From IMG/VR virus record IMGVR_UViG_2917408641_000004: a stretch of DNA of 44,025 nucleotides. One strand, given 5' to 3'. How positions within the stretch are numbered: position 1 is the stretch's first letter; each line of letters starts with the position of its first letter. The stretch comes from a virus. Its lineage: Duplodnaviria > Heunggongvirae > Uroviricota > Caudoviricetes. The position numbers and the translations under genes were made by a program. Under the pieces are notes generated by a model, which searched no databases, had not been told where the DNA came from, and saw only the letters and a program-made list of their open reading frames with translations. This document shows positions 1 through 44,025 of this stretch, one piece after another.

Positions 1-19
1 CTATTTGATAAATATTAAA

Positions 20-1315
20 TTAATTTTTCATTGCTTCGTTATGGGGCATGGTTGGGGCAAACTCGCTTAACTGTGTATTTAACAAAGCTACCTGTGCATT
101 ATTGTTTTCAGACATCCATTTTCCGTATACCTGAAATACCATTTGCGCATCTGCATGGCCCATCTGGTTTGCTATAAATGCCGGGTTAGCACCAGCTGTC
201 AGCGACCAGCAGGCATAAGTATGTCTCGACTGATATGATTTTCGATGGCGGAGTCCGGCACGTTTTATCGCTGCGTCCCACATCTGCCTTATTGAGTCAA
301 CGGTAAAATGGTCACCATAATTTTTTACTCTCGCTGACACTTCAGGTTGAAAAACAAAGGTGCATTTATGTTTTTCTGTTCTGCCATACTCTCTGAGGTG
401 AACATCAATGATATGCTCTTTGCTCAGTCTCGTTAATGTCATCTGACTCCGGAGAGCGTCGATTGCTGGCTTAATAAGATGAATGACCCGATTGGTTCCC
501 GCCTGTGTTTTTGGTACCGTGAAACGGTCTTTTGCTAAATTTCTCCTGATCATCATTGTTCCATTTTTCAGATCTATGTCCTCCCATCCAAGTGCACACA
601 GCTCACCAGGGCGAACGCCAGTATAAACAGAAACACACCATAAATTTTTGGCTTGCTGATTTCTGCACGCATCGATAAGACGGATGAATTCCTCCCGCGA
701 AAGAGGATCCGGAATGGTTCTTGATTCCTTTAATGGCGAGATCCCCTTAAACGGGTTATCTGCCAGGTAACCGTTATCAACACCAAACTGGAACACGGCG
801 TTAAGATTTGTCATGTAATTATTTACAGTTACAGCCGATCTCCCTGGTTGTGTAACAATATAGTTACTTTTGGGGATCTGGTATCCAGTCAGTAGCTCTT
901 TACGAACCTCCAGTAATTTTTCTTTATTAATCGATGAGGCAAGATTTTTTTCACCGATTATGCTCAGGATATTTTTGATGACGGCACGGTATGTGTTGAG
1001 TGATGTTTTTGCGACTTCAGTTTCTTTCAGTGCCAGAAATTTTTCAGCCAGTTCTTTTATGGTTAAATCTTGTCGGGTCTCACCAAATTTTTCCAGATTG
1101 CGTGAGGAGGGAAACTGTTTTGCATAGTCGAAAACACCAGTTTTTATTGCGTAACAAACAGAGGCGCGTAGCTCACCTGCAACGCGCCTGTTTTTTGCTG
1201 TGTCAGGAACCCCCAGGTTTTCCCTGACTCTTACGCCTTTATAAACAAACCAGATACGTAATTTCCCTCCATGGTTTTCCACGCCTGTCGGATATTTCAT
1301 TTCAACTTCTCTCAT
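20..1315 (-). CDS. int: Phage tyrosine integrase
   Basis: 431-aa ORF; C-terminal catalytic region with tyrosine-recombinase signatures (..SRHTYACWSL.., ..MGHADAQMVFQVYGKW..); located at prophage edge next to an excisionase-like gene. Confidence 0.9.
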   Translation of the reverse strand: MREVEMKYPTGVENHGGKLRIWFVYKGVRVRENLGVPDTAKNRRVAGELRASVCYAIKTGVFDYAKQFPSSRNLEKFGETRQDLTIKELAEKFLALKETEVAKTSLNTYRAVIKNILSIIGEKNLASSINKEKLLEVRKELLTGYQIPKSNYIVTQPGRSAVTVNNYMTNLNAVFQFGVDNGYLADNPFKGISPLKESRTIPDPLSREEFIRLIDACRNQQAKNLWCVSVYTGVRPGELCALGWEDIDLKNGTMMIRRNLAKDRFTVPKTQAGTNRVIHLIKPAIDALRSQMTLTRLSKEHIIDVHLREYGRTEKHKCTFVFQPEVSARVKNYGDHFTVDSIRQMWDAAIKRAGLRHRKSYQSRHTYACWSLTAGANPAFIANQMGHADAQMVFQVYGKWMSENNNAQVALLNTQLSEFAPTMPHNEAMKN

Positions 1316-1334
1316 TAGTTAGTGTGGCTTTTAG

Positions 1335-1586
1335 TCAAGTAAGATGACGTCTTGGTCTTGCTGATGCCTGGCGCTCAATCCAGCGATCAATTTCTTCCAG
1401 GTTGTAAAAGCATGGACTGTTATCCCATGGCATACCGTCATGAGCGACATGCTTATATTCCCTTCCTTCCATAAACGATTTTTCCCGGGCCTTTTTTAAC
1501 GTACCTTTTTTTATTCCTTTCAGCGCAATTAACTGCTCTTCGGATACCCATTTGCCGGGAGAGACAATCATGATTACTTCGCTCAT
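1335..1586 (-). CDS. xis: Excisionase-like protein
   Basis: 83-aa ORF directly upstream of int on the same strand; small protein with the W..EG..W pattern seen in enterobacterial prophage excisionases. Confidence 0.6.
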   Translation of the reverse strand: MSEVIMIVSPGKWVSEEQLIALKGIKKGTLKKAREKSFMEGREYKHVAHDGMPWDNSPCFYNLEEIDRWIERQASARPRRHLT

Positions 1587-1658
1587 CGATTTCTTTATCT
1601 CTTACATCAGACGAGCGCCGGTTGCAGAATACCAGTCACAACCGGCGACAGTTGAACA

Positions 1659-4130
1659 TTAAGAATCAGCCTGACTCGGGATCAGTTTTTGCCAGATAAC
1701 TGAAACGTATTTTGCCTGGTAACGGGCGTCATCAAGTGCATTATGGCGCTCACCTTCGAATGGAATAGCCGTTCTGGCATCGAAGTCTATGGCTTTCCCC
1801 AGCTCAACGATTGTGCGTACATCGCGATCGTTGTAGTAACGCCACGGGCAGGGGATCCCCTGCCGTTCGTATGAACGGCGCAAAATCGTGTTGTCGAAGT
1901 TGGCTCCATTTCCCCAGACCTGAACAAAAAATTCACCGGAGTTTTCGTCGATAAATTCCCGCAATTGTAACAGTGCATCATCTAACGGGATTTCATCGGT
2001 CATAATGGCAGATTGCGCTTCGCGTGATTGCTTAAGCCACCATTTAATGGTGTCCCGATCAATGACTCCGCCAGCAGTTTCCAGATCGATAGTCTTACTA
2101 AATTCGGGTCCCATATCTCCGGTTTGCGGATCGAAAAATATTGCACCTATTGAGATGATCGGGGCATCAGGATTTTTTCCCATGGTTTCAAGGTCGATCA
2201 TTAGATGGTCACACGTCCTGCTGGTGGATGTGATTTCGTGATGACCGTTCACCTTAATTGAGTGATCTGCCGTCTCGCCAGTTTCATTATCGCTATTGTG
2301 ATGCTGATTGCCGCCAGTGTTCTCCTTGTGTGGATGTTCAGCGCCTTCCATTTCCTCCGGATCATCTTCCTGAACTTCAACCTGATACTCTTCATCGAAT
2401 GTTTCTTGGTATGTTGCGTCGCCCATCACCGCGCCACAATCAGGGCAGTTGCCGCCGCCGGTCTGACCGCAGGCGGTGCAGACTTTTTCCACTTCCTGTT
2501 GCGCCACTGGTTCAGGCTGTTTCGTTTCTGGCTCGTTTTGTAACGCATTTGGGCTGTTTTGTTCCGCTTTTTGGTAGTTCCGTTCCGATTCATGCTGGTT
2601 CTGGTTCACAGAATCGCGGGTCTGGATCCCCTTAACCCATTTCGGATCATTCGGGTCACTAATCCCTTCAACAAATTCACCACGTGATGCAGCAAGCAAC
2701 TTATCGGCGTCAGGCTGGCTGATATTGGCTGCCTGCATAATTTTGTTTACTTCGTCAGCGGTAACTTTTATCGGCTCTGGTTGTTCTGAATCTTCAGCGG
2801 TATCTACATTTTGCGGTAAGCCCGTGTATGTGCCATTTTTTCGGGCAAAATATTCTTCTTTTGTGATTTCAGTGGCGCCAGCAGCCAGTGCCTTATCCAG
2901 ACCAGAAAGTTTGTTTGCGCGACCGTATTTTTCTCCGTCCTTATCTGCGAAGAGGAAATAGAACGGCCCCTCACGCTCTACAGATGGTTCAGCTTCCGGC
3001 GCGGTTTCATTTTTTGGGATATCAGATACCTCAGTTTCCACTGCATCAGTTTGTGTTTCTGATGACTGGAGAACATCAACAGTGCCTAGGTCTGTTTCTT
3101 CATTCTCAAACACGCCCTTTGTCGTCAGGTATTCGCAGATATATTTGTTCAGTGCTACGGGATCTTTGTGAATGTCGATCGGACGCTCACGGACAAGGCC
3201 AAAAATAGTTTGGCGGTCGTAGCGAAGGGCATCAGGCTGTTTGCGCATTGATGCCGAGATACGCTTCCAGTCTTCGCGGTCGTTGTCGATAACTTCTTTT
3301 TTTGCCCAGCGATGGATGCTGCCGTCAATGTTTCCGGCATCCACATCACCAGGCCAGAGAGCGTAGGCCAGTTCGTCATCCAGTGTTTTCCATGTCTGCT
3401 TGTATTCGCGATGAATGGCAGCAATGACCGGGCTGATTTTTCCTGTTGAATTTTCAGTGTACTGTTGATTGGCTCTGGCGCGGGCGAGATCAACAACAGA
3501 CGTGTATTTTCCGGTTTCCTTGCGTTCACCTTCGCGACGTTTTTTCCAGATGCGCATCTCTGCCTGAATTTCGGGCCATTTAGCACCAGGAATACATTTA
3601 TGCTTAACCCACCCAATGGCGTGCAACTTAAGCTCCGGATACATGGCGTTAACTTCTGGCATTTTCATCAACGCTTCAACGATATGTCCGTCGAATGTTG
3701 CCATGTCTTCCTGCAACAATTCCTGTGCGCTAATAACCATATCAACGGTGATGTTTTCACATGTGTCGAACTTAACCATGACAGCGTTCTGTACTTCAGG
3801 GGCCAGCTTGTCAAAAGTGACGTTCATCGGATCGGATTCAGTCTCAACCGGGACAAAAGAAGCAGACTCCTCATCCCAGCGGTTTTCCTGCATATATTCA
3901 GCATCCCATGAATCGAGGGCAGGGCGGGGTATGCCAGGTTTATCCTCGCAGACAATAAATTTATAAGCGCAGTCCTGAGCAGCCGGATAATGTTCCAGGA
4001 ACTGCCAGTGAAATTTTGCTCGAGCACGGCGTTCGTCGCCAGCTTCAATGGCTGTGGCTACAGCCACAGCGCCTTCTTCCCTTGTTGCCAGTTCGTCAGG
4101 AATAGCGGCGCAAATAAAGACTTTACTCAT
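1659..4130 (-). CDS. Large phage exonuclease with C-terminal DEDDh 3'-5' exonuclease domain
   Basis: 823-aa ORF; C-terminal ~190 aa carry Exo I/II/III-like motifs (MIDLETMG, WGNGANFD, HNALDDARY); central Cys4 cluster CTACGQ..CPDCG; occupies the recombination-gene position. Confidence 0.75.
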   Translation of the reverse strand: MSKVFICAAIPDELATREEGAVAVATAIEAGDERRARAKFHWQFLEHYPAAQDCAYKFIVCEDKPGIPRPALDSWDAEYMQENRWDEESASFVPVETESDPMNVTFDKLAPEVQNAVMVKFDTCENITVDMVISAQELLQEDMATFDGHIVEALMKMPEVNAMYPELKLHAIGWVKHKCIPGAKWPEIQAEMRIWKKRREGERKETGKYTSVVDLARARANQQYTENSTGKISPVIAAIHREYKQTWKTLDDELAYALWPGDVDAGNIDGSIHRWAKKEVIDNDREDWKRISASMRKQPDALRYDRQTIFGLVRERPIDIHKDPVALNKYICEYLTTKGVFENEETDLGTVDVLQSSETQTDAVETEVSDIPKNETAPEAEPSVEREGPFYFLFADKDGEKYGRANKLSGLDKALAAGATEITKEEYFARKNGTYTGLPQNVDTAEDSEQPEPIKVTADEVNKIMQAANISQPDADKLLAASRGEFVEGISDPNDPKWVKGIQTRDSVNQNQHESERNYQKAEQNSPNALQNEPETKQPEPVAQQEVEKVCTACGQTGGGNCPDCGAVMGDATYQETFDEEYQVEVQEDDPEEMEGAEHPHKENTGGNQHHNSDNETGETADHSIKVNGHHEITSTSRTCDHLMIDLETMGKNPDAPIISIGAIFFDPQTGDMGPEFSKTIDLETAGGVIDRDTIKWWLKQSREAQSAIMTDEIPLDDALLQLREFIDENSGEFFVQVWGNGANFDNTILRRSYERQGIPCPWRYYNDRDVRTIVELGKAIDFDARTAIPFEGERHNALDDARYQAKYVSVIWQKLIPSQADS

Positions 4131-4223
4131 TTTGTTTTAACCTCATGACAGATTTAAGGATGAACAAATCCCTGCCATTGCTGGCATATAAGAATGAAAC
4201 CGGATATTTATTACGGAACTGTT

Positions 4224-4415
4224 TTAAAGACCTGCCGGGATTTCGATATTATCCAGGTGAATAACTTTATCGACCGGGTAACAGTTACCGGGAATTTTCT
4301 GTTCGGTTGCTGCAGTCATACACTCCTGCATTGTCCTGTGAACACTGACTGCAATATCAACTGGCTCTCCGGAAACAAGAAAAACTGTCAGAACAAGCGC
4401 AAATGCTGAATTCAT
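4224..4415 (-). CDS. Small hypothetical protein with N-terminal signal peptide
   Basis: 63 aa from ATG at 4415 (SD AAGGA 8 nt upstream); hydrophobic N-terminus MNSAFALVLTVFLVSG; ATGA overlap with upstream gene suggests translational coupling. Confidence 0.5.
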   Translation of the reverse strand: MNSAFALVLTVFLVSGEPVDIAVSVHRTMQECMTAATEQKIPGNCYPVDKVIHLDNIEIPAGL

Positions 4416-4600
4416 TGTGCACATCCTTTTGGCATCAGACGTAAACGAGCCAGCATTGAAACAATGCATATTTTATTTAATAGCTCCCGTTCTTGTTTTC
4501 TCTTGTTAATGGCATCTTCAGTAAATACAGGGTTACTGATAGTGACACCAATTTCAAAACAACCTTCAGACGTATTAACGTTTGGTAATAACGTTTTCAT
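4412..4600 (-). CDS. Small hypothetical early protein
   Basis: 62 aa from ATG at 4600 with SD GAGGA 7 nt upstream; stop overlaps start of next gene (ATGA). Confidence 0.5.
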   Translation of the reverse strand: MKTLLPNVNTSEGCFEIGVTISNPVFTEDAINKRKQERELLNKICIVSMLARLRLMPKGCAQ

Positions 4601-5102
4601 TATCGCGTCCTCAACAATGAATTTTGTGATGCAGTGCCTGGTGCCTCCAGGTGACGTTAACCAGTTAACAATTAACGCCGGATACAGAGAATCCACCCAT
4701 AACACTGTTTTTGGTTTTAACTGTTCCGCGTGCGCTTAGCCGCATTCACCGCATCACAAAATTCACTTTAAAAACGGCGGCAGAGCAGTCACGGAGTAAA
4801 ACTGATACCGCCAAACGTCACCAGAAAATTGATAACAGAGGGCGTTGCAGCGGGGTTGTCACTTAAGCGTATGGTCAACCTGACAACTCGGTGTCCTCAA
4901 CGGGGAAGGAATAACCCCGCCATACTTACCGCCGCGCCATTTCGCGGGTTGCCACAACCGGAAGCGCACGGTCGAATTAAATTTAACGACACCGTACAGT
5001 GAGACGAACTTCGCCGTGCGCTTTCGTGTTGTGTGCCTGCTTTTAACCACGTCAGGCGAGGTGGTATCCTTCTTATCCCGAATAACCAAGAAGGAAATCT
5101 AT

Positions 5103-5303
5103 ATGACTAAAGAAGAATTTGTCTCTTATATTTTTGATAAAACGGTTGAAATGTATGCCGCTACTTACGGGTCCTGTAATCCTCTGAATAAACCAGAGGG
5201 GAAAGATGATTTCGACAAAATTTACCGCTTCTTGGAGGACCGCTATATCAAAAGGTTAGAGGACGCAGGGATCAAATCCCCAGTGAAGTCACCATTGTCC
5301 TGA
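5103..5303 (+). CDS. Small hypothetical protein
   Basis: 66 aa from ATG 5103 with SD AAGGAA; transcribed opposite to the flanking early genes. Confidence 0.45.
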   Translation: MTKEEFVSYIFDKTVEMYAATYGSCNPLNKPEGKDDFDKIYRFLEDRYIKRLEDAGIKSPVKSPLS

Positions 5304-5366
5304 GAACTTGCAGGACGTCATGATCGTAACTTCCATCCAAACCGCGACGGCAAATTGCTTCTCGTA

Positions 5367-5636
5367 TTACCGGAAGCAGTTCGCTGGAAATCTCGGTGAT
5401 ATTTCACCTGATAATACGCCTGGCTCAAGTGAGAATATTGGTGAACTTACGCTCTTGGTCTCGACAGTTTCAGAGTCAGTGCCAACATTATAAAGCTCAA
5501 CGAAAGCGGTCTTGATTTTCCGGGCCAGATCTTTTGCTGGCTCGCTTGCAATATCTTTCCCGATTTCTCGCAGCACAGAATGCAATGTATGAGCTGCTGT
5601 TTTCTGTACATCAGACGGTAAATCTTTAAATTCCAT
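5367..5636 (-). CDS. Small hypothetical early protein
   Basis: 89 aa from ATG at 5636 preceded by GAGG; overlaps stop of upstream gene. Confidence 0.45.
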   Translation of the reverse strand: MEFKDLPSDVQKTAAHTLHSVLREIGKDIASEPAKDLARKIKTAFVELYNVGTDSETVETKSVSSPIFSLEPGVLSGEISPRFPANCFR

Positions 5637-5647
5637 CGTCAGCCTCA

Positions 5648-5800
5648 TCAGTCAGTGTTTCTGGCTAACCAGCAACGCGCGCCAGATTCGGTTTTAAACG
5701 TTTTGCTTTTGGTATATGTCATCGCGGTGAACGTACCGTCCTGGTTGGGGAACACGCCACATACCAGAGATTCGCTGTTGCCAAGATCGATAGTATCCAT
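5648..5800 (-). CDS. Small hypothetical early protein
   Basis: 50 aa from ATG at 5800 preceded by GAGG. Confidence 0.4.
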   Translation of the reverse strand: MDTIDLGNSESLVCGVFPNQDGTFTAMTYTKSKTFKTESGARCWLARNTD

Positions 5801-5966
5801 GCTGACCTCATTTCCCCTTAACGCCGGGGTAGCGGAACTGTTTGCTGAGAACACCGTGCGGTGTGTTGATGCAAACAAGATTAGCTATGACTAACATATT
5901 GGTCAAGTGATTTTGTATGTTATGACTAACATAATTAATGTAGTAAAAGATAACTCATTGATGATG

Positions 5967-6374
5967 TTATCTTTTATTTGTCCGCTGACGGGCTTTTAGT
6001 AATTCTTCAAAGAGTTTATTGAAGTTTTTTACTCGAGCTCGCATTTCGGCGAGCTGGGTATCCTGTTCTGATTCTGGCAGTGCATTAAACAGCTCAAGGA
6101 GCTCTAGTTCTTTGGGAGATAAGGCAACTGGCTTCTCAACAGGTGGTGTTGGTTGCTTGTCTTCATCGCCAAATAGAATCCATGTTGGTGAGCATTGCAA
6201 TACTTTGCTGAGGGCAAAAAGGTTCTTCCCTGTAGGTTCACTATCATCCCGTTCCCATTGTGATACAGACACATGGGAGATTTTCAGGGCTTTAGCAAGA
6301 GACCTTTGGGTGTGTTTGAGGTTTTTCCGACGATACCTAATGCGTTCGCCGATAGTTAAATTTTTTGTATCCAT
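5967..6374 (-). CDS. Prophage repressor, HTH XRE family (RacR/CI-like, no S24 peptidase domain)
   Basis: 135 aa; N-terminal helix-turn-helix (QRSLAKALKISHVSVSQWER); divergently arranged with a cro-like gene across an operator-like palindromic intergenic region. Confidence 0.8.
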   Translation of the reverse strand: MDTKNLTIGERIRYRRKNLKHTQRSLAKALKISHVSVSQWERDDSEPTGKNLFALSKVLQCSPTWILFGDEDKQPTPPVEKPVALSPKELELLELFNALPESEQDTQLAEMRARVKNFNKLFEELLKARQRTNKR

Positions 6375-6457
6375 AGTTAGCTAATGCTAAATCGTATTGA
6401 CTATGTTTTTGTTAACATCTATTTTGTTAGTTATAACTAACAATCAAGGTGTTTTAA
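6375..6457. promoter_or_regulatory. Divergent promoter/operator region of the immunity switch
   Basis: 83-bp intergenic region between repressor and cro-like starts; perfect 20-bp palindrome TTGTTAGTTATAACTAACAA at 6424-6443 plus shorter palindromes TTAGCTAA and TGTTAACA; TTGACT -35-like hexamer at 6397. Confidence 0.5.
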
Positions 6458-6688
6458 ATGCTTAAAACTGACGCTCTTTTGTATTTCGGTTCAAAAACAA
6501 AACTTGCACAAGCAGCTGGTATTCGTTTGGCTTCGCTTTATAGCTGGAAAGGGGATTTAGTTCCCGAAGGTCGCGCGATGCGTCTACAGGAGGCATCTGG
6601 CGGGGAGCTTCAGTATGACCCCAAAGTTTATGACGAATATCGTAAGACGAAGCGGGCGGGGCGGTTGAACAATGAAAATCACTCCTGA
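6458..6688 (+). CDS. Cro/YdaS-like HTH regulator
   Basis: 76 aa; SD AAGGTG upstream; HTH-like segment KLAQAAGIRLASLYSW; divergent from repressor as in Rac racR-ydaS. Confidence 0.7.
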   Translation: MLKTDALLYFGSKTKLAQAAGIRLASLYSWKGDLVPEGRAMRLQEASGGELQYDPKVYDEYRKTKRAGRLNNENHS

Positions 6689-7193
6689 ACAGGCTCGTGA
6701 GGCTCTGGATGCCTGGATATGTCGACCAGGAATGACACAGGAGCAGGCGACGATATTAATCACTGAAGCATTCTGGGCTTTGAAAGAGCGCCCGAACATC
6801 GATGTTAAGCGTGTCACAGATGAAGGTGGCGCGGTTGATCAGCGAGCGCTTGGCGTTAATCGAGTGAAGATATTCGAACGCTGGAAGGCTATCGACACCA
6901 GGGATAAGCGTGAAAAGTTCATGGCGCTAGTGCCTGCAATTATGGAGGCTATCCGGATTAATGATTTCAGGTTATATCGTGAAATTAGTGACGGAAAAAG
7001 CATCACGTATATGATCGCCGGGTTAAACAAAGAATATGGCGATGTGGTGGAGTCCGGACTGCTTTTTGCTGATCCTGCCGTAGTGGATCGTGAAACTGAC
7101 GAACTTATAGAAAAAGCAATTGCTTTCAAGCTTGCGTATCGACAGCAATACCAACAAAAAGCTGGATGGAATTATGAGTCTTCTTTTTGCTGA
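6672..7193 (+). CDS. YdaT/CII-like protein
   Basis: 173 aa; start overlaps end of cro-like gene by 17 nt; position and size match the second gene of Rac-type ydaS-ydaT pairs; family assignment by synteny only. Confidence 0.5.
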   Translation: MKITPEQAREALDAWICRPGMTQEQATILITEAFWALKERPNIDVKRVTDEGGAVDQRALGVNRVKIFERWKAIDTRDKREKFMALVPAIMEAIRINDFRLYREISDGKSITYMIAGLNKEYGDVVESGLLFADPAVVDRETDELIEKAIAFKLAYRQQYQQKAGWNYESSFC

Positions 7194-8139
7194 ACGCCCA
7201 CTGGTTATAAACACACAGCTTGCGATGAAGATTGGCTTAAACGAGGCCATTGTGTTGCAGCAGTTGCATTACTGGTTGAGAGATACTAATTCCGGTATGG
7301 AATGTGATGGTGTCCGCTGGATTTATAACACAACGGAACAATGGCTGGAACAGTTCCCATTCTGGTCAGAGTCAACGTTAAAGCGCGCGTTTGCAAGTCT
7401 GAAAACGCTGGGGCTTTTGCGTTGCGAAAAGCTCAATAAATCAAAGCGCGACATGACCAATTTCTACACGATCAACTATGGGTGCGAGCTTTTAGATGGT
7501 GGTAAATTGAGCGTATCCATCGGTTCAAAATGCGCTGCTCCATCAGGTCTAAATGATACGATGGAAGAGGTCAAAATGAAACGCTCCATTGGTTCAAAAC
7601 GACCCAATGTCATCGGGTCAAAATGGCCTGATGATCTTACAGAGAATACAACAGAGATTACTACAGAGAATAAAAACACTTTTCGTCCGGAAGCTTCGCA
7701 ACCGGACCCGCAGACGACTGAACAGGATTTTTTAACCCGGAACTCCGACGCGGTTGTGTTTAGTGCGAAAAAACGCCAGTGGGGTAGCAGGGAGGATTTG
7801 GCGTGTGCGCAGTGGATCTGGGGGCGGATCGTGGGTCTCTACGAACAGGCAGCCAGTGATGATGGCGAGATCATGCGACCAAAAGAGCCTAACTGGACTG
7901 CCTGGGCCAATGACGTGCGCACAATGCGGATGCTGGATGGCAGAAGCCACAGACAAATTTGCGAAATGTTTGGTCGGGTTCAGCGAGATCCATTCTGGGT
8001 AAAAAACATCATGAGCCCGTCAAAGCTCCGCGAAAAATGGGACGAACTGGTCATCCGCCTGGGACGTTCACCTGTACAGCGTTGTGTTAATCATATTTCT
8101 GAACCGGATACAGAAATTCCGCCTGGTTTCAGAGGATAA
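7174..8139 (+). CDS. Phage replication initiator (O-like N-terminus, DnaT-like C-terminus)
   Basis: ATG at 7174 (an alternative TTG start at 7120 exists); iteron repeats lie inside the coding region, encoding repeated IGSK peptides; C-terminus ..VNHISEPDTEIPPGFRG matches the C-terminal signature of primosomal protein DnaT. Confidence 0.7.
   Translation: MSLLFAERPLVINTQLAMKIGLNEAIVLQQLHYWLRDTNSGMECDGVRWIYNTTEQWLEQFPFWSESTLKRAFASLKTLGLLRCEKLNKSKRDMTNFYTINYGCELLDGGKLSVSIGSKCAAPSGLNDTMEEVKMKRSIGSKRPNVIGSKWPDDLTENTTEITTENKNTFRPEASQPDPQTTEQDFLTRNSDAVVFSAKKRQWGSREDLACAQWIWGRIVGLYEQAASDDGEIMRPKEPNWTAWANDVRTMRMLDGRSHRQICEMFGRVQRDPFWVKNIMSPSKLREKWDELVIRLGRSPVQRCVNHISEPDTEIPPGFRG
7517..7625. repeat. 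Replication origin iterons (five approx. 23-bp-spaced repeats) followed by A-rich region
   Basis: Repeats CCATCGGTTCAAAATG (7517), CCATCAGGTCTAAATG (7540), GAGGTCAAAATG (7567), CCATTGGTTCAAAACG (7586), TCATCGGGTCAAAATG (7610); followed by ACAGAGA(A/T)TA triplicate in an A-rich stretch to about 7685. Confidence 0.6.
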
Positions 8140-8179
8140 GTGTTGATTTCAGGTCATGAGGTAATTTTAAGGGGGACTT

Positions 8180-8602
8180 GTGGCAAAAGTTTTTACACAA
8201 GAAGAGCGGGAAAAAATTAAAGGGCAGGTGGTGGAACTCGTGCGCCAGAGCGGTCGTGAGACGTTACGGCAACTGGAAGCTAAAACAGGTGCGACTAGAT
8301 ATCTGATGAGCGTTCTTGCCAGAGAGCTGGTAGCCAGTGGCGATGTATACAACTCCGGCTACGGGTTATTCCCGTCTGAACAGGCGCGTAAGGACTGGCA
8401 AAACGCCCGCAAAAAACTCTCGAGGGCAAAGGTGAAGAAACCTGCTGTGGTTGATCCGGACCTTATCTGGTCATTACCTGACGGAGAAATACGCCGCTAC
8501 GACAGTCGTCTAAACATAATCTGTCGCGAGTGCCGGAAGAGCGAAGTTATGCAGCGTGTTCTGACGTTTTATCAGGGGAATTATCGGGAGGTGATGCTGT
8601 GA
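8180..8602 (+). CDS. Hypothetical phage protein
   Basis: 140 aa; GTG start preceded by strong SD AAGGGGG. Confidence 0.5.
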   Translation: MAKVFTQEEREKIKGQVVELVRQSGRETLRQLEAKTGATRYLMSVLARELVASGDVYNSGYGLFPSEQARKDWQNARKKLSRAKVKKPAVVDPDLIWSLPDGEIRRYDSRLNIICRECRKSEVMQRVLTFYQGNYREVML

Positions 8603-8832
8603 GTACATCGGCTACCATTCTCGACATGTGCTGTGGCAGTCGCATGCTCTGGTTCGATAAGAATGACGAATGGTCGATATTTAGCGATATCAGGAAAGAG
8701 GAACATTCGCTATGTGATGGACGTCACCCGATTATTAATCCCGACATTATCGCTGATTTTCGTGCGCTGCCGTGGTTGTCTGCTTTGCATCAAAAGCAGA
8801 CATTACCAGATTTAGACATCTGTTTCCGATAG
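8600..8832 (+). CDS. Small ORF with SAM-methyltransferase motif I-like segment (possible gene fragment)
   Basis: About 77 aa from GTG 8600 (SD GGAGG upstream); segment [13 protein letters not shown] resembles MTase motif I but the protein is far too short to be a complete methyltransferase. Confidence 0.3.
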
Positions 8833-8864
8833 CCCGTTCTGATGCTACACTTTTTGCTATTTTC

Positions 8865-9551
8865 ATGAACCTCATAAACACATTTATGACTGTTGCTGAT
8901 TTCAAACGCCCCAAATTGGAGCTCCCAAACGGGGCAAAAAAACTATTACTGCACTCTTGCTGTGCTCCATGTTCCGGTGAAGTGATGGAGGCGCTTCAGG
9001 CCTCGGGAATCGACTACACCATCTTTTTCTACAACCCGAACATTCATCCTCAGAAAGAGTATTTAATTCGTAAGGATGAGAATATTCGCTTTGCTAAACA
9101 ACACGGCGTGCCATTTATTGATGCTGATTACGACACAGACAACTGGTTTGAGCGAGCCAAAGGAATGGAATGGGAGCCTGAACGAGGGATCCGTTGTACC
9201 ATGTGTTTTGACATGCGTTTTGAGCGGACTGCACTGTATGCCGCTGAAAATGGTTTCAGTGTGATCAGTAGCTCACTGGGCATTTCACGCTGGAAAAATA
9301 TGCAGCAGGTTAACGACTGTGGACGGCGAGCCGTCGCGCATTATCCGGGCATGGTGTACTGGGATTATAACTGGCGAAAACAGGGCGGCTCTTCCCGCAT
9401 GATTGAAATCAGCAAGCGCGAACAATTCTATCAGCAGGAATATTGTGGCTGCGTGTATTCACTGCGCGATACCAATCTACACCGCAAATCTCAGGGACGC
9501 CCTCTAATCAAAATTGGTCAACTGCACTACGGTAAAGAAGGACAGGAATGA
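8865..9551 (+). CDS. queH: Epoxyqueuosine reductase QueH family protein (DUF208)
   Basis: Cysteine motifs [19 protein letters not shown] and QEYCGCVYS characteristic of QueH; ATG at 8865 chosen because the upstream in-frame extension from 8772 is non-conserved. Confidence 0.75.
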
Positions 9552-9631
9552 TTTTATATTATGCCAACGGAGCGTAGCAGTGTTTCTATATATAGTACGC
9601 CTACCTTAATTTTCAAATAATCATGATTAAT

Positions 9632-9672
9632 GAGCAGGTCATCAGTGCAAGCAATGACCTGCTCATCTTGTT
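9632..9672 (+). terminator. Rho-independent terminator after queH
   Basis: Perfect 11-bp inverted repeat GAGCAGGTCAT / ATGACCTGCTC (9632-9642 and 9654-9664) with 11-nt loop, followed by a T-containing tract. Confidence 0.55.
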
Positions 9673-10163
9673 GAAATTAGAGGAAATCTTGCAGCCATGA
9701 TATGGCTTAAAATAACGTTTGATTATTTTACCTGCTGTTTGTCCCTGGTTTAAAGTCGGTTGTCTGATTTGATTACGCGCAACTGACGCTTACGTATTGA
9801 AGTAACGAGCACGAAGACACATATTTATCAGTGCCTGTATACGTCAAGAGCAGGAGATTTATGTGCTGGTTCTCAAATGCACGCTGGCTATTGTGGCTGT
9901 AATGGCAATTTATTGTCTTGTTATTGTTCTTATGGATCACCTTTCTGATTGATTTCATATTGGCGAGGTAACGGTAGTTAAGTAGAATGGCTGCGGGTGC
10001 TTGAGGCTATCTGCCTCGGGCATGAACACCAACGGCAGATAGAGAAAAGCCCCAGTTAACATTACGCGTCCTGCAAGACGCTTAACATTAATCTGAGGCC
10101 AATTTCATGCTAGACACATGTAGGTTAGCCTCTTACGTGCCGAAAGGCAAGGAGAAGCAGGCT

Positions 10164-10319
10164 ATGAAGCAGCAAAAGGCGATGTTAATCGCCCTGATCG
10201 TCATCTGTTTAACCGTCATAGTGACGGCACTGGTAACGAGGAAAGACCTCTGCGAGGTACGAATCCGAACCGGCCAGACGGAGGTCGCTGTCTTCACAGC
10301 TTACGAACCTGAGGAGTAA
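10164..10319 (+). CDS. hokD: Hok/Gef family type I toxin (HokD/RelF-like)
   Basis: 51-aa product MKQQKAMLIALIVICLTVIVTALVTRKDLCEVRIRTGQTEVAVFTAYEPEE: single TM helix plus conserved Hok C-terminus; SD AAGGAG upstream; 3' hairpins and terminator downstream as in hok mRNAs. Confidence 0.85.
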   Translation: MKQQKAMLIALIVICLTVIVTALVTRKDLCEVRIRTGQTEVAVFTAYEPEE

Positions 10320-10388
10320 GAGACCCGGCGAGGGAGAAATCCCTCGCCACCTCTGATGTGGCAGGCATCCTCAACGCACCCGCACTTA

Positions 10389-10415
10389 ACCCGCTTCGGC
10401 GGGTTTTTGTTTTTA
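10389..10415 (+). terminator. Rho-independent terminator of hok transcript
   Basis: ACCCGC-TTCG-GCGGGT hairpin followed by TTTTTGTTTTT; a second hairpin CGAGGGA-GAAA-TCCCTCG lies at about 10329-10346. Confidence 0.7.
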
Positions 10416-10535
10416 TTTTCAACGCGTTTGAAGTTCTGGACGGTGCCGGAATAGAATCAAAAATACTTAAGTAGCGCGCAGGGATAAGAGGGATGGTCCC
10501 TTAAAGGGGAGAGCTAATTATCCGGAAGGATTCTG

Positions 10536-10772
10536 ATGATGAACATCGAAGAACTGCGTAAAATTTTTTGTGAAGATGGCCTCTATGCTGTGTGCGTTGA
10601 AAATGGAAATCTTGTTAGTCATTACCGCATTATGTGTTTGCGAAAGAATGGGGCTGCGTTAATTAATTTTGTGGATGGTCGAGTGACAGACGGATTTATC
10701 TTGCGCGAAGGTGAGTTTGTCACTTCATTACAGGCACTGAAAGAGATCGGAATAAAAGCAGGCTTTTCGTAA
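10536..10772 (+). CDS. Rem-like small protein, 3' end replaced by IS66-family insertion
   Basis: 78-aa ORF whose last codon and stop are supplied by the IS end; removing the IS and one TSD copy restores an 83-aa ORF ending ..GFSAFAEE, the size I recall for Qin Rem; family call by synteny. Confidence 0.5.
   Translation: MMNIEELRKIFCEDGLYAVCVENGNLVSHYRIMCLRKNGAALINFVDGRVTDGFILREGEFVTSLQALKEIGIKAGFS
10761..10768. repeat. 8-bp target-site duplication of IS66-family element (left copy; right copy 14906-14913)
   Basis: GGCTTTTC directly flanks both imperfect terminal inverted repeats. Confidence 0.8.
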
Positions 10773-11121
10773 CCGGCTCATTTAAACCGTCTGGTCTGTT
10801 TCCTCCGGCTCTACAAAAATAATGTCCATCATTTTTAATGGACACTATCGTATGAAACACCGGACCTGGATCACTGAAGCTTTACGTCTTCACTTTGAAG
10901 AACATTTACCCCGGGTTGTGGCCGGGCGTCGCCTGGGTGTACCAAAATCAACAGTTTGTAGTATGTTCGTGCGCTTTCGGAGAGCTGGCCTTTCGTGGCC
11001 TTTGCCCGCAGGCATGTCGGAGCAGGAACTTGATGCCTGCCTTTACGGACAATTTTCCACGGTACCAGTCGTACGTCCTGAAAGCACCGTTATATCCGAA
11101 GCCCCCGTGGTAAAAAAACGT

Positions 11122-11133
11122 CCCCGGCGGCCC
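11122..11133. repeat. 12-bp target-site duplication of IS4 (left copy; right copy 12560-12571)
   Basis: CCCCGGCGGCCC present immediately outside both IS4 ends. Confidence 0.85.
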
Positions 11134-12559
11134 TAATGCCAGTCAGTTAAGCAACTGACTGGCTCTTTTTCGGGGCTGTGGGGTATTTCCAGGGCCTCTC
11201 CTTTACCACTCTCGGGAAGGCCCTTTCCCTTCTTGTCGGTAATTTCACAAGTTGTCCCATACTTGCAAGATCGCGCATCAGCTCCGGTATACGTCCCGGT
11301 GAAGCGCCCTGCAATGTCATCAGCATTCTCATCACCATTCCGCATGATTCTGAGAAACTCAGTTGATTCGGCCAGTAACCTTTCAGATGTTCTGCCATTT
11401 TAATCATCTGATATCTCACCAGATTATAAGCCAGTAAGACACCCCACAGCTCTTGCTCCACAAGCTCCGGCTTTTTACTTCTCAGCGTCAGCCTGCTCAG
11501 TTGCATCGTCTGTTTTATCTCCCTGTATCCCAGTTCGATTTCCCAGCGATGACTGTACAGATCCGCCATTTCTCCTCCGGGGAAGCGCATGGCGTCCGTC
11601 ATCGACGTCAGCAGATGGCAGACTTTTCCTTTGCGCGTCACGGTCAGCAGGCGGGCTGTCACCTCATTTCCCAGCCCCGGCCACTTTTTTCGTGCCTGCG
11701 GGCTGGTTTTCAGCTTCACCAGATGATCGCCTTTACCCAGTTTTCTGATCTCTTCATATTGCGCTCCCTTTCTGAGAGGGATCATCCAGTGGCGGTGTTC
11801 TCCCGCCTGGCTCCAGGCATTTAACAGTCCCAGTGAGTAATAACCTTTATCCATTAACGTCAGGGTGTTATCGCCGGTTTGTTCTATAAGTTGCTCAGCA
11901 AGCTCATTTTCGCTGTTCTTCATCGTGCCGAAGGCTGCAGCCGTCAGCAGATGGCTGGTCAGTTCCATCTGGCAGACCATTTTGACCTGCGGGTAGAGCG
12001 CCGGGTTCCCGGCATGTGTCTGGCGGGGGAAGGCTGCATCGTTCTCTGGTGTATCCGGTGTGCGCCAGAACACACCATCGATGGCCAGCAGGGTCAGGCC
12101 GCACCAGTGCGGATGCGGCGTGGCGTTATGCCAGAGCTGCGCTGTTTTCGTGAACACGCGGCGGACAGCCTCACTTCCCAGACGCTGGCGGGCCTGAATA
12201 ACGGCACTGGGGGCAACGAAGGGGCGATTGCCCGGCAGCATGATGTCCAGGCGATTCACAATCTGGTGAAGAGGTTCTTTACGCTCAAGCGCCATGCCAA
12301 CAATACACCAGACCATCATTTCGAGGGGAAGACGGCGCTTGCGTAGCGTTACAGTACCTGATTCGGCAAGGCAACGAGAGATGAGTTCGGGGTCGAGGTA
12401 ATCCCCCAGAGAAGTCAGTGGGTTACGCAGAGAATCGTAACGGGATACCAAATCAAGGGCCTGTCCAATGAGCATAAAAAAATCCGGAAACGAGTGAGCG
12501 TTTCCGGATTCTTACACAGCCACTGGATCGGTCAACTGATCCTTAACTGATCGGCATTA
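11134..12559 (-). mobile_element. IS4, complete copy
   Basis: 1426 bp, matching the known IS4 length; terminal inverted repeats TAATGCC(A/G)..TCAGTTAAG; single 442-aa transposase; 12-bp TSD within the expected 11-13 bp range. Confidence 0.9.
11147..12475 (-). CDS. insG: IS4 transposase
   Basis: 442-aa ORF filling the IS4 element; IS4-family DDE transposase. Confidence 0.9.
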
Positions 12560-12571
12560 CCCCGGCGGCCC
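12560..12571. repeat. 12-bp target-site duplication of IS4 (right copy)
   Basis: CCCCGGCGGCCC, identical to 11122-11133. Confidence 0.85.
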
Positions 12572-12936
12572 AACTTCCCTTATGAGTTTAAAATCGCCTT
12601 AGTGGAGCAGTCACTGCAGCCCGGAGCCTGTGTGGCGCAGATCGCCCGGGAAAACGGAATCAACGATAACCTGCTCTTCAACTGGCGCCATCAATACCGG
12701 AAAGGTGGCCTGCTGCCTTCCGGAAAAAATATGCCGGCACTGCTTCCCGTGACGTTAACGCCGGAGCCGGATAATAAAATCCCGGCCCCCGCACAGGAAC
12801 CAGAGCAGATAAATACACCGTCCGACAGTCTGTGTTGTGAGCTGGTTCTGCCGGCCGGAACTCTCAGGCTTAAAGGTAAACTGACGCCGGCGTTATTACA
12901 GACACTTATCCGCGAAATAAAAGGGAGCAGCCACTG

Positions 12937-13284
12937 ATGATATCTCTCCCTGCCGGTTCGCGTATCTGGCTGGTTGCAGGTATCACCGATATGCGAAATG
13001 GCTTTAACGGCCTGGCATCAAAAGTTCAGAACGTCCTGAAGGATGACCCGTTCTCCGGACACCTGTTCATCTTCCGCGGACGCCGGGGTGACCAGATAAA
13101 AGTGTTGTGGGCTGACAGTGACGGACTGTGCCTCTTCACCAAACGCCTGGAGCGGGGCCGCTTCGTCTGGCCAGTCACCCGTGACGGCAAGGTGCACCTT
13201 ACTCCGGCTCAGTTATCCATGCTTCCTGAAGGTATCAACTGGAAGCACCCGAAACGAACGGAACGCGCTGGAATCCGCATATAA
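12937..13284 (+). CDS. tnpB: IS66-family TnpB (Orf2)
   Basis: 115 aa; start overlaps tnpA stop (ATGA); typical IS66 Orf2 sequence (..IWLVAGITDMRNGFNGLA..). Confidence 0.85.
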   Translation: MISLPAGSRIWLVAGITDMRNGFNGLASKVQNVLKDDPFSGHLFIFRGRRGDQIKVLWADSDGLCLFTKRLERGRFVWPVTRDGKVHLTPAQLSMLPEGINWKHPKRTERAGIRI

Positions 13285-13303
13285 CCCGTTGTAAAGTGAG
13301 GAT

Positions 13304-14875
13304 ATGGACACCTCACTTGCTCATGAGAACGCCCGCCTGCGGGCACTGTTGCAGACGCAACAGGACACCATCCGCCAGATGGCTGAATACAACCGCCTGC
13401 TCTCACAGCGGGTGGCGGCTTATGCTTCCGAAATCAACCGGCTGAAGGCGCTGGTTGCGAAACTGCAACGTATGCAGTTCGGTAAAAGCTCAGAAAAACT
13501 TCGTGCAAAAACCGAACGGCAGATACAGGAAGCTCAGGAGCGAATCAGCGCACTTCAGGAAGAAATGGCGGAAACGCTGGGTGAGCAATATGACCCGGTA
13601 CTGCCATCCGCCCTGCGCCAGTCTTCAGCCCGTAAACCGTTACCGGCCTCACTTCCCCGTGAAACCCGGGTTATCCGGCCGGAAGAGGAATGCTGTCCTG
13701 CCTGTGGTGGTGAACTCAGTTCTCTGGGATGTGATGTGTCAGAGCAACTGGAGCTTATCAGCAGCGCCTTTAAGGTTATCGAAACACAACGTCCGAAACT
13801 GGCCTGTTGCCGGTGCGACCATATCGTGCAGGCACCAGTACCTTCAAAACCCATTGCACGCAGTTATGCCGGAGCGGGGCTTCTGGCCCATGTTGTCACC
13901 GGGAAATATGCAGACCATCTGCCGTTATACCGCCAGTCAGAAATATACCGTCGTCAGGGAGTGGAGCTGAGCCGTGCCACACTGGGGCGCTGGACCGGTG
14001 CCGTTGCTGAACTGCTGGAGCCGCTGTATGACGTCCTGCGCCAGTATGTGCTGATGCCCGGTAAAGTCCATGCCGATGATATCCCCGTCCCGGTCCAGGA
14101 GCCGGGCAGCGGTAAAACCCGGACAGCCCGGCTGTGGGTCTACGTCCGTGATGACCGCAACGCCGGTTCACAGATGCCCCCGGCGGTCTGGTTCGCGTAC
14201 AGTCCGGACCGGAAAGGTATCCATCCACAAAATCACCTGGCCGGTTACAGCGGTGTGCTTCAGGCCGATGCTTACGGTGGTTACCGGGCGTTATACGAAT
14301 CCGGCAGAATAACGGAAGCCGCGTGTATGGCTCATGCCCGGAGAAAAATCCACGATGTGCATGCAAGAGCGCCCACCGACATCACCACGGAAGCCCTGCA
14401 GCGTATCGGTGAACTGTATGCTATCGAGGCAGAGGTCCGGGGCTGTTCAGCAGAACAGCGTCTGGCGGCAAGAAAAGCCAGAGCCGCGCCACTGATGCAG
14501 TCACTGTATGACTGGATACAGCAACAGATGAAAACACTGTCGCGTCACTCAGATACGGCAAAAGCGTTCGCATACCTGCTGAAACAGTGGGATGCACTGA
14601 ACGTGTACTGCAGTAATGGCTGGGTGGAAATCGACAACAACATCGCAGAGAACGCCTTACGGGGAGTGGCCGTAGGCCGGAAAAACTGGATGTTCGCGGG
14701 TTCCGACAGCGGTGGTGAACATGCGGCGGTGTTGTACTCGCTGATCGGCACATGCCGTCTGAACAATGTGGAGCCAGAAAAGTGGCTGCGTTACGTCATT
14801 GAACATATCCAGGACTGGCCGGCAAACCGGGTACGCGATCTGTTGCCCTGGAAAGTTGATCTGAGCTCTCAGTAA
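13304..14875 (+). CDS. tnpC: IS66-family transposase TnpC
   Basis: 523 aa; N-terminal coiled-coil/leucine zipper, CxxC..CxxC zinc motif (CPACGG..CCRCDH) and DDE-type C-terminal region characteristic of IS66 transposases. Confidence 0.85.
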
Positions 14876-14905
14876 ATATCAATACGGTTCTGACGAGCCG
14901 CTTAC

Positions 14906-14913
14906 GGCTTTTC
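14906..14913. repeat. 8-bp target-site duplication of IS66-family element (right copy)
   Basis: GGCTTTTC, identical to 10761-10768. Confidence 0.8.
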
Positions 14914-14998
14914 AGCTTTTGCAGAAGAATAAACTCATCTACAATCTTGCGCGGGGCTGAACTCCCGCTGAGTAACACCGTGCCACCGGAGAAAACCG

Positions 14999-15277
14999 AT
15001 GGCACGCAACGTAAAATATTACAATTCTGATAATTCGCCCGTTCTTGCCTGCACGCACGAGCGGTATTCTCACGCATTCAAGTCTGAATGGTTCCAGCAC
15101 CCTCCATGCACTGAAGAGCAGGCTGAATGGATAATTCAGTGTTACCGCAGGCGCGGATACGAGGTTAAGAAAGCCCTTAGTCTCGACTACCGTCACTGGA
15201 TAATCTCAGTCAGATTGCCTTACTCCGAACGCCCACCGCGTCCGTCCCGTACATTCCAGCAACGCATCTGGAGGTAA
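14999..15277 (+). CDS. Hypothetical phage protein
   Basis: 92 aa; SD GGAG upstream; directly precedes the DUF968-like gene. Confidence 0.45.
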   Translation: MARNVKYYNSDNSPVLACTHERYSHAFKSEWFQHPPCTEEQAEWIIQCYRRRGYEVKKALSLDYRHWIISVRLPYSERPPRPSRTFQQRIWR

Positions 15278-15278
15278 C

Positions 15279-16328
15279 GTGCGGGTATTACTTCGACCTG
15301 TTCTGGTACCGGAACTCGGGCTGGTGGTCGTTAAGCCGGGCCGTGAATCCATGCCGGTATTCCACAATACCCGGGTACTGGTGGAGCCGGAACCGAAAAG
15401 CATGCGTAATCTGCCGTCCGGGGTCGTTCCTGCCGTTCGCCAGCCGCTGGTGGAAGACAAAACATTGCTGCCGTTTTTCAGTAACGCACGGGTAATTCGT
15501 GCTGCTGGTGGTGCTGGTGCATTGTCTGACTGGCTGTTGCGCCATATTAAATCCTGCCAGTGGCCACACGGCGATTATCATCACAGCGAAACCGTTATTC
15601 ACCGTTATGGTACCGGCGCAATGGTGTTGTGCTGGCACTGCGACAACCAGCTGCGTGACCAGACATCCGAATCACTCGAGCAACTTGCTCATCAAAACCT
15701 GTCAGCATGGATGATTGACGTCATCGGTCACGCAATAAGCGGTACGCAGGAGCGTGAATTATCTCTGGCTGAATTATCCTGGTGGGCGGTCCGCAATCAG
15801 GTGGCGGACGCGCTACCGGAAGCGGTATTACGTCGCTCGCTGGGATTACCAGCGGAAAAAAACTGCTCGGTGTACCGCGAAAGCGACATCGTACCGGGAG
15901 AGCAGACCGCCACCAGCATATTGAAACAGCGCACAAAAAATCTTGCACCGTTGCCTCACGCCCACCAGCAACAAAACCCATCACAGGAAAAGACGGTGGT
16001 AAGCATCACCGTTGATCCAGAGTCTCCGGAATCTTTCATGAAGCTGCCTAAACGTCACCGTTGGGTTAAGGAGAAATACACACGCTGGGTTAAGACACAG
16101 CCGTGTGCTTGCTGCGGTATGCCAGCCGACGATCCGCATCATCTGATTGGTCACGGGCAGGGCGGAATGGGAACCAAAGCACATGATCTCTTTGTGTTGC
16201 CTTTGTGCAGAAAGCATCACGACGAGCTGCATGCGAATACCGTGGCATTTGAAGAGAAGTATGGCTCCCAGCTGGAGCTGATATTTCGTTTTATCGATCG
16301 TGCGCTGGCAATAGGCGTACTGGCGTAA
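15279..16328 (+). CDS. YdfU-like protein (DUF968) with HNH-like His/Cys motif
   Basis: 349 aa; C-terminal CACCGMPADDPHHLIGHG..H..LCRKHHDELH motif; located immediately upstream of Q as in Qin-type prophages. Confidence 0.55.
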   Translation: MRVLLRPVLVPELGLVVVKPGRESMPVFHNTRVLVEPEPKSMRNLPSGVVPAVRQPLVEDKTLLPFFSNARVIRAAGGAGALSDWLLRHIKSCQWPHGDYHHSETVIHRYGTGAMVLCWHCDNQLRDQTSESLEQLAHQNLSAWMIDVIGHAISGTQERELSLAELSWWAVRNQVADALPEAVLRRSLGLPAEKNCSVYRESDIVPGEQTATSILKQRTKNLAPLPHAHQQQNPSQEKTVVSITVDPESPESFMKLPKRHRWVKEKYTRWVKTQPCACCGMPADDPHHLIGHGQGGMGTKAHDLFVLPLCRKHHDELHANTVAFEEKYGSQLELIFRFIDRALAIGVLA

Positions 16329-16341
16329 GTGGAGAACGAGC

Positions 16342-17094
16342 ATGAACCTTGAAGCTTTACCAAAATATTACTCCCCAAAATCTCCAAAATTGAGTGATGA
16401 CGCACCGGCGACAGGCTCGGGTGGTTTAACAATAACAGATGTGATGGCTGCGCAGGGGATGGTGCAGTCGAAAGCTCCGCTTGGTTTTGCCTTATTCCTG
16501 GCAAAAGTTGGTGTTCAGGATCCTCAGTTTGCGATTGAAGGTCTGCTCAATTACGCGATGGCAATGGATAATCCGACATTGAACAAATTGAGTGAAGAAA
16601 TCCGGTTACAGATCATCCCTTACCTTGTGAATTTTGCCTTTGCTGATTATTCCAGGTCTGCGGCAAGTAAGGCTCGCTGTGAGTATTGTGCTGGTACTGG
16701 ATTTCATAATGTATTGCGCGAAGTGGTGAAACACTCCAGAAGTGGGGAATCTGTTATCAAGGAAGAGTGGGTGAAGGAACTATGTCAGCATTGCCATGGT
16801 AAGGGAGAAGTCAGCACAGCGTGCAGAGGGTGTAAGGGGAAAGGTATTGTCCTGGATGAAAAAAGAACCCAGCTTCATAGCACGCCTGTTTATAAGGTTT
16901 GTGGGCGTTGCAATGGAAACCGGTTTAGTCGTTTACCAACGACACTGGCGCGGTGTCATGTCCAGAAGCTGGTACCAGACCTGACGGATTATCAGTGGTA
17001 CAAAGGATATGCAGATGTCATTGATAAACTGGTTACAAAGTGCTGGCAGGAAGAAGCATATGCTGAGGTGCAATTAAGAAAAGTGACGAGATAA
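16342..17094 (+). CDS. Late-gene antiterminator Q
   Basis: 250 aa; multiple CxxC zinc motifs (CEYCAGTG, CQHCHGKG, CRGCKGKG, CGRCNG); located upstream of the lysis genes. Confidence 0.7.
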   Translation: MNLEALPKYYSPKSPKLSDDAPATGSGGLTITDVMAAQGMVQSKAPLGFALFLAKVGVQDPQFAIEGLLNYAMAMDNPTLNKLSEEIRLQIIPYLVNFAFADYSRSAASKARCEYCAGTGFHNVLREVVKHSRSGESVIKEEWVKELCQHCHGKGEVSTACRGCKGKGIVLDEKRTQLHSTPVYKVCGRCNGNRFSRLPTTLARCHVQKLVPDLTDYQWYKGYADVIDKLVTKCWQEEAYAEVQLRKVTR

Positions 17095-17247
17095 ATGATT
17101 TTCACCGAACGATGGCGACATAACGATTGTATTTTCTAAGGAAACGTGCAAAGAGTTTTCCAATGATGAGCCTTATATGCATACCGGTGGAAAATATCAA
17201 TAAGCCGCGCAGAGTGGTTTTTTTGTGGACATAAACTTTGTGCAGAA

Positions 17248-17285
17248 CGGTAACCATTATGGTTGCCGTGAATGCAGTTTTTTTA
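17248..17285 (+). terminator. Possible terminator downstream of Q (tR'-like)
   Basis: Hairpin CGGTAACCAT-T-ATGGTTGCCG followed by a T8 tract about 9 nt downstream. Confidence 0.3.
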
Positions 17286-18169
17286 CATTGCTGGCTTTTT
17301 TAGATTTGTGTTAGTTATTGATATTAACAAGAAGGGGAAAAGACATGCTAAAACGGCAGGATATGAAGGAAACGGTTATGCGTGAATGTTCCAGTGTGAT
17401 TAACCATATCATCTGGAGAAGCCATCCTGATGCAGGGAAGAGGTAACAGTAACGCGCATCAATCAGGCTGCAAATAAATGGCTTACGCCGGAAATCTGGC
17501 TATCGATGTATTACCGGTTTGTTACCCATGAAGAAAATTAAGGTGATAACGAAACTGATTTTATTGGTGTCTTGTCAGAGTGTTGCGATGAAACTTGTGT
17601 TGGCAGTGCAGGGAAAACAGTAGGATGAAAATTATAAATTGCTTTAAATGAGCTTGATTTTCCTCATGTTATGAGATATTTGTCTTATATTGCTGGTTAA
17701 TTATGAAAATTTTTGTAAATCTACAGCAATAAAATCCATATTAATTAAAGCACTAGATGCGTTTCTGATTTGTGCATGAAACATACATATCATAATGATT
17801 AATTGCATCTATAATTACAGATACAGCATTGTGCTGTTAAAAAACTGGAGTCCCCATGAATACATTATATGTAAGTGATTCAAATGAAAAATCTCATGAC
17901 AGGAATAAAAACAATGAGGATAGTAAGGGTAAGGATAATAAAAAAGACAACCGGAAAGAGTAAATAATCTTTCCTGCATAAAAATACTAGGGTGGAATAT
18001 GTCAGAACATCCAGATTTTGATGACCGTAAGCCTGATGATGAGCCCGTTGAGCGTCCTGATGAGGGGCAACCATTGAACCCTTTTTCACCGGATGATAAA
18101 AGAGATCCTATTATTTAGATATAGCAGAATATAGCCGTTTAAAGTAGGTTGTGTTTTGTTGCTATCCTT

Positions 18170-18197
18170 AAACCACCTCCACAGGAGGTGGTTTTTT
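18170..18197 (+). terminator. Strong rho-independent terminator
   Basis: AAACCACCTCC-ACAG-GGAGGTGGTTT stem-loop followed by TTTTTT. Confidence 0.7.
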
Positions 18198-18254
18198 ACT
18201 AATGGAACATTAATTGGCAGATGTGATTGTGTACGACTTATGGGAGGCTTAAGA

Positions 18255-18440
18255 TTATTTTCTGCCAATAATAAAACCAAGCGTTAACCCTATGCTTAGA
18301 GCAACCACCACGCTAGTCAGTGGATAATTTCTAAATTTATCTTTAACGTTTTCTTTGTCTCCCTGCAAAGCATCGTCAGCACATGATGCATATTTTTTGA
18401 CAGTATTAACTATTTCGTTTTCAGATTGATTTGAAGTCAT
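18255..18440 (-). CDS. Small membrane-anchored protein, ElaB/YqjD-like (DUF883-like)
   Basis: 61 aa from ATG 18440; hydrophilic N-terminus and C-terminal TM segment ..PLTSVVVALSIGLTLGFIIGRK, the architecture of DUF883 stress proteins. Confidence 0.45.
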   Translation of the reverse strand: MTSNQSENEIVNTVKKYASCADDALQGDKENVKDKFRNYPLTSVVVALSIGLTLGFIIGRK

Positions 18441-18893
18441 GTTTGAAGTCCTGATGTTAAGTGGCTTTTTAATTATAGCAGATATGCTTTCAATGATAGG
18501 GCGGAGAGTTGTTATTGAGGTGATACTATGACCACTCAATCAACATTACATAAAATGACGTTTACTCCTGTTTGGCACAGTAGCAGAATTTTGCTTCTGC
18601 TACTGAAGTCGCTTTAGCACTAGAATATGCAGATGGATAAAGCAGTTCAGCGTATGTACTGCGTCATGCATATCGGTCTTGCAGATATGACGAGAAGGGG
18701 AGACAAGGTGTGTGTAATGTAGAAGTCTTTAAAGTGCTGTCTGGGATAACTCTATGCTGAAGTGCAATTGATAAAAGTAACACGATAAAGGTTTTTCAAT
18801 GAAGATGGTAACCTGATGCTTGCATTTTTCAAAAAATATGGATAAAATTTTTTCAACGATGGGCTTTGTATACCCGACGTTAAGAAAAAGTAG

Positions 18894-18918
18894 AAAACCC
18901 GCTGATGAGCGGGTTTTG
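18894..18918 (-). terminator. Hairpin terminator, probably ending the cspF-like transcript
   Basis: ACCCGC-TGATGA-GCGGGT stem-loop flanked by A-run and T-run (potentially bidirectional). Confidence 0.45.
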
Positions 18919-19209
18919 TGCTTTAAATGGGGCAATGGTAATGTTGAATCTCATCCCGGGACTCATGTCTGTTAACTTATTATTTAGCTGGTGACTTGGT
19001 TATTTGCCTGATGTTTAAAATGTTTTCTTCCAGTACAATGTCCCTAAACACAATGAGTCTGCTTATTATATTATTAGCAGAGCTATTACGGCCAAAGTAC
19101 AGCATAAGCTTTTAAAGCCAATCAACCAGTCATCAAGACAGACGGGGTTATTCATAAAAACTCTCCATGTGTGATCCGATGGGGCCTGAAATTAAAGCTT
19201 TAATATAGC

Positions 19210-19422
19210 TCATGAAAGGTAAACATTGGCAGCTGAAGGGCCACGCAGACCATTTATCCGGCAAAATTCCACGCGTAATCCGGTGGTAATTTCTTCTGCA
19301 TCGCGGAGATTGAGCGCTGAAACATGAAGCTGGACATCGATACGACCATCGGATGGGGTGATAAGACCCTTGCCGCTTTTGCCGTCAAAGGTTTTGACAA
19401 TTCCTGTCATTTTACGGGACAA
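19210..19422 (-). CDS. cspF: Cold-shock-like protein, CspF/CspH subfamily
   Basis: 70-aa product [40 protein letters not shown]; divergent from cspB as in the Qin prophage; cannot exclude cspH assignment. Confidence 0.75.
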
Positions 19423-19722
19423 AAAAATTCCTTAATACTGATAACTTGGCGCACTATACACACGTTCCTGAAGAAAGCTATAGTTTTTTGATGGGGTTGA
19501 AGATGGCTGGATGTCTAAAATAAACATTGCTTCATATGTTCAACTATGCGTTAATGATTGCGTCGGTTTGAAGAACAGACGATATACGAAGTAGTTTACT
19601 AAAGCAGTTCTCATTTCAGGTGTTATTCACTTATTCCTTCTTTGAGTCTCTCCAATTAAGTACGAAGTCGTTTCTGTTATACAAGCCATTTATGCCGAAA
19701 GGCTCAAGTTAAGGAATGTAGA

Positions 19723-19938
19723 ATGTCAAATAAAATGACTGGTTTAGTAAAATGGTTTAACGCTGATAAAGGTTTTGGCTTTATTTCTCCTGTTGATGGT
19801 AGTAAAGATGTGTTTGTGCATTTTTCTGCGATTCAGAATGATAATTTTCGAACCTTATTTGAAGGTCAAAAGGTTACCTTCTCTGTAGAGAGTGGTGCTA
19901 AAGGTCCTGCAGCAGCAAATGTCATAATTACTGATTAA
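19723..19938 (+). CDS. cspB: Cold-shock protein CspB
   Basis: 71-aa product [38 protein letters not shown]..; CspA-family RNP motifs. Confidence 0.8.
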
Positions 19939-20221
19939 AATTAATAGTTTGTCTGTATACGATAACGAAGAAGGCTGATGCCTGAGTGGAGATACAGACA
20001 GAGTGGTGAATATTGGATCTCTTTAATAAATAGTAAGGAGATCCAATACATGAAACAATGACCAGCATATTTGGCAATAACTTAATCAGGAAAAGTATGC
20101 TAACCATTGTGGTGAAGTGCAGGTTTGCTGCATGAATAGTTTTACAGCAGAAGCTAACTGCTAGCATAGCAAAACAAAGTGCGTAAGTGGATGACTCCCA
20201 CAAAAAGCACCACAATATTAA

Positions 20222-20242
20222 ACCCGCTCAGGCGGGTTTTTT
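20222..20242 (+). terminator. Rho-independent terminator downstream of cspB
   Basis: CCCGC-TCAG-GCGGG hairpin followed by TTTTTTATT. Confidence 0.6.
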
Positions 20243-20301
20243 ATTGTCTGCTTTAAATATGTTATTAAAATATAAAAAATACTTGTTACGAATAAAATCA
20301 A

Positions 20302-20472
20302 TCAAGCTACAGCTTTAAGATTTGTCTGGAATACTTTGTTGCAATGAGGGCAGATCAAAAGAGCACCTTTTTGTACTCTTGAAAAACTGTGTTCTGACTC
20401 TTGGGTGCAGTTTGGGCAGGAACATTTAACGAGATAATTACGGCGTGATTTTGAGTCTTTACGTTCTGACAT
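20302..20472 (-). CDS. Small zinc-ribbon protein
   Basis: 56 aa from ATG 20472 (AGGA upstream); two CxxC pairs (CPNC..CPHC). Confidence 0.4.
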   Translation of the reverse strand: MSERKDSKSRRNYLVKCSCPNCTQESEHSFSRVQKGALLICPHCNKVFQTNLKAVA

Positions 20473-20690
20473 AGGCTTTTCCTGTATAAATGGCCGTATA
20501 CAGTACACTAAATATGAAAACATATCTCGTATTATTATTTAATATATGATTTTCTTTTAAAATAATTACCCACATTTTTAATGTGTCTGTTTTTTAGCGC
20601 CGTTGAGAACAACGTTTGCTATAAAAACTAACCCATAGACTCCGATCTTTTCAAACATATTGCACCATCTGTGTACATCGGGGTGAGGAT

Positions 20691-20906
20691 ATGAAATCAA
20701 TGGATAAGTTAACAACAGGTATCGCCTATGGCACATCGGCTGGTAATGCTGGTTTCTGGGCATTGCAGTTACTCGATAAAGTAACTCCGTCACAGTGGGC
20801 TGCAATCGGTGTGCTGGGTAGTCTGGTTTTTGGCCTGCTGACATATCTGACAAACCTTTATTTCAAGATTAAAGAAGACAGGCGTAAGGTTGCGAGAAGA
20901 GAGTAA
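20691..20906 (+). CDS. Class II holin (phage 21 S-type pinholin)
   Basis: 71 aa; dual-start MKSM motif; two TM segments; sequence ..[58 protein letters not shown] typical of S21/EssD. Confidence 0.85.
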
Positions 20907-20910
20907 TCCA

Positions 20911-21462
20911 ATGACACAAGTCTATGAACTGGTTGTGAAAGGAGTCCGCAATTTTGAGAATAAAGTGGCGGTAACTGTAGCCTTACGGGACAAAAAACGC
21001 TTTGACGGTGAAATTTTTGACCTGGACATCTCGCTGGACCGTGTTGAAGGTGCCGCGCTGGAGTTTTATGAGGCAGCAGCGAGAAGGAGCATTAGACAGT
21101 TCTTCCTGGATGTTGCTGCCGGGTTATGTGAAGGGGATGAGCAGTCGCCGGAAAAGCGCCCCATAATTTTAGAGGCGCAGAATGTGTGGATAACCTACAA
21201 AGGAAAGCTACCGGGAAGAATTACTGGTTCTCTGAAGACGCCACCGACGGCATTGCGGTCAGAAAAAGATGATATTGAATCGCCCATTGAAAAACTGGAG
21301 GGCAGCGTCGCTGATCTGAATAAAAAATTGTCGGTGCTGATTCCTTCTGAAGATGAAAAAAAACGCCGCGATGAGCAGTTTGCGGCGTTTTACGATTATT
21401 GCATTGAAGTTACTCGCAGGAATTTTGTGAAGATTTTTGAGGAGGGTAAATCTCTTCAGTAA
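20911..21462 (+). CDS. Hypothetical protein inserted between holin and endolysin (YdfR/DUF1327-like by position)
   Basis: 183 aa from ATG 20911 just after holin stop; same strand as the lysis genes. Confidence 0.5.
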   Translation: MTQVYELVVKGVRNFENKVAVTVALRDKKRFDGEIFDLDISLDRVEGAALEFYEAAARRSIRQFFLDVAAGLCEGDEQSPEKRPIILEAQNVWITYKGKLPGRITGSLKTPPTALRSEKDDIESPIEKLEGSVADLNKKLSVLIPSEDEKKRRDEQFAAFYDYCIEVTRRNFVKIFEEGKSLQ

Positions 21463-21783
21463 GCTTAATGGCAGACGCTGCAATTAATTCAGGAAGGTCC
21501 GCAAGGTCATCTGTCAGTGGATATGATGAAAAATCGGCGGCAGTTCTGTTAAGAAGCGCTTTAACTAATTCCTTTTCCTTCTCCGGCAACAAGTTGATTA
21601 GAGCTACGACTGCTTGCCTGAGTGCGATTAAATCAGCAAAAGTTTGTTTTGGTAGATTTGTGTAATCCATAGTCACCTCTGTGTTTATCAGATTGACATC
21701 CTCCTCCCGCCAGTGCCCATCACTGGCGAGGTAAGATTTAACATATCCGGGGATTTGAAGCCGATAAATCCTGATAAATATCC

Positions 21784-22811
<1,028 letters not shown>

Positions 22812-23174
22812 ATTAATATTAAATCGGATTATTTTTAGCGCTGAATGTGAAATTTAAATAAAAAGGACTCTTCCATGAGTCAAAATCCTTGAAATCTTAA
22901 GGGTAAGATAAAAGGTCATTAGACAGAATGACACGTTTTATTAATAAATAAAGCTATTGTTTCATTCGTGTGTTTTTCTTTACAAAAGTAATCCTTGCTA
23001 TGGTTGGTTAATCATGCGTTAATGGTGTTCTGGTTTGTTACAAAATTATCTGAAGCAGTCATTGTTATAATTTTATTATTTGTACCTCTTGAGATTTCCT
23101 TGTTGGTTTTTCTCTCTGATATTTTTTTTCGGACCATTCTGCCCAAGGGCTAACTTCTTCAAAAGGTAATAATG

Positions 23175-23387
23175 ATGTCTAACAAAATGACTGGTTTAGT
23201 GAAATGGTTTAACCCTGAAAAAGGTTTTGGTTTCATCACGCCGAAAGATGGTAGCAAAGATGTGTTTGTCCATTTCTCAGCTATTCAGAGCAACGATTTC
23301 AAAACGTTAACTGAGAATCAGGAAGTCGAATTTGGTATTGAGAACGGACCTAAAGGCCCCGCGGCTGTTCATGTTGTGGCACTTTGA
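23175..23387 (+). CDS. cspI: Cold-shock protein CspI
   Basis: 70-aa product [70 protein letters not shown]. Confidence 0.8.
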
Positions 23388-23594
23388 GGTAGAAAATATT
23401 ACAAACCATATTCACTTTAGATGCCCGTGTTGCCATGGTTCTCAGTATAGAACATCATCTTTTGATGTTTCTGACAGGAATCCTTTCGGGGCAAAATGTA
23501 TCTTTTGTAAATCAATGATGATTACATTTGATAATATTTCACAATACTTAAATGTTAGCCGTCTGTCGTTAGATTTAAGAAAGTGAAAATGAAG

Positions 23595-23614
23595 GCTCCT
23601 TCGGGAGCTTTTTT
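23595..23614 (+). terminator. Rho-independent terminator after cspI
   Basis: GCTCC-TTCG-GGAGC hairpin followed by TTTTTT. Confidence 0.6.
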
Positions 23615-23658
23615 GCTTAGTGTCTAGTCGATGGATACTCACATATTACGGTAACATT

Positions 23659-23889
23659 ATGAAAAAAATAATAGTTTTTTTTAACTCTGAACCAGCAATG
23701 GTAGTGCCAGTGATGACCGGAGTTAACACCATCATGCGTGAATATCCAAATGGCGAAACAACACACCTCACTGTAATGGCTGCAGGGTTTCCATCTCTGA
23801 CCGGAGATCATAAAGTCATTTATGTAGCAGCGGATCGACATGTAACTTCAGAAGAAATTCTGGAAGCAGCAATGAGACTCTTGAATTGA
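23659..23889 (+). CDS. Hypothetical small protein
   Basis: 76 aa from ATG 23659; weak RBS; protein-like composition. Confidence 0.35.
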   Translation: MKKIIVFFNSEPAMVVPVMTGVNTIMREYPNGETTHLTVMAAGFPSLTGDHKVIYVAADRHVTSEEILEAAMRLLN

Positions 23890-24058
23890 TTTGATTCTAA
23901 TGCATTGATAATAAATGATAGTCATCTTTATCTGTTTGTGTGAAATTTAGACCGTCGTATGTTGATTATTGCGATGTTTCATCTTATCTTTTATACGTTT
24001 GCTCCATATAATTGACACTACTGTGTACCAGGAAAGTCATAACAGACTAAAAGAGGAA

Positions 24059-24234
24059 ATGATGAACATTGAAGAGTTAAAAACAAAAACAGAAGCAGAT
24101 ATTTCTGAATATATAACAAAAAAATCATTGAGCTTAAGAAAAAGACCGGGAAAGAAGTTACCAGTATCCAGTTTACTGCACGGGAAAAAATGACTGGTCT
24201 TGAAAGCTATGATATCAAGATTGATTTAATCTAG
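24059..24234 (+). pseudogene. gnsB: gnsB-like gene with -1 frameshift in an A7 tract
   Basis: SD AAGAGG then MMNIEELKTKTEADISEYITKK; frame breaks at the A7 run 24118-24124; the shifted frame continues ..KIIELKKKTGKEVTSIQFTAREKMTGLESYDIKIDLI to stop at 24234, matching GnsA/GnsB proteins end to end. Confidence 0.6.
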
Positions 24235-24529
24235 TATGTTTATAGTATTAGCATCAATTTCTCATCAGATGCTATTCAACAATACAAATTACCCATAAAC
24301 CTCGTTTTTACGGGGTTTTGTTATATTTAAACATTACCGAATAGGTATAAATCTCGATTGTCGATGGTATTGGTTGTGTGACAATACCTAGTCTTTCCGG
24401 TATGCCTGAAGAGAATACAAACGACAGATTATGTAAGGGAAACGCGCTGAAACTTTCACTCTTTCATGCTGAGTGATTTGACGTTATATTTTTAGCCGCA
24501 AGTGAAGAGCAAACGCATGGAGCGACAAA

Positions 24530-24736
24530 ATGCATAAAGATCAATACACTGATGCCCCCTCCCAGGAGCAGGTTCGTGTAAAAACTATGCTTAATAGCAC
24601 CATTTCGATGGGTTACCCGGATGTTGTAATTGCATGTATAGAACATCAAGTGTCTCTGGAAGCATTCAGGGCAATTGAGGCCGCGTTAGTAAAGCACGAT
24701 AAGAATACGAAGGATTATTCCCTGGTGGTTGACTGA
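24530..24736 (+). CDS. Hypothetical small protein
   Basis: 68 aa; SD GGAG 5 nt upstream of ATG. Confidence 0.4.
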
Positions 24737-25097
24737 TCACCATAACTGCTAACCATTCTGACCATTTCACAAGTGACAGAGTCAATATCGTATTCTGTCA
24801 CTGTCAGGCTAATACAGTACTGCAATTCAACTACAGCAATGCCTCGTATTTAGGTGAATTTACAATATCGTCCAGTTCGGATGCCGGCTGCATTTCTGAA
24901 GATAAGGCATTTCGGTTCTCGTATTTTCCCCTCATGCTCGTCAGTCCTGCGCGTAGTAAGAAACAGGACACTCACACTAATTTGTGTGGGCATGCTGTGA
25001 TGTCCTTCTGAATTATCCCCATGCCATTATGTAAAGCTCTGTTACAGATGCTCGTCACGGTTGTCAGGCTGTCGGGTCCTCCCAGTGGGGGGCCCTG

Positions 25098-25120
25098 CCA
25101 CGGGGCGGGAGCGTCGCGGA
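25098..25120. other. cos site (cosN-like nicking region)
   Basis: ACG-GGGCGGGAGCGT-CGCGG closely resembles lambda cosN ACG-GGGCGGCGACCT-CGCGG; lies about 180 bp upstream of the terminase small-subunit gene, as in lambda. Confidence 0.6.
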
Positions 25121-25298
25121 AAAAGGCTAGTTTTTGCATTTCCATGGCGGCGGCAGCATGTTTGGTAATTTATTGATAATTAAAAGTTATTTCTCTTTTC
25201 ACCTGTACAATATTTTTTTCTCCCTGTCATTAGACCAGTTTACAATTAATTGAAATATATAAATAAACATGATTTTCACCTGCCAGATGGAGTTGCTT

Positions 25299-25826
25299 AT
25301 GTCAAATGTGAGCGGGATCGGTGATGCTTATTACTGGAGTGTTTTTAAAATCGCTGAGGCCTTTGGGCTTCACCGGGACACAGTAAAAAAACGGCTTCTC
25401 GCGGCCAACACTCCTGTGGCTGCGACTGTCAGGGGGAACCCCGTTTACGCCCTGCAGCATGTCGGGCCAGCCCTGTTTAGTGTGAAGCATGAGGCAGCAG
25501 ACTCTGTTCATGATCCATCCCGTATGGAGCCGAAAGAGAGAAAGGACTGGTACCAGTCTGAAAATGAAAGGATCAAGCTGGAAAAGGAGCAGCGAAAACT
25601 CATCCCCGTTGATGAAGTAGTCATCGTCTATTCGTCCATGAGAAAGGCTGTCGTCCAGGTTCTGGAGACAATTCCGGATGTTCTTGAACGCGATTGCGCC
25701 CTGACTCCTCAGGCCGTCGGCGTTGTACAGCAGGCAATTGATGACCTGCGATACACTCTTCAGGAAAAATCCTACGAGGCTTGTGCTGCTGAATTAATTC
25801 CTGATGAGGAAGGAGAGAGTCTCTAG
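25299..25826 (+). CDS. Terminase small subunit
   Basis: 175 aa from ATG 25299 (SD GGAG); N-terminal HTH-like DNA-binding region; directly upstream of terminase large subunit and downstream of cos. Confidence 0.6.
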   Translation: MSNVSGIGDAYYWSVFKIAEAFGLHRDTVKKRLLAANTPVAATVRGNPVYALQHVGPALFSVKHEAADSVHDPSRMEPKERKDWYQSENERIKLEKEQRKLIPVDEVVIVYSSMRKAVVQVLETIPDVLERDCALTPQAVGVVQQAIDDLRYTLQEKSYEACAAELIPDEEGESL

Positions 25827-25834
25827 GAGGAATA

Positions 25835-27934
25835 ATGGGTTTTTCATCAGCCCGAAATTTGGGAAGGGACATATCGGCAGGATTTTCCCCACCACGTCGC
25901 ATGCCGATTTCGGAGGCTGTAAAAAAATTCATGCGTGTTCCCAAGGGGGCTGGTAACTCGGTGCCATGGGATCCTGAACTGACACCCTACATCATTGAGC
26001 CCATGAACTGCCTGGCATCGCGTGAATACGATGCGGTGATTTTTGTTGGTCCTGCGCGAACAGGGAAGACCATTGGTCTGATCGATGGATGGATTGTCTA
26101 TACCATCGTTTGCGATCCTTCGGACATGCTCGTTGTGCAGATGACCGAAGATAAGGCCCGCGAGCATTCTAAAAAGCGCCTCGACAGAACGTTCAGAAGC
26201 AGTGCGGCGGTAAAGAAAAGAATGAGTCCACGTCGTAACGACAATAATGTCCATGATAAGACGTTCAGGGATGGCTCGTTCCTTAAAATTGGTTGGCCCT
26301 CGGTCAACATTATGTCGTCGTCGGATTACCGGTTTGTCGCCTTAACCGATTACGACCGTTTTCCGGAGAATATCGACAGCGAGGGTGATGGTTTCTCCCT
26401 GGCCTCAAAACGTACCACCACATTTATGTCCGCCGGGATGACTCTGGTGGAGAGCTCGCCGGGACGTGACATCTGCGACAGCAAATGGCGACGTAAGTCG
26501 CCTCATGAAGCGCCACCGACGACTGGTATTCTTTCCCTTTACAATCGTGGTGACCGCCGCCGCTGGTACTGGTCATGTCCGCACTGCGGTGAATATTTTC
26601 AGCCAGCCATGGATGCCATGACCGGCTACCGTAATGAACCGGATCCCTTTAAAGCCAGTGAGGCGGCGTATCTACTTTGCCCGCACTGCAGCGGCATTAT
26701 CACTGCGGAGAAAAAGCGTGAGCTCAATAGTGCAGGAGTCTGGTTGCGTGAAGGTCAGGTCATTGATCGTAACGGCAACGTTTCCGGTGAACCGCGCCGC
26801 TCCCGTATCGCCAGTTTCTGGATGGAAGGGCCAGCTGCTGCGTATCAGACCTGGGCGCAACTGGTTTACAAATTACTGACTGCAGAACAGGAGTATGAAG
26901 CGACAGGAAGCGAAGAAACACTCAGGGCGGTTATCAACACCGACTGGGGATTGCCTTATCTTCCTCGTGCCAGCATGGAGCAACGAAAAAGTGAACTGCT
27001 TGAGCAGCGGGCAGAGCCAGTTCCTTCCCGCAGTGTGCCGGATGGCATTAATTTCCTTGTGGCGACAGTGGATGTGCAGGCGGGACGTCATCGCCGTTTT
27101 GTGGTTCAGGTAACGGGCTATGGCAGTCGTGGCGAACGCTGGATTATTGATCGTTACAACATCACGCAGTCATTGCGCAGTGACTGCGACGGGGAGAGCC
27201 AGCGAATTGATCCGGCCAGCTATCCAGAAGACTGGGATGTCCTGCTGACGGATGTTTTTCATAAAAGCTGGCCGCTGGCCTCCGATCCTTCTCAACAAAT
27301 GCGACTGATGGCAATGGCGGTGGACTCCGGCGGTGAAGACGGGGTCACTGATAATGCCTATAAATTCTGGCGTCGTTGCCGTCGTGATGGCCTTGGTAAA
27401 CGTATTTACCTGTTTAAGGGTGACAGCATCCGGCGCGCAAAACTGATCAGCCGTACATTCCCTGATAACACCGGACGAACGGGCCGCCGGGCGCAGGCCG
27501 CAGGTGATGTGCCGCTCTGGCTTCTTCAGACGGATGCCCTGAAAGACCGGGTGAATAACGCGTTATGGCGTGACTCGCCAGGTCCAGGCTATGTGCATTT
27601 CCCTGACTGGCTGGGGAGCTGGTTTTACGACGAACTGACGTATGAAGAGCGGAGCAGTGACGGGAAATGGAGTAAGCCGGGTCGCGGTGCCAACGAAGCT
27701 TTTGACCTGATGGTGTATGCCGAGGCTCTGGTCATTCTGCATGGATACGAAAAGATCCGCTGGCCGGATGCACCGGAGTGGGCGAGCCGGGAAACCTGGC
27801 TGGAGTGTGTCCAGGACAGTACCGAACCGTCATCCTCACCGGAACCGGTATCCACGCCTATTAAAAAACAAAAACGGAAGAAAACAGTAACTGACGATGT
27901 TAACCCCTGGCTGACTTCCGGAGGATGGTTATGA
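25835..27934 (+). CDS. Terminase large subunit (lambda gpA-like)
   Basis: 699 aa; SD AGGAGG; Walker A motif VGPARTGKT; gpA-family architecture. Confidence 0.9.
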   Translation: MGFSSARNLGRDISAGFSPPRRMPISEAVKKFMRVPKGAGNSVPWDPELTPYIIEPMNCLASREYDAVIFVGPARTGKTIGLIDGWIVYTIVCDPSDMLVVQMTEDKAREHSKKRLDRTFRSSAAVKKRMSPRRNDNNVHDKTFRDGSFLKIGWPSVNIMSSSDYRFVALTDYDRFPENIDSEGDGFSLASKRTTTFMSAGMTLVESSPGRDICDSKWRRKSPHEAPPTTGILSLYNRGDRRRWYWSCPHCGEYFQPAMDAMTGYRNEPDPFKASEAAYLLCPHCSGIITAEKKRELNSAGVWLREGQVIDRNGNVSGEPRRSRIASFWMEGPAAAYQTWAQLVYKLLTAEQEYEATGSEETLRAVINTDWGLPYLPRASMEQRKSELLEQRAEPVPSRSVPDGINFLVATVDVQAGRHRRFVVQVTGYGSRGERWIIDRYNITQSLRSDCDGESQRIDPASYPEDWDVLLTDVFHKSWPLASDPSQQMRLMAMAVDSGGEDGVTDNAYKFWRRCRRDGLGKRIYLFKGDSIRRAKLISRTFPDNTGRTGRRAQAAGDVPLWLLQTDALKDRVNNALWRDSPGPGYVHFPDWLGSWFYDELTYEERSSDGKWSKPGRGANEAFDLMVYAEALVILHGYEKIRWPDAPEWASRETWLECVQDSTEPSSSPEPVSTPIKKQKRKKTVTDDVNPWLTSGGWL

Positions 27935-28143
27935 ACCAGAATGATATCGAAGCCATGATTCAGCGTTATACGGAAGCTGAAATGGCGGTGCTGGACGGAA
28001 AATCCGTCACTTTTAATGGTCAGCAGATGACCATGGAAAACTTATCTGAGATCCGGCAGGGGCGGCAGGAGTGGGAGCGCCGCCTTGCGGCTCTGATTAC
28101 ACGACGACGGGGGCATCCCGGGTACCGGCTGGCGAGGTTCTGA
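27931..28143 (+). CDS. W: Head-tail joining protein W-like
   Basis: 70 aa; ATGA overlap with terminase stop; lambda gpW-like size and C-terminal RRRG motif. Confidence 0.7.
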   Translation: MNQNDIEAMIQRYTEAEMAVLDGKSVTFNGQQMTMENLSEIRQGRQEWERRLAALITRRRGHPGYRLARF

Positions 28144-28667
28144 TGGCAATTCTTGATGATGTGATTGGCGTTTTTTCACCAGGATGGAAAGCGGCAAGGC
28201 TGCGTTCCCGTGCGGTGATCCAGGCTTATGAGGCCGTAAAAACGACGCGGACACACAAAGCCCGACGGGAGAACCGAACTGCCGACCAGTTAAGCCAGTA
28301 CGGGGCCGTGTCGTTACGTGAGCAGGCCCGTTACCTTGATAACAACCACGATCTGGTCATTGGTGTATTTGACAAGCTGGAAGAACGGGTGGTGGGGAAA
28401 AGACCGGTGATGCCGTGGATTGACCCTGTTAAGGAGGCTGAGGCCTGGAAAATTCAGATTCGTGGTGGAGCGGCGACAGAATCAGACTGGGTACGTGCAG
28501 GTGGTCGTAATCCAGATGATGTCAAACGTCGGCGCAAGGCCGAAATTGATGAAAACCGCAAGCTGGATCTGGTATTTGATACCGATCCGGCCAGTGATAA
28601 AGGAGGCAGCAGTGCCGCAACGAAACGACAGGAGCCGCAGCACACCGACGACCAGTCCGAAGAATAA
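28143..28667 (+). pseudogene. Portal protein remnant with large internal in-frame deletion
   Basis: Only 174 aa where a portal of about 500 aa is expected; N-terminal part (..LREQARYLDNNHDLVIGVFDKLEERVVG) and C-terminal part (..PWIDPVKEAEAWKIQIRGGAATESDW..) align with the N- and C-terminal regions of lambda gpB; TGATG coupling to W. Confidence 0.55.
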
Positions 28668-28680
28668 TTCCTGGTTCAGG

Positions 28681-30639
28681 ATGCAGGCAGGTCACCAGAG
28701 TGACGCGGATATTTATATTTATGACGAGATTGGTTTCTGGGGTGTTACGGCGAAGCAGTTTATCAGTGATCTGAATGCACTGGGCGATATCACCCACATT
28801 AATCTCCATATTAATTCACCGGGTGGCGATGTCTTTGAAGGCATCGCCATTTTTAATGCACTGAAAACACATGGTGCGTCCATTACCGTTTATGTCGACG
28901 GTGTGGCGGCGTCAATGGCGTCGGTCATTGCGATGGTGGGAAACCCGGTCATTATGCCGGAAAACTCCTTCATGATGATTCATAAACCATTTGGATTTAC
29001 GGGCGGTGATGCGGAGGACATGCGCACCTATGCCGACCTGCTCGATAAAGTTGAGGCGGTTCTGTTACCCGCTTATGCACAGAAAACCGGGAAAACCACC
29101 GATGAAATTGCTGCCATGCTGGCGGATGAGACCTGGATGTCCGGTGCCGAATGTCTGGCACAGGGATTTGCTGATCAGGTGACACCAGCCGTTAAGGCAA
29201 TGGCATGTATTCAGTCAAAACGTACAGAGGAATTTAAAAAGATGCCGGAATCCATTCGAAACATGATTACTCCGCCACGCAACAGTGCTCCACGCGTACA
29301 GGATGATGAACCTGCAGCCTCCCGGACGCCAGTGCAGGCAGCAGCACCCGTGGTGGATGAAAACAGTATCCGTGCGCAGGTACTGGCAGAGCAAAAAGCG
29401 CGTGTAAACGGTATTAATGATCTGTTTGCCATGTTTGGCGGGCGTTATCAGACGCTGCAGGCCCAGTGTCTTGCCGATCCTGAATGTTCGCTGGAGCAGG
29501 CCCGTGAAAAGCTGTTGAACGAGATGGGGCGCGAGTCCACGCCATCCAATAAAAATACCCCGGCTCATATTTATGCCGGTAACGGTAATTTTGTGGGGGA
29601 CGGGATTCGCCAGGCGCTGATGGCGCGTGCCGGATTTGAAAAAACCGAACGTGATAATGTCTACAACGGGATGACCCTGCGTGAATATGCCCGTATGTCA
29701 CTAACTGAACGGGGTATTGGGGTTTCCGGTTATAACCCGATGCAGATGGTCGGTGCGGCGTTCACACACAGTACGTCTGACTTCGGTAATATTCTGCTGG
29801 ATGTTGCGAACAAAGCCATTCTGCAGGGCTGGGAAGATGCCCCTGAAACCTATGAACAGTGGACGCGGAAAGGTCAGTTGTCTGATTTTAAAATTGCCCA
29901 TCGTGTGGGTATGGGGGGCTTCAGTGCTCTGCGTCAGGTGCGTGAAGGGGCGGAATATAAATACGTCACCACCGGAGATAAACAGGCCACTATTGCACTG
30001 GCGACCTATGGCGAGCTGTTCAGTATCACCCGTCAGGCCATTATCAATGATGATCTGAATATGCTGACCGATGTCCCGATGAAACTGGGCCGTGCGGCGA
30101 AATCCACTATTGCCGATCTGGTTTATGCCATTCTGACGTCTAACCCGAAAATCTCCACAGATAATGTAAGTCTGTTCGATAAAGCGAAACATGCAAACGT
30201 ACTGGAGAGCGCTGCAATGGACGTGGCATCGCTGGATAAAGCCCGCCAGTTGATGCGCGTTCAGAAAGAGGGGGAGCGTCATCTGAATATTCGTCCTGCG
30301 TTCGTACTGGTACCGACGGCGATGGAGTCTGTTGCTAACCAGGTCATTCGCTCCTCAAGTGTCAAGGGGGCTGACATTAACGCCGGTATTATTAACCCGG
30401 TGAAAGATTTTGCGACCGTTATTGCAGAGCCTCGTCTTGATGATAACAGCCAGACCACCTTCTACCTGGCTGCGTCAAAAGGCTCCGATACGATTGAAGT
30501 GGCTTATCTCAACGGTGTGGATACGCTATATATTGATCAGATGGAGGGCTTCAGTGTGGATGGCGTGACAACGAAAGTGCGTATTGACGCCGGTGTCGCG
30601 CCAGTTGATCACCGCGGTCTGGTGAAATGTACGGCGTAA
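28681..30639 (+). CDS. Fused prohead protease (ClpP-like) - scaffold - major capsid protein
   Basis: 652 aa; N-terminal ClpP/S14 protease fold (YIYDEIGFWGV..INSPGGDVFEGIAIFNAL..SMASVIAMVG..MIHKP), central coiled-coil-like region, C-terminal HK97-fold-type capsid region; single uninterrupted frame. Confidence 0.75.
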   Translation: MQAGHQSDADIYIYDEIGFWGVTAKQFISDLNALGDITHINLHINSPGGDVFEGIAIFNALKTHGASITVYVDGVAASMASVIAMVGNPVIMPENSFMMIHKPFGFTGGDAEDMRTYADLLDKVEAVLLPAYAQKTGKTTDEIAAMLADETWMSGAECLAQGFADQVTPAVKAMACIQSKRTEEFKKMPESIRNMITPPRNSAPRVQDDEPAASRTPVQAAAPVVDENSIRAQVLAEQKARVNGINDLFAMFGGRYQTLQAQCLADPECSLEQAREKLLNEMGRESTPSNKNTPAHIYAGNGNFVGDGIRQALMARAGFEKTERDNVYNGMTLREYARMSLTERGIGVSGYNPMQMVGAAFTHSTSDFGNILLDVANKAILQGWEDAPETYEQWTRKGQLSDFKIAHRVGMGGFSALRQVREGAEYKYVTTGDKQATIALATYGELFSITRQAIINDDLNMLTDVPMKLGRAAKSTIADLVYAILTSNPKISTDNVSLFDKAKHANVLESAAMDVASLDKARQLMRVQKEGERHLNIRPAFVLVPTAMESVANQVIRSSSVKGADINAGIINPVKDFATVIAEPRLDDNSQTTFYLAASKGSDTIEVAYLNGVDTLYIDQMEGFSVDGVTTKVRIDAGVAPVDHRGLVKCTA

Positions 30640-30663
30640 ACGTCGCAGACAACAACTCTGATG

Positions 30664-30682
30664 GCCCGTAAGGGCTTTTTTT
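30664..30682 (+). terminator. Weak terminator-like hairpin after capsid gene
   Basis: GCCC-GTAA-GGGC followed by TTTTTTT. Confidence 0.35.
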
Positions 30683-30725
30683 GTACCTGAAATCAGCCCC
30701 TGAACGGGGCTGTGCGGAGACAGTT

Positions 30726-31049
30726 ATGGCAAAGAATTTTGTAGAAGAAGGAAAAACGGTGGCGATTGTTGCCAGTGCAGCCATCAGCAGCGGAGATCTG
30801 GTGCAGGTGGGCGATGTTTTTGCGGTGGCGCTGACCGATATTCCACAGGGTGAAACAGGCGACGGCATGACCGAAGGTGTGTTTATGCTGCCTAAGCTGA
30901 AAACGGATGACATGAAAACGGGTAAGAAGGTTTATCTGAAGTCCGGAAAAGTTCAGCTGACTAACAGCGGCTCTGATCCGCTGGTCGGGGTTGTCTGGGC
31001 AGATGCCGGAACCAGTGCAGAAGAAGTGCCGGTAAAACTCAATGTCTGA
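30726..31049 (+). CDS. Head-associated protein (possible decoration/DUF2190-like)
   Basis: 107 aa from ATG 30726 (SD GGAGA); Gly/Val-rich small protein between capsid and head-tail genes. Confidence 0.4.
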   Translation: MAKNFVEEGKTVAIVASAAISSGDLVQVGDVFAVALTDIPQGETGDGMTEGVFMLPKLKTDDMKTGKKVYLKSGKVQLTNSGSDPLVGVVWADAGTSAEEVPVKLNV

Positions 31050-31317
31050 TCCCTTTTCCCGGCTGGCAGCGCGTATGGATGCTATCACGGTTAGAAAGAT
31101 GGGAAAGACAGCCTCGATTAATGATGTCGATATGACTGTGATCCCGGGAGAAACACTGGCAGAGCTGAATGCTCTGTCCGGACCTGCGGTCTCTCTGGTG
31201 GTGTTTTCTTCGGGATACCGCCCACGGCGCGGGGATCGCGTTGTTTATGACGGACAACAATGGACGGTCACACGGAATGAACGCTTTAACGGTAAGCCAA
31301 TGATCTTTATTGAGTAA
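31042..31317 (+). CDS. Head-tail joining protein, lambda FII-like
   Basis: 91 aa; position before Z; RRGD and W.V.R motifs as in gpFII. Confidence 0.55.
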   Translation: MSDPFSRLAARMDAITVRKMGKTASINDVDMTVIPGETLAELNALSGPAVSLVVFSSGYRPRRGDRVVYDGQQWTVTRNERFNGKPMIFIE

Positions 31318-31328
31318 AGAGGTGTGGG

Positions 31329-31907
31329 ATGAAGGGGCTTGAGAATGCCATCCGCAATCTGAACAGCCTTGATACCCGTATGGTGCCACAGGCCAGCGCA
31401 TGGGCGATAAACCGTGTGGCACAGAAAGCGGTCTCGGTTACCACCCGGCAGGTTGCCGGGAATACCGTTGCGGGAGATAACCAGGTGAAAGGGATCCCCC
31501 TGAAACTGGTACGTCAGCGTGTCCGGGTGTTTAAAGCCAGTCCGTCAGGAAAAATGACGGCCAGGATCCGCGTTAACCGGGGCAATCTGCCTGCCATTAA
31601 GCTGGGGACAGCCCGGGTCAGACTGGCCCGGCGTGGTGGAAAACTGCAGTACCGTGGCAGTGTGCTGAAGGTGGGTAAATATCTTTTCCGGGATGCGTTT
31701 ATTCAGCAACTGGCGAATGGTCGCTGGCATGTGATGCGGCGTATTGATGGCAAAAATCGTTACCCCATTGATGTGGTGAAAATCCCGCTGTCCGGACAGC
31801 TGACACAGGCATTTGAAGATGCCCGCGACCGCATCATTGCTGCGGAAATGCCGAAACAGCTGGGGTATGCACTGAAACAACAACTGAGGTTATGGCTGGC
31901 CCGATGA
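31329..31907 (+). CDS. Z: Tail completion protein Z
   Basis: 192 aa starting MKGLENAIRNLNSL; SD AGAGG; lambda gpZ-like in size and sequence. Confidence 0.8.
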   Translation: MKGLENAIRNLNSLDTRMVPQASAWAINRVAQKAVSVTTRQVAGNTVAGDNQVKGIPLKLVRQRVRVFKASPSGKMTARIRVNRGNLPAIKLGTARVRLARRGGKLQYRGSVLKVGKYLFRDAFIQQLANGRWHVMRRIDGKNRYPIDVVKIPLSGQLTQAFEDARDRIIAAEMPKQLGYALKQQLRLWLAR

Positions 31908-32305
31908 ACCGACATACACAAATCCGCCAGGTCGTACTGGCACGCCTTCGAGAACAGTGTGGAGACAGCGCCACGTTTTTTGACGGGCTTCCGGCATTTG
32001 TTGATGCGCAGGAACTGCCTGCCGTGGCGGTGTGGCTGAGTGATGCTCAGTACACCGGAAAAATGACGGATGAAGATGACTGGCAGGCTGTTCTGCATAT
32101 TGCTGTCTTCATCCGGGCACAGGCACCGGATTCAGAGCTGGATATGTGGATGGAGAGCACCATTTTCCCGGCCCTGAATGATGTACCAGCACTTTCCGGA
32201 CTCATCGACACCCTGATCCCACTCGGTTTTAACTATCAACGTGATAATGAGATGGCCACCTGGGCGATGGCGGAAATCACGTACCAGATCACGTACACGA
32301 ATTAA
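31904..32305 (+). CDS. U: Tail terminator protein U
   Basis: 133 aa from ATG 31904 (ATGA overlap with Z); ..ATFFDG..PAVAV..DSELD.WMES..PALS..ITY matches gpU. Confidence 0.8.
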   Translation: MNRHTQIRQVVLARLREQCGDSATFFDGLPAFVDAQELPAVAVWLSDAQYTGKMTDEDDWQAVLHIAVFIRAQAPDSELDMWMESTIFPALNDVPALSGLIDTLIPLGFNYQRDNEMATWAMAEITYQITYTN

Positions 32306-32315
32306 GGAGGTGGTA

Positions 32316-33059
32316 ATGACCACACCAAATCCACTGGCAAAAACGAAAGGTGCGGGAACGACGTTCTGGATGTATACCGGCAAGGGCGATGCGTTTGCGA
32401 ACCCTTTATCGGACACTGACTGGCTGCGTCTTGCGATGGTGAAGGATCTGCAACCTGGCGAAATGACCGCTGATGCAGAAGATGACACTTATCTCGATGA
32501 TGAAGATGCAGACTGGAAAACGACAACCCAGGGGCAGAAATCCGTTGGTGATACTTCGGCGACGCTGGCCTGGCGTCCGGGTGACAGCGGGCAGAAAAAA
32601 CTGGTTCAGTTGTTCGACTCCGGTGAAGTCTGCGCGTTTCGTATCAAATATCCCAACAGCACTGTTGATGTTTTCCGTGGCTGGCTGAGCTCACTGGGTA
32701 AAACCATTGCCTCAAAAGACGTGATGACCCGCACTGTGAAAATCAGCGGTGTGGGGCGTCCGTATCTGGCAGAGGAAGGCACTGAAACCGTGAGCGTTAC
32801 CGGGCTGACAGTATCACCGGCATCTGCCAGTGTAAAAGTGGGAGCAACCACCACGCTGACCTTTACAGTAAAACCTGACGGAGCCAGTGACAAAGCGATC
32901 AGTGTGCATTCGTCAGATCCACAGACTGCCACGGTTACCCTGAACGGACTTGTGGCCACGGTAAAAGGCGTGAAGCAGGGCAGTGTCAGCATTGTGGGCA
33001 TGACCGCTGACGGGAATTTTGTGGCTGTGGCTGCGGTGACTGTCAGCGCAGCAGGTTAA
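32316..33059 (+). CDS. V: Major tail protein V with C-terminal Ig-like domain
   Basis: 247 aa from ATG 32316 (SD AAGGAGG); ..KGAGTTFWMYTGKGDAFANPLSD..YLDDEDADW..VDVFRGWLSS.. matches gpV. Confidence 0.9.
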   Translation: MTTPNPLAKTKGAGTTFWMYTGKGDAFANPLSDTDWLRLAMVKDLQPGEMTADAEDDTYLDDEDADWKTTTQGQKSVGDTSATLAWRPGDSGQKKLVQLFDSGEVCAFRIKYPNSTVDVFRGWLSSLGKTIASKDVMTRTVKISGVGRPYLAEEGTETVSVTGLTVSPASASVKVGATTTLTFTVKPDGASDKAISVHSSDPQTATVTLNGLVATVKGVKQGSVSIVGMTADGNFVAVAAVTVSAAG

Positions 33060-33079
33060 CAGGACGATACTCATCATTT

Positions 33080-33103
33080 GCCCCGGTTATTCGGGGCTTT
33101 TTT
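33080..33103 (+). terminator. Terminator-like hairpin after major tail gene
   Basis: GCCCCG-GTTATT-CGGGGC followed by TTTTTT. Confidence 0.5.
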
Positions 33104-33116
33104 GCAGGTGGAGAAC

Positions 33117-33506
33117 ATGATGTTTCTGAAACAGGACACGTTTAATTATGAAAAACAGTCCGTGGTGCTCAGTGAGCTGTCCGGGCTGCAGAGAATTGAA
33201 TATCTGACGTTTGTTCAGCAGCGAACGGCAAAGTTTGATGCCGGGGAGGGAGAACTGCCGGAGGCTGAACGACAGATTGCTTTTCTGCGGATGGGGATGG
33301 ATATCAATGCCTGGCTGGTTTCCCGCTCACTGTGGAATGCGGAACAGTCTCAGGATGTTGAGACGCTTTACGCATCCGTTATTACAACATGGTCGTATGA
33401 TGCCCTGGGTGCGGGGGCGGAGATGGTTCTGTCGCTGAGCGGTATGGGGGCCATTGATAATGCCGGGGATTTGGAGCATGAGGTGCTGACGCCGGAAAAG
33501 TCCTGA
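33117..33506 (+). CDS. G: Tail assembly chaperone G
   Basis: About 130 aa starting MMFLKQDTFN; ..LSELSGLQRIE..SLW.. as in gpG. Confidence 0.8.
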   Translation: MMFLKQDTFNYEKQSVVLSELSGLQRIEYLTFVQQRTAKFDAGEGELPEAERQIAFLRMGMDINAWLVSRSLWNAEQSQDVETLYASVITTWSYDALGAGAEMVLSLSGMGAIDNAGDLEHEVLTPEKS

Positions 33507-33844
33507 CGCGGGAAATGCAGTTTGTCATGCGGCTTGCCCGGGAGTTCCGGCGGGCAGACTGGCGGCGGATGCTGTCGGAAATGTCGGCCACTGAGCTTGG
33601 TGAGTGGGGCGATTATTTCCGGATGCAGAGCTTCAGTGATGTGTGGATGGATGCGCAGTTTGCCTCGCTGAAGGCATTGATCGTGAGAATGGTGTCCGGC
33701 AGCAGTGATGCTGCGGTGGCTGATTTCAGCCTTTTACCGGAAGAGAACGGGATACCGGAGCGAACGGACGAAGAACTGATGCATCTTGGGGAAGGTATTT
33801 CCGGAGGTGTGCGTTATGGACCAGATAGCCAACCTGGTCATTGA
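33482..33844 (+). CDS. T: Tail assembly chaperone T segment, probably expressed as G-T fusion by -1 frameshift
   Basis: ORF in the -1 frame relative to G, open from 33482, overlapping the last 7 codons of G; arrangement identical to lambda G/T. Confidence 0.65.
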   Translation, partial: GADAGKVLTREMQFVMRLAREFRRADWRRMLSEMSATELGEWGDYFRMQSFSDVWMDAQFASLKALIVRMVSGSSDAAVADFSLLPEENGIPERTDEELMHLGEGISGGVRYGPDSQPGH

Positions 33845-36800
33845 TTTGGGGATTGATGCGGCAGAGTTTAAAAATGAAATTCCCCGTATCAAAAACCTTC
33901 TGAATGGTGCAGCCAGCGATGCAGAACGGTCTTCTGCCCGTATGCAGCGTTTTATGGAGCGTCAGACTCAGGCCGCCCGGCAGACAACGCAGGCGGCGTC
34001 TTCGGCTGCAACAGCCGCATCCGTCCATGCGCAGACGGTGGAGAAGAACGCACAGGCTCATGAACGCATGGCCCGCGAGGTGGAGAAAACCCGCCAGCGT
34101 ATGGAGGCACTGAGCCAGAAAATGCGCGAGGAACAGGCGCAGGCCATGGCTCTGGCGGAGGCTCAGGATAAAGCAGCTGCTGCGTTTTATCGTCAGATTG
34201 ACAGTGTGAAACAGGCCAGTGCGGGGCTGCAGGAATTACAGCGTATTCAGCAGCAGATCCGACAGGCCAGAAACAGTGGCGGGATTGGTCAGCAGGATTA
34301 TCTGGCGCTGATTTCTGAGGTTACGGCGAAAACCCGTGTTCTTACGCAGGCTGAGGAAGAGGCTACCCGACAGAAAGTGGCGTTTATCCGTCAGCTTAAA
34401 GAGCAGGCAACCCGCCAGAATCTTTCTTCTTCTGAGTTGCTTCGTGCTAAGGCTGCCCAGCTGGGGGTAAGCAGTGCTGCAGAAGTGTATATCCGCAAAA
34501 TGGAGCAGGCAGGAAAAGCCACGCATTCGCTGGGTCTGAAAAGTGCAGCGGCCCGCCAGGAGATAGGCGTTCTGATAGGTGAACTGGCCCGCGGCAATTT
34601 AGGGGCGCTGAGGGGATCCGGGATAACGCTGGCTAACCGTGCCGGATGGATAGACACTCTGATGTCACCGAAAGGCATGATGCTTGGCGGGGTTATTGGC
34701 GGTATTGCCGCGTCCGTCTATGGTCTGGGTAAAGCCTGGTATGACGGTCAGAAGGAGGGGGAAGAATTTAACCGCCAGTTGTCGCTGACGGGGCATTATG
34801 CCGGAGTCACTGCCGGGCAGCTGTGGACGCTCAGTCGTGCTATTTCCGGGAATGGTATCACGCAACATGCTGCAGCCGGTGCGCTGGCTCAGGTGGTGGG
34901 GAGTGGTGCATTTCGTGGAAACGATATCGGTATGGTGGCGAGAGCTGCCGCACAGATGGAGCGATCGGTTGGCCAGTCGGTCAGCGATACCATAAATCAG
35001 TTTAAGCGGCTGAAGGATGATCCTGTAAATGCCGCGAAGGCTCTGGACAATGAGCTGCATTTTCTTACTGCCACTCAGCTTGAGCAGATACGTGTCCTTG
35101 GGGATCAGGGACGGTCCAGTGATGCTGCACGGATAGCCATGTCTGCACTGGCAGAGGAAACCGGTCGGCGTACTGCGGATATTGATAATAACCTCAATGC
35201 GCTTGGCAGTACGCTGAAGTATCTGTCTGATTTGTGGAGTCGTTTCTGGGATGCGGCCATGAATATTGGTCGTGAAGACTCGCTGGATGAACAGATTGCC
35301 GCTTTACAGGAGAAAGTGTCGCGGGCGAAAAGACTCCCCTGGACGGCATCATCTTCTCAGGTTGAATACGATCAGCAGCGTCTTAACGATCTTCAGGAGA
35401 AAAAACGCCAGAAGGATTTGCAGGATGCAAAAGAGCAGGCAGAGCGGAATTATCAGGAGCAACAGAAACGACGTAATGCTGAAAATGCTGCACTGAACCG
35501 GATGAATGAAACGGAAGCAGCACGACATCAGCGTGAAATTGCGCGTATTAATTCCATGCAGTACGCCGATCAGGCTGTCAGGGATGCAGCGATACAACGT
35601 GAAAATGAACGTTACGAGAAAGCCCTGGCATCCGGTAAGAAAAAAACACGCGAAACCCGTAATGATGAGGCCACCCGGTTATTGCTGCAGTACAGTCAGC
35701 AACAGGCACAGGTGGAAGGACAGATTGCTGCTGCAAGACAGTCAGCAGGCATTGCCACTGAAAAGATGACAGAAGCGCATAAACAGCTTCTGGCTCTGCA
35801 GCAGCGCATCAGCGATCTGGACGGGAAAAAACTGACGGCAGATGAAAAGAGTGTGCTGGCCCGTAAAGATGAACTGATTCAGGCACTGACGCTGCTGGAT
35901 GTAAAACAGCAGGAGCTTCAGAAACAGACGGCACTCAACGATCTGAAGAAAAAAACAATTCAGCTGACCAGTCAACTGGCTGAAGAAGAGCGCGCTCAGC
36001 GTCAGCAACATGACCTGGATATCGCCACGGTGGGTATGGGTGATCAGCAGCGGCAGCGATATCAGGTACAACTGAGTCTTCGCCAGAAATACCAGCAACA
36101 GCTGGAGCAGTTGAGGCGGGATAGTGAGCAGAAAGGGACATATAACACGGATGACTACAGAAAGGCCGAGCAGGCGCTGACGGAGAGCCTGAACCGACAA
36201 CTGAATGAGAATCGCCGTTACTGGCAACAGCTTGAAGTTGTGCAGGGTAACTGGAAAAACGGAGTCCTGCGTGCATTTCAGGATTTTACCGTGGATGCAG
36301 ACAATACGGCAGGAACAGCAGAACAGGTGTTCTCGTCAGCCTTCAGCAACATGGGAAATGGCCTGGCAACTTTTGTCACTACCGGCAAACTCAACTTCAA
36401 ATCCTTCACCTCTTCGGTGCTGTCAGATATGGCGAAAATCCTGGCGCAGGCAACCATGATGAAATCGATAAAAGGGATTGGCAGTGTACTGGGATTTGAT
36501 CTCAGCAGCCTTTCCCTGAATGCCAATGGGGGGATTTATCAGTCTGCTGATTTGAGTCGTTACAGTGGCACGGTGGTTAACCGTCCGACGTTTTTTGCTT
36601 TTGCAAAAGGCGCGGGTGTGATGGGGGAAGCTGGACCTGAAGCCATTCTGCCACTGCGTCGTGGTGCTGACGGTAAGCTGGGGGTTGTGGCGGATATTGG
36701 TGGTTCAGGTATGGCGATGTTTGCCCCGCAGTACAACATCGAGATCAATAACGATGGCACGAACGGGCAGATAGGTCCGGCTGCCCTGAAGGTGGTTTAT

Positions 36801-36881
36801 GACCTTGGGAAAAAAGCGGCAGCGGACTTTATGCAACAGCAGGCCCGTGATGGTGGTCGGTTAAGTGGAGCATATCGGTAA
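33816..36881 (+). CDS. H: Tail tape measure protein H
   Basis: 1021 aa from ATG 33816 (SD GGAGGTG); long coiled-coil-rich protein with C-terminal Gly-rich region; position between T and M. Confidence 0.9.
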   Translation: MDQIANLVIDLGIDAAEFKNEIPRIKNLLNGAASDAERSSARMQRFMERQTQAARQTTQAASSAATAASVHAQTVEKNAQAHERMAREVEKTRQRMEALSQKMREEQAQAMALAEAQDKAAAAFYRQIDSVKQASAGLQELQRIQQQIRQARNSGGIGQQDYLALISEVTAKTRVLTQAEEEATRQKVAFIRQLKEQATRQNLSSSELLRAKAAQLGVSSAAEVYIRKMEQAGKATHSLGLKSAAARQEIGVLIGELARGNLGALRGSGITLANRAGWIDTLMSPKGMMLGGVIGGIAASVYGLGKAWYDGQKEGEEFNRQLSLTGHYAGVTAGQLWTLSRAISGNGITQHAAAGALAQVVGSGAFRGNDIGMVARAAAQMERSVGQSVSDTINQFKRLKDDPVNAAKALDNELHFLTATQLEQIRVLGDQGRSSDAARIAMSALAEETGRRTADIDNNLNALGSTLKYLSDLWSRFWDAAMNIGREDSLDEQIAALQEKVSRAKRLPWTASSSQVEYDQQRLNDLQEKKRQKDLQDAKEQAERNYQEQQKRRNAENAALNRMNETEAARHQREIARINSMQYADQAVRDAAIQRENERYEKALASGKKKTRETRNDEATRLLLQYSQQQAQVEGQIAAARQSAGIATEKMTEAHKQLLALQQRISDLDGKKLTADEKSVLARKDELIQALTLLDVKQQELQKQTALNDLKKKTIQLTSQLAEEERAQRQQHDLDIATVGMGDQQRQRYQVQLSLRQKYQQQLEQLRRDSEQKGTYNTDDYRKAEQALTESLNRQLNENRRYWQQLEVVQGNWKNGVLRAFQDFTVDADNTAGTAEQVFSSAFSNMGNGLATFVTTGKLNFKSFTSSVLSDMAKILAQATMMKSIKGIGSVLGFDLSSLSLNANGGIYQSADLSRYSGTVVNRPTFFAFAKGAGVMGEAGPEAILPLRRGADGKLGVVADIGGSGMAMFAPQYNIEINNDGTNGQIGPAALKVVYDLGKKAAADFMQQQARDGGRLSGAYR

Positions 36882-37210
36882 TGGAGACGTTTCACTGGAA
36901 AGTGCGCCCGGATATGAATGTGGTATCAGAGCCGAAAGTGGTGACAGTGAAGCTGGGCGATGGTTATGAACAGCGTCGTGCGGCGGGACTGAATAACCAG
37001 TTGTCGACTTACAGCGTGACGATACGTGTTCGTAAATGTGAACACCCATCTTTAAAAGCCTTTCTGGAACGGCACGGTGGCGTCCGCGCATTTCAGTGGA
37101 CGCCACCTTATGACTGGAAGCCGATCAGGGTGGTTTGTCGTAAATGGTCGGCAAGCGTGGGGGCGTTGTGGGTAACCATAACGGCAGATTTTGAACAGGT
37201 CGTGGCATAG
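36881..37210 (+). CDS. M: Minor tail protein M
   Basis: 109 aa; METFHWKVRPDM..FGDGY..TYSV..GG..F.WTPPY.W matches gpM. Confidence 0.9.
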   Translation: METFHWKVRPDMNVVSEPKVVTVKLGDGYEQRRAAGLNNQLSTYSVTIRVRKCEHPSLKAFLERHGGVRAFQWTPPYDWKPIRVVCRKWSASVGALWVTITADFEQVVA

Positions 37211-37219
37211 GAGTCTCTG

Positions 37220-37918
37220 ATGCAGGATATTCCACAGGAAACACATCATGAGACGACACGCCTCACTCAGTCAGCCCAGGTGGTGCTCTGGGAAATCGAT
37301 CTGACAGTGGTCGGTGGAGAACGTTATTTTTTCTGTAATGAGCAGAACGAAAAAGGTGAGCCGGTCACCTGGCAGGGGCGACAGTATCAGGCGTATCCCA
37401 TTCAGGGGACGGGATTTGAACTGAACGGCAAGGGCAGTGCTGCCCGTCCGACACTGACGGTTTCTAACCTGCACGGCATGGTCACCGGGATGGCGGAAGA
37501 CCTGCAGAGTCTGGTCGGCGGAACGGTGGTCCGGCGTAAGGTTTACGCCCGTTTTCTGGATGCGGTGAACTTCGTCAACGGAAACAGTGACGCCGATCCG
37601 GAGCAGGAGGTGATCAGCCGCTGGCGCATTGAGCAGTGCAGCGAACTGAGCGCGGTGAGTGCCTCCTTTGTACTGTCCACGCCGACGGAAACGGATGGCG
37701 CTGTTTTTCCGGGACGTATCATGCTGGCCAACACCTGCACCTGGACCTATCGCGGTGACGAGTGCGGTTATAGCGGTCCGGCTGTCGCGGATGAATATGA
37801 CCAGCCAACGTCCGATATCACGAAGGATAAATGCAGCAAATGCCTGAGCGGTTGTAAGTTCCGCAATAACGTCGGCAACTTTGGCGGCTTCCTTTCCATT
37901 AACAAACTTTCGCAGTAA
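37220..37918 (+). CDS. L: Minor tail protein L
   Basis: 232 aa; gpL-like, with C-terminal Cys cluster (CTWTYRGDECGY..CSKCLSGC). Confidence 0.9.
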   Translation: MQDIPQETHHETTRLTQSAQVVLWEIDLTVVGGERYFFCNEQNEKGEPVTWQGRQYQAYPIQGTGFELNGKGSAARPTLTVSNLHGMVTGMAEDLQSLVGGTVVRRKVYARFLDAVNFVNGNSDADPEQEVISRWRIEQCSELSAVSASFVLSTPTETDGAVFPGRIMLANTCTWTYRGDECGYSGPAVADEYDQPTSDITKDKCSKCLSGCKFRNNVGNFGGFLSINKLSQ

Positions 37919-37923
37919 ATCCC

Positions 37924-38667
37924 ATGACACAGACAGAATCAGAGATTCTGGCGCACGCCCGGCGATGTGCGCCAGCGGAGTCGTGCGGCTTCGTGGTAAG
38001 CACGCCGGAGGGGGAAAGATATTTCCCCTGCGTGAATATCTCCGGTGAGCCGGAGGCGTATTTCCGTATGTCGCCGGAAGACTGGCTGCAGGCAGAAATG
38101 CAGGGTGAGATTGTGGCGCTGGTCCACAGCCACCCCGGTGGTCTGCCCTGGCTGAGTGAGGCCGACCGGCGGCTGCAGGTGCAGAGTGATTTGCCGTGGT
38201 GGCTGGTCTGCCGGGGGGCGATTCACAAGTTCCGCTGTGTGCCACATCTTTCCGGGCGGCGCTTTGAGCACGGGGTGACGGACTGTTACACGCTGTTCCG
38301 GGATGCTTACCATCTGGCGGGGATTGAGATGCCGGATTTTCATCGCGAGGATGACTGGTGGCGTAACGGTCAGAATCTCTATCTGGATAATCTGGAGGCC
38401 ACAGGGCTGTATCAGGTGCCGTTGTCAGCGGCGCAGCCGGGCGATGTGCTGCTGTGCTGTTTTGGTTCATCGGTGCCGAATCATGCCGCCATTTACTGTG
38501 GTGACAGCGAGCTGCTGCACCATATTCCTGAACAACTGAGCAAACGAGAGAGGTACACCGACAAATGGCAGCGACGCACACACTCCCTCTGGCGTCACCG
38601 GGCATGGCACGCATCTGCCTTTACGGGGATTTACAACGATTTGGCCGCCGCATCGACCTTCGAGTGA
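37924..38667 (+). CDS. K: Tail assembly protein K (NlpC/P60 + MPN/JAB-like)
   Basis: 247 aa; HSHPGG JAB-type motif; conserved Cys/His of NlpC/P60-like domain. Confidence 0.85.
   Translation: MTQTESEILAHARRCAPAESCGFVVSTPEGERYFPCVNISGEPEAYFRMSPEDWLQAEMQGEIVALVHSHPGGLPWLSEADRRLQVQSDLPWWLVCRGAIHKFRCVPHLSGRRFEHGVTDCYTLFRDAYHLAGIEMPDFHREDDWWRNGQNLYLDNLEATGLYQVPLSAAQPGDVLLCCFGSSVPNHAAIYCGDSELLHHIPEQLSKRERYTDKWQRRTHSLWRHRAWHASAFTGIYNDLAAASTFE

Positions 38668-44025: not shown

Follow-up and report, generated by a model that had tools for sequence, protein, structure and literature searches.

What are the five small open reading frames (ORFs) that lie between an exonuclease gene and a repressor gene in this virus genome, and do they encode anything new? 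The window analyzed here is the whole 44,025-nucleotide stretch of IMG/VR record IMGVR_UViG_2917408641_000004. A sequence-only reading had placed ORFs of 50 to 89 aa in this interval, one of them on the opposite strand, and had compared their position to the slot used by lambdoid phages for host-takeover and exclusion genes. The layout stands as described: ORFs of 50, 89, 66, 62, and 63 aa sit between the genes for an 823-aa exonuclease and a 135-aa repressor, the 66-aa ORF is indeed on the plus strand, and the whole forms an early-left, pL-equivalent operon beside the immunity region. The accompanying claims that no ORF could be assigned to a known family and that the functions were uncharacterized do not stand. 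Three of the ORFs belong to Pfam families and match E. coli K-12 genes at 100%, 97%, and 88% identity (DicB, PF05358; YdfD, DUF1482; YdfA, DUF1391, respectively), and two of these, DicB and YdfD, are homologous to well-characterized lambdoid early proteins. With a probability of roughly 0.93, we identify the region as the early-left dicBF operon of a Qin-type lambdoid E. coli prophage. The locus is already known, and the window carries the published version in intact form. Its parts, together with their regulators, are as follows.

1659-4130, minus strand: gene for a YdfE-type exonuclease, 823 aa, last gene of the operon; Pfam PF16473, E 2.4e-67, residues 642-813
4224-4415, minus strand: ydfD, 63 aa, probable lysis protein by analogy with K-12; Pfam DUF1482 (PF07358), RefSeq 'lysis protein YdfD'
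4412-4600, minus strand: dicB, 62 aa, probable cell-division inhibitor and phage-exclusion protein by analogy with K-12; Pfam PF05358, NCBIfam NF049927
4775-4826, minus strand: dicF small RNA with an intrinsic terminator hairpin and U-run; Rfam RF00039
4827-4964, minus strand: putative DicF precursor region, from homology to K-12
5045-5656, no strand: 612-bp mosaic insert, at both edges of which the K-12 homology stops
5060-5071, plus strand: GGTGGTATCCTT motif, ending 32 nt upstream of the orf66 ATG; invariant in eight diverged loci
5103-5303, plus strand: orf66, 66 aa, antisense to the operon; forms a convergent pair with the 121-aa family gene; phrog_34441, E 1.5e-50
5367-5636, minus strand: frameshifted allele, 89 aa, of the 121-aa two-module protein phrog_33007, from alignment to intact alleles
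5648-5800, minus strand: ydfA-like gene, 50 aa, DUF1391, first gene of the operon; Pfam PF07151
5878-5906, minus strand: dicBp, leftward early promoter; the dicA-ydfA interval aligns near-identically to K-12
5967-6374, minus strand: dicA, repressor of dicBp, 135 aa; NCBIfam NF007257 (PRK09706), 235.6 bits, cut-off 101; 133/135 identical to K-12
6458-6688, plus strand: dicC, Cro-like regulator; NCBIfam NF007282 (PRK09744), 159.5 bits, cut-off 130; 76/76 identical to K-12
10536-10772, plus strand: rem homologue, 78 aa, antirepressor; tblastn against K-12 Rem 98.7% over 78 aa, E 2.4e-49

The identification is carried by homology to the Qin prophage of K-12, which covers window positions 3364-5044 at 98.2% and 5657-6951 at 96.8%, with none between these segments and with the gene order kept. 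At the level of products, DicB (62/62) and DicC are identical, DicA, YdfD (61/63), and DicF (52/53) are 97-99% identical, and YdfA is 88% identical (43/49). Qin also shares the strand logic, a near-identical dicBp, and a Rem homologue with the window, but it carries ydfB-ydfC where the window has the 612-bp insert. In addition, ydfE of K-12 is cut by IS2 and the prophage is cryptic, whereas here the exonuclease is full length and the prophage looks complete. The YdfE-type protein ends in a C-terminal DEDDh 3'-5' exonuclease domain, and its gene aligns to the K-12 ydfE pseudogene as far as the IS2 insertion. None of the five ORFs is a mere chance ORF, three having Pfam matches with E values from 2e-26 to 2e-40 and the other two PHROG matches with E <=1e-50, and the same genes are annotated by RefSeq in E. 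coli loci 99% identical to this one. At least parts of the query were found in 4762 of 5426 complete E. coli genomes.

The comparison extends to the other lambdoid prophages. The accessory genes of the lambda pL operon (kil, cIII, ral, sieB) occupy the same slot and have the same kind of function, although sequence homology between them and the window ORFs was not found and DicA is not self-cleaving. The Rac prophage (racR, ydaG, ydaF, sieB, kilS, kilR, ydaE, racC, recE) has the same arrangement of a repressor, a DUF1391 gene (ydaF), an opposite-strand gene, a small RNA, an FtsZ-directed division inhibitor, and an exonuclease; however, DicB and DicF have no sequence relationship to KilR and KilS, and RecE belongs to another exonuclease family. 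In function, DicB corresponds to Kil of lambda and KilR of Rac; lambda Kil is described as blocking FtsZ ring assembly (PMC3961180).

What was observed in the window is the identity, order, and conservation of these parts; how they would act can be taken from published experiments with K-12, whose corresponding sequences share 97-100% identity (10.1101/2023.04.14.536235, also PMC10448788; PMC6832061; PMC5069750; PMC8835842). DicB matches PF05358 over its full length (136.8 bits, cut-off 27, residues 1-62 of 62, E 1.9e-40) and NF049927 at 132.8 bits (cut-off 100). Its start is an in-phase internal ATG within a longer ORF at 4412-4705, with GAGGA 8 nt before the ATG. PMC6832061 and 10.1101/2023.04.14.536235 describe DicB as inhibiting division via MinC and FtsZ and as excluding phages that inject their DNA through ManYZ. 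The K-12 protein for which the MinC/FtsZ and ManYZ activities were demonstrated has the same sequence as the DicB encoded here. The protein would therefore be expected to bind MinC and take it to the septum, where the FtsZ ring would be dismantled and filamentation would follow, and it would also stop DNA entry of ManYZ-using phages.

Directly downstream lies ydfD, whose product matches PF07358 over the complete model (92 bits, cut-off 25, 1-57 of 57, E 2.1e-26). Two translational couplings through ATGA overlaps had been proposed for the region, and the one at 4412-4415 joins dicB and ydfD; the other is not an ATGA, as the ydfA-like stop codon meets the upstream ATG in the sequence TGATG, a one-base overlap at 5648, and with the RefSeq start at 5636 the gap to the 89-aa ORF is 11 nt. 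Translated in this coupled way, YdfD would bind IspG and cause lysis, an effect that a block of division would counteract. [quoted passage not shown]

The five-ORF picture left positions 4706-5100 empty, and in doing so missed the main regulator of the region, the DicF RNA, which lies in this interval together with its precursor. The dicF sequence scores 72.5 bits against RF00039 (gathering score 48, E 2.6e-15) over model positions 1-52 of 52 with no non-standard pairs flagged, its terminator hairpin is followed by UUUUU, and phage Tritos has it annotated under the name DicF. It is encoded on the same strand as dicB, whose ATG follows 174 nt downstream, and the 218 nt upstream of dicF (to position 5044), which include the precursor region, are 98.2% identical to K-12. 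[quoted passage not shown] Together with Hfq, it would then pair to the ftsZ, xylR, pykA, and manX mRNAs and block their translation. As the terminator of DicF precedes dicB, expression of dicB and ydfD would need read-through. In K-12 northern blots covered by 10.1101/2023.04.14.536235, no long ydfABC-dicF-dicB-ydfDE transcript was detected. The RNA 5' of the DicF precursor is changed by the insert, and antisense transcription of orf66 could alter processing or read-through relative to K-12. A TTG-initiated ORF in this interval (4859-5089, minus strand), which matches phrog_8854, was rejected as a gene because it overlies the DicF precursor and is absent from the RefSeq annotation.

Expression of the operon would be governed by the immunity genes at its upstream end. 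The dicA and dicC genes are arranged divergently as a DicA/DicC immunity pair. The hexamers of dicBp can be read as a -35 element TTGACC (5901-5906) and a -10 element TAATCT (5878-5883), separated by a 17-nt spacer, and repeated TTAGTCATA(A/G)C motifs surround the promoter, which we take to be putative DicA operators. In the lysogen, dicBp (about 5878-5906, minus strand) would be shut by DicA, in line with 10.1101/2023.04.14.536235, which describes the promoter as lambda-PL-like and DicA-repressed. DicA has no S24 self-cleavage domain, so that derepression would depend on Rem, on a DicA/DicC bistable switch, or on stress; relief of DicA repression is the role given to Rem in 10.1101/2023.04.14.536235. 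The resulting leftward polycistronic RNA would carry, in order, the ydfA-like gene, the frameshifted 121-aa family gene, the DicF precursor, dicB, ydfD, and the exonuclease gene. In the interval from the repressor gene to the first ORF, no gene for an N-type antiterminator was recognized. A generic scan for promoters and terminators made no more calls here than in shuffled sequence, and neither dicBp nor the motif upstream of orf66 was among them.

The first gene downstream of the repressor gene is the ydfA-like gene, whose product matches PF07151 at 94 bits (cut-off 27.3, E 4.3e-27) and whose relatives are named 'DUF1391 family protein' in RefSeq. The "ydfA" of PMC12111858 is a plasmid gene (ibfA operon, pUA1135), and that paper is silent on the function of prophage YdfA.

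The one segment foreign to K-12 Qin is the insert at 5045-5656, which replaces the end of ydfA together with ydfB and ydfC and which holds the 89-aa ORF and orf66. The ydfB-ydfC slot is a swap site, and we infer that the insert is a separate accessory module. The proteins of the insert bear little resemblance to those they replace: local alignments of the 89-aa ORF and orf66 to YdfB and YdfC scored only 19-31, and BLASTP of orf66 against YdfB returned no alignment with E <= 100. Neither insert protein has a family in Pfam, NCBIfam, or PADLOC, and both match only "unknown function" families in PHROGs. With YdfA placed in a named family (DUF1391), orf66 and the frameshifted 121-aa family ORF alone are without a family assignment after the analysis.

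The 89-aa ORF had been read as a plain small gene and is instead a frameshifted allele. As compared to E. coli 300081 and phage mEp460_ev081, it has a 1-nt deletion between positions 5398 and 5399, and its match to phrog_33007 spans positions 1-80 of 121. Down to about 5272, the sequence of the lost C-terminal module can still be read by switching frame. All 50 of the 50 other loci that contain the exact stretch have the intact allele, and the deletion occurs only in L022, a locus 100% identical to the window. The deletion may reflect an error in sequencing, although it lies outside a homopolymer run. The 93-aa product of the frameshift had no exact counterpart on record. For the start of the ORF, RefSeq and the homologues favor MEFKDL, whose ATG, at 5636, follows a GAGG. 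When 1.84 billion representative proteins were searched by profile, 95 relatives of the 121-aa family turned up, almost all of which have only the N-terminal ~50-aa module in common with it. Pfam domains were found in 0 of the 88 relatives scanned, and domain fusions gave no hint of function. Against PDB sequences, the family profile gave only a non-significant match to an archaeal histone (E 0.046), and the AlphaFold2 model of the 121-aa protein (pLDDT 52.7) was too poor for a structure search.

The second gene of the insert, orf66, is listed in RefSeq as a 'hypothetical protein' (WP_000159335.1). It is a real gene, with a dN/dS of 0.10-0.27 and an invariant upstream motif. AAGGA lies 8 nt before its ATG, and the GGTGGTATCCTT motif farther upstream is kept even in Cedecea despite differing surroundings. 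From its sequence, we infer that the motif is an extended -10 promoter element (TG-n-TATCCT). Transcription of orf66 from this promoter of its own would run against the operon, so that most orf66 expression would fall in periods when the operon is off. The predicted protein is small, acidic, and soluble, and lacks a membrane segment; its AlphaFold2 model is a helical hairpin (pLDDT 79.5) that had no match at E <= 0.001 in the PDB or BFVD. The orf66 family profile found nothing among PDB sequences, profile-profile comparison indicated no relation to the 121-aa family, and a literature search with the RefSeq accessions of the orf66 and 121-aa family proteins found no papers.

The two genes travel together, being linked in 58 of the 62 loci examined; of the four non-linked loci, L006 has only a short match to the C-terminal module and L071-L073 have orf66 fragments. 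The pair is convergent with a 29-56 nt 3' overlap across different prophages, immunity types, and flanks, and orf66 always opposes an early lytic operon, which in Cedecea is the cro/cII operon. It is only the C-terminal module of the 121-aa family, at residues about 75-121 of the intact allele, that co-travels with orf66. That module would be the constant partner of orf66 and would be inactivated in this genome. These features, along with the conserved extended -10-like motif and the position of orf66, invite the reading that the insert is an exclusion/escape or toxin/antidote pair with a logic like that of sieB/esc. Under this reading, orf66 and the C-terminal ~45-aa module would constitute an undescribed two-gene prophage module, in which orf66 made in the lysogen harms a superinfecting phage or the host, the module expressed from the early lytic operon neutralizes it, the 3' overlap adds antisense control, and the antidote half has been lost here by frameshift.

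We regard such a pair as unlikely. The lambda sieB gene is an exclusion gene expressed in the lysogen, and orf66 has the position and strand of Rac sieB; the resemblance is limited to these. Rac SieB is a 162-aa exclusion protein, and orf66, an acidic soluble helical hairpin without a membrane segment, is unlike it and, in what is an indirect test, matched no defense family model. PADLOC searches of six proteins, including the defense-model test, returned no family at E <= 0.1, and homology to defense or toxin-antitoxin families was not found. The linkage of the two genes could also be mere inheritance of a short DNA block. Furthermore, a strong toxin would fit poorly with a genome that tolerates a frameshift in the presumed antidote gene. 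Laboratory strains of the E. coli B/BL21 lineage carry the same gene pair, making the module easy to test; BL21 has this insert with the 121-aa allele intact.

Very unlikely is the proposal that the five ORFs as a group are uncharacterized anti-host or superinfection-exclusion genes without known family. In its favor, orf66 and the 121-aa family ORF have no match in Pfam, NCBIfam, PADLOC, the PDB, or BFVD, and the YdfA/DUF1391 family carries no functional assignment. Against it, DicB is identical to an experimentally characterized K-12 protein, YdfD is nearly so at 97%, and the DicF RNA has been characterized as well. The main outcome is a correction: the region, as a dicBF operon, is among the better-studied E. 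coli prophage loci and is no reservoir of novel genes.

It is similarly hard to credit that the locus is a decaying, non-functional remnant without a role for the phage, like cryptic Qin, for although one gene of the region is frameshifted, the K-12 version resides in a defective prophage, and in the E. coli B version the exonuclease gene is truncated and the integrase gene frameshifted, all other genes here are intact, including the exonuclease gene that is disrupted in K-12, and DicB, DicC, and DicF are identical or near-identical to active K-12 alleles. The dicBF operon described here lies inside what looks like a complete phage genome, with window ORFs for integrase, replication, Q, lysis, terminase, head, and tail functions, and the window resembles the sequenced phage genomes HannyBb, mEp460_ev081, and Tritos. 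An intact Qin-type phage context, as opposed to a cryptic remnant, offers a setting for asking what DicB, DicF, and YdfD do for the phage. The window also carries hok/sok.

The five small open reading frames that a sequence-only reading had placed between an 823-aa gene (1659-4130, minus strand) and a 135-aa helix-turn-helix repressor gene (5967-6374, minus strand) are present in the ORF list and in the sequence:

4224-4415, minus strand: 63-aa ORF (ORF list)
4412-4600, minus strand: 62-aa ORF, starting at an ATG inside a longer ORF
5103-5303, plus strand: 66-aa ORF, here called orf66 (ORF list)
5367-5636, minus strand: 89-aa ORF, or 93 aa if the upstream ATG at 5648 is used
5648-5800, minus strand: 50-aa ORF (ORF list)

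The sequence finding is real, yet the system is already known: the dicBF operon is present here in a new copy, with its ydfB-ydfC slot swapped. The 62-aa ORF is DicB (Pfam E 1.9e-40, full length; NCBIfam 132.8 bits, cut-off 100), and the 63-aa and 50-aa ORFs, described earlier as unassigned like the rest of the cluster, match Pfam DUF1482 (E 2.1e-26) and DUF1391 (E 4.3e-27). The repressor is DicA (NCBIfam 235.6 bits, cut-off 101), the divergent 76-aa ORF is DicC (159.5 bits, cut-off 130), and what had looked like an empty gap holds the DicF sRNA gene (4775-4826, minus strand; Rfam 72.5 bits, gathering score 48). The sequence-only reading had itself named confident homology to well-characterised lambdoid early proteins as grounds for giving up the word "uncharacterised", and such homology is what was found. 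Its view of the region as an early host-takeover or exclusion slot was correct, and the E. coli K-12 prophage Rac has a parallel layout, with ydaF (DUF1391), sieB on the opposite strand, the kilS sRNA and kilR. Of the translational coupling it proposed, that of the 63-aa and 62-aa ORFs is a true ATGA overlap (4412-4415). Where the 89-aa and 50-aa ORFs meet, coupling depends on the start codon: the upstream ATG gives TGATG, in which one base is shared, but the MEFKDL start, preceded by a GAGG Shine-Dalgarno sequence and chosen by RefSeq, leaves an 11-nt gap between the two.

Compared with the cryptic K-12 prophage Qin, the window's products are identical at 62/62 residues for DicB, 76/76 for DicC, 133/135 for DicA, 61/63 for YdfD and 43/49 for YdfA, and at 52/53 nucleotides for DicF. 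DNA identity is 98.2% over 3364-5044 (upstream of dicF through dicB, ydfD and ydfE) and 96.8% over 5657-6951 (ydfA through dicA and dicC to ydfX), and the dicBp promoter region is near-identical. Between these two blocks, a 612-bp insert (5045-5656) stands in for the ydfB-ydfC of K-12 and carries the 89-aa and 66-aa ORFs, the two to which no family was assigned. The 823-aa protein is YdfE at full length; in K-12, IS2 interrupts it. RefSeq uses the same gene names in 99%-identical loci of other E. coli strains, some part of a 1.9-kb query was matched in 4762 of 5426 complete E. coli genomes, and the locus also occurs in sequenced phage genomes such as mEp460_ev081, HannyBb and Tritos, the last of which has DicF annotated.

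Because published work used sequences 97-100% identical to those of the window, the K-12 mechanism can be transferred, and on this sequence identity we hold with high confidence that it would apply to the operon described here. DicA, which lacks a self-cleavage site, represses dicBp, and repression is relieved by the antirepressor Rem, the DicA/DicC switch and stress (10.1101/2023.04.14.536235, also PMC10448788). A Rem homologue lies at 10536-10772 on the plus strand (98.7% identity over 78 aa), stopping five residues before the end of the 83-aa K-12 protein. DicF represses the ftsZ, xylR, pykA and manX mRNAs (PMC5069750). DicB recruits MinC to the septum, so that division is blocked, and also gives protection from ManYZ-using phages (PMC6832061). 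YdfD is an IspG-binding protein that brings about lysis, an effect counteracted by DicB or SulA (PMC8835842).

Several further features lie close to the operon. Rfam gives a match, below threshold, to STnc100, a candidate sRNA of Salmonella (4568-4777, minus strand; 34.5 bits against a gathering score of 47, E 4.5e-5). The match spans the dicF-dicB spacer and the first dicB codons; in Salmonella prophages, STnc100 may be the corresponding leader region. A 76-aa ORF with a TTG start (4859-5089, minus strand) matches phrog_8854 (E 2e-27). It was rejected as a gene: it overlies the DicF precursor, has no RefSeq annotation in K-12 or E. coli 300081, and probably represents a shadow ORF brought into PHROGs by phage annotations. 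After dicC, a 173-aa ORF (6672-7193, plus strand) occupies the lambda cII position; it has no NCBIfam match, and its relatives are annotated as "toxin YdaT family protein".

Within the insert, the minus-strand ORF is 121 aa long in its relatives (phrog_33007; RefSeq "hypothetical protein"). A 1-nt deletion after position 5398 moves translation out of frame near codon 80, which leaves the 89-aa ORF. All 50 other loci with exactly the same stretch carry the intact allele, and no record of the exact frameshift product was found. The only second copy of the deletion is in one IMG/VR contig, which is 100% identical to window 2103-8300 and is therefore taken to come from the same source. The 121-aa protein consists of two modules, an N-terminal one of ~50 aa and a C-terminal one of ~45 aa, the latter lost in the window. 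Small phage proteins that share the N-terminal module (5483-5636, minus strand; consensus MxFxDLPxxVQxIAAxTL...EPAKxLAR...AFxELY) form a family that takes in 95 clusters (50% identity) and five PHROGs or more. Its members are mostly stand-alone proteins of 50-66 aa; the family has no Pfam entry, and no Pfam domain was found in the 88 relatives scanned.

The plus-strand orf66 is a real gene, with a dN/dS of 0.10-0.27 against homologues of 54-89% identity and a good Shine-Dalgarno sequence. Upstream, the motif GGTG(G/A)TA(T/C)CCTT (5060-5071) is invariant across eight diverged loci and reads as a putative extended -10 element. The predicted fold of orf66 is a soluble helical hairpin. PADLOC and PDB sequence searches gave no significant match for the insert ORFs, and Foldseek searches of PDB and BFVD with the orf66 model gave none either.

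Orf66 and the C-terminal module form a linked pair. Among 62 further loci surveyed for linkage, orf66 is in 58 accompanied by a convergent gene of the 121-aa family overlapping its 3' end, a count that takes in two Cedecea loci where the partner is a C-terminal remnant only; the other four loci are L006 and three with orf66 fragments only. The pairing is seen regardless of flanking genes or immunity type. Partners that depart from the usual form retain the C-terminal module only: in L006 similarity is limited to the C-terminus (33% identity, E 9e-6), and in Cedecea a short ORF is the C-terminal module alone, with orf66 antisense between cro-like and cII-like genes. We infer that the pair forms an accessory module, each half being expressed under a regime opposite to that of the other. 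A putative role in exclusion and escape, or as toxin and antidote, is an unlikely reading. The pair also occurs in laboratory strains of the E. coli B/BL21 lineage. In BLR(DE3) (NZ_CP020368.1 1574784-1579604), the same block of dicB, ydfD, orf66 and the 121-aa gene is found at 98.8% identity, with the 121-aa allele intact, a repressor and Cro pair different from the window's, a truncated exonuclease gene and a frameshift in the integrase gene.

The window (1-44025) looks like a complete Qin-type lambdoid prophage and not a cryptic remnant. An integrase gene (20-1315, minus strand), a full-length exonuclease gene and replication genes are present, and among phages the window is matched best by HannyBb (76% of the first 25 kb, 98.8% identity), PhiR42_1 and mEp460_ev081. 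By size alone, large ORFs at 25-43 kb are terminase, head, tail and tail-fibre candidates, and by size and order alone a 250-aa ORF (16342-17094) and an adjoining 349-aa ORF were likened to ydfT (a Q-like antiterminator) and ydfU of K-12. A hok/sok-type toxin and antisense RNA locus (9995-10319, plus strand; Rfam sok 115.3 bits, gathering score 59) contains a Hok-like ORF, the counterpart of hokD in K-12 Qin. Two cspA-type thermoregulator leaders (19562-20001 and 23017-23433, both plus strand; 159 and 110 bits against a gathering score of 78) imply that the late region has a pair of genes for cold-shock proteins, resembling cspB and cspF of K-12 Qin.

Follow-up and report, generated by a model that had tools for sequence, protein, structure and literature searches.

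A Qin/dic-type immunity switch with an intact YdaT-family gene in an almost complete lambdoid prophage

Introduction

The described system closest to the locus reported here is the dic system of the Qin (Kim) prophage in Escherichia coli K-12. There, in vivo binding of the repressor DicA to the operator Oc is lost on a single A-to-C change; neither Om nor Oa bound DicA alone, Om having been tested in vivo (Yun et al. 2012, PMC3441716). DicA also represses the operators at dicBp, and the antirepressor Rem de-represses dicBp 165-fold (Ragunathan et al. 2023, bioRxiv 10.1101/2023.04.14.536235, PMC10448788). The filamentation that follows de-repression of the dic system comes from DicB and DicF (Ragunathan et al. 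2023, PMC10448788).

The immunity regions of Rac and CP-933P are also relevant. Their YdaT, a tetrameric POU-like helix-turn-helix (HTH) DNA-binding protein, is a CII analogue that activates a reverse promoter and raises repressor expression. The footprinted Rac YdaT-box is ATGATT-CATGAA-AATCAA, and a histidine in the recognition helix of Rac YdaT (H56) is essential and contacts DNA. A third comparison is offered by the Gifsy prophages: Lemire et al. 2011 are said to have placed the Gifsy-1 and Gifsy-3 repressors, GfoR and GfhR, under the control of LexA-regulated antirepressors. Rem itself was discovered through iterated searches seeded with GfoA and FsoA (Ragunathan et al. 2023, PMC10448788).

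The DicA/DicC switch, its operator, the absence of SOS cleavage and the antirepressor Rem are thus already published, and the locus described here is an ordinary one, not a new one. The value of the present analysis is mainly corrective: an earlier note on the same DNA had classed the module with that of Rac, and we find that it should be filed as Qin/dic-type.

Results

A dic-type immunity region

We analyzed a window of 44,025 nucleotides, the whole stretch of DNA at hand. Three open reading frames lie at 5967-6374 (minus strand), 6458-6688 (plus strand) and 6672-7193 (plus strand), the latter two overlapping by 17 nt, which confirms the divergent lambdoid layout described in the earlier note. 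The first, dicA, encodes a CI/C2-type prophage repressor of 135 residues that is identical to K-12 DicA at 133 of them and scores 235.6 bits against the NCBIfam DicA model (NF007257; cut-off 101) over residues 4-135. The second, dicC, encodes a Cro analogue of 76 residues, all 76 identical to K-12 DicC (NCBIfam NF007282, 159.5 bits against a cut-off of 130). The third encodes a YdaT-family protein of 173 residues and is followed in the rightward operon by a gene for a lambda O-like replication initiator (7174-8139, plus strand; PHROG 391, 4e-90), whose counterpart in a matching E. coli locus is annotated as 'phage replication protein O' (966 nt). The gene order is that of Qin: ydfD-dicB-DicF-...-ydfA-dicA on one side and dicC-ydfX...hokD-rem-ydfU-Q on the other.

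Because of the identities of DicA and DicC, the NCBIfam scores, an operator matching the published Oc at 19 of 20 positions, the gene order and the literature on the same proteins, we conclude with a probability of roughly 0.93 that the whole region serves a lambdoid E. coli prophage of the Qin/mEp460 kind as its immunity (lysis-lysogeny) switch, working as modeled in the Discussion. Of 5426 complete E. coli genomes, at least 850 contain the region, and existing annotations of the locus widely read dicA, dicC and "toxin YdaT family protein". Judged by ORF length and PHROG matches, the prophage modules other than rem look intact (integrase, exonuclease, O-like gene, Q, lysis, terminase, head, tail and J). 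This copy is an almost complete prophage in which the CII-like partner gene of the DicA/DicC switch is still intact.

The label "Rac-type" would mean that the three proteins are homologues of RacR, YdaS and YdaT. Gene order and functional logic are indeed alike, the third gene does belong to the YdaT family, and in the literature YdfX is named as the YdaT homologue of Qin, with DicC corresponding to YdaS. However, BLASTP of the repressor against RacR returned a best alignment of two residues (E=35), which is no detectable similarity, and BLASTP of DicC against Rac YdaS returned no alignment. The Pfam model YdaS_toxin (PF15943) reached 18.3 bits on DicC, under its gathering score of 30, while P22_Cro reached 44.1 bits against a cut-off of 30.2; DicC also matched the structure of P22 Cro (1rzs, E=6.8e-6). 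For two of the three proteins, the repressor and the Cro-like protein, Rac membership is thus refuted, and in sequence they hardly depart from DicA and DicC. We regard a Rac-type module as very improbable and the label as wrong. Of the description of the second gene as Cro/YdaS-like, the Cro-like part holds and the YdaS-like part does not.

A repressor without an autopeptidase

DicA combines a P22 C2-like HTH at its N terminus with a short helical C-terminal part. In Pfam, HTH_3 matches residues 12-66 with 58 bits, and the N-terminal domain of P22 C2 matches residues 7-71 (E=8e-20). The allele differs from that of K-12 by E2D and G43D, the latter just past the recognition helix. A Pfam search of the repressor found no Peptidase_S24 match at E<=0.01, the ~65 residues beyond the HTH domain are too few to hold such a domain, and the 135 residues include no Ala-Gly or Cys-Gly dipeptide. 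The earlier note had correctly read the protein as an XRE repressor without an S24 peptidase, for which RecA-stimulated self-cleavage is unlikely.

The identity of 59% between the N-terminal domains of DicA and P22 C2 might still suggest inactivation through RecA-stimulated autocleavage, as in lambda CI or C2 itself. DicA, however, has 135 residues against 216 in C2 and lacks both the S24 domain and a cleavable Ala-Gly or Cys-Gly bond, and the literature agrees that it does not undergo such cleavage. In addition, the only match to CTGT-N8-ACAG in the window lies within the IS66 transposase gene, at chance level, and we saw no LexA box upstream of rem. The probability of autocleavage is close to nil; since DicA has no autopeptidase, its SOS cleavage is not expected.

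Operators and promoters

The intergenic region contains the perfect 20-bp palindrome reported in the earlier note, TTGTTAGTTATAACTAACAA, at 6424-6443. This is Oc, the OR1 analogue, and it differs from K-12 Oc, TTGTTAGTCATAACTAACAA, by a single central base. No other match with up to three mismatches occurs in the window (0.01 expected), and no other perfect 20-bp palindrome occurs in the 44 kb; one arises in 9 of 200 block shuffles. A consensus scan predicted the dicC promoter (PR analogue) at 6397-6425 on the plus strand (TTGACT, 17 nt, TATTTT), in agreement with the drawing of this promoter by Yun et al. 2012 (PMC3441716). Oc overlaps its -10 element and predicted start.

The related palindromes that the earlier note had seen nearby are likewise there, in degenerate form, within this intergenic region and at a spacing of 25 bp. 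One, 25 bp from Oc, is Om-like (6399-6418, repeat family D1); the other is Oa-like (6374-6393), matches Oc at 12 of 20 positions, has the core TTAGC-TAAT-GCTAA and abuts the dicA start codon. We infer that both serve as weaker operators.

Two further Oc-like sites lie downstream of the repressor gene, in the promoter region of the dicB operon (PL analogue; 5878-5932, minus strand; repeats D1-D3 and I1). Read on the minus strand they are ATGTTAGTCATAACATACAA (5932-5913), with 16 of 20 positions matching Oc, and ATGTTAGTCATAGCTAATCT (5897-5878), with 14 of 20. The two sites flank a putative promoter with hexamers TTGACC (5906-5901) and TAATCT (5883-5878) and a 17-nt spacer.

The Oc and OL sites differ from those of K-12 by 1-3 bases, and across alleles the outer half-sites of Oc are invariant and its central bases variable. 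In the heteroimmune phage mEp460 another palindrome, TTGAGAAAACTCAA, occupies the corresponding place in OR as well as in OL; palindrome and repressor thus covary, the DicA homologue there being 58% identical. Taken by itself, the half-site TAACTAACA was not significantly enriched across the window (9 found, 6.55 expected). The case for significance is therefore carried by the complete palindrome, by where it lies and by its identity with the published operator. Half-sites standing alone, at 10613 and 17309, are not put forward as operators.

A full-length YdaT-family gene

The gene at 6672-7193 is the full-length counterpart of ydfX, which in K-12 is truncated; its product is identical to YdfX at 89 of 93 positions. 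The product matches Pfam YdaT_toxin (PF06254) with 25.6 bits against a threshold of 21, PHROG 163 'CII-like transcriptional activator' (1e-40) and, by hhalign, Rac YdaT (99.1% probability, E=1.3e-18). Because a single-sequence search of the PDB was marginal (E about 0.04), a family profile was needed, and this matched 8bt1 (E=1.3e-19) and 3c4r (E=9.3e-19).

The AF2 model (pLDDT 82.9) has helices at residues 5-16 and 23-35, a loop at 36-56 and further helices at 57-73, 77-97, 99-106, 111-130 and 135-163. As predicted, then, the protein is an all-alpha POU-like HTH with a long alpha2-alpha3 loop and a long C-terminal helix, as in the YdaT fold. The top three PDB hits of the model in Foldseek were 8bt1 and 3c4r (probability 1.00, target-normalised TM 0.53-0.61), with modest E-values (7e-3) because the helix orientation differs. 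The earlier note's "YdaT-like" gene is a true, distant member of the family. It belongs to a subfamily with 60 cluster representatives at E<=0.001 among 1.84 billion. In the recognition helix, R57 and W58 of Rac YdaT are kept as Arg70 and Trp71, both nearly invariant in the family alignment, and the position of H56 is taken by Glu69.

A candidate YdaT-box, the 18-mer TTGAAC-AATGAA-AATCAC, lies over the start codon of the gene (6665-6682), in register with the Rac box. It matches TTGATT-N6-AATCAA at 9 of 12 positions; the 44 kb contain 19 such sites. Its self-symmetry is poor (3/6), and its right half is partly forced by conserved Met-Lys-Ile codons. Two homologous loci (L007 and L008) have inverted repeats in the same register. 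As a side observation, a box overlapping the start codon seems to be conserved throughout the family (the window, L007, L008 and Rac).

A promoter scan found no minus-strand promoter in 5600-7300, and inspection by eye found no convincing -10 at proper spacing for a leftward sigma-70-like promoter near the candidate box. We do not claim a PRE analogue there.

The leftward operon and toxicity

Just downstream of dicA, with Oc-like sites at the promoter, the genes of the DicA-repressed leftward operon are present in their known order, all on the minus strand. The first is ydfA (5648-5800; Pfam DUF1391, 92.3 bits), for which tblastn with K-12 YdfA gave 88% over 49 residues. It is followed by DicF, the small RNA antisense to ftsZ (4775-4826; Rfam RF00039, full length, 72.5 bits against a gathering score of 48), and by dicB, which encodes a cell-division inhibitor identical to K-12 DicB at all 62 residues (4412-4600).

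These genes bear on the suggestion that dicC and the YdaT-family gene form a toxin-antitoxin module, with poisoning of the cell on de-repression. The family names in Pfam and PGAP ('YdaS_toxin', 'toxin YdaT family protein') invite this reading, and over-expression of Rac YdaT has been reported as lethal. In CP-933P, however, YdaS has been shown to act as a Cro analogue and YdaT as a CII analogue; the two are not a toxin-antitoxin pair, and YdaT toxicity was not observed. YdaT binds DNA as a tetrameric POU-like HTH protein, the fold that best fits the AF2 model of the 173-residue protein; DicC is a P22-Cro-type protein; and filamentation in the dic system is due to DicB and DicF. We consider a toxin-antitoxin module highly unlikely. 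The earlier note had likened the dicC-YdaT pair to ydaS-ydaT of Rac, reported as toxic on derepression. In this switch, growth inhibition on derepression stems from DicF and DicB, on the other side of dicA, so that its toxic output is dicBF and not that pair. Its remark that toxin-antitoxin and Cro/CII readings are debated is right in that there was a debate, but experiments have settled it in favor of Cro/CII for CP-933P and Rac. The label 'toxin YdaT' is a misnomer for a CII-like regulator.

The antirepressor Rem and inducibility

The earlier note had expected induction to need a mechanism other than self-cleavage. The published one is relief of DicA repression by the antirepressor Rem, and the window does contain rem (10536-10772, plus strand). 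Its product has 78 residues, compared with 83 in K-12, and is identical at 77 of 78 positions to residues 1-78 of K-12 Rem. Beyond codon 78 the DNA diverges, the last five codons being replaced at an IS21/IS100-like insertion. E. coli STEC299 carries the same truncation beside IS100, where PGAP calls rem a pseudogene ('missing C-terminus'). After rem, an IS21/IS100 fragment, IS4 and IS66 fill about 10.8-15.0 kb. No LexA box (CTGT-N8-ACAG) was found near or upstream of rem, the lone match in the window being the chance-level one inside IS66, and SOS control of the antirepressor through such a box was dropped.

Given the clipped rem and the pile-up of IS elements, Rem-dependent induction may be impaired. 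Going further, one could propose that the switch still regulates, with DicA repressing dicC and dicBF in a bistable manner, and that this copy is no longer Rem-inducible or lytic: the IS elements clip rem and separate the early genes from ydfU-Q, leaving a domesticated regulator of cell division and phage exclusion, like K-12 Qin. The loss of five codons, the insertions over about 4 kb and the pseudogene call in STEC299 are in line with this. However, only 5 of 83 Rem residues are missing, the other modules from integrase through J look intact, and Q-dependent late transcription has no obvious need for read-through across the IS elements. On balance, domestication is unlikely, if a serious contender.

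Rem is encoded in 15 phage records. Those that could be cross-checked were PhiR42_1, mEp460_ev081, PPompW and Stx2a-converting phages, and every one of them also has a near-full-length DicA-family repressor among the matches listed; HannyBb and the 'Escherichia phage Rac' record lie outside the DicA matches listed. Between heteroimmune phages that share Rem, the C-terminal half of DicA is 61% identical and the HTH half 53%. This gap is too small, and the idea that the C-terminal half is a conserved contact surface for Rem was dropped.

Discussion

For the near-identical K-12 proteins, DicA-Oc binding, repression of dicC and dicBp, autoactivation, DicC-dependent bistability and de-repression by Rem have been shown (PMC3441716; PMC10448788). 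By the same scheme, DicA would act here as the CI/C2 analogue, binding the palindromic Oc between dicA and dicC and shutting the rightward promoter of dicC, the YdaT-family gene, the O-like replication gene and those that follow, while stimulating its own leftward transcription. It would also repress the PL-like leftward promoter just downstream of dicA that drives ydfA...DicF...dicB. DicC, the Cro analogue, would form a bistable switch with DicA, and what inactivates DicA would be Rem, a small antirepressor whose gene lies 3.8 kb rightward in the same prophage, provided that the version shorter by five residues is still active. The YdaT-family protein, most likely a tetrameric HTH activator, would be the CII analogue, binding near its own start codon and boosting leftward dicA transcription while lysogeny is established.

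The last step is the most tentative. Glu69 at the histidine position and the poorly symmetric box mean that a CII-like mechanism is proposed by analogy only. At somewhat less than even odds, we suggest that the intact 173-residue protein, from a distinct small YdaT subfamily, is the CII-type establishment factor of DicA/DicC-type phages; that, with Glu in place of His, it recognizes a different box, possibly TTGAAC-N6-AATCAC; that it activates leftward dicA transcription; and that the box, across the family (the window, L007, L008 and Rac), couples binding to the gene's own translation or transcription. How DicA-type phages establish lysogeny is a question that K-12 Qin is unable to answer. 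A full-length YdaT-family gene beside DicC in a nearly complete prophage, with the intact relatives PhiR42_1 and mEp460, would offer a convenient template for it.

Of the systems with short repressors, Gifsy-1 and Gifsy-3 resemble this one by description: GfoR and GfhR lack a cleavage site and are inactivated by small antirepressors. They differ in that no LexA box is seen at rem here. P22 resembles it in its proteins: the DicA HTH is 59% identical to the N-terminal domain of C2, and DicC matches P22 Cro. In contrast to C2, DicA lacks the C-terminal S24 peptidase/dimerisation domain, and the operator sequence is unlike that of P22.

In Rac racR-ydaS-ydaT and CP-933P paaR2-ydaS-ydaT the arrangement is the same: a short repressor that cannot be cleaved lies opposite a Cro analogue and a CII analogue of the YdaT family, and replication genes come next. 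Also kept are the YdaT fold and, in the recognition helix, the Arg-Trp pair. Repressor and Cro analogue come from other families, however, and the YdaT-family protein here is only ~20-30% identical to theirs, has 173 residues compared with 140, and carries Glu in place of the DNA-contacting His56.

Among functional temperate phages, mEp460_ev081, PhiR42_1 and HannyBb have 82-86% (HannyBb 71%) of the 4.4-kb early region in common with the window, at 97-98% identity. All three carry rem, and none has the IS cluster seen here. PhiR42_1 has the same immunity (DicA 98.5% identical), whereas mEp460 is heteroimmune, with a repressor 58% and a Cro 70% identical and with different operators.

The closest likeness is to Qin (Kim) of K-12, in DicA (133/135), DicC (76/76), DicB (62/62), Rem (77/78), the DicF RNA, Oc (19/20) and gene order. 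The two differ in details of the switch: here the palindrome of Oc is perfect, DicA has the substitutions E2D and G43D, the ydfB/ydfC region has been replaced and rem is clipped by an IS element. They also differ in what follows dicC. The next gene encodes 173 residues here and, as ydfX, a 96-residue remnant in K-12, and the prophage described here has intact O-like, DUF977/Ren-like and QueH genes and a full morphogenesis set.

Identity of the three switch genes

The switch consists of a leftward repressor ORF (5967-6374, minus strand, 135 aa), separated by an 83-bp spacer from a divergent Cro-like ORF (6458-6688, plus strand, 76 aa), which overlaps by 17 nt a YdaT-family ORF (6672-7193, plus strand, 173 aa). 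The earlier note had described this region as a Rac-type immunity switch, in which a peptidase-less repressor faces a YdaS-like and YdaT-like pair across a spacer carrying a palindrome and shorter related copies. All the elements it described are present. Its reading holds for the divergent layout, the lack of a peptidase in the repressor, the palindromic operator and the assignment of the third gene to the YdaT family; it fails in calling the locus "Rac-type" and the Cro-like gene "YdaS-like", and in where it placed the source of toxicity.

In the repressor, Pfam places an HTH_3 domain over residues 12-66 (58 bits) and finds no match to Peptidase_S24; the protein also has no Ala-Gly or Cys-Gly bond. 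It is DicA: it scores 235.6 bits against the NCBIfam DicA model (cut-off 101) and is identical to E. coli K-12 DicA at 133 of 135 residues, the changes being E2D and G43D. The N-terminal domain finds its counterpart in the DNA-binding domain of P22 C2 (E=8e-20), and no similarity to RacR was found. The 76-aa protein is likewise not YdaS but DicC, identical to the K-12 protein over all 76 residues. It scores 159.5 against NCBIfam DicC (threshold 130) and 44.1 against Pfam P22_Cro (threshold 30.2), and matches P22 Cro (1rzs); against YdaS_toxin it reaches 18.3, under the threshold of 30, and it gave no alignment with Rac YdaS.

Operators and promoters

The palindrome, TTGTTAGTTATAACTAACAA, lies at 6424-6443 within the dicA-dicC spacer. 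It occurs once in the window at up to three mismatches (0.01 expected) and no other 20-bp stretch of the 44 kb is a perfect palindrome; of 200 block shuffles preserving composition, 9 contained such a palindrome. It corresponds to the K-12 DicA operator Oc, TTGTTAGTCATAACTAACAA, which is bound by DicA in vivo, with binding lost upon a single A-to-C change; from this site DicA represses dicC and activates its own gene, and the weaker sites Om and Oa, when alone, did not bind DicA (Yun et al. 2012, PMC3441716). One central base differs from K-12 Oc, and because of this change the palindrome here is perfect. Among alleles, the outer half-sites TTGTTAG/CTAACAA are invariant and the central bases variable. 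Degenerate copies lie 25 bp (6399-6418) and 50 bp (6374-6393) to the left, and two more lie downstream of dicA, at 5913-5932 (16/20 match) and 5878-5897 (14/20).

A consensus scan predicted a dicC promoter at 6397-6425 (TTGACT, 17 nt, TATTTT), whose -10 and start are covered by Oc. On the minus strand, a second promoter was read by eye at 5906-5878 (TTGACC, 17 nt, TAATCT), with one Oc-like site over its spacer and -10 and another directly upstream of its -35. This would be the PL-like promoter of the dicB operon, which the literature describes as repressed by DicA.

The E2D and G43D changes, the latter adjoining the recognition helix, are accompanied by one to three base changes relative to K-12 in Oc and the PL-side operator. 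The same combination is present in strain STEC299, and may reflect either co-variation or drift. The dicA stop codon is spanned by a perfect inverted repeat of 11 bp with an 11-nt loop, TAAAAGATAAC / GTTATCTTTTA (5944-5976), which lies between dicA and the promoter of the dicB operon and is kept in K-12. It may be a transcript-end hairpin; no T-run follows it on the dicA strand.

A full-length YdaT-family protein

The 173-aa protein is identical to K-12 YdfX at 89 of 93 residues and is the full-length form of that 96-aa remnant. It scores slightly over threshold for Pfam YdaT_toxin (25.6 against 21) and matches PHROG 163, 'CII-like transcriptional activator' (1e-40). Because single-sequence matches were weak (a 29-aa motif with Rac YdaT; E about 0.04 with PDB YdaT entries), a family alignment was built. 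Its profile matched Rac YdaT with 99.1% hhalign probability and the CP-933P YdaT structure 8bt1 at E=1.3e-19, and the three best PDB Foldseek matches of an AlphaFold2 model (pLDDT 82.9) were to 8bt1 and 3c4r. The protein is therefore a genuine yet distant member of the YdaT family. Two functionally important residues of Rac YdaT, R57 and W58, have their counterparts in Arg70 and Trp71, but Glu69 occupies the position of His56.

In the prophages CP-933P and Rac, YdaT is a tetramer with a POU-like HTH domain. Its binding site, TTGATT-N6-AATCAA, lies where ydaS meets ydaT, and it switches on a reverse promoter, raising repressor expression; it is no toxin-antitoxin partner. A candidate YdaT-box, TTGAAC-AATGAA-AATCAC (6665-6682), lies over the start codon of the YdaT-family gene in a register identical to that of the box footprinted in Rac, and two distantly homologous loci, L007 and L008, also carry inverted repeats in that register. 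The candidate matches the consensus at 9 of 12 positions, as do 19 sites in the window; its symmetry is poor, its right half is partly set by conserved Met-Lys-Ile codons, and a consensus scan found no convincing leftward promoter nearby. Because this evidence is weak, the argument for a CII-like role proceeds from homology and position, which make such a role probable (roughly 0.6).

Another 9/12 match (6430-6447, GTTATA-ACTAAC-AATCAA) overlaps Oc; Rac YdaT binds the repressor/cro intergenic region as well. In each of four divergent YdaT-family genes, the coding sequence contains, at +31 to +38, an inverted repeat whose arms are 7-8 nt long (window 6709-6733; L007 2538-2564; L008 2532-2557; a further locus, L005, 4722-4747). 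These repeats, noticed post hoc, differ in sequence among the four loci.

Induction and the antirepressor Rem

The expectation that a peptidase-less repressor would be induced by another mechanism is answered in the literature. DicA, which lacks the cleavage bond, forms a bistable switch with DicC, and Rem, encoded by Qin, relieves repression at dicBp 165-fold (Ragunathan et al. 2023, bioRxiv 10.1101/2023.04.14.536235, PMC10448788). As independent support, Rem is present in 15 phage records; those that could be cross-checked against the DicA matches listed, from which HannyBb and 'Escherichia phage Rac' are absent, all encode a near-full-length DicA-family repressor.

In the window, rem (10536-10772) departs from K-12 after codon 78 and stops there, losing its last five codons. 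Next, between rem and ydfU-Q, comes a nested IS cluster, at whose edge the gene is clipped: an IS21/IS100-like istA fragment (10822-11136), a minus-strand IS4 transposase (11147-12475) and, at 12602-14875, an IS66 unit. The identical rem truncation, flagged incomplete by PGAP, is found in STEC299 beside an intact IS100.

The rem coding sequence also contains an 11-nt exact copy of the K-12 Oc left half, TTGTTAGTCAT (10609-10619; about 0.02 matches expected in 88 kb, both strands). Window-wide, Oc half-sites are not enriched overall; this copy may have arisen by chance, or may be a weak half-site for DicA within the gene of its own antirepressor.

Comparison with Qin and related phages

Left of dicA lie ydfA (DUF1391), the DicF sRNA (4775-4826, minus strand, Rfam 72.5 bits), dicB (62/62 identical to K-12) and ydfD, and beyond these an 823-aa exonuclease, an excisionase and an integrase. 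To the right of the YdaT-family gene are an O-like replication gene, a DUF977/Ren-like gene, QueH and hok/sok, then rem, the IS cluster, ydfU, Q, and lysis, terminase, head and tail genes up to J. Genes follow one another as in the cryptic prophage Qin, but the prophage here is nearly complete. At 5000-5650, the K-12 ydfB/ydfC segment is swapped for other small ORFs (tblastn found neither YdfB nor YdfC in the window), such as 5367-5648 (minus strand), which matches PHROG 33007, a family whose function is not known. Cargo characteristic of Qin-like prophages comprises two thermoregulator leaders of the cspA type together with cold-shock genes (19562-20001, 23017-23433), the hok/sok module (9995-10319; HokD 51/51 identical to K-12) and the epoxyqueuosine reductase QueH gene (8772-9551).

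In the 4.4-kb early region, identity to the temperate phages PhiR42_1, mEp460_ev081 and HannyBb is 97-98%. Of 5426 complete E. coli genomes, at least 850 carry the 841-bp switch at a coverage of 80% or more, under the annotations dicA, dicC and 'toxin YdaT family protein'; the nearest allele, in STEC299 (99.8% identity), shares the DicA substitutions. The heteroimmune phage mEp460 has a repressor 58% and a Cro 70% identical, and a different palindrome, TTGAGAAAACTCAA, at equivalent positions of both its right and left operator regions; operators thus covary with repressor specificity, which independently supports the published mechanism. Its locus has the same 40 C-terminal DicC residues and an identical YdaT-family gene, but a different N-terminal half of DicC, which places an immunity-module recombination boundary inside dicC.

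The DicA/DicC-type switch is already known, and its mechanism has been published for proteins 99-100% identical to these.

Follow-up and report, generated by a model that had tools for sequence, protein, structure and literature searches.

An O-like initiator gene with an internal origin

The stretch of DNA analysed here, referred to as the window, is 44,025 nucleotides (44 kb) long, and within it an open reading frame at 7174-8139 on the + strand encodes a 321-aa product. The gene serves a Qin/DicA-type lambdoid prophage as its replication initiator, and the phage origin lies within it. Its start, ATG 7174, agrees with the annotated start of the gene in Escherichia phage PhiR42_1 and with the N-termini of homologs; the PhiR42_1 protein, annotated as 'DNA replication protein O', is 99.1% identical to the window product, and PHROG 391 ('replication initiation O-like') matches it over aa 17-321 with E = 3.5e-90. 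No Pfam family was matched, Phage_rep_O (PF04492) included, even at E <= 10. The features of the region are:

5967-6374, - strand: DicA-type repressor (immunity, early regulation)
6458-6688, + strand: Cro/DicC (immunity, early regulation)
6672-7193, + strand: cII-like YdaT-family gene, overlapping the initiator start by 20 nt
7174-8139, + strand: O-like replication initiator gene, 321 aa, holding the phage origin (PHROG 391, PhiR42_1 identity)
7195-7473, + strand: predicted N-terminal winged-helix DNA-binding domain, aa ~8-100 (AF2, Foldseek)
7501-7698, + strand: linker-coding region, aa ~110-175, overlapping the origin DNA (pLDDT 35-44)
7514-7630: five iterons, four strong and a fifth reduced to the core (consensus scan of the 44-kb window)
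7631-7680: A-rich tract with two TACAGAGAATAMAA repeats (base composition, repeat search)
7711-8064, + strand: lambda-O-type C-terminal domain, aa ~180-297
8074-8136, + strand: DnaT-type C-terminal tail, aa 301-321 (VQRCVNHISEPDTEIPPGFRG), predicted flexible docking peptide (match to DnaT 159-179, low pLDDT)
8137-8179: stop codon and short spacer, where relatives have DnaC-like and YdaW-like genes
8180-8602, + strand: DUF977 gene, not a loader (PHROG 142, 'Ren-like'; Pfam PF06163, E = 4.7e-29)

The AF2 model of the initiator consists of a winged-helix N-domain (aa ~8-100, pLDDT 84-96), a disordered linker (aa 110-175, pLDDT 35-44) and a helical C-domain. The best PDB matches to the N-domain in Foldseek are the winged-helix N-domains of the staphylococcal plasmid initiator RepA (4pql, 4pt7 and 5kbj; E = 5e-3 to 3e-2), and a fold search with the full-length protein returned mostly generic winged helices; the N-terminal winged helix is presumed to be the iteron binder. 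The C-domain, aa ~180-297, is homologous to the C-terminal domain of lambda/434 O (BLASTP against phage 434 O, E = 1e-26, a comparison in which N-terminal similarity was absent), and tblastn against lambda and Stx-phage O gave 36% identity over aa 170-294.

The five iterons start at 7518, 7541, 7564, 7587 and 7611 (spacing 23/23/23/24 bp) and have the consensus CATCGGTTCAAAATG. Four copies lie within three mismatches of this consensus, all on one strand and within 108 bp, and there are no other such matches in the 44-kb window; the iteron at 7564 retains only the core, GGTCAAAATG. The adjoining A-rich tract contains ~40% A and ~62% A+T, with its two repeats 24 bp apart. It is modest and less extreme than that of lambda. 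The tract is strand-asymmetric and, by analogy with lambda ori, a candidate unwinding element. Iterons and tract together fall in the DNA that codes for the disordered aa 110-175, where the iteron DNA specifies a repeated SIGSK/IGSK peptide, and relatives with different N-domains have different iterons in the corresponding part of their initiator gene. The initial annotation had described an O-like gene holding its own origin, with five iterons at about 23-bp spacing and an A-rich tract, and all of this is borne out. DnaA-assisted loading found no support: DnaA-box matches occur at chance level, with none among the iterons and no cluster at the origin.

The arrangement closely recalls lambda/434 O and ori-lambda, which share with it the two-domain protein, the iterons followed by an A/T-rich tract in the linker-coding part of the initiator's own gene, the homologous C-terminal domain and the position after cI/cro/cII-type genes. 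However, the N-domain of the window protein belongs to another winged-helix family (no Phage_rep_O match, no BLAST similarity) and the iteron sequence is different, and whereas lambda O ends in an NTDW..G tail followed by the P gene, the window protein ends in a tail of DnaT type and no P follows.

A DnaT-type tail and the absence of a loader gene

The C-terminus of the initiator, QRCVNHISEPDTEIPPGFRG, is identical to the end of E. coli DnaT at 14 of 20 positions, each sequence lying at the exact C-terminus of its protein. In a pairwise BLASTP comparison only residues 302-321 align with DnaT (E = 9e-8), the NCBIfam DnaT equivalog matches at profile positions 160-179 of 179 (E = 0.006), and the PDB DnaT chains 2ru8, 6aep and 9zbt match the tail with E = 0.013-0.04. 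The similarity is thus confined to the last 20-21 residues, whose counterpart is DnaT 159-179. Pfam DnaT (PF17948), the 3-helix DNA-binding domain, was not matched; hhalign of the tail-less C-domain against the DnaT-type (3-helix) and YdaU-type pre-tail domains, with shallow profiles, gave probabilities below 1%; and BLASTP against DnaT found neither its N-terminal oligomerisation domain nor its acidic PriB-binding linker in the initiator. The DnaT-like C-terminus reported in the initial annotation is therefore real over these 20-21 residues and goes no further: an alignment of the last 90 aa to E. coli DnaT is significant over residues 302-321 only, homology across the full 90 is rejected as the BLASTP, Pfam and NCBIfam matches all end at 20-21 residues, and the domain that precedes the tail is of lambda/434 O type rather than a DnaT domain.

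The tail has low pLDDT and is predicted to be disordered. Its consensus is RDVN.IS.PD..IP.GFRG, and its pattern of conservation is the same in DnaT orthologs as in phage proteins; even at the positions outside the pattern a consensus, R-D-V-N-x-x-S-E-P, is common to both groups.

In agreement with the initial annotation, no gene for a helicase loader accompanies this initiator. Lambda P, DnaC/IstB-like and DnaB references compared with all open frames of at least 40 aa in the 44-kb window gave no matches at E <= 10, so that no helicase or loader homolog was found anywhere in the 44-kb prophage, and Pfam scans of a further ten large ORFs, among them those at 11-17 kb, gave only IS elements, DUF968, antiterminator Q, integrase, exonuclease and DUF1327. 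A QueH gene lies at 8772-9551. The gene that follows the initiator, at 8180-8602, is rejected as a hidden loader, in keeping with the initial annotation: it encodes a DUF977 protein with no ATPase, P-like or loader-like features, and 25 related loci have their DUF977 gene after a DnaC-like one, so that DUF977 genes co-occur with DnaC-like genes and are not their replacement.

Comparison with a related locus, L126, locates the difference precisely. Window positions 7700-8135 align with L126 5873-6308 at 86% identity, and 8177-8505 with L126 7870-8198 at 92%; what separates the two aligned stretches is 41 bp in the window and, in L126, 1561 bp with DnaC-like and DUF1627 genes. Initiators with C-domains ~90% identical to that of the window are seen both with and without a DnaC-like gene, and the same loader-less gene order is present in PhiR42_1, a deposited complete phage genome, whose replication we assume to be independent of a DnaC homolog from another resident prophage. 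Judged from these comparisons, the loader gene is dispensable.

Tail type and loader type in related loci

Scans of related loci took the tail, DnaC-like genes or P-like genes as their starting point, and representatives at 50% identity were also looked up; a first scan, by C-domain alignment, had given only near-identical E. coli prophages. The counts from these scans include many near-duplicate loci that are phylogenetically non-independent, and with that reading they are as follows: among 95 phage loci found from the tail, a DnaC-like gene follows at +2 to +6 nt in 53, a loader is missing from 42, and P or DnaB is seen in none; the ORF that precedes a phage DnaC-like gene ends in PD..IP.GF.G in 74/79 cases; and upstream of lambda-P-like genes, none of 76 proteins has a DnaT-type tail and 73 end in LDxxNTDWxxGxx. 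The 50%-identity representatives comprise five tail-bearing initiators without a loader and five with other tails, the latter followed by a P gene (3) or an IstB-like gene (2); the two that precede IstB-like loaders are non-enterobacterial. Within the sequences compared, the association of tail with loader type is all-or-none. A search of the literature, covering open-access papers, found no description of such a rule, which is a weak sign of novelty.

Next to the loader-less tail-bearing initiators lie genes for Dam and other methyltransferases, ParB-like, DUF968, Rha, RuvC-like and DUF977 proteins, and with these neighbours a hidden helicase or loader beside them is rejected. The phage DnaC-like proteins are only 47-50% identical to E. 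coli DnaC.

The same pairing is found in host chromosomes. In a 120-match sample of species genomes, the tail ends every DnaT-type ORF of ~179 aa, the ORF-terminal tail is restricted to Enterobacterales, and dnaC starts at -4 to +2 nt after nearly all DnaT-type ORFs, as it does in E. coli; the few without an adjacent dnaC mostly have too little downstream sequence. Enterobacterales are the clade that has DnaC. As DnaC, DnaT and PriB are all present there (the sample itself covers DnaT and dnaC), host range cannot separate the candidate partners of the tail. We also note that the tail-coding DNA abuts the start codon of the dnaC-like gene, so that both could be inherited as one recombination block.

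A further instance is provided by Rac, where the DnaC-like YdaV comes after YdaU, whose last residues are VNTVSLPDSAIPPGFRG. The YdaU tail is identical to that of the initiator at 13 of 19 positions, and both genes have an early-operon place after ydaS/ydaT-type genes; modules that combine an initiator with a DnaC-like loader include relatives of the window gene, with C-domains ~90% identical. In contrast to the window, which lacks both, the Rac module has DnaC-like and YdaW-like genes, and YdaU has a DUF1376 N-domain and a pre-tail domain unlike that of the initiator.

A parallel between O-P and dnaT-dnaC has already been drawn (Brezellec et al., 2017, figure 3; PMC5509034). DopC, of the DopC-DopE pair in Cellvibrionales/Oceanospirillales, resembles the initiator in having an O-like N-terminal HTH and, by HHpred, a 'DnaT C-terminal motif', but it is a domesticated chromosomal gene product with no iterons and no lambda-O C-domain, and in these bacteria, which lack DnaC, it is paired with the lambda-P-like DopE (PMC5509034).

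Proposed recruitment of the host helicase

Taken together, we think it somewhat more probable than not that the DnaT-type tail of the initiator docks host DnaB-DnaC at the phage origin, a proposal built from sequence comparison. In this scheme, the N-terminal winged helix would bind the five iterons coded in the linker region of its own gene, and the DNA would probably open at the adjacent A-rich tract. The lambda-O-type C-terminal domain would then present a flexible 20-residue DnaT-tail peptide where lambda has the O tail LDLTNTDWIYGVDL and P. This peptide would be a portable docking element for helicase loaders of DnaC type: in phages that have their own DnaC homolog the tail would dock that homolog, and in the window phage, which has none, it would dock host DnaB6-DnaC6. 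The direct contact would more likely be with DnaC, DnaB being the alternative. The part played by the initiator at the phage origin would thereby match that of DnaT at an abandoned fork, and the initiator would have no need of PriA, PriB, DnaT or a loader of phage origin.

The reasoning is that the tail is seen only where the loader is of DnaC type or where a loader gene is missing, and so probably captures host DnaB-DnaC directly. It is from gene neighbourhood alone that we infer the partner of the tail, and physical binding by the tail and independence from PriA and DnaT are likewise deduced. The broader idea, that the ~20-residue tail of DnaT, present also on many initiators of enterobacterial phages, is a portable DnaC-docking peptide and thus the missing recruiter of DnaB-DnaC, is one we advance tentatively, our doubts slightly outweighing our belief. 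A contact between DnaT and DnaC, of which the literature has no documented case, has been suspected from the dnaT-dnaC operon (PMC5778457; also PMC11087952, PMC13377028), and in a recent structural study it is the N-domain of DnaT, rather than the tail, that is put forward as possibly recruiting DnaB/DnaC (PMC13377028).

As a proposed adaptor to DnaB-DnaC, the initiator would resemble E. coli DnaT, with which it shares the last 20 residues. The two differ in that DnaT has a 3-helix domain, an acidic PriB-binding linker and an N-terminal oligomerisation domain, all three missing from the initiator; in that the initiator recognises a sequence-specific origin whereas DnaT acts through PriA and PriB; and in that dnaC follows dnaT whereas none follows the initiator gene. 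There are also likenesses to replicons in which a single iteron-binding initiator must use the host helicase and loader. The Rep proteins of the iteron plasmids pSC101, R6K and RK2 recruit host DnaB-DnaC, and 'initiator-solo' phage replication modules were reportedly described by Weigel and Seitz in 2006. Plasmids of the pSC101/R6K/RK2 type generally use DnaA boxes and DnaA as well, whereas no DnaA boxes are clustered at the window origin, and we know of no DnaT-type tail described for their Rep proteins.

Instead of meeting the loader, the tail might bind host DnaB itself, with the DnaC-type loader, of phage or host, merely accompanying DnaB; phages that encode P would need no tail because P bridges O and DnaB. 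That the core IP.GFRG is invariant across differing phage DnaC-like proteins, and identical in loader-less and loader-encoding phages, is what a constant partner from the host would lead one to expect, and the plasmid initiators R6K pi and pSC101 RepA contact DnaB directly. We nevertheless consider direct binding to DnaB rather unlikely: the strict adjacency and near-exclusive pairing with DnaC-like genes are less directly explained by it, and the DnaT-dependent pathway is bypassed or blocked by alleles of dnaC, not dnaB (PMC11087952, PMC5778457), with DnaC1331 blocking the PriA/PriB/DnaT pathway (PMC11087952).

The initial annotation had favoured recruitment of the restart primosome, in which the tail would bind PriA (or PriB) as DnaT does, and PriA, PriB and DnaT would then load DnaB at the opened origin. 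The tail is indeed DnaT's own; the DnaT C-terminal region docks onto PriA through a conserved hydrophobic interface, in which the tail might take part (PMC13377028), and phiX174, ColE1-type plasmids and Mu offer precedents for PriA-dependent replication (PMC5778457). However, in published structures the docking to PriA depends on a change that the fork induces in PriA, with help from PriB bound to the acidic linker of DnaT, and the initiator has neither that linker nor the 3-helix domain. A mimic of the DnaT tail would, moreover, compete with DnaT rather than recruit it. The distribution of the tail also argues against this reading: it tracks dnaT-dnaC, ydaU-ydaV and phage DnaC-like genes and never lambda P, and so follows the loader and not the fork-recognition machinery, the same tail being present on initiators whose phages have their own DnaC homolog. 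Since the initiator carries DnaT's own tail, it is more simply viewed as a stand-in for DnaT, an adaptor to DnaB-DnaC, than as a recruiter of DnaT or PriA. Restart-primosome recruitment is thus not the best reading of the locus, and we regard it as improbable.

It is also conceivable, and in our judgement quite improbable, that the tail has no recruiting role, serving in ssDNA binding or self-assembly or being kept mainly as the ribosome-binding site of the downstream loader and travelling with that gene. DnaT 154-179 has a modest role in cooperative ssDNA binding, its removal doubling the apparent Kd for dT30 and lowering cooperativity (PMC4132743), and of the 24 distinct tail DNAs at DnaC-linked loci, 21 have AGG GGG as their last two codons; these lie 5-10 nt ahead of the loader ATG, form the ribosome-binding site of the loader and could explain part of the conservation there. 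At the loader-less loci, however, where that Shine-Dalgarno role is gone, the Arg-Gly end is kept through eight different codon pairs and P-D-x-x-I-P-x-G-F is kept with synonymous variation, which points to selection on the residues. Similarly, the window tail is kept with a 40-nt spacer ahead of an unrelated gene, and if the tail simply bound ssDNA in a generic way, its absence from all 76 P-linked initiators would be surprising. The tail is, furthermore, found on unrelated domains: there are at least five kinds of pre-tail segment, of which three (the lambda-O C-domain, the DnaT 3-helix domain and the YdaU-type segment) are separated by test and two (the PF09524-like and 'YPxxFEQVW' types) are distinguished by eye only, and one protein has two copies in tandem. 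On this comparative evidence the tail is a portable, selected peptide. Loader-less phage tails are no closer to the DnaT tail than are DnaC-linked phage tails.

Very improbable, finally, is a decayed remnant that has lost its loader and either does not replicate alone or relies on another prophage's DnaC homolog or on DUF977 as an unrecognised loader, for although relatives have a DnaC-like gene at exactly the same junction, the window prophage has IS4 and IS66 insertions and Rac-type ydaV is frequent in E. coli strains, the loader-less order recurs in PhiR42_1 and in 42 loci of several initiator families plus the five distant representatives, the initiator ORF, iterons and tail are all intact and under purifying selection, and DUF977 accompanies DnaC-like genes and has no ATPase or P-like features.

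If docking of DnaB-DnaC by the tail is correct, it would be by its own tail that DnaT delivers the helicase-loader complex to the restart site, with the pattern pointing to a specific 13-20-residue DnaT peptide as the candidate recruiting element, and the dnaT-dnaC operon would represent a phage module of initiator tail plus loader that has been domesticated. The end of an O-type initiator would be a swappable specificity code, with GFRG directing DnaC-type loaders and NTDW..G directing lambda P; by the same pattern, lambda O would dock P through its last ~15 residues. Loader-less phages would be DnaT mimics that take host DnaB-DnaC directly, which would explain how the widespread 'initiator-only' lambdoid modules work without a loader gene. 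Correspondence of tail type and loader type would offer a simple rule for predicting which loader, of host or phage, an O-type initiator uses, and we see the value of the analysis in this rule and in its testable prediction, both of which come from comparing sequences. As for the initiator gene, it is a common one and belongs to a known family. The protein is very common in E. coli, Citrobacter and Salmonella prophages, where it is mostly labelled 'hypothetical' (one RefSeq genome has 'phage O protein family', others have 'hypothetical protein'), and the tail rule would give a basis for re-annotating it.

Setting and architecture of the initiator gene

The window is a nearly complete lambdoid prophage of Escherichia coli with Qin/DicA-type immunity, and its features are as follows.

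Features of the window
20-1315 (-), integrase
1659-4130 (-), large exonuclease gene (exodeoxyribonuclease VIII in the annotation of PhiR42_1, a deposited Escherichia phage)
4412-4705 (-), ORF adjoining DicF, which we take to hold DicB division-inhibitor sequence
4775-4826 (-), DicF sRNA (Rfam 72.5 bits)
5967-6374 (-), DicA-type repressor
6458-6688 (+), Cro/DicC
6672-7193 (+), cII-like YdaT-family gene
7174-8139 (+), replication initiator gene
8180-8602, DUF977 gene
8599-8832, SAM-methyltransferase ORF, apparently truncated, directly before QueH
8772-9551, QueH (epoxyqueuosine reductase; Pfam E = 2.7e-65), early region
9995-10319, hok/sok-type module, sok antitoxin RNA (Rfam 115 bits) overlapping a Hok-family ORF (MKQQKAMLIALIVICLTVIV...)
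11147-12475 (-), IS4
12602-14875 (+), IS66-family element
after IS4/IS66, DUF968 and antiterminator Q genes

Positions 4412-4826 are a Qin-type dicB operon, a nin-like region is split by the IS4 and IS66-family insertions (11147-14875), and the large ORFs farther downstream presumably, from their position and size, encode lysis, head and tail functions. PhiR42_1 has the same gene order, with a 'DNA replication protein O' 99.1% identical to the window initiator; at the QueH position it carries a methyltransferase gene, without a QueH annotation. The YdaT-family ORF overlaps the initiator start (7174) by 20 nt, and database entries in which the two are fused (e.g., the 448-aa protein P0001) are probably mis-calls or frameshifts.

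The window gene belongs to a known initiator family, within which it is ordinary and common. It falls in PHROG 391, 'replication initiation O-like' (E = 3.5e-90), although a Pfam scan of the protein matched no family. Of 5426 complete E. coli genomes, 329 cover at least 80% of the 2.8 kb from 5900 to 8700. An AlphaFold2 model built from an alignment of 107 sequences divides the protein into four parts.

Parts of the modeled initiator
residues 8-100, N-terminal winged helix (pLDDT 84-96)
residues 110-175, disordered linker (pLDDT 35-44)
residues 180-297, helical C-terminal domain (pLDDT 90-98)
residues 301-321, tail (low pLDDT)

The best solved relatives of the N-domain are iteron-binding winged-helix domains (staphylococcal plasmid RepA); the C-domain is homologous to that of lambda/434 O (E = 1e-26), and no solved structural relative of it was found.

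The initial annotation had placed five iterons spaced by about 23 bp and an A-rich tract inside the gene, and both are there. The iterons start at 7518, 7541, 7564, 7587 and 7611 (spacing 23/23/23/24 bp); four copies match the consensus CATCGGTTCAAAATG with at most three mismatches, with no others when both strands of the 44 kb are searched, and the fifth is reduced to the core GGTCAAAATG. On their 3' side lies a 50-bp tract (7631-7680; ~40% A, ~62% A+T) with two 14-bp repeats. Iterons and tract coincide exactly with the linker-coding DNA, as they do in lambda. Relatives with other N-domains have other iterons at the same intragenic site, which argues that initiator and origin are paired. No DnaA-box cluster is present at the origin, so that DnaA boxes offer no alternative route.

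A DnaT-type tail on diverse initiators

The annotation had also described a DnaT-like C-terminus, which holds for the last 20-21 residues and fails beyond them. When the window initiator C-terminus, QRCVNHISEPDTEIPPGFRG, is compared with that of E. coli DnaT, BLASTP aligns residues 302-321 only, the match to the NCBIfam DnaT model is confined to its profile positions 160-179, and PDB DnaT chains match across 21 residues. The Pfam DnaT domain matched DnaT but not the window initiator, and when the C-domain without its tail was compared with the DnaT 3-helix domain, profile against profile, the probability was <1%. The correct term is therefore 'DnaT-type C-terminal tail' (RDVN.IS.PD..IP.GFRG).

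This tail is portable. In the lambda-O C-domain family, [DY]xx[IV]PxGFRG ends 22 of the 149 representatives listed (50%-identity clusters), on differing N-domains; other members have short tails of other recurrent kinds. Viral contigs scanned for DNA that encodes D-x-x-I-P-x-G-F-R-G-stop yielded 120 matches. Of these, 116 are ORF-terminal, in ORFs mostly of ~260-400 aa; the terminal matches share R-D-V-N-x-I-S-x-P-D, which extends beyond the imposed pattern, and tail residues are preserved despite synonymous codon changes. The segments preceding the tail were separated by test into the lambda-O C-domain, the true DnaT 3-helix domain (phmmer 1e-18 to 1e-30) and a YdaU type, and by eye into PF09524-like and 'YPxxFEQVW' types. 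In five phage loci (L161:6958-7773, L193, L181, L101 and L129) the 3-helix domain (compared with DnaT 84-159) and tail follow unrelated N-domains; thus the entire C-terminal half of DnaT is in circulation among phages, in keeping with a phage origin of dnaT-dnaC. One initiator, P0194 (L088:4001-5044), has two tandem tail copies (...DYSIPKGFRGHDENEGYRGFGSPQKHVSDDVETEIPHGFRG).

Tail type and loader type

No likeness to lambda P, DnaC/IstB or DnaB was found among the open frames of the whole window, confirming that no P/DnaC-type loader lies nearby. A loader gene is optional in such modules: initiators with a C-domain ~90% identical to the window's may or may not be accompanied by a DnaC-like gene, and the related phage locus L126, 86% and 92% identical to the window on the two sides of the junction, has 1561 bp, including a DnaC-like and a YdaW-like gene, in place of the window's 41 bp. 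DUF977 was rejected as a loader replacement; in 25 loci it comes after the DnaC-like gene and is therefore a downstream neighbor. Regularly, the next gene after the initiator or loader is a winged-helix gene of the DUF1627 (YdaW-like) or DUF977 type (L096:3753-4313; L086, L087, L126:7087-7857), in the position of lambda ren.

When phage DnaC-like genes were collected independently of the tail, PD..IP.GF.G ended the upstream ORF in 74 of 79 loci, a count that, like those below, is inflated by linkage of tail-coding DNA with the adjoining loader gene. Upstream of lambda-P-like genes the DnaT-type tail was found in 0/76 loci, and 73/76 ORFs end, like lambda O, in LDxxNTDWxxGxx, more fully LDxxNTDWxxG[VL]xx (L418-L497; L002:2030-2929); W-rich endings, HWNSxEAWENTL among them, pair with P as well. 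The P-docking peptide of lambda O may therefore be its last ~15 residues. Counting instead from the tail, a DnaC-like gene lies at +2 to +6 nt in 53 of the 95 loci with sufficient flank, 42 have no loader, and none has a P or DnaB gene. Among distant representatives, five tail-bearing initiators all lack a loader; P comes next after three initiators with W-rich tails, and IstB-like genes come next after two with other tails.

The host genes are arranged alike, dnaC coming after dnaT in E. coli. In a 120-row sample of species genomes the ~179-aa DnaT-type ORFs all end in the tail, with dnaC starting -4 to +2 nt from nearly all of them; the few without dnaC mostly have too little downstream sequence. 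Non-enterobacterial pattern matches in this sample are attributed to chance because none is ORF-terminal. In the Rac prophage, YdaU ends in ...VNTVSLPDSAIPPGFRG and the DnaC-like YdaV is next.

Tail conservation in DnaC-linked loci may be partly at the DNA level. Of 24 distinct sequences (L218-L297, L097-L216), 21 have AGG GGG as their final codon pair, which lies 5-10 nt ahead of the loader's ATG and so doubles as its Shine-Dalgarno sequence. Loader-less loci retain Arg-Gly through eight different codon pairs (AGA GGA in the window, 8131-8139), and selection on the peptide is therefore real. The E. coli dnaT/dnaC junction (L003) reads AGA GGG TAA CG ATG.

Proposed role of the tail

On the simplest reading of these sequence patterns, O-type initiators specify their loader through the extreme C-terminal tail: the NTDW..G tail would call for lambda P and the DnaT-type tail for DnaC-type loaders. 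In phages without their own DnaC homolog, such as the window's, the tail would bring host DnaB6-DnaC6 to the opened origin, a mimicry of DnaT that would bypass PriA, PriB and DnaT instead of recruiting them. The tail's direct contact could be DnaB rather than DnaC. PriA is another possible partner. The dnaC1331 mutation, which blocks the PriA/PriB/DnaT pathway (PMC11087952), alters DnaC Ala84. This residue is invariant in 6/6 sequences of alignment A3 (E. coli DnaC, YdaV and four phage DnaC-like proteins), which is weak evidence because A3 columns are on average 68% identical.

A 'DnaT C-terminal motif' was reported on the domesticated O-like protein DopC by Brezellec et al. (PMC5509034), who also compared O-P with dnaT-dnaC. 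According to reviews and recent papers, a DnaT-DnaC interaction has not been documented (PMC5778457); the sole role so far linked to DnaT 154-179 is cooperative ssDNA binding (PMC4132743). We found no description of a tail-loader rule in the open-access literature, and the strict pairing of the DnaT-type tail with DnaC-type loaders or no loader is apparently an undescribed variant. That tails specify loaders is a sharp, cheaply testable hypothesis on an unsettled step in the restart of E. coli replication. Minority tails also occur 5' of DnaC-like genes (...QFIPEDF, ...EKPPGFN and ...IPDGFTG; L249, L251, L260, L291, L238, L255 and L226-L231), and such variants could serve covariation analysis with their loaders.

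Follow-up and report, generated by a model that had tools for sequence, protein, structure and literature searches.

A queH homolog carried as cargo by Qin-like lambdoid prophages of Escherichia coli

The window analysed here is a viral stretch of 44,025 nucleotides (IMG/VR record IMGVR_UViG_2917408641_000004), and it consists of a complete Qin-type lambdoid prophage. Its sequence identifies positions 8886-9551 as a bona fide gene of the QueH family, carried as prophage cargo. We propose that this gene is a functional moron, which would give lysogens a cobalamin-independent conversion of oQ to Q in tRNA. We place the probability of this reading at roughly 70%.

The QueH family, its reaction and the RefSeq annotation of the gene are already known, and no new enzyme family or mechanism is described here. 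What appears undiscussed is that a temperate phage carries queH, that the gene is frequent in E. coli, the laboratory B lineage included, and that it always duplicates QueG under strong constraint. Our literature search found no paper linking QueH or DUF208 with prophage, BL21 or REL606.

No full-length match to the window was found among the complete E. coli genomes, the best coverage being 78%. For this reason, we used E. coli B REL606, O104:H4, strain MS 85-1 and the isolated phage HannyBb as annotated proxies.

The queH gene and its product

The queH product matches the Pfam family PF02677 (QueH, formerly DUF208) with 220.2 bits against a cut-off of 23.5 (E=2.7e-65). The match covers profile positions 1-174 of 175, so it is full length. 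The original prediction had read this gene as a QueH (DUF208) homolog carried by a phage, and it passed this profile check. In a phmmer search against the PDB, the product matches Thermotoga maritima QueH (7lc5) at E=6e-22. A search of the NCBIfam profiles (E<=0.01) gave no match for the product, so its identity was settled by Pfam and the PDB. The family was identified by Zallot et al. 2017, as cited in PMC9508795, and structures of T. maritima QueH are available as PDB 7lc5, 7lc7 and 9deu.

We aligned the protein with 75 diverse representatives, taken from clusters at 50% identity. All the family-conserved cysteines are kept in the prophage QueH: C25, C26, C29, C104, C107, C187 and C189 (221-aa numbering). 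They form the motifs CCAPC (C25-C26-A-P-C29), RCxxC (R103-C104-x-x-C107) and CGC (C187-G188-C189). R111 and K137 are also kept, which completes the set of positions conserved across the family. The cysteine motifs recognized in the first reading of the sequence thus survive realignment. They also align to T. maritima QueH and are invariant across close orthologs. CCAPC is the majority form, present in 65 of 68 representatives. The T. maritima protein is an exception, with CCAPD (Asp) in place of the CCAPC of the prophage protein.

An AlphaFold2 model of the prophage QueH, built with 24 homologs, reached only a moderate confidence (pLDDT 72, pTM 0.73). All five of its best matches in the PDB are entries for T. 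maritima QueH, at TM scores of 0.75-0.78 normalised to the target; the score for 7lc5 is 0.77. The prophage copy has the same full-length domain, fold, cysteine motifs and conserved Arg/Glu/Lys positions as QueH. Unlike the housekeeping QueH, it is borne by a temperate phage or prophage whose host possesses QueG already.

The mechanical open reading frame spans 8772-9551. Its GTG start at 8772 was set aside in favour of the ATG at 8886, which is also the start in the PGAP annotation of REL606. The Erwinia ortholog likewise has 221 aa, at 100% coverage, in agreement with this start. The DNA similarity to chromosomal orthologs starts at 8874-8884. The HannyBb record places the start at another ATG, at 8865. 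This candidate was ruled out: the seven codons between 8865 and 8886 are not conserved as protein (the differences are non-synonymous), and one variant has an additional C (+1) between the two ATG codons, which produces a frameshift.

The prophage cargo slot and the conserved cassette

The prophage carries the integrase, exonuclease, repressor/Cro, YdaT-like, O-like and DUF977 genes, in this order. Next come the methylase remnant, queH, an intact hok/sok, rem, IS4 and IS66 insertions, DUF968 and the antiterminator Q. The lysis, terminase, head and tail genes follow. The nin-like position first assigned to queH is correct: the replication genes lie on one side of it and the Q antiterminator on the other. 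The coordinates of the features are shown in Table 1.

Table 1. Features of the queH locus, in window coordinates.
Feature	Position	Strand	Remarks
DUF977 / Ren-like gene, conserved left border of the cargo slot	8180-8602	+	PF06163 E=5e-29; phrog_142
Phage DNA methyltransferase remnant, 77 aa	8599-8832	+	homologous part 8599-8766; last ~21 codons are unrelated read-through
Minimal 5' region travelling with queH in every context	8816-8885	+	~70 nt; putative promoter plus ~28-nt leader
Extended -10-like element TGCTACACT	8843-8851	+	34 nt before ATG; invariant in 12/12 upstream variants
queH coding sequence	8886-9551	+	221 aa plus stop; predicted cobalamin-independent epoxyqueuosine reductase
Variant-specific spacer, queH to hok/sok region	9558-9929	.	
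Terminator-like hairpin, 13-bp inverted repeat	9631-9667	+	about -21 kcal/mol, z=-3.4
hok/sok type I toxin-antitoxin, conserved right border of the slot	9995-10319	+	RF01794 115 bits; PF01848 Hok/Gef E=3e-23
Rfam sok match	9995-10169	+	
mok/hok ORF	10107-10319	+	

The Qin prophage of REL606, beside rspAB/ynfA, holds the same locus at 99.5% identity. Its copy of the gene is already annotated in RefSeq as 'epoxyqueuosine reductase QueH' (WP_021568046.1). HannyBb carries the gene labelled as hypothetical, and PHROGs includes it in family 3217, 'unknown function'. The present assignment fills this annotation gap.

The DUF977 gene is also the left neighbour in REL606, O104:H4, MS 85-1 and Escherichia albertii. 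Of 5426 complete E. coli genomes, 995 have queH in the slot from DUF977 to hok; in the others, the slot is empty or filled with different cargo. In other strains, PADLOC matches in this slot correspond to the defence systems Kiwa (KwaA/KwaB), dCTP-deaminase or NsnABC. According to the K-12 map, relBE occupies the slot in K-12 Qin. The order in O104:H4 is DUF977, queH, hokD, with no methylase fragment. In MS 85-1, a Kiwa system is located between queH and hokD. The PADLOC-DB v2 models gave no match for QueH or for the DUF977 protein.

The 77-aa ORF to the left of queH begins with a GTG that overlaps the stop codon of the DUF977 gene (GTGA). It matches the PHROG DNA methyltransferase families phrog_11564 (E=3e-28) and phrog_954 (E=1e-24), covering only profile positions 50-108 of 229, and a Pfam search gave no match for it. 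Its likeness to the methylase of phage PhiR42_1 stops at about 8766, after DIIADFRAL and before VLDPPH, which holds the DPPH motif. It has no complete catalytic domain: the DPPY/H-type motif that follows the SAM-binding motif I is missing. The PGAP annotation of REL606 describes the equivalent stretch as a methyltransferase pseudogene without its C-terminus. These matches show that the ORF is indeed what is left of a phage DNA methyltransferase gene, as the original prediction had suspected.

We compared 80 viral loci from IMG/VR with the window and found three cassette classes. The class of the window (14 of the 80 loci) has the methylase remnant on the left and, on the right, a 372-bp spacer in which the hairpin lies. 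The two commoner classes have only 8771-9557 or 8816-9557 in common with the window, and the boundary at 8771 occurs in two of the three classes. In all 66 loci of the commoner classes, the cassette ends 6 nt past the stop codon and directly adjoins hok/sok, at the window equivalent of 9930. Among the queH-positive E. coli genomes, about 72 of the 995 have the window variant, so it is a minority.

The part of the spacer at 9558-9819 was seen only with the window variant, and 9820-9929 also lies upstream of hok in queH-negative genomes. A promoter-like site on the minus strand of the spacer, at 9754-9725, represents no more than the chance expectation. The terminator-like hairpin is stable and has a 13-bp stem. 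It is followed by a weak U tail, CUUGUUG, instead of a clean U-run, and was passed over by the terminator scan. The commonest form of the cassette lacks it, and the major variant has no terminator between queH and hok. A 9-bp inverted repeat at about 8783-8806 was also considered as an upstream terminator. We rejected it, because the major variant has only a degraded copy and the 8816-class variant has none.

With the shared part limited to 8771-9557 or 8816-9557 in the commoner classes, the methylase fragment and the hairpin are accidents of one recombinant variant and not parts of the conserved unit. This modifies two earlier claims. The gene was said to have its own strong terminator: the hairpin is real and stable, but its U tail is weak, it escapes the scan and it belongs to the minority variant only. 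The gene was also said to show the arrangement of a moron. The present/absent polymorphism and the conserved promoter-like element fit a moron, but the terminator and the methylase fragment lie outside the conserved unit.

The known lambdoid morons offer a comparison (lom and bor of lambda, relBE in K-12 Qin). Like them, queH is a discrete unit in a nin-like region, present or absent between collinear prophages at a fixed position and accompanied by a promoter-like element. Unlike them, its cargo is a housekeeping enzyme of tRNA modification, and not a virulence, exclusion or toxin-antitoxin function. Its dedicated terminator-like hairpin occurs only in the minority variant.

Twelve distinct left contexts of queH were found, and they keep only the 5' region of about 70 nt before the ATG. 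Within this region, ATGCTACACT is invariant across the 12 contexts. The 9-mer TGCTACACT conforms to the consensus of an extended -10 element, TGnTAnnnT. In Erwinia, an identical copy precedes the chromosomal queH by 31 nt, within sequence that shows no other alignment, and the chromosomal locus L009 has TGCTAAAAT at the equivalent position. The conservation of some 70 nt in 12 contexts, together with the identical 9-mer before the Erwinia gene, argues for a native promoter and short leader captured together with queH. A two-hexamer sigma-70 scan called no promoter on the + strand upstream of the gene. The leader of about 28 nt has no Shine-Dalgarno sequence. Rfam detected no RNA element, riboswitches included, in the leader or the downstream spacer; its only matches were sok and, below threshold, one resembling isrK.

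Distribution, origin and selection

The queH ORF was matched in 995 of the 5426 complete E. coli genomes (~18%), and 985 of these matches are essentially full length. Most have 90-95% identity (849), followed by 74 at 95-99% and 72 at 99% or more. Among the matches listed, all are annotated as QueH, and they include O104:H4, an O25b:H4-ST131 isolate and an O157:H7 isolate. The same prophage queH cassette is present in E. albertii. In IMG/VR, 189 viral contigs have QueH relatives at 97-100% amino acid identity.

The queG gene is present in 5426 of 5426 complete E. coli genomes. From this, QueH in E. coli should always be a second, non-homologous enzyme for the step of QueG. About 18% of the complete genomes would then have two non-homologous epoxyqueuosine reductases, with QueH as the predicted one. 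This set includes the laboratory B lineage (REL606 and its relatives) and O104:H4, ST131 and O157:H7 isolates. It is relevant for work on Q and oQ, on queG mutants and on the B12 dependence of tRNA modification in strains other than K-12.

The nearest non-phage relatives of the prophage QueH are chromosomal: Scandinavium (92% amino acid identity), Kluyvera (90%) and Enterobacter (89-90%). The next ones, at 80-87%, belong to Erwinia, Gibbsiella, Providencia, Proteus and Photorhabdus. The chromosomal orthologs are in ordinary metabolic, non-phage neighbourhoods, such as purL-queH-glrK in Erwinia. Such relatives in such neighbourhoods point to a recently captured housekeeping queH from within Enterobacterales. 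A DNA search for the donor found homology to chromosomal orthologs limited to the ORF and a few upstream bases, and no immediate donor.

The gene is full length and intact in 79 of the 80 IMG/VR copies examined. These 79 copies comprise 22 DNA alleles and only 6 protein sequences. Compared with the window allele, the prophage alleles reach dS values of up to 0.33, with dN of ~0.013 and dN/dS of 0.04-0.05. These values indicate that strong purifying selection acts on queH while prophages carry it. Since the 5' region and the right-hand junction are common to the alleles, their divergence most likely arose inside prophages. A part of the synonymous divergence could predate the capture, if variants were captured independently. 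The gene is intact even in the defective Qin of REL606, where the integrase is frameshifted and the late genes are disrupted.

Proposed function and alternative readings

Of the two roles first suggested for a phage-borne QueH, an effect on the queuosine-tRNA of the host is the most plausible reading. In E. coli, QueG (b4166) has the same predicted reaction as QueH, from oQ to Q in tRNA, and both genes occur together in 995 genomes. However, the fold and cofactor of QueG are unrelated to those of QueH. It needs B12 plus two [4Fe-4S] clusters. QueG requires cobalamin and QueH does not, and E. coli cannot make cobalamin de novo. With a cobalamin-dependent QueG and no de novo synthesis of B12, a lysogen with queH would complete the synthesis of Q whatever the B12 supply.

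The cofactor contrast between the two enzymes is described in PMC9508795 and PMC7585037. More precisely, the reaction and cofactor of QueH follow the PDB entries and the family description cited in the former, and the latter presents QueG as a cobalamin class-III enzyme. For the B12 dependence of the host step, the source is a title, that of Frey et al. 1988, which PMC10639084 cites.

By homology, a [4Fe-4S] cluster and an adjacent iron of QueH would reduce the epoxide of oQ34 to give Q without cobalamin. The substrate would be oQ at position 34 of tRNA-Asp, tRNA-Asn, tRNA-His and tRNA-Tyr. The gene was probably taken from an Enterobacterales chromosome along with some 70 nt of the native sequence before it, and it would now be a moron in the DUF977-to-hok/sok cargo slot of Qin-like lambdoid prophages. 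In the lysogen, its expression would start from the conserved extended -10 element, a putative promoter. The lysogen would thus be able to finish Q synthesis by an additional route that does not need B12, and the maturation of Q-tRNA would be freed from cobalamin supply or uptake. We infer that the enzyme is active in E. coli, that the lysogen expresses it from the extended -10 element and that this is an advantage under B12 limitation. The benefit for the lysogen is hypothetical.

The main rival, a role in the lytic cycle, seems unlikely to us. Here, queH would be transcribed mainly from pR and would complete the Q modification of host tRNA during infection. Phage mRNAs rich in NAU/NAC codons would then be decoded optimally, and the benefit for the lysogen would be incidental. 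The gene is indeed co-oriented within an early-right/nin unit (cro, O-like, DUF977, queH, hok, ydfU, Q), it is present in the viable phage HannyBb, the scan called no strong canonical promoter and the major variant has no terminator between queH and hok. Nevertheless, the 5' region of about 70 nt with its invariant extended -10 element, common to the chromosomal ortholog, argues for independent transcription. Likewise, the turnover of the tRNA pool is slow relative to a lytic cycle of about 1 h, and queH remains intact in defective prophages such as the Qin of REL606.

Conflict between phages, or with colicins, is a quite improbable explanation. A changed oQ/Q state of the anticodon would protect against anticodon nucleases or sensitise to them. 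In an alternative form, the lysogen would dispense with the BtuB/B12 uptake route, a receptor for phages and colicins as well. The slot is a defence hotspot, with queH beside Kiwa in MS 85-1, and the title of a 2026 preprint links queuosine to phage resistance in Shewanella. Conversely, QueH has no PADLOC match, is ~90% identical to housekeeping orthologs without any added domain and has no partner gene consistently linked to it. The idea depends on position only.

That queH is a decaying hitchhiker without a current function is very improbable. It does lie in a mosaic region, with a methylase pseudogene and IS elements as neighbours, but 79 of 80 copies are intact, dN/dS stays at 0.04-0.05 at dS up to 0.33, and all the catalytic motifs are kept.

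Finally, participation in a 7-deazaguanine modification of phage DNA, the nucleic-acid pathway first offered as the other possible role, has almost no probability left. Phages are known to bear queuosine-pathway genes that serve DNA modification (PMC6884629, PMC10516641). The phage 7-deazaguanine clusters (DpdA with FolE, QueD, QueE, QueC and others) likewise borrow enzymes of this pathway. Unlike them, queH has no DpdA and no preQ0 genes beside it, and QueH acts at the last, tRNA-bound step. The DpdA/TGT-like transglycosylase and the preQ0-synthesis genes that such a modification requires were found neither among the large ORFs scanned in the window nor in the annotations of REL606 Qin and HannyBb. 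QueA forms the epoxide substrate oQ on tRNA, and oQ is not known to occur in DNA.

We return to the cobalamin-independent conversion of oQ to Q in lysogens. A tentative and rather unlikely extension is that the prophage uncouples Q-tRNA maturation from B12 and the BtuB route; colicins and some phages use BtuB as a receptor too. The gene would then be a metabolic moron that indirectly cuts the cost of receptor loss, and such a reading would fit the place of queH in a defence hotspot. The strong purifying selection on the prophage QueH, in a host with QueG, would mean that the step from oQ to Q matters for fitness, if the reading is true. Cobalamin would then often be limiting for this step in the niches of E. 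coli. A strongly constrained queH on a mobile element also represents a natural experiment on the functional difference between oQ and Q.

The DUF977-to-hok/sok cargo slot

In Qin-like prophages, the slot running from the DUF977 gene to the hok/sok locus is a hotspot for variable cargo and defence genes. It holds queH in the window. In other E. coli genomes, the same slot carries a dCTP-deaminase-type system, NsnABC or KwaA/KwaB. More precisely, NsnABC occupies it in E. coli W, and KwaA/KwaB adjoins queH in strain MS 85-1.

The DUF977 gene forms the constant left border. Its protein matches phrog_142, 'Ren-like exclusion protein', and several phage records name it LygF. The start of the methylase remnant, a fragment of a phage DNA methyltransferase gene, overlaps the DUF977 stop codon (GTGA). 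At the other border, the hok/sok locus is apparently intact, and a canonical terminator lies 3' of it. An isrK-like match on this side (10328-10409) is below threshold: it scores 25.7 bits, and the gathering score is 50.

Features of the window and equivalent slots in other E. coli genomes
Feature	Coordinates	Strand	Details
DUF977 gene	8180-8602		constant left border of slot
Cargo slot	8602-9995		DUF977 gene to hok/sok
hok/sok type I toxin-antitoxin locus	9995-10319		sok RF01794, 115 bits; 70-aa mok/hok ORF
Canonical terminator	10388-10405		3' of hok/sok
IS4-family transposase	11147-12475	-	Nterm_IS4 + DDE_Tnp_1
IS66-family element	12602-14875	+	three genes
Equivalent slot, L004	1485-3123
Equivalent slot, L005	10-3213
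Equivalent slot, L091	5875-7514

Left-hand junction of the shorter cassette

The IMG/VR loci L024-L039 have only 8816-9557 in common with the window. In this class, the cassette is preceded, about 75-95 nt 5' of queH, by a hairpin (CCGCCCGAAAGGGCGGGG) that is GC-rich and has a different origin. Such a hairpin suggests that this left-hand recombination junction is a third, independent one.

Insertion sequences and the prophage mosaic

The part of the nin-like region that runs from rem to the DUF968 gene contains two adjacent insertion sequences. Immediately before them, a 104-aa ORF (10822-11136) has no Pfam match and may be a truncated gene. Among the complete E. coli genomes of the collection, coverage of the first 25 kb of the window reaches at most 78%, at about 97.5% identity. 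Therefore, this mosaic of prophage modules is absent from the complete E. coli collection.

Annotation of queH in phage resources

There is an annotation gap for queH: PHROG 3217, labelled 'unknown function', is QueH (match to 8886-9551, E=5e-136). Likewise, the record of the isolated phage HannyBb (PP925841.1, 33011-33697) lists queH as a hypothetical protein, with its start annotated 21 nt too far upstream.

Follow-up and report, generated by a model that had tools for sequence, protein, structure and literature searches.

Between 9960 and 10420 of the window, by which we mean the whole 44,025-nt stretch of viral DNA that was analysed (Caudoviricetes; IMG/VR record IMGVR_UViG_2917408641_000004), the plus strand carries a hok toxin gene, the longer overlapping frame mok and a series of sequence elements through which the mRNA of both is predicted to fold. 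This interval had been proposed as a hok-type toxin locus in an earlier, sequence-only reading, and it frames the unit almost exactly, with the promoter starting at 9960 and the terminator stem lying at 10388–10405. The features described there were all recovered at the positions given, well above what chance would produce. Definitions of the mRNA elements were taken from PMC9841398, and the features of the plus strand are as follows.

9960–9988, plus strand: hok promoter found by a sigma-70 promoter scan (−35 TTGGCG at 9960–9965, 17-nt spacer, −10 TAGAAT at 9983–9988)
9995–10412, plus strand: full-length hok mRNA of about 418 nt, with a predicted 5′ end
9995–10006, plus strand: tac, the translational activator element, GGGTGCTTGAGG (RNA GGGUGCUUGAGG), first 12 nt of the mRNA, paired with fbi in the full-length minimum free energy (MFE) structure
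10047–10053, plus strand: ucb, the upstream complementary box (anti-SD), AAGCCCC
10095–10132, plus strand: sokT target hairpin, in which the mok SD GAGG(C) (10095–10099) pairs with dcb GCCTC (10128–10132) around an apical loop at 10110–10116, in agreement with the Rfam structure
10107–10319, plus strand: mok ORF, 70 codons, in the same frame as hok (ORF list)
10149–10154, plus strand: hok Shine-Dalgarno sequence AAGGAG, read from the sequence
10164–10319, plus strand: hok ORF, 51 aa, 100% identical to K-12 HokD
10302–10305, plus strand: TACG motif overlapping the codon of Tyr47, where TadA could edit A to I (Tyr to Cys), read from the sequence
10327–10348, plus strand: 3′ stem-loop of the MFE structure, just past the hok stop codon
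10369–10381, plus strand: fbi, the fold-back inhibitory element, CCTCAACGCACCC, forming 12 bp with tac and one bulge at 10375
10388–10415, plus strand: intrinsic terminator of the hok mRNA from a terminator scan (7-bp stem at 10388–10405, then a T run)

Comparison of the hok product with Pfam revealed a match to PF01848 (Hok/Gef) over the full model (positions 1–42) with 82.9 bits at a cut-off of 22 (E = 1.2e-23), which bears out the earlier description of an intact 51-aa Hok-family toxin. The in-frame extension that had been noticed upstream of it is mok, whose ORF shares 65 of 70 positions with that of MokW in Stx2 phage I and matches PHROG 251 ('MokW-like host killing') with E = 7.7e-33. 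The mok frame has an SD of its own (GAGG, 8 nt 5′ of its ATG), and translation of hok would be coupled to that of mok. The translation signals of both frames appear intact, leaving the suspicion that mutated hok translation signals might mark the locus as a relic without support in the sequence; moreover, the relic reading as a whole was rejected, since no element shows a defect relative to 68 other cassettes. The HokD peptide of K-12, which is identical in sequence, is reported to be toxic when overexpressed (bioRxiv 10.1101/2025.08.07.668861), and editing of the K-12 hokD mRNA has been reported (PMC5630033, PMC12214031).

Across 68 distinct cassettes, conservation in the hok promoter covers the −10 hexamer and the +1 region that follows it, the −35 region varying with the flanking context. 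The mRNA is predicted to begin at about 9995, where the Rfam model starts and 7 nt past the −10 hexamer. At 9995–10169 the RF01794 'sok' model is matched over its full length (1–157) with 115.3 bits (gathering score 59; E = 1.1e-25). The strand matched is the hok-sense one, and the match extends over the entire hok leader (157 positions). Because the model is in effect one of the hok leader, the match marks a hok/sok locus and not the strand or extent of Sok.

Folding of the full-length RNA (9995–10412) gave an MFE of −173.3 kcal/mol (z = −7.9 versus shuffles). In this fold the GCCCC of ucb (10049–10053) pairs with the mok SD at 10095–10099. The tac and fbi elements covary, with compensatory changes across Escherichia, Kluyvera, Photorhabdus, Pantoea and plasmid R1, the alternatives including GGGTGC/GCACCC versus GGGCGC/GCGCCC and GAGG/CCTC versus GAGA/TCTC versus GAAG/CTTC. 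This covariation and the integrity of every sequence element can be regarded as established. For the nascent RNA (first 32 nt), a metastable hairpin of tac with 10013–10023 is predicted at −18.8 kcal/mol, while the 5′ 59 nt folded alone form a tac/ucb stem at −26.8 kcal/mol that matches the Rfam consensus. The MFE structure of the 3′-truncated RNA (9995–10368) in full context shows no switch to tac/ucb; both the metastable hairpin and the ucb/SD pairing persist in it, so what points to a tac/ucb switch is the isolated 5′ fragment together with the Rfam consensus. The sokT hairpin folds locally at −12.4 kcal/mol and is also obtained with 10 further haplotypes of loop and stem. At the 3′ end, the hairpin and terminator that the earlier reading had seen downstream of the toxin gene are both present, at 10327–10348 and at 10388–10405 followed by a T run.

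The predicted antisense RNA and its promoter

On the minus strand, two features are predicted.

10122–10150, minus strand: sok promoter (−35 TTGCCT at 10145–10150, 17-nt spacer, −10 TAACCT at 10122–10127)
10039–10115, minus strand: predicted Sok antisense RNA of about 77 nt, made up of an unpaired 5′ tail, a long hairpin and a 3′ end rich in U

A Sok-like RNA had been expected on this strand from about 10050–10165, and an antisense gene is indeed predicted there; its limits have to be redrawn, the body occupying 10039–10115 and the promoter 10122–10150. The promoter was placed with the help of alignments and published work. Alignment to hok/sok loci, which had been suggested as a means of finding both the sok promoter and mok, placed the two by reference to R1, sokC and sokB, the sok hexamers aligning with those of R1 (TTGCGC/TATCCT), sokB (TTGCCG/TAAGAT) and sokC. 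The promoter stretch is 100% identical to that of an Sp5-like Stx2 phage (933W/Sp5-type hokW-sokW), and across the 68 distinct cassettes the −35 hexamer is invariant and the −10 hexamer nearly so. As the hexamers and the 17-nt spacer are the same as in sokW of O157 prophage Sp5, whose promoter has been validated by experiment, the antisense promoter, whose integrity had been singled out as the key concern, is to be considered intact by sequence. The annotated ends of K-12 sokC and sokB map via the alignment to 10115/10114 and 10039, and the predicted Sok RNA has a fold energy of −30.5 kcal/mol. An 18-nt GC-rich extension (GCGTC…GACGC, 10063–10080) tips the long hairpin of Sok and sokT; it is without counterpart in R1, hokB, hokC and a minority of prophage cassettes (e.g. 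L035, L085).

One could read the locus as a toxin gene with an ordinary 5′ UTR and no antisense RNA, all the more as a simple sigma-70 scan returned no minus-strand promoter in 10100–10160 and as the Rfam 'sok' match, lying on the plus strand, is no proof of a minus-strand gene. The scan missed the sok promoter, which has only 7 of 12 consensus positions. We consider such a reading very improbable, given that on the minus strand the −35, the spacer and the −10 can be aligned with their counterparts in R1, sokC and sokB and are identical to the sokW promoter that was mutated experimentally, and that the modelled minus-strand transcript folds as would be expected of Sok, with tail, long hairpin and U-rich end. 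In that experiment, primer YO-421 turned the sense sequence TAGGTTA into CCGGCTC and thereby altered the same −10 hexamer, TAACCT, to give a 'pro-less' sokW mutant (PMC8621323). Destruction of the −10 abolished the antitoxin activity and allowed HokW to act as a toxin; protection was regained with sokW provided in trans (PMC8621323). The hokW-sokW system is further reported to depend on RNase III and Hfq and to have a 71-nt complementary region (PMC8621323). Production of Sok, its instability and the RNase III-mediated repression of Hok have been demonstrated for the relatives R1 and hokW-sokW only, and would hold for the present locus by analogy.

A variable, putative recognition segment in Sok

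Among the 68 distinct cassettes, all encoding the same Hok, nucleotide diversity reaches 0.35 in 10101–10121, a segment that comprises the Sok 5′ tail, the sokT loop and the flanking stem. The peak is a sharp one, with the same value for tail and loop at 10101–10115. Elsewhere in these cassettes it amounts to 0.012 at third-codon positions of hok, 0.01–0.02 in tac and fbi, 0 in the sok −35 hexamer and about 0.06–0.07 in other loops. About ten major tail haplotypes can be distinguished, all of which keep the target hairpin (−12 to −13.5 kcal/mol) through compensatory changes in the stem. This hypervariability may not have been reported before.

It is possible, though on balance doubtful, that the hokD/hokW cassettes of lambdoid prophages form about ten specificity groups defined by the Sok tail and sokT loop. 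If so, each prophage would possess a private antitoxin, and the loss or induction of one would not be masked by the Sok of another, a situation that resembles the antisense loops that define plasmid incompatibility groups. A functional recognition segment of this kind would bear on the coexistence of several related prophages in one cell. Alternatively, the variability could reflect relaxed constraint at a site where complementarity is automatic, combined with recombination with hokC-like leaders. Copies within the same genome differ in their Sok tails in 10 of the 11 pairs among the matches listed, but as the haplotype frequencies lead one to expect a difference in about 89% of random pairs, this count carries no weight on whether co-resident copies avoid a shared tail.

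Prophage context and the leader-less hokD of K-12

The prophage is Qin-like and lambdoid, and its insertion site adjoins rspA and rspB (rspAB). A stretch of 976 bases around the cassette recurs with 100% identity in the chromosomes of several STEC and other E. coli strains, and with 99.8% in REL606, E. coli B, E. coli C and phage HannyBb. In the best-matching genome the gene order runs integrase, exonuclease, ydfD, dicB, repressor, cro-like gene, YdaT, replication genes, QueH, hokD, rem, ydfU, Q antiterminator, and csp and lysis genes, and it is from this order that the cassette is assigned to the early-rightward, nin-like region. The cassette has the same orientation as the neighbouring genes, and its boundaries (about 9976 to about 10408) are conserved across many different flanking contexts. 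Taken as a whole, the sequence evidence strongly suggests that 9960–10415 is a type I toxin-antitoxin cassette, hok/mok/sok, that belongs to the hokD/hokW subgroup, is complete and probably works, and lies in the early-rightward region of a Qin-like lambdoid prophage. As such the finding is not new: the locus is already annotated (RefSeq hokD, protein WP_000813254.1), the Hok family, the hokW/MokW subgroup and the hokD annotation are known, and the enrichment of hok in prophages has been described (bioRxiv 10.1101/2025.08.07.668861).

Several further features of the window deserve mention. Among them are other Qin-type features: a prophage-borne QueH epoxyqueuosine reductase gene (8772–9551, plus strand) lies immediately upstream of the hok region, the DicF sRNA is found at 4775–4826 (minus strand), and two cspA-type thermoregulator leaders are present at 19562–20001 and 23017–23433 (both plus strand), one of them upstream of the position of cspI in the reference genome. 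An IS66-family (ISCro1-like) element at 10769–14905, in the 3′ end of rem, is an insertion relative to K-12 and is itself split by an IS4 element with its transposase at 11147–12475 on the minus strand. At the two edges of the insertion the K-12 coordinates have 8 bp in common, consistent with an 8-bp target duplication. This nested insertion begins some 350 bp past the hok terminator and leaves the cassette untouched.

Just upstream of the cassette, an unannotated hydrophobic ORF of 29 codons (MLVLKCTLAIVAVMAIYCLVIVLMDHLSD) occupies 9863–9952 on the plus strand and starts with GTG, 6 nt after AGGAG, a good SD. It is kept in 14 distinct sequences upstream of hok cassettes with conservative substitutions, 10 of its 20 variable sites falling on third-codon positions, and it recurs in phages HannyBb, mEp460, Tritos and Evi, where it is unannotated on that strand. 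Searches against NCBIfam and PHROGs gave no meaningful match; the product may be a small membrane peptide.

In the Qin prophage of K-12, hokD (relF) is the third gene of relBEF. That the relBE genes are missing here, as the sequence-only reading had stated, was confirmed by tblastn of RelB and RelE over the whole window, which returned nothing better than E = 1.6; where K-12 has relBE next to hokD, the leader is present here. Homology to K-12 Qin breaks off at 6951 and restarts at 10150, 14 nt before the hok ATG, at the hok SD. The K-12 gene encodes an identical Hok, differs by 1 nt over 10150–10420, fbi and terminator included, and sits at the same prophage position, upstream of rem-ydfU-quuQ. 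It retains SD, ORF, fbi and terminator, but the hok promoter, tac, ucb, sokT, the mok start, the sok −10 and most of the sok −35 are absent, with relB, relE, ydfV and flxA in their place. From this two-way comparison the K-12 relBE-hokD looks like a rearranged, leader-less form, in agreement with the statement in the literature that hokD was inactivated by rearrangement.

A survey of complete E. coli genomes revealed at least 80% of the cassette (9976–10410) in 4027 of 5426, or about three quarters, and the K-12 relE-hokD junction in 1173 of 5426. Among 80 viral-contig loci with an identical Hok, the leader lies directly upstream in 77, relBE in two and a 1.1-kb insertion in one. The leader-bearing form is the commoner of the two, and as it occurs in far more genomes, studies of hokD in K-12 deal with the rarer copy, the rearranged one. 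The present locus thus displays hokD with the regulatory leader that K-12 lacks, which is of limited practical value; the complete version is found (99.8%) in well-studied strains such as REL606, E. coli B and E. coli C, which could serve to test the function of a prophage-borne hok/sok.

Two other arrangements were observed. In the IMG/VR contig L083 (1712–3001), about 1.1 kb separates the leader, which ends at the equivalent of 10154, from the ATG of an identical Hok; this is a truly disrupted cassette. In Kluyvera sp. CHPC 1.2972 (L111, 2406–3150), relBE genes 96% identical to those of K-12 are joined at the same point (…GCGTTGAC) to a hok 75% identical to hokD. This junction indicates that relBE-hok occurs outside Qin too and has undergone recombination with different alleles of hok.

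Proposed role and comparison with known systems

From the R1 paradigm and the elements found at the locus we infer transcription, processing, toxicity in context and biological role as follows. The hok promoter would give rise to a stable mRNA of about 418 nt, in which tac is held in the metastable 5′ hairpin during transcription. In the finished RNA, tac would pair with the 3′ fbi and ucb would sequester the mok SD, so that the message is neither translated nor bound by Sok. Slow 3′ trimming would then remove fbi, allowing tac to move to ucb and the mok SD to fold with dcb into the sokT hairpin. The unstable Sok (about 77 nt, minus strand, from 10115 to 10039) would pair through its 5′ tail with the sokT loop, leading to degradation of the duplex. 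Once Sok is depleted, mok and, by coupling, hok would be translated to yield the 51-aa membrane-depolarising peptide.

By analogy with hokW-sokW, the leader of which is nearly identical outside the Sok-tail region, the most likely role is that Hok is made when Sok falls upon induction or loss of the prophage, and that it either hastens growth arrest and phage release or penalises prophage loss. After treatment with mitomycin C, sokW went down and HokW went up, and growth arrest of the deletion mutant came about 40 minutes later (Takada et al. 2021, PMC8621323). A role in prophage biology is accordingly suggested by one study, made on a close relative.

This proposal has to be weighed against two others. 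The cassette might be structurally intact and yet physiologically silent like other chromosomal hok/sok loci, being transcribed, producing no effective Hok and persisting by hitch-hiking on prophages. The chromosomal hokA, hokB and hokC loci showed no post-segregational killing and also failed in rifampicin activation (summarised in bioRxiv 10.1101/2025.08.07.668861), and editing of the K-12 hokD mRNA was reported at just 6%. We nevertheless regard silence as improbable. Conservation of every element in 68 distinct cassettes from many prophage contexts, accompanied by compensatory changes, speaks for purifying selection. A phenotype could be measured for hokW-sokW, a very close locus (PMC8621323), and copies that are truly inactivated look different, with a replacement by relBE in L038, L042 and L090 and the 1.1-kb insertion in L083. 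That the cassette serves mainly in abortive infection or superinfection exclusion, the shut-off of host transcription by a lytic phage depleting Sok, freeing Hok and protecting the population of lysogens, seems to us somewhat less improbable, although still unlikely, since a survey found hok not to be enriched beside defence systems (bioRxiv 10.1101/2025.08.07.668861). Such a role is compatible with the explanation through prophage induction or loss and not exclusive of it.

The known systems closest to the locus are hokW-sokW, K-12 hokD, the hok/sok of R1 and K-12 hokC/sokC. The mok (168 nt) and hok (150 nt) frames of K-12 hokB end at different stop codons; at the present locus mok is in frame with hok, a feature shared with hokC. 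The hokC/sokC (gef) leader of K-12 aligns over its whole extent, and the ends of sokC map to 10115 and 10039. In hokC, however, IS186A ends 20 nt past the stop codon and tac has no strong downstream partner (dG −13.3 versus −21.1 here), while fbi and terminator are intact at the present locus. The hok/sok (parB) system of plasmid R1 contains the same elements in the same order, with tac 169 nt upstream of the hok ATG in both, and follows the same folding logic (PMC9841398). It differs in residing on a plasmid and not in a prophage, in the Sok hairpin, which has the extra 18-nt GC-rich tip (10063–10080) only here, and in the toxin, R1 Hok being just 44% identical to HokW (PMC8621323), of which 47 of 51 residues are identical to the Hok encoded here. 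HokW itself departs from the latter at 4 of the last 8 residues (…VFVDYESEK versus …VFTAYEPEE here); in hokW-sokW, 6 positions of the Sok 5′ tail and target loop differ within 10101–10113, and hokW has another terminator and other flanks. Nevertheless, hokW-sokW of Sakai prophage 5 and the 933W-type Stx2 phages (PMC8621323) shares the same architecture with about 94% identity over 9976–10391, from the hok −10 to fbi, together with an identical sok −35, spacer and −10, the same long hairpin and an in-frame mok, and both cassettes are found in lambdoid prophages.

What the first reader, a model, noticed from the sequence alone, without database searches (positions are those of the whole stretch)
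10536..14913. Nested insertion: complete IS4 inside an IS66-family element inside the 3' end of a rem-like gene
Both insertion events are precisely reconstructable. The IS66-family element (10769-14905) is flanked by 8-bp direct repeats GGCTTTTC, and removing it restores an 83-aa ORF. IS4 (11134-12559, exactly 1426 bp) is flanked by 12-bp repeats CCCCGGCGGCCC, and removing it restores an in-frame IS66 tnpA. The IS66-family element is therefore probably immobilised by the IS4 insertion, giving a relative order of events.
Basis: seen in the sequence. Interest (0 to 1): 0.6.

Follow-up and report, generated by a model that had tools for sequence, protein, structure and literature searches.

The report
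IS4 nested in ISCro1 in rem

Summary
An IS66-family element (ISCro1, 2,699 bp once cleaned) lies at 10769-14905 between GGCTTTTC repeats in the 3' end of rem. A 1,426-bp IS4 lies at 11134-12559 between CCCCGGCGGCCC repeats in ISCro1 tnpA. Excision in silico gives a rem region 100% identical to intact annotated rem alleles, and a 225-aa TnpA 224/225 identical to an intact one. The window comes from Escherichia marmotae HT073016, whose genome holds 36 IS4 and 24 ISCro1 copies.

The element is probably non-autonomous. It is not shown to be immobile: both ends are intact and at least 10 intact ISCro1 copies share the genome. The order of events at rem is also unproven, because IS4-free rem::ISCro1 alleles in other strains carry a different ISCro1 haplotype.

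The added result is that this 12-bp site is a recurrent IS4 landing site. It is used in both orientations, in at least three diverged IS66-type backbones, and by at least five IS4 alleles. At least six ISCro1 copies in this genome alone are occupied.

This is an ordinary, already annotated kind of structure, of low interest.

The parts
10536..10772 (+). rem', truncated to 78 aa; the last sense codon and the TAA stop span the junction with the IS
   Evidence: an identical 78-aa product is annotated 'protein Rem' in GPEC996; Pfam Rem (PF27490) is on record for it
10761..10768 (.). left copy of the 8-bp target duplication GGCTTTTC made by ISCro1
10769..14905 (+). ISCro1 (IS66 family) interrupted by IS4: 4,137 bp as found, 2,699 bp after removal of IS4 plus one repeat copy
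   Evidence: 2,699 bp and an 8-bp duplication agree with published ISCro1 (PMC6963479, PMC12115866)
10769..10790 (.). ISCro1 left terminal inverted repeat (GTAACCGGCTC...), imperfect
   Evidence: alignment of the two ends
10822..11136 (+). tnpA N-terminal fragment (104 aa, no Pfam family); its stop TAA is the first three bases of IS4
11122..11133 (.). left copy of the 12-bp IS4 target duplication CCCCGGCGGCCC (codons P-R-R-P of TnpA)
11134..12559 (-). IS4, complete, 1,426 bp, 99.0% identical to IS4 of K-12 (14 differences)
11138..11163 (+). terminator-like hairpin plus T run just inside the IS4 end that faces the incoming tnpA transcript
   Evidence: consensus scan only
11147..12475 (-). IS4 transposase, 442 aa, intact; 438/442 identical to K-12 InsG
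12560..12571 (.). right copy of the 12-bp IS4 target duplication
12572..12937 (+). tnpA C-terminal fragment (121 aa, HTH_Tnp_1), in frame with the N-terminal fragment after excision; TGA overlaps the tnpB ATG
12937..13284 (+). tnpB (115 aa, TnpB_IS66), intact
13304..14875 (+). tnpC (523 aa, DDE_Tnp_IS66 with zinc-finger and leucine-zipper domains), intact
14884..14905 (.). ISCro1 right terminal inverted repeat (...GAGCCGCTTAC)
14906..14932 (+). right copy of GGCTTTTC followed by the displaced last codons and stop of rem (AFAEE*)

Best explanation
Shown: the window is part of a Qin-type prophage of Escherichia marmotae HT073016. Its rem gene carries a 2,699-bp ISCro1 (IS66 family), inserted with an 8-bp duplication five codons before the stop. 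The tnpA gene of that ISCro1 carries a complete IS4, inserted with a 12-bp duplication.

Shown by comparison: the IS4 site is not accidental. IS4 chooses targets that have an A run, a short spacer and a G+C-rich core of 11-13 bp, which it duplicates. These targets are usually terminator-like hairpins. The P-R-R-P codons of ISCro1-type tnpA (AAAAAAACGT-CCCCGGCGGCCC) offer one good arm of this kind. IS4 has therefore entered this exact position repeatedly, in both orientations, in several diverged IS66-type elements.

Inferred: the insertion splits TnpA between its N-terminal extension and its helix-turn-helix core. It also places a terminator-like hairpin in front of tnpB and tnpC, so this copy can probably no longer move on its own. 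It remains a substrate for ISCro1 proteins supplied by the intact copies in the same genome, and for homologous recombination.

Inferred, with roughly even odds: ISCro1 was already in rem when IS4 hit it.
For: Structure: the repeats, lengths, reading frames and domains are confirmed. The cleaned sequences match intact alleles.

Source: L011 is 100% identical to window 4536-16772. CP025979 is E. marmotae HT073016.

Recurrent site:
- The same junction occurs in 78 complete E. coli genomes and 144 plasmids in one orientation, and in 9 genomes in the other orientation.
- The pINV-type element is only 89-96% identical to ISCro1, yet carries a 99%-identical IS4 flanked on both sides by its own variant repeat, CCCCGGCGGCCT.
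- The ML35-type junction is shifted by 1 nt.
- The IS4 alleles inside composites fall into at least five groups, which match different free IS4 alleles.
- L009 and L063 share an IS4 allele but have different backbones.
- In HT073016, Table S6 shows ISCro1 #2 and #4 with IS4 in one orientation. #5 has IS4 in the other orientation, with identical fragment sizes and spacing. #7, #19 and pEM148 #20 have IS4 beside the C-terminal fragment.

Target rule: of 44 independent IS4 left arms from other species, 36-38 have A at positions -19/-18, the stretch -15 to -9 is C-rich, and 39 have G at -1. A weight matrix built from these arms ranks the true arm 15th of 85,054 positions in the IS4-free window.

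Polarity: a hairpin plus T run lies at 11138-11163.
Against: - The second arm of the site scores poorly. On both arms together the site ranks only 361st of 127,536, below several unoccupied terminator hairpins in the window. The sequence rule alone therefore does not explain how often the site is used. High copy number of the target, and the harmlessness of hitting another IS, may contribute.
- No IS4-free allele was found at four other composite loci.
- The two orientation-A composites of this genome share a private IS4 protein allele and the W backbone. Both observations fit movement of the composite as a unit.
- The IS4-free rem alleles have backbone C, not W, so insertion of IS4 in place at rem is not demonstrated.
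- Polarity and loss of autonomy rest on a consensus scan and on my recollection of Han et al. 2001 that tnpA, tnpB and tnpC are all needed. That paper could not be opened.
Confidence: 0.85

Rival explanations
1. The ISCro1::IS4 composite arrived in rem as one 4,137-bp unit, moved by TnpA/B/C supplied from intact ISCro1 copies. On this view IS4 entered ISCro1 before, not after, the rem insertion.
For: Composites with their own perfect 8-bp duplications lie at six other loci read in full, and further flanking contexts appear in draft assemblies. No IS4-free allele was found at four of these loci. A second composite in the same genome differs by only 3 nt and shares the W backbone and a private IS4 protein allele. 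At least 10 intact ISCro1 copies are available in trans. The W backbone was seen here only with IS4, including on a Shigella dysenteriae plasmid.
Against: The composite would have had to use exactly the same 8 bp of rem as the C-type ISCro1 did in GPEC996 and AIFA01000040. In the ynfM-asr region, independent ISCro1 insertions are close together but never at the same base. The W-type composite of S. dysenteriae carries the local Shigella IS4 allele, not the window's allele, which argues for separate IS4 hits on W backbones.
Confidence: 0.25
2. rem originally held an IS4-free ISCro1. IS4 and the W markers were then copied into it by gene conversion or double crossover from another composite in the genome, without any transposition at this locus.
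For: IS4 copies in this genome do recombine. The duplicated copy at 2.72 Mb has a hybrid IS4, with all 7 differences confined to its right part. The same duplication GGCTTTTC is found with different backbones in different strains.
Against: The W marker at element position 2692 lies 7 bp from the end of homology, which makes a conversion tract covering it unlikely. No direct evidence was found.
Confidence: 0.1
3. There is no preferred site. One ancestral ISCro1::IS4 composite simply spread by descent, transfer and transposition.
For: In orientation A, the junction is identical in all ISCro1-type composites.
Against: Both orientations occur at the same position, even within one genome. The repeat carries the host variant in the pINV-type element. 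The ML35-type junction is offset by 1 nt. At least five IS4 alleles are combined with at least four backbones.
Confidence: 0.03
4. The flanking repeats are chance matches, or the arrangement is an assembly artefact.
For: GGCTTTTC also occurs elsewhere in the window.
Against: Excision restores sequences 100% identical to intact alleles. The 12-mer occurs only at the two junctions. The same structures are present in independent assemblies.
Confidence: 0.01

Closest known systems
ISCro1 (IS66 family, first named in Citrobacter rodentium)
   Same: 2,699 bp after cleaning. It has tnpA-tnpB-tnpC with an ATGA overlap, an 8-bp target duplication and GTAA termini. It is 99.5% identical to copies that RefSeq names ISCro1.
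   Different: It carries a distinct haplotype (11 fixed differences, 'W') and is interrupted by IS4.
IS4 of E. coli K-12 (insG)
   Same: 1,426 bp, 18-bp terminal repeats, a 442-aa DDE transposase and a 12-bp duplication. It is 99.0% identical.
   Different: 14 nucleotide and 4 amino-acid differences. The K-12 copy sits in unrelated DNA with the repeat ATCTTGGTTCTG.
ISCro1::IS4 and IS66-like::IS4 composites already annotated in E. coli NCTC86 and others, and in the Shigella/EIEC invasion plasmids
   Same: Same insertion position in tnpA and the same 12-bp duplication. RefSeq annotates split tnpA pseudogenes around IS4.
   Different: Different host loci, backbones and IS4 alleles. No complete E. 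coli genome in the collection has the composite in rem.
Target choice of IS4-family elements. IS231A: a G+C core flanked by bent A/T-rich arms, Hallet et al. 1994, cited in PMC2266710.
   Same: An A run, then a spacer, then a duplicated G+C-rich core. PMC2266710 notes 'spectacular apparent insertion specificity' in the IS4 subgroup.
   Different: Here the target lies inside a coding sequence of another IS and has only one good arm. The older papers could not be read here.
rem of the Qin prophage (E. coli K-12)
   Same: An 83-aa product after repair. It lies downstream of hokD in a prophage at the rspB-ynfA side of the chromosome.
   Different: It is truncated by five residues. Its function is unknown, so the consequence cannot be judged.

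Membership tests
IS4 (the element itself) | Length 1,426 bp with 18-bp imperfect terminal inverted repeats starting TAATGCC | tested here: met
IS4 (the element itself) | Single transposase with the IS4 N-terminal domain and a DDE_Tnp_1 domain | tested here: met
   (E 3e-33 and 8e-32); 438/442 identical to K-12 InsG
IS4 (the element itself) | Target duplication of 11-13 bp | tested here: met
   12 bp, CCCCGGCGGCCC
IS4 (the element itself) | Near identity of the DNA to the reference copy | tested here: met
   99.0% identical to NC_000913 IS4
IS66 family / ISCro1 | Three consecutive genes: tnpA (helix-turn-helix), tnpB (IS66 Orf2) and tnpC (IS66 DDE transposase) | tested here: met
   tnpA is continuous only after IS4 is removed
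IS66 family / ISCro1 | 8-bp target duplication and terminal repeats beginning GTAA | tested here: met
IS66 family / ISCro1 | Length 2,699 bp and near identity to named ISCro1 copies | tested here: met
   (99.5%). ISfinder itself could not be queried.
IS66 family / ISCro1 | Ability to transpose (needs tnpA, tnpB and tnpC) | not testable with these tools
   Only inferred. The split tnpA and a terminator-like hairpin argue against autonomy.
rem (Qin prophage gene) | An 83-aa product identical to annotated Rem, located downstream of hokD in a Qin-type prophage | tested here: met
   the local Pfam copy gave no hit, but PF27490 is on record
Composite (compound) transposon | Two copies of one IS bracketing cargo and moving together | tested here: not met
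   This is one IS inside another, not cargo between two copies.

The most novel reading that the evidence does not exclude
IS4 uses the P-R-R-P-coding 12-mer of ISCro1-type tnpA as a preferred landing site in either orientation. In E. marmotae HT073016 this accounts for at least 6 of 24 ISCro1 copies and about one sixth of the 36 IS4 copies. The result would be one IS systematically disabling another. IS4 could also gain a ride whenever the still-mobilisable composite is moved in trans. I found no description of this in the searchable literature.
Probability: 0.35. Interest if true: 0.4.

Novelty: already known. Interest (0 to 1): 0.2.

Why it matters
The nested insertion matters little in itself. 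Both elements are textbook insertion sequences, the same composite is already annotated in public genomes, and the interrupted gene (rem) has no known function.

The comparison gives two modest, practical points. First, nesting of insertion sequences does not by itself date events at a locus when the outer element can still be moved in trans or overwritten by recombination. Second, IS4 has a sharply defined landing site inside a widespread IS66-family element. That site could serve as a natural target for studying how IS4 chooses targets, and it helps explain why IS4 and ISCro1 are so often annotated together as broken genes in Escherichia and Shigella.

Tried and rejected
- Pfam gave no family for the 78-aa Rem or for the 104-aa TnpA N-terminal fragment.
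- Literature searches for an IS4/IS66 association and for the recalled target formula found nothing relevant. Han et al. 2001 could not be opened by DOI or PMC id.
- A scan of species-representative genomes for the occupied junction found nothing. HT073016 is evidently not searchable there.
- Searches for IS4-free ISCro1 at the exact sites of four other composites were negative. They revealed nearby but different ISCro1 insertion points instead.
- I first inferred from exact-protein look-ups that both ISCro1 copies of the source genome carry IS4. I dropped this when the published table listed 19 chromosomal copies, most of them intact.
- I first thought IS4 always had one orientation. That was an artefact of an orientation-specific query, corrected.
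- I first read the 8-bp repeat around the 17.9-kb duplication as the mark of a one-step transposition. A two-step route is equally possible: IS4 at the degS-mdh hairpin, IS1414 beside it, then recombination with the prophage copies. I left this open.
- A weight matrix for IS4 targets explains one arm of the site but not its frequency of use.
Full report
**The observation**

- GGCTTTTC lies at 10761-10768 and 14906-14913. It directly flanks a 4,137-bp element whose ends read GTAACCGGCTC... and ...GAGCCGCTTAC.
- CCCCGGCGGCCC lies at 11122-11133 and 12560-12571, its only two occurrences in the window. It directly flanks a 1,426-bp element with 18-bp terminal repeats, 16 of 18 matching.

The ORFs and domains are as expected.
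- The inner element has a 442-aa transposase on the minus strand, with Nterm_IS4 and DDE_Tnp_1 domains.
- The outer element has a 104-aa ORF that stops on the first three bases of the inner element. It then has a 121-aa continuation with HTH_Tnp_1, a 115-aa TnpB_IS66 protein and a 523-aa IS66 DDE transposase.

**Reversal in silico**

Removing IS4 and one repeat copy gives a 2,699-bp element and a 225-aa TnpA. That TnpA is 224/225 identical to the intact TnpA of an uninterrupted copy. TnpB is 114/115 and TnpC 521/523 identical to those of the same copy. The IS4 transposase is 438/442 identical to K-12 InsG.

Removing the outer element and one repeat copy restores an 83-aa Rem. The restored 506-bp region is 100% identical and uninterrupted in at least 15 complete E. 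coli genomes, all annotated 'rem: protein Rem'. In all, 2,779 genomes cover at least 80% of it.

The interruption costs Rem its last five residues and adds none, because the IS supplies a stop codon at once.

**Identity of the parts**

RefSeq annotation of near-identical DNA names the outer element ISCro1 and the inner one IS4. The cleaned length and the 8-bp duplication agree with published ISCro1. The IS4 is 99.0% identical to the K-12 copy.

**Source and setting**

A look-up of the truncated Rem found a locus 100% identical to window 4536-16772 in CP025979.1. This is Escherichia marmotae HT073016, reported to carry 36 IS4, 37 IS1414 and 24 ISCro1 copies.

The prophage sits at the K-12 Qin position, next to rspB-rspA-ynfA-ynfB-speG, with hokD just upstream of rem. 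No complete E. coli genome in the collection has the whole arrangement. The best matches cover exactly the composite and not its flanks.

**The IS4 site is used again and again**

- The ISCro1-IS4 junction occurs in 78 complete E. coli genomes and 144 plasmids, many of them Shigella invasion plasmids.
- Composites read in full lie at six other loci: a prophage tail region, ynfM-asr, a site near acuR, traD of an F-like plasmid, an RHS element and a plasmid beside astA. Each has its own perfect 8-bp duplication.
- A look-up of the truncated TnpA lists 179 blocks of the collection. Several further flanking contexts appear in the ten places shown, in draft contigs that break at the IS4 boundary.

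This pattern is not the spread of a single composite, for five reasons.
- The element on the invasion plasmids is only 89-96% identical to ISCro1. Yet its IS4 is 99% identical and is flanked on both sides by that element's own variant, CCCCGGCGGCCT.
- A third backbone, in the tRNA-Phe island of ML35 and many other strains, has the junction shifted by one base.
- The IS4 alleles inside composites fall into at least five groups, which match different free IS4 alleles. These are the K-12 type, a Shigella type identical over the 1,110 bp retained to a free chromosomal copy of the same S. dysenteriae strain, and three others.
- Two composites with the same IS4 allele have different backbones.
- Both orientations occur. 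In HT073016, the published table shows ISCro1 #2 and #4 (the window) with IS4 antisense to tnpA. ISCro1 #5 has IS4 in the other orientation, with the same fragment sizes (285 and 306 bp) and the same 1,496-bp spacing. ISCro1 #7, #19 and plasmid copy #20 have IS4 in that second orientation beside the C-terminal tnpA fragment.

A search for the second-orientation junction found it in 9 complete E. coli genomes, again in three kinds of backbone. My earlier junction searches were specific to one orientation, so their counts are lower bounds.

**Why this site**

A scan of species-representative genomes for the IS4 end gave 44 distinct left arms from Kosakonia, Shigella, Escherichia, Scandinavium, Citrobacter and Brenneria, none of them in an IS66 element. 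The arms share three features.
- An A run at -23 to -16: 36-38 of 44 have A at -19/-18, and AAAA is present in 30 of 44, against 5% of random positions.
- A C-rich stretch at -15 to -9.
- G at -1 in 39 of 44.

Full copies show that the typical target is a terminator-like hairpin between an A run and a T run, with the 11-13-bp duplication centred on it. This fits what I recall of the older IS4 literature, and a review's remark on strong arm specificity in the IS4 subgroup.

The tnpA site, AAAAAAACGT-CCCCGGCGGCCC, has the A run at the right distance and a G+C-rich core. A weight matrix from the 44 arms ranks it 15th of 85,054 positions in the IS4-free window. Its other arm is poor, and on both arms it ranks 361st of 127,536, below several unoccupied hairpins.

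Sequence preference therefore explains where in ISCro1 IS4 lands. It does not fully explain how often it lands there. The many copies of the target, and the harmlessness of hitting another IS, probably add to it. That last point is inference.

**Consequences for ISCro1**

The site lies at the P-R-R-P codons, between a 104-aa N-terminal extension with no Pfam family and the helix-turn-helix core. A hairpin followed by a T run lies just inside the IS4 end that faces the tnpA transcript. No outward promoter-like site was found at the far end.

I infer that tnpB and tnpC are poorly expressed and that the copy is not autonomous. As I recall, Han et al. 2001 found all three genes necessary in IS679, but I could not open the paper.

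'Immobilised' goes too far. Both ends, tnpB and tnpC are intact, and the genome lists at least 10 ISCro1 copies with an uninterrupted 648-bp tnpA.

**Order of events**

Nesting proves that IS4 entered an ISCro1 sequence. Whether ISCro1 was already in rem is open.

Evidence for insertion in place:
- Strains GPEC996 and AIFA01000040 have ISCro1 at the same base of rem, with the same duplication and without IS4.

Evidence against:
- Those copies have the canonical backbone (C). The window's backbone (W) differs at 11 fixed positions, one of them 7 bp from the end, and most W states also occur in other ISCro1 lineages.
- A second composite in the same genome differs by 3 nt and shares the W backbone and a private IS4 protein allele. 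It has lost its duplication through rearrangement.
- No IS4-free allele was found at four other composite sites.

Evidence against arrival as a unit:
- ISCro1 insertions in the ynfM-asr region cluster within 50 bp but never share a base.
- The W-type composite of S. dysenteriae carries the local IS4 allele.

My estimates are about 0.55 for insertion in place, 0.25 for arrival as a unit and 0.1 for conversion from another copy.

**Verdict**

The finding is real and correctly described, and it is an ordinary case of one known IS inside another. The same composite is already annotated in many public genomes. The inferences about immobilisation and timing need softening. The recurrent, two-orientation IS4 landing site in ISCro1-type tnpA is a modest addition, which I could not find described in the searchable literature.

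Noticed in passing
window 42724-44025: A 59-bp remnant of the IS4 right end (42724-42782) abuts the end of a 1,315-bp IS256-family element. That element is IS1414: it encodes the EAST1 enterotoxin peptide (astA) within the transposase gene region on the minus strand. The element cuts off the prophage just after the tail-fibre gene and joins it to chromosomal genes of the narZ region. There is no target duplication, so a deletion or rearrangement is likely.
   Followed up: partly
source genome CP025979.1, about 2.70-2.72 Mb (L012, L023), compared with window 1-12559: A 17.9-kb segment is present a second time between degS and mdh. It runs from an IS1414 left of the window, through speG...intQ and the left arm of the prophage, to the IS4 inside ISCro1. 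The second copy is 100% identical except for 7 differences, all in the right part of IS4, so that IS4 is a recombinant. The segment is flanked by an 8-bp repeat (GAGACGTT) inside the degS-mdh terminator hairpin. In another sample, IS4 sits at that same hairpin in the other orientation.
   Followed up: partly
Table S6 of PMC6650469 (source genome): 12 of 33 chromosomal IS4 transposase genes lie within 400 bp of an IS1414 transposase gene. This is a second strong IS-to-IS association in this genome.
   Followed up: partly
L006, L050, L051 (ynfM-asr region of three E. coli strains); traD in plasmids: ISCro1 has regional insertion hot spots. Three independent insertions, all in the same orientation, lie at three different bases within about 50 bp between ynfM and asr. 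Several different insertion points lie near the 5' end of traD in F-like plasmids.
   Followed up: partly
window 10761-14913 compared with L002 and L013: The rem-resident ISCro1 has the same 8-bp duplication in different strains but different backbone haplotypes (W here, C elsewhere). Either rem is hit repeatedly at one base, or the copies are overwritten by recombination.
   Followed up: partly
source genome, ISCro1 #15 at 2894091-2896654 (Table S6): This copy has tnpA split into 291-bp and 306-bp ORFs only 30 bp apart, with no IS4 between them. It could be a frameshift near the IS4 site or a trace of a past insertion.
   Followed up: no
window 10107-10319: A Hok-family toxin ORF (hokD-like) lies just upstream of rem, as in the K-12 Qin prophage.
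   Followed up: no
L003 (E. coli ML35, tRNA-Phe island): An IS66-type tnpA fragment is joined to an IS4 that is itself cut off at base 407 by the inverted end of another IS66-family element. This decayed arrangement is shared by dozens of genomes.
   Followed up: partly

What the first reader, a model, noticed from the sequence alone, without database searches (positions are those of the whole stretch)
17095..19200. AT-rich 2-kb island between Q and the lysis genes: small stress-type ORFs and terminators, no stx
This is the classical moron slot downstream of Q, occupied by stx and tRNA genes in Shiga-toxin phages. Here it has low coding density: a hairpin plus T-run at 17248-17285, a strong terminator at 18170-18197, a DUF883-like membrane protein gene (18255-18440, minus) and several short ORFs with plausible RBS encoding hydrophilic peptides, for example 17856-17963 (35 aa, K/N/D-rich) and 17999-18118 (39 aa, acidic and Pro-rich). 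With three csp genes nearby, the late region looks like a stress-protein cargo island.
Basis: partly seen in the sequence, partly recalled or inferred. Interest (0 to 1): 0.55.

Follow-up and report, generated by a model that had tools for sequence, protein, structure and literature searches.

The report
Recombination scar with one small moron
The AT-rich stretch after the phage's Q gene is mostly a patchwork of broken gene fragments left by an old recombination, wrapped around one real small membrane-protein gene and two unproven mini-genes, and it lies in front of the true late promoter rather than behind it, so it is largely ordinary.

Summary

The interval is a mosaic joint in a Qin-like lambdoid phage, not a coherent cargo island.
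- K-12 Qin lacks 17179-18730.
- The last 58 nt of Q plus about 84 nt downstream are duplicated (17037-17178 and 18731-18871).
- The Q-proximal late-promoter copy has decayed. The distal copy (18820-18924) keeps the full lambda-type PR'/pause-element/terminator layout, so the island probably sits upstream of the working late promoter.
- About 37% of the interval is decayed sequence: the dead leader, a ren-like pseudogene, a Rha/Bro-N 5' fragment and a Q 3' fragment.
- The 0.9-kb AT-rich core holds two convergent units that share a bidirectional terminator.
- One unit is a real gene. It encodes a 61-aa tail-anchored protein (phrog_11629) whose C-terminus resembles DUF883 below threshold. It has 34-55% identical homologues in other Enterobacteriaceae, in one lineage beside csp, ynfN and ynfU-like genes.
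- The other unit is two orphan small ORFs that look coding but are unverified.
- The verified small protein YnfS (19066-19155) was missed.

Interest is low.

The parts
16342..17094 (+). Intact antiterminator Q gene (250 aa). Q-lambda family with a DnaJ-type zinc finger.
   Evidence: PF03589 E=6e-50 and PF00684 at 35.1 bits, above the 32.7 cutoff. 96.4% nt identity to SfV Q and 90.4% to K-12 Qin ydfT. PMC9388147 names PF03589 the Q-lambda family.
17037..17178 (+). Direct repeat, copy A: the last 58 nt of Q plus about 84 nt downstream.
   Evidence: K-12 Qin positions 3001-3141 of L002 align both here and at 18731-18871. The repeat 17037-17109 / 18731-18803 is 77% identical with a spacing of 1694 bp.
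17127..17220 (+). Decayed copy of the late promoter cassette: TTGTAT-17-AAAGAG, then AATGATGAG in place of AACGATGGG, and a weak hairpin at 17202-17220.
   Evidence: Alignment A4. 15 mismatches at 50 positions that are at least 95% conserved, against 0 for copy B. The hairpin folds at only -8.5 kcal/mol, z = -1.4. The leader is 74% identical to SfV while the adjacent Q gene is 96% identical. This variant is found only in island carriers, never without copy B where the sequence extends far enough.
17241..17284 (+). Strong hairpin followed by G and U7 (terminator-like).
   Evidence: -20.1 kcal/mol, z = -3.2, 0 of 200 shuffles as stable. The sequence block is shared with SfV, Ayreon and Stx2c phages just upstream of their ren-like gene, but the structure is not conserved there.
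17345..17625 (+). ren-like (SfV orf47 / lambda ren) pseudogene, split over two frames with an in-frame stop.
   Evidence: tblastn gives lambda/DLP12 Ren at 17446-17583 (E=3e-8, with a stop) and at 17540-17614 in another frame (E=1e-3). The first 10 residues match SfV orf47. DNA hits fall on annotated 'protein ren'. A 32-bp deletion at 17466-17497 is tolerated in L016/L017.
17787..17815 (+). Promoter-like site ATATCA-17-TATAAT upstream of the small ORFs (prediction only).
   Evidence: Own scan. It lies in the 27.8% GC stretch 17626-17855, which has no supported ORF.
17856..17963 (+). Orphan small ORF, 35 aa, K/N/D-rich, with GGAG 5 nt upstream. Coding status unproven.
   Evidence: Only near-identical copies among 5.8e9 proteins. 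The variants are single non-synonymous changes and one frameshift form. No Pfam, NCBIfam or PHROG hit. Codon log-odds +0.45 per codon, above all 115 shadow ORFs.
17999..18118 (+). Orphan small ORF, 39 aa, acidic and Pro-rich. Coding status unproven.
   Evidence: Only near-identical copies, plus one frameshift variant, P0004. No family hit. Codon log-odds +0.25 per codon, above all 115 shadow ORFs.
18170..18197 (.). Bidirectional intrinsic terminator between the convergent small-ORF unit (+) and the 61-aa gene (-).
   Evidence: -17.3 kcal/mol on the + strand and -17.8 on the - strand, z about -3.8. It lies 52 nt after the 39-aa stop codon and 58 nt after the 61-aa stop codon. A 47-nt element containing it recurs at 91.5% in ECOR29 and in a Salmonella plasmid.
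18255..18440 (-). Gene X: a 61-aa tail-anchored membrane protein (phrog_11629) with a DUF883_C-like C-terminus.
   Evidence: PGAP annotates it as WP_000203370.1. phrog_11629 E=7e-46. Full-length homologues of 34-55% identity occur in Silvania, Leclercia, Atlantibacter and Enterobacter genomes and in unannotated library proteins. hhalign to the C-termini of YqjD (86% probability) and ElaB (60%). Codon log-odds +0.16.
18449..18499 (-). Expression signals of X: extended -10 TGcTATAAT (18480->18472), weak -35 CTATCA (18499->18494), SD AGGA (18452->18449) 8 nt before the ATG.
   Evidence: Sequence and own scan. The -10 hexamer (TATAAT or TATACT) and the GGA(G) SD are positionally conserved upstream of the homologues in other genera.
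18516..18710 (+). 5' fragment (about 62 codons plus the RBS) of a Rha/Bro-N-P22AR antirepressor-type gene, with stops and frameshifts.
   Evidence: 79% DNA identity to the start of the 'Rha protein' gene of PhiR26_1. tblastn E=1e-8 with two in-frame stops. The donor-type protein carries Bro-N and P22_AR_C domains.
18731..18788 (+). Remnant of the 3' end of a K-12-type Q gene (last 19 codons, with an internal stop). Start of repeat copy B.
   Evidence: 94.7% identity to the end of K-12 ydfT. tblastn reads KCCLG*LYAEVQLIKVTR.
18820..18924 (+). Intact lambda-type late cassette: PR' -35 TTGCAT (18820-25), -10 TAAAAT (18843-48), pause element AACGATGGG (18855-63), tR' hairpin (18887-18924).
   Evidence: The layout matches lambda PR', TTGACT-17-TAAATT-6-AACGATGGG. 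The block is invariant in SfV, Ayreon, Stx2c phage and K-12 Qin. The 29-mer occurs in at least 120 viral contigs and lies within 100 nt of a Q stop codon in 110 of 123 cases. Hairpin -23.9 kcal/mol, z = -7.6.
19066..19155 (-). ynfS, a 29-aa small protein verified in K-12.
   Evidence: PF23697 E=5e-23. The sequence is identical to the YnfS listed between cspF and ydfT in PMC6001520. Annotated as WP_120795389.1.

Best explanation
The interval 17095-19200 is a mosaic recombination joint in a Qin-like lambdoid phage.

**Origin (inferred).** A donor segment carried, in order: an SfV-type Q gene, its late promoter and leader, a ren-like gene, a small AT-rich cargo insert, and the start of a Rha/Bro-N gene. 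This segment was joined illegitimately to codon ~232 of the Q gene of a K-12-Qin-type phage. The join left two tandem copies of the Q-3'/PR' segment, 1.7 kb apart.

**The two promoter copies.** The upstream copy, the ren-like gene and the Rha fragment then decayed. The downstream copy kept the complete lambda-type cassette: promoter with a Q-binding spacer, the sigma-dependent pause element AACGATGGG, and terminator tR'. It is the promoter on which the intact Q protein acts in trans. Late transcription therefore starts at about 18855. In the absence of Q it ends at tR' (about 18922) as a short leader RNA of roughly 68 nt. With Q it reads through cspF, cspB and ynfU into the lysis genes.

**The AT-rich core (17626-18515).** The one functional cargo lies between Q and PR', in two convergent self-contained units that share the terminator at 18170-18197.
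- Unit (a), minus strand: an extended -10 promoter, a Shine-Dalgarno site, and a 61-aa C-tail-anchored inner-membrane protein. It is probably expressed in the lysogen independently of the phage programme, which is the usual moron logic. It plausibly acts like the ElaB/YqjD class of stress-associated tail-anchored proteins.
- Unit (b), plus strand: a possible promoter followed by two orphan hydrophilic small ORFs of 35 and 39 aa. Whether they are translated is undecided.

**Shown:** the duplication, the fragments, the conservation pattern of the promoter block, and the homologues of the 61-aa gene together with its conserved expression signals.

**Inferred:** which promoter is active, the order of events, the expression pattern, and the function of any of the small proteins.
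For: **Duplication and insertion**
- Window 15000-17178 aligns to K-12 L002 964-3141, and window 18731-21000 aligns to L002 3001-5271.
- The direct repeat is reported.
- The full island is present in only 40 of 5426 complete E. coli genomes and in two isolated phages, HannyBb and PhiR63_1.

**Fragments**
- tblastn detects the ren-like, Rha-like and Q fragments with stops or frameshifts.
- DNA hits fall on annotated ren and Rha/P22AR genes.
- A 32-bp deletion inside the ren remnant is tolerated in some carriers.

**Promoter**
- Alignment A4 shows the block TTGCAT-17-TAA(G/A)AT-6-AACGATGGG invariant in SfV, Ayreon, Stx2c phage, K-12 and copy B, but heavily mutated in copy A.
- Q is 96% identical to SfV Q, yet the copy A leader is only 74% identical.
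- Copy A has 15 mismatches at 50 conserved positions; copy B has none.
- The consensus block sits directly after Q in 110 of 123 viral contigs. The copy A variant occurs only in island carriers, and copy B lies 1.5-2 kb downstream of Q in the 12 of them where it could be checked.
- The layout is the same as lambda PR'. The cassette definition comes from PMC9388147.

**Gene X**
- Homologues.
- Conserved -10 and SD.
- PHROG match.
- hhalign to YqjD and ElaB C-termini.
- Neighbourhood with csp, ynfN and ynfU-like genes.

**Terminators:**

**Small ORFs:** codon log-odds above all 115 shadow ORFs, an RBS, a promoter-like site, and a terminator downstream.
Against: - No transcript or ribosome data were available, so promoter activity is inferred from conservation alone.
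- The 29-mer used to collect the promoter block forces 28 of the 50 'conserved' positions to be invariant. The independent support for those positions is the five-sequence alignment.
- Copy A could retain weak activity or use a non-consensus -10.
- The island core is almost invariant among carriers (1.3% or less), so purifying selection on any ORF could not be measured.
- The X-csp linkage rests on essentially one further independent lineage. L026-L029 are near-identical to each other, and the Silvania homologue has no csp neighbours.
- The similarity of X to DUF883 is below Pfam thresholds and covers only the last ~30 residues.
Confidence: 0.72

Rival explanations
1. This is a coherent stress-protein cargo island sitting in the classical slot downstream of PR'/tR'. 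Its small hydrophilic ORFs and the DUF883-like gene would be accessory stress genes expressed together with the nearby csp genes.
For: - The AT-rich composition is foreign to the phage backbone.
- X has a DUF883_C-like anchor.
- In Leclercia and Atlantibacter, X co-occurs with cspB, cspF, ynfN and ynfU-like genes.
- The small ORFs look coding by codon usage.
Against: - About 37% of the interval is decayed fragments of known phage sequences.
- The conserved PR' cassette lies at the right-hand end of the interval, so the ORFs are upstream of it.
- X is on the opposite strand to the late operon.
- The small ORFs have no homologues and no family assignment.
- Nothing links them to stress except amino-acid composition.
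Confidence: 0.15
2. Both promoter copies work. Tandem late promoters would make the whole island part of the Q-dependent late transcript, and the small + strand ORFs would be late-expressed morons.
For: - Copy A keeps TTG of the -35 element, the 17-nt spacing and a -10-like AATGAT at the pause position.
- It is followed by terminator-like hairpins at 17202-17220 and 17241-17284, as a PR' leader would be.
Against: - The -10 is AAAGAG (2 of 6 matches).
- The spacer, which holds the Q-binding element in the lambda family (PMC6266700), has 9 changes from an otherwise invariant sequence.
- GGG after the pause element is lost.
- The first hairpin is weak.
- The variant is never found without copy B where this could be checked.
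Confidence: 0.12
3. Everything between Q and copy B, including the 61-aa ORF, is non-functional debris carried along neutrally.
For: - Fragments dominate the flanks of the island.
- The few substitutions in X are mostly non-synonymous, clustering at codons 27-28.
- Frameshift variants of both small ORFs exist.
Against: - X has full-length homologues at 34-55% identity in four other genera. They share an invariant C-terminal motif and conserved -10 and SD signals.
- All three ORFs are intact in all 16 distinct island sequences.
- A clean terminator lies between the convergent units.
Confidence: 0.08
4. The convergent pair is a regulatory module. The ~375-nt + strand transcript (17822-18197) would act mainly as an RNA that overlaps or pairs with the 3' end of the X mRNA, as in 3'-overlapping type I toxin-antitoxin pairs, with X as a small membrane toxin.
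For: - The geometry is convergent with a shared terminator.
- X is a small protein with a single hydrophobic helix.
- The small ORFs are orphans.
Against: - The transcripts would overlap only within the terminator stem.
- X homologues occur without any such partner.
- X resembles non-toxic tail-anchored proteins.
- The + strand ORFs show in-frame codon bias.
Confidence: 0.05

Closest known systems
Lambda late regulatory cassette (Q gene, PR' with Q-binding element, sigma-dependent pause element AACGAT, tR', 6S leader RNA). StxS of Stx phages is the sRNA version of such a leader.
   Same: - Q belongs to PF03589, the Q-lambda family.
- Copy B has a -35, a 17-nt spacer, a -10, 6 nt, then AACGATGGG. 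This is the same layout as lambda PR'.
- A strong intrinsic terminator follows, which predicts a short constitutive leader RNA.
   Different: - The cassette is separated from its Q gene by 1.7 kb of inserted and decayed DNA, and it is preceded by a dead duplicate.
- The predicted leader is about 68 nt, against 194 nt for lambda 6S.
- No sRNA function was tested, and there is no Rfam match.
K-12 Qin cryptic prophage, ydfT(quuQ)-ynfS-cspF-cspB-ynfU-essQ region
   Same: - Window 18731-21000 is 96% identical to it.
- ydfU-Q is 91% identical.
- The order of ynfS, cspF, cspB, ynfU and the holin gene is the same.
   Different: - K-12 has a single Q-3'/PR' segment and lacks 17179-18730 entirely.
- The window version occurs in isolated phages (HannyBb, PhiR63_1), not only in a cryptic remnant.
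Phage SfV / Ayreon / mEp460 / Stx2c-phage post-Q region (Q, PR', tR', orf47 ren-like gene, DNA methylase, holin)
   Same: - The Q genes are 96% identical.
- Window 17095-17375 is collinear with SfV from the Q stop codon, through the annotated terminator, to the start of orf47.
   Different: - In the window this module has decayed: leader 74% identical, orf47/ren broken.
- The methylase is absent.
- An AT-rich insert and a Rha fragment follow instead.
Morons of lambdoid phages (independent promoter-gene-terminator units of deviant composition inserted between phage genes)
   Same: - Gene X has its own extended -10 promoter, SD and terminator.
- The unit has 34% GC in a 49% GC phage.
- It is absent from close relatives.
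   Different: - It lies between Q and PR', antisense to the phage transcription direction, not in the post-tR' slot.
- Expression was not tested.
DUF883 / ElaB-YqjD-YgaM tail-anchored, ribosome-associated stress proteins of E. coli
   Same: The C-terminal ~30 residues align end to end: P-x-T/W-x-I/V..., a G-rich helix, and a terminal basic pair (hhalign 86% probability to YqjD, 60% to ElaB).
   Different: - X is 61 aa, against about 101 aa.
- There is no match to the DUF883 N-terminal domain.
- The DUF883_C match is below the Pfam cutoff in all four family members tested.
- Ribosome binding is untested.

Membership tests
Lambda-type Q-dependent late cassette (PMC9388147) | Q protein of a recognised Q family, encoded directly upstream | tested here: met
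   PF03589 E=6e-50 for 16342-17094. However, the gene is 1.7 kb upstream of the intact promoter; only a 58-nt Q remnant abuts it.
Lambda-type Q-dependent late cassette (PMC9388147) | PR' promoter with a conserved spacer (Q-binding element), followed by the sigma-dependent pause element: copy B, 18820-18863 | tested here: met
   TTGCAT-17-TAAAAT-6-AACGATGGG. The layout is identical to lambda, and there are 0 mismatches at conserved positions. Activity was not measured.
Lambda-type Q-dependent late cassette (PMC9388147) | The same elements in copy A, 17127-17170 | tested here: not met
   TTGTAT-17-AAAGAG-6-AATGATGAG, with 15 mismatches at 50 conserved positions.
Lambda-type Q-dependent late cassette (PMC9388147) | Intrinsic terminator shortly downstream of the promoter | tested here: met
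   Copy B hairpin at 18887-18924, -23.9 kcal/mol, z = -7.6. The copy A equivalent folds at only -8.5 kcal/mol, z = -1.4.
DUF883 (ElaB/YqjD/YgaM) | Match to Pfam DUF883_C (PF19029) at or above the gathering score | tested here: not met
   12.3 bits against a cutoff of 27 for X. All 4 family members match weakly, with a best E of 0.0048.
DUF883 (ElaB/YqjD/YgaM) | DUF883 N-terminal helical domain | tested here: not met
   No hit at E<=1 in Pfam for X or its homologues. hhalign aligns only the last 28-30 residues.
DUF883 (ElaB/YqjD/YgaM) | C-terminal single transmembrane anchor ending in basic residues | tested here: met
   The sequence is ...PLTSVVVALSIGLTLGFIIGRK-COOH. L, G, F, G and R are invariant in the family. 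It aligns end to end with YqjD at 86% probability.
DUF883 (ElaB/YqjD/YgaM) | Association with stationary-phase ribosomes, or a stress phenotype | not testable with these tools
   Needs fractionation or phenotype experiments.
Moron (independent transcription unit inserted in a phage genome) | Own promoter and own terminator flanking the gene | tested here: met
   Extended -10 TGcTATAAT, conserved in position in homologues. Terminator 58 nt after the stop codon. These are sequence predictions only.
Moron (independent transcription unit inserted in a phage genome) | Deviant composition and absence from close relatives | tested here: met
   34% GC against 49% for the window. Absent from K-12 Qin, SfV and Ayreon. 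Present in 40 of 5426 E. coli genomes.
Moron (independent transcription unit inserted in a phage genome) | Expression from the repressed prophage | not testable with these tools
   Needs RNA-seq or reporter assays in a lysogen.
Stx / tRNA cargo of Stx-converting phages | stx genes and/or tRNA genes between Q and the lysis cassette | tested here: not met
   ARAGORN finds 0 tRNAs in the whole window. No annotated or similar toxin gene is present in this interval or in identical loci.
Lambda Ren / SfV orf47 family | Intact reading frame | tested here: not met
   The similarity is split over two frames with an in-frame stop and an internal deletion.
Known small proteins or sRNAs (for the 35-aa and 39-aa ORFs and the AT-rich spacer) | Match to any Pfam, NCBIfam, PHROG or Rfam family, or to non-identical proteins | tested here: not met
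   No family hits. Only near-identical copies among 5.8e9 proteins.

The most novel reading that the evidence does not exclude
The 0.9-kb AT-rich core may be a compact, horizontally moving three-microprotein module. It would consist of two intrinsically disordered hydrophilic peptides (35 and 39 aa) transcribed convergently with a 61-aa tail-anchored membrane protein. It would be expressed in lysogens from its own promoters, outside the phage early/late programme. It would work together with the Qin-type csp, ynfN and ynfU cargo, giving lysogens a stress or cold-adaptation benefit or excluding other phages. This would define a new family of prophage-borne microproteins.
Probability: 0.12. Interest if true: 0.45.

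Novelty: new member of a known kind. Interest (0 to 1): 0.25.

Why it matters
- It corrects the map of this phage group. Late transcription most likely starts 1.7 kb downstream of Q, at a conserved lambda-type PR'. Genes in 17095-18815 should therefore not be assumed to be Q-dependent late cargo.
- It is a clear example of a recombination scar, with a duplicated promoter segment and decaying gene stubs, that can pass for a cargo island. This is a useful caution for moron hunting.
- The one solid gene adds an uncharacterised family of short tail-anchored proteins (phrog_11629). In another genus this family travels with cold-shock genes, which makes it a modest lead for small-protein biology.
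- Nothing here bears on a long-standing open question.

Tried and rejected
- **Rfam, permissive E-value scan of 15000-22000.** Only the cspA thermoregulator in front of cspB was found. Nothing fell inside the interval, and the snoRNA hit is noise.
- **tRNA scan.** None found.
- **Consensus promoter/terminator scan.** The counts were not above shuffles, and it missed the best hairpins and the extended -10, so I used folding and my own scan instead.
- **Homology searches for the 35-aa and 39-aa ORFs (one search failed on length and was repeated with padding).** Only self-like hits came back. No Pfam, NCBIfam or PHROG hits either.
- **First genome-contig scan with X alone.** It found nothing. The profile-based repeat found six loci.
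- **Search for homologues of the small ORFs next to X homologues by tblastx.** None found.
- **Plasmid search of the core.** Only the 47-nt terminator element matched.
- **Selection analysis on the ORFs.** Abandoned, because the island core differs by 1.3% or less among all carriers.
- **RNAalifold on the 17241-17284 hairpin.** No covariation, and the consensus structure differs.
- **PDB sequence search with the X profile.** Nothing meaningful.
- **Literature search for pR' sequences of this Q type and for the source papers of HannyBb and PhiR63_1.** Nothing specific.
- **Idea that the two small ORFs are halves of one broken gene.** Considered and not supported, because neither half has any homologue.


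Full report
**Context.** The window is a Qin-like lambdoid (pro)phage. The genes around the finding are:
- ydfU (15279-16328)
- a 250-aa Q antiterminator (16342-17094)
- cspF (19210-19422, minus strand)
- cspB (19723-19938), preceded by a cspA-type thermoregulator leader (Rfam, 159 bits)
- ynfU (minus strand)
- a holin gene (20691-20906)
- a cspI-like gene (23172-23387)

The Q protein matches PF03589 (E=6e-50), which PMC9388147 names the Q-lambda family. It also carries a DnaJ-type zinc finger.

**Checking the observation.**
- GC is 0.371 in 17095-19200, against 0.494 for the window.
- ARAGORN finds no tRNA in the whole window.
- The hairpin at 17241-17276 followed by G and U7 folds at -20.1 kcal/mol (z = -3.2). 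The hairpin at 18170-18197 is a perfect 11-bp stem (-17.3 kcal/mol, z = -3.9).

There are four caveats.
- The low-GC tract continues to the holin gene.
- ORFs of this length are common here.
- The DUF883 label is a sub-threshold match.
- The first hairpin is not structurally conserved in relatives.

**What the interval is.** BLAST against 5,426 complete E. coli genomes finds the whole interval in only 40. About 1,800 more genomes match only its right-hand end, from 18731 onward, and there the match overlaps the 3' end of their Q gene.

Direct comparison with K-12 Qin shows that window 15000-17178 aligns to K-12 L002 964-3141 (91%). Window 18731-21000 aligns to L002 3001-5271 (96%). So about 141 bp are present twice in the window, and 17179-18730 has no K-12 counterpart. 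These 141 bp are the last 58 nt of Q plus 84 nt downstream. The repeat finder reports the same pair, 17037-17109 and 18731-18803, at 77% identity. The identical island occurs in two isolated phages, HannyBb and PhiR63_1. It also occurs in 16 IMG/VR contigs, always in the same context.

**Fragments of known genes.**
- Window 17095-17375 is collinear (~75% identity) with the SfV region from the Q stop codon, through an annotated terminator, to the start of orf47.
- Beyond that start, the sequence matches lambda/DLP12 ren. The match is split over two frames, with an in-frame stop and an internal deletion (tblastn E=3e-8 and 1e-3; DNA hits on annotated 'protein ren'). Some carriers have a further 32-bp deletion there.
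- Window 18516-18710 matches the RBS and the first ~62 codons of a Rha/Bro-N-P22AR antirepressor-type gene. It has two in-frame stops.
- Window 18731-18788 is the last 19 codons of a K-12-type Q gene, with an internal stop.
- Together with the decayed leader described below, these fragments cover about 37% of the interval. The K-12-like right end covers about 20%, and an AT-rich core (17626-18515, 34% GC) covers about 42%.

**Which late promoter is real.** I aligned the post-Q leaders of SfV, Ayreon, an Stx2c phage, K-12 Qin and the two window copies. The alignment shows a block, TTGCAT-17 nt-TAA(G/A)AT-6 nt-AACGATGGGCTTTGTAT, followed by the hairpin AACCCGC...GCGGGTTTT. The block is invariant in every sequence except window copy A.

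The lambda sequence itself reads TTGACT-17-TAAATT-tgactc-AACGATGGG. The block therefore has the lambda PR' layout. From my knowledge of the lambda system, AACGAT is the sigma-dependent pause element. In the lambda family, the Q utilization site lies partly between the -35 and -10 elements (PMC6266700).

The two window copies differ sharply.
- **Copy B:** -35 at 18820-25, -10 at 18843-48, AACGATGGG at 18855-63, hairpin at 18887-18924 (-23.9 kcal/mol, z = -7.6). It has no mismatch at conserved positions.
- **Copy A:** it reads TTGTAT-17-AAAGAG-6-AATGATGAG, with 15 mismatches at 50 conserved positions. Its equivalent hairpin folds at only -8.5 kcal/mol.

The contrast is sharp because the adjoining Q gene is 96% identical to SfV Q, while the copy A leader is only 74% identical. 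In IMG/VR, the consensus 29-mer occurs in at least 120 contigs, and it lies within 100 nt of a Q stop codon in 110 of 123 cases. The copy A 29-mer occurs in only 15 contigs. All of them are island carriers, and copy B lies 1.5-2 kb downstream of Q in the 12 where this could be checked.

One caveat applies. The 29-mer search forces those positions to be invariant. The independent evidence for them is the alignment.

I conclude, by inference from conservation, that copy B is the working PR'. It follows that most of the 'island' lies between Q and the late promoter, not in the post-tR' slot. In this phage that slot is 18925-20690, and it holds ynfS, cspF, cspB and ynfU.

**The AT-rich core.** It contains two convergent units that meet at the 18170-18197 hairpin. 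The hairpin is stable on both strands. It lies 52 nt after the 39-aa stop codon and 58 nt after the 61-aa stop codon.

*The 61-aa ORF (X) is a real gene.*
- PGAP annotates it, and it matches phrog_11629 (E=7e-46).
- An exhaustive HMMER search found full-length relatives at 36-48% identity.
- A profile-guided genome scan found six loci in Silvania, Leclercia, Atlantibacter and Enterobacter, at 34-55% identity.
- Upstream of all homologues, a -10 hexamer and a GGA(G) Shine-Dalgarno site are conserved in position. The hexamer is TGcTATAAT in the window, an extended -10, and TATACT in the others.
- The protein ends in a hydrophobic helix followed by GR(K/R).
- Pfam DUF883_C is matched only below threshold, and the DUF883 N-terminal domain is not matched at all. 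X therefore works like a tail-anchored DUF883-type protein at its C-terminus, but it is not a demonstrated family member.

In the Leclercia and Atlantibacter loci the homologue sits beside an integrase-family fragment. It also neighbours ynfN-like (61% to window 23656-23889), cspB-like, cspF-like and weakly ynfU-like genes. That is one independent instance of linkage to Qin-type cold-shock cargo. The Silvania homologue is chromosomal and has no csp neighbours.

*The two + strand small ORFs remain undecided.*
- For: both have an SD, a promoter-like ATATCA-17-TATAAT at 17787-17815 upstream, and a terminator downstream.
- For: their in-frame codon log-odds are +0.45 and +0.25 per codon. These exceed all 115 shadow ORFs of similar length and match real small genes of the window.
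- Against: neither has any homologue other than near-identical copies among 5.8 billion proteins, and neither has a family match.
- Against: the recorded variants are single non-synonymous changes and homopolymer frameshifts. The frameshifts could be sequencing errors.
- The island core varies by 1.3% or less among carriers, while its flanks differ by 5-16%. That fits recent spread and leaves no power to test for selection.
- I put the chance that each ORF is translated at roughly 0.35-0.45.

**Right-hand end.** The 29-aa ORF at 19066-19155 (minus strand) is YnfS (PF23697, E=5e-23). Its sequence is identical to the protein verified by tagging in K-12 and located between cspF and ydfT (PMC6001520).

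**Proposed history (inference).** A donor phage had the order Q(SfV-type)-PR'-tR'-ren-like-[X cargo]-Rha. It was joined illegitimately, inside Rha codon ~62, to codon ~232 of the Q gene of a K-12-Qin-type phage. With two PR' cassettes in tandem, the proximal one was free to decay, as were the ren-like gene and the Rha stub. Q stayed under selection. The arrangement later spread with little further change.

**Comparison with what is known, and verdict.** The pieces are all familiar: a lambda-type late cassette, mosaic joints, pseudogene stubs, a moron, and a verified small protein. The new items are modest.
- The dead/live promoter duplication displaces PR' from Q.
- An uncharacterised family of short tail-anchored proteins is linked in another genus to csp cargo.
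- Two orphan candidate microproteins sit in the core.

I classify this as a new member of a known kind, with low interest (0.25). The most novel reading still open is that the core is a functional three-microprotein lysogen module. I give that a probability of about 0.12.

Noticed in passing
window 16342-17094: This Q-lambda-family antiterminator carries a DnaJ-type CXXCXGXG zinc-finger domain (PF00684, 35.1 bits, above the 32.7 cutoff, residues 148-194). The zinc finger overlaps the start of the best Antiterm (PF03589) match, residues 155-242.
   Followed up: no
window 18154-18200: A 47-nt element containing the bidirectional terminator recurs at 91.5% identity in the ECOR29 chromosome and in the conjugative Salmonella plasmid NZ_MH579767.1, outside any phage context that I examined.
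   Followed up: no
window 18833-18964: There is weak ren-like protein similarity (E about 0.03, with a stop) downstream of the intact PR' copy. It runs across the tR' hairpin. It may mean that K-12 Qin also retains a very degraded ren-like stub after its late promoter.
   Followed up: no
window 21117-21773: A ~660-bp segment in the lysis cassette has no counterpart in K-12 Qin, strain 95-3322 or HannyBb, but is present in PhiR63_1. It overlaps a 190-aa ORF (20890-21462) and a minus-strand 88-aa ORF. A sub-threshold Rfam GcvB hit (21.4 bits against 42) falls at 21355-21532 on the minus strand.
   Followed up: no
window 18356-18363 (codons 27-28 of the 61-aa gene): Substitutions cluster at two adjacent codons: G/A at codon 27 and D/G/S at codon 28. 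The window's D28 is the minority allele, and every other island copy aligned has G.
   Followed up: partly
L026-L029 (Leclercia and Atlantibacter), locus positions about 1650-5300: A small islet lies next to arsBC and an integrase-family fragment. It carries homologues of the 61-aa protein, YnfN, CspB, CspF and a YnfU-like zinc-ribbon protein. It looks like a rearranged remnant of a Qin-type cargo region in other genera.
   Followed up: partly
L022 1987-2412 and L023 987-1412 (Stx2c phage, phage Ayreon): In these relatives, a 141-aa lipoprotein-like ORF and a second copy of the tR'-like hairpin sit between PR' and the ren-like gene. Duplication of leader and terminator pieces around inserts therefore recurs in this phage group.
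   Followed up: no
window 19562-20001: A full-length cspA-type thermoregulator RNA (Rfam RF01766, 159 bits) covers the cspB 5' UTR and the entire cspB coding sequence, ending about 60 nt beyond the stop codon. This is consistent with cold-regulated expression of this phage-borne csp gene.
   Followed up: no
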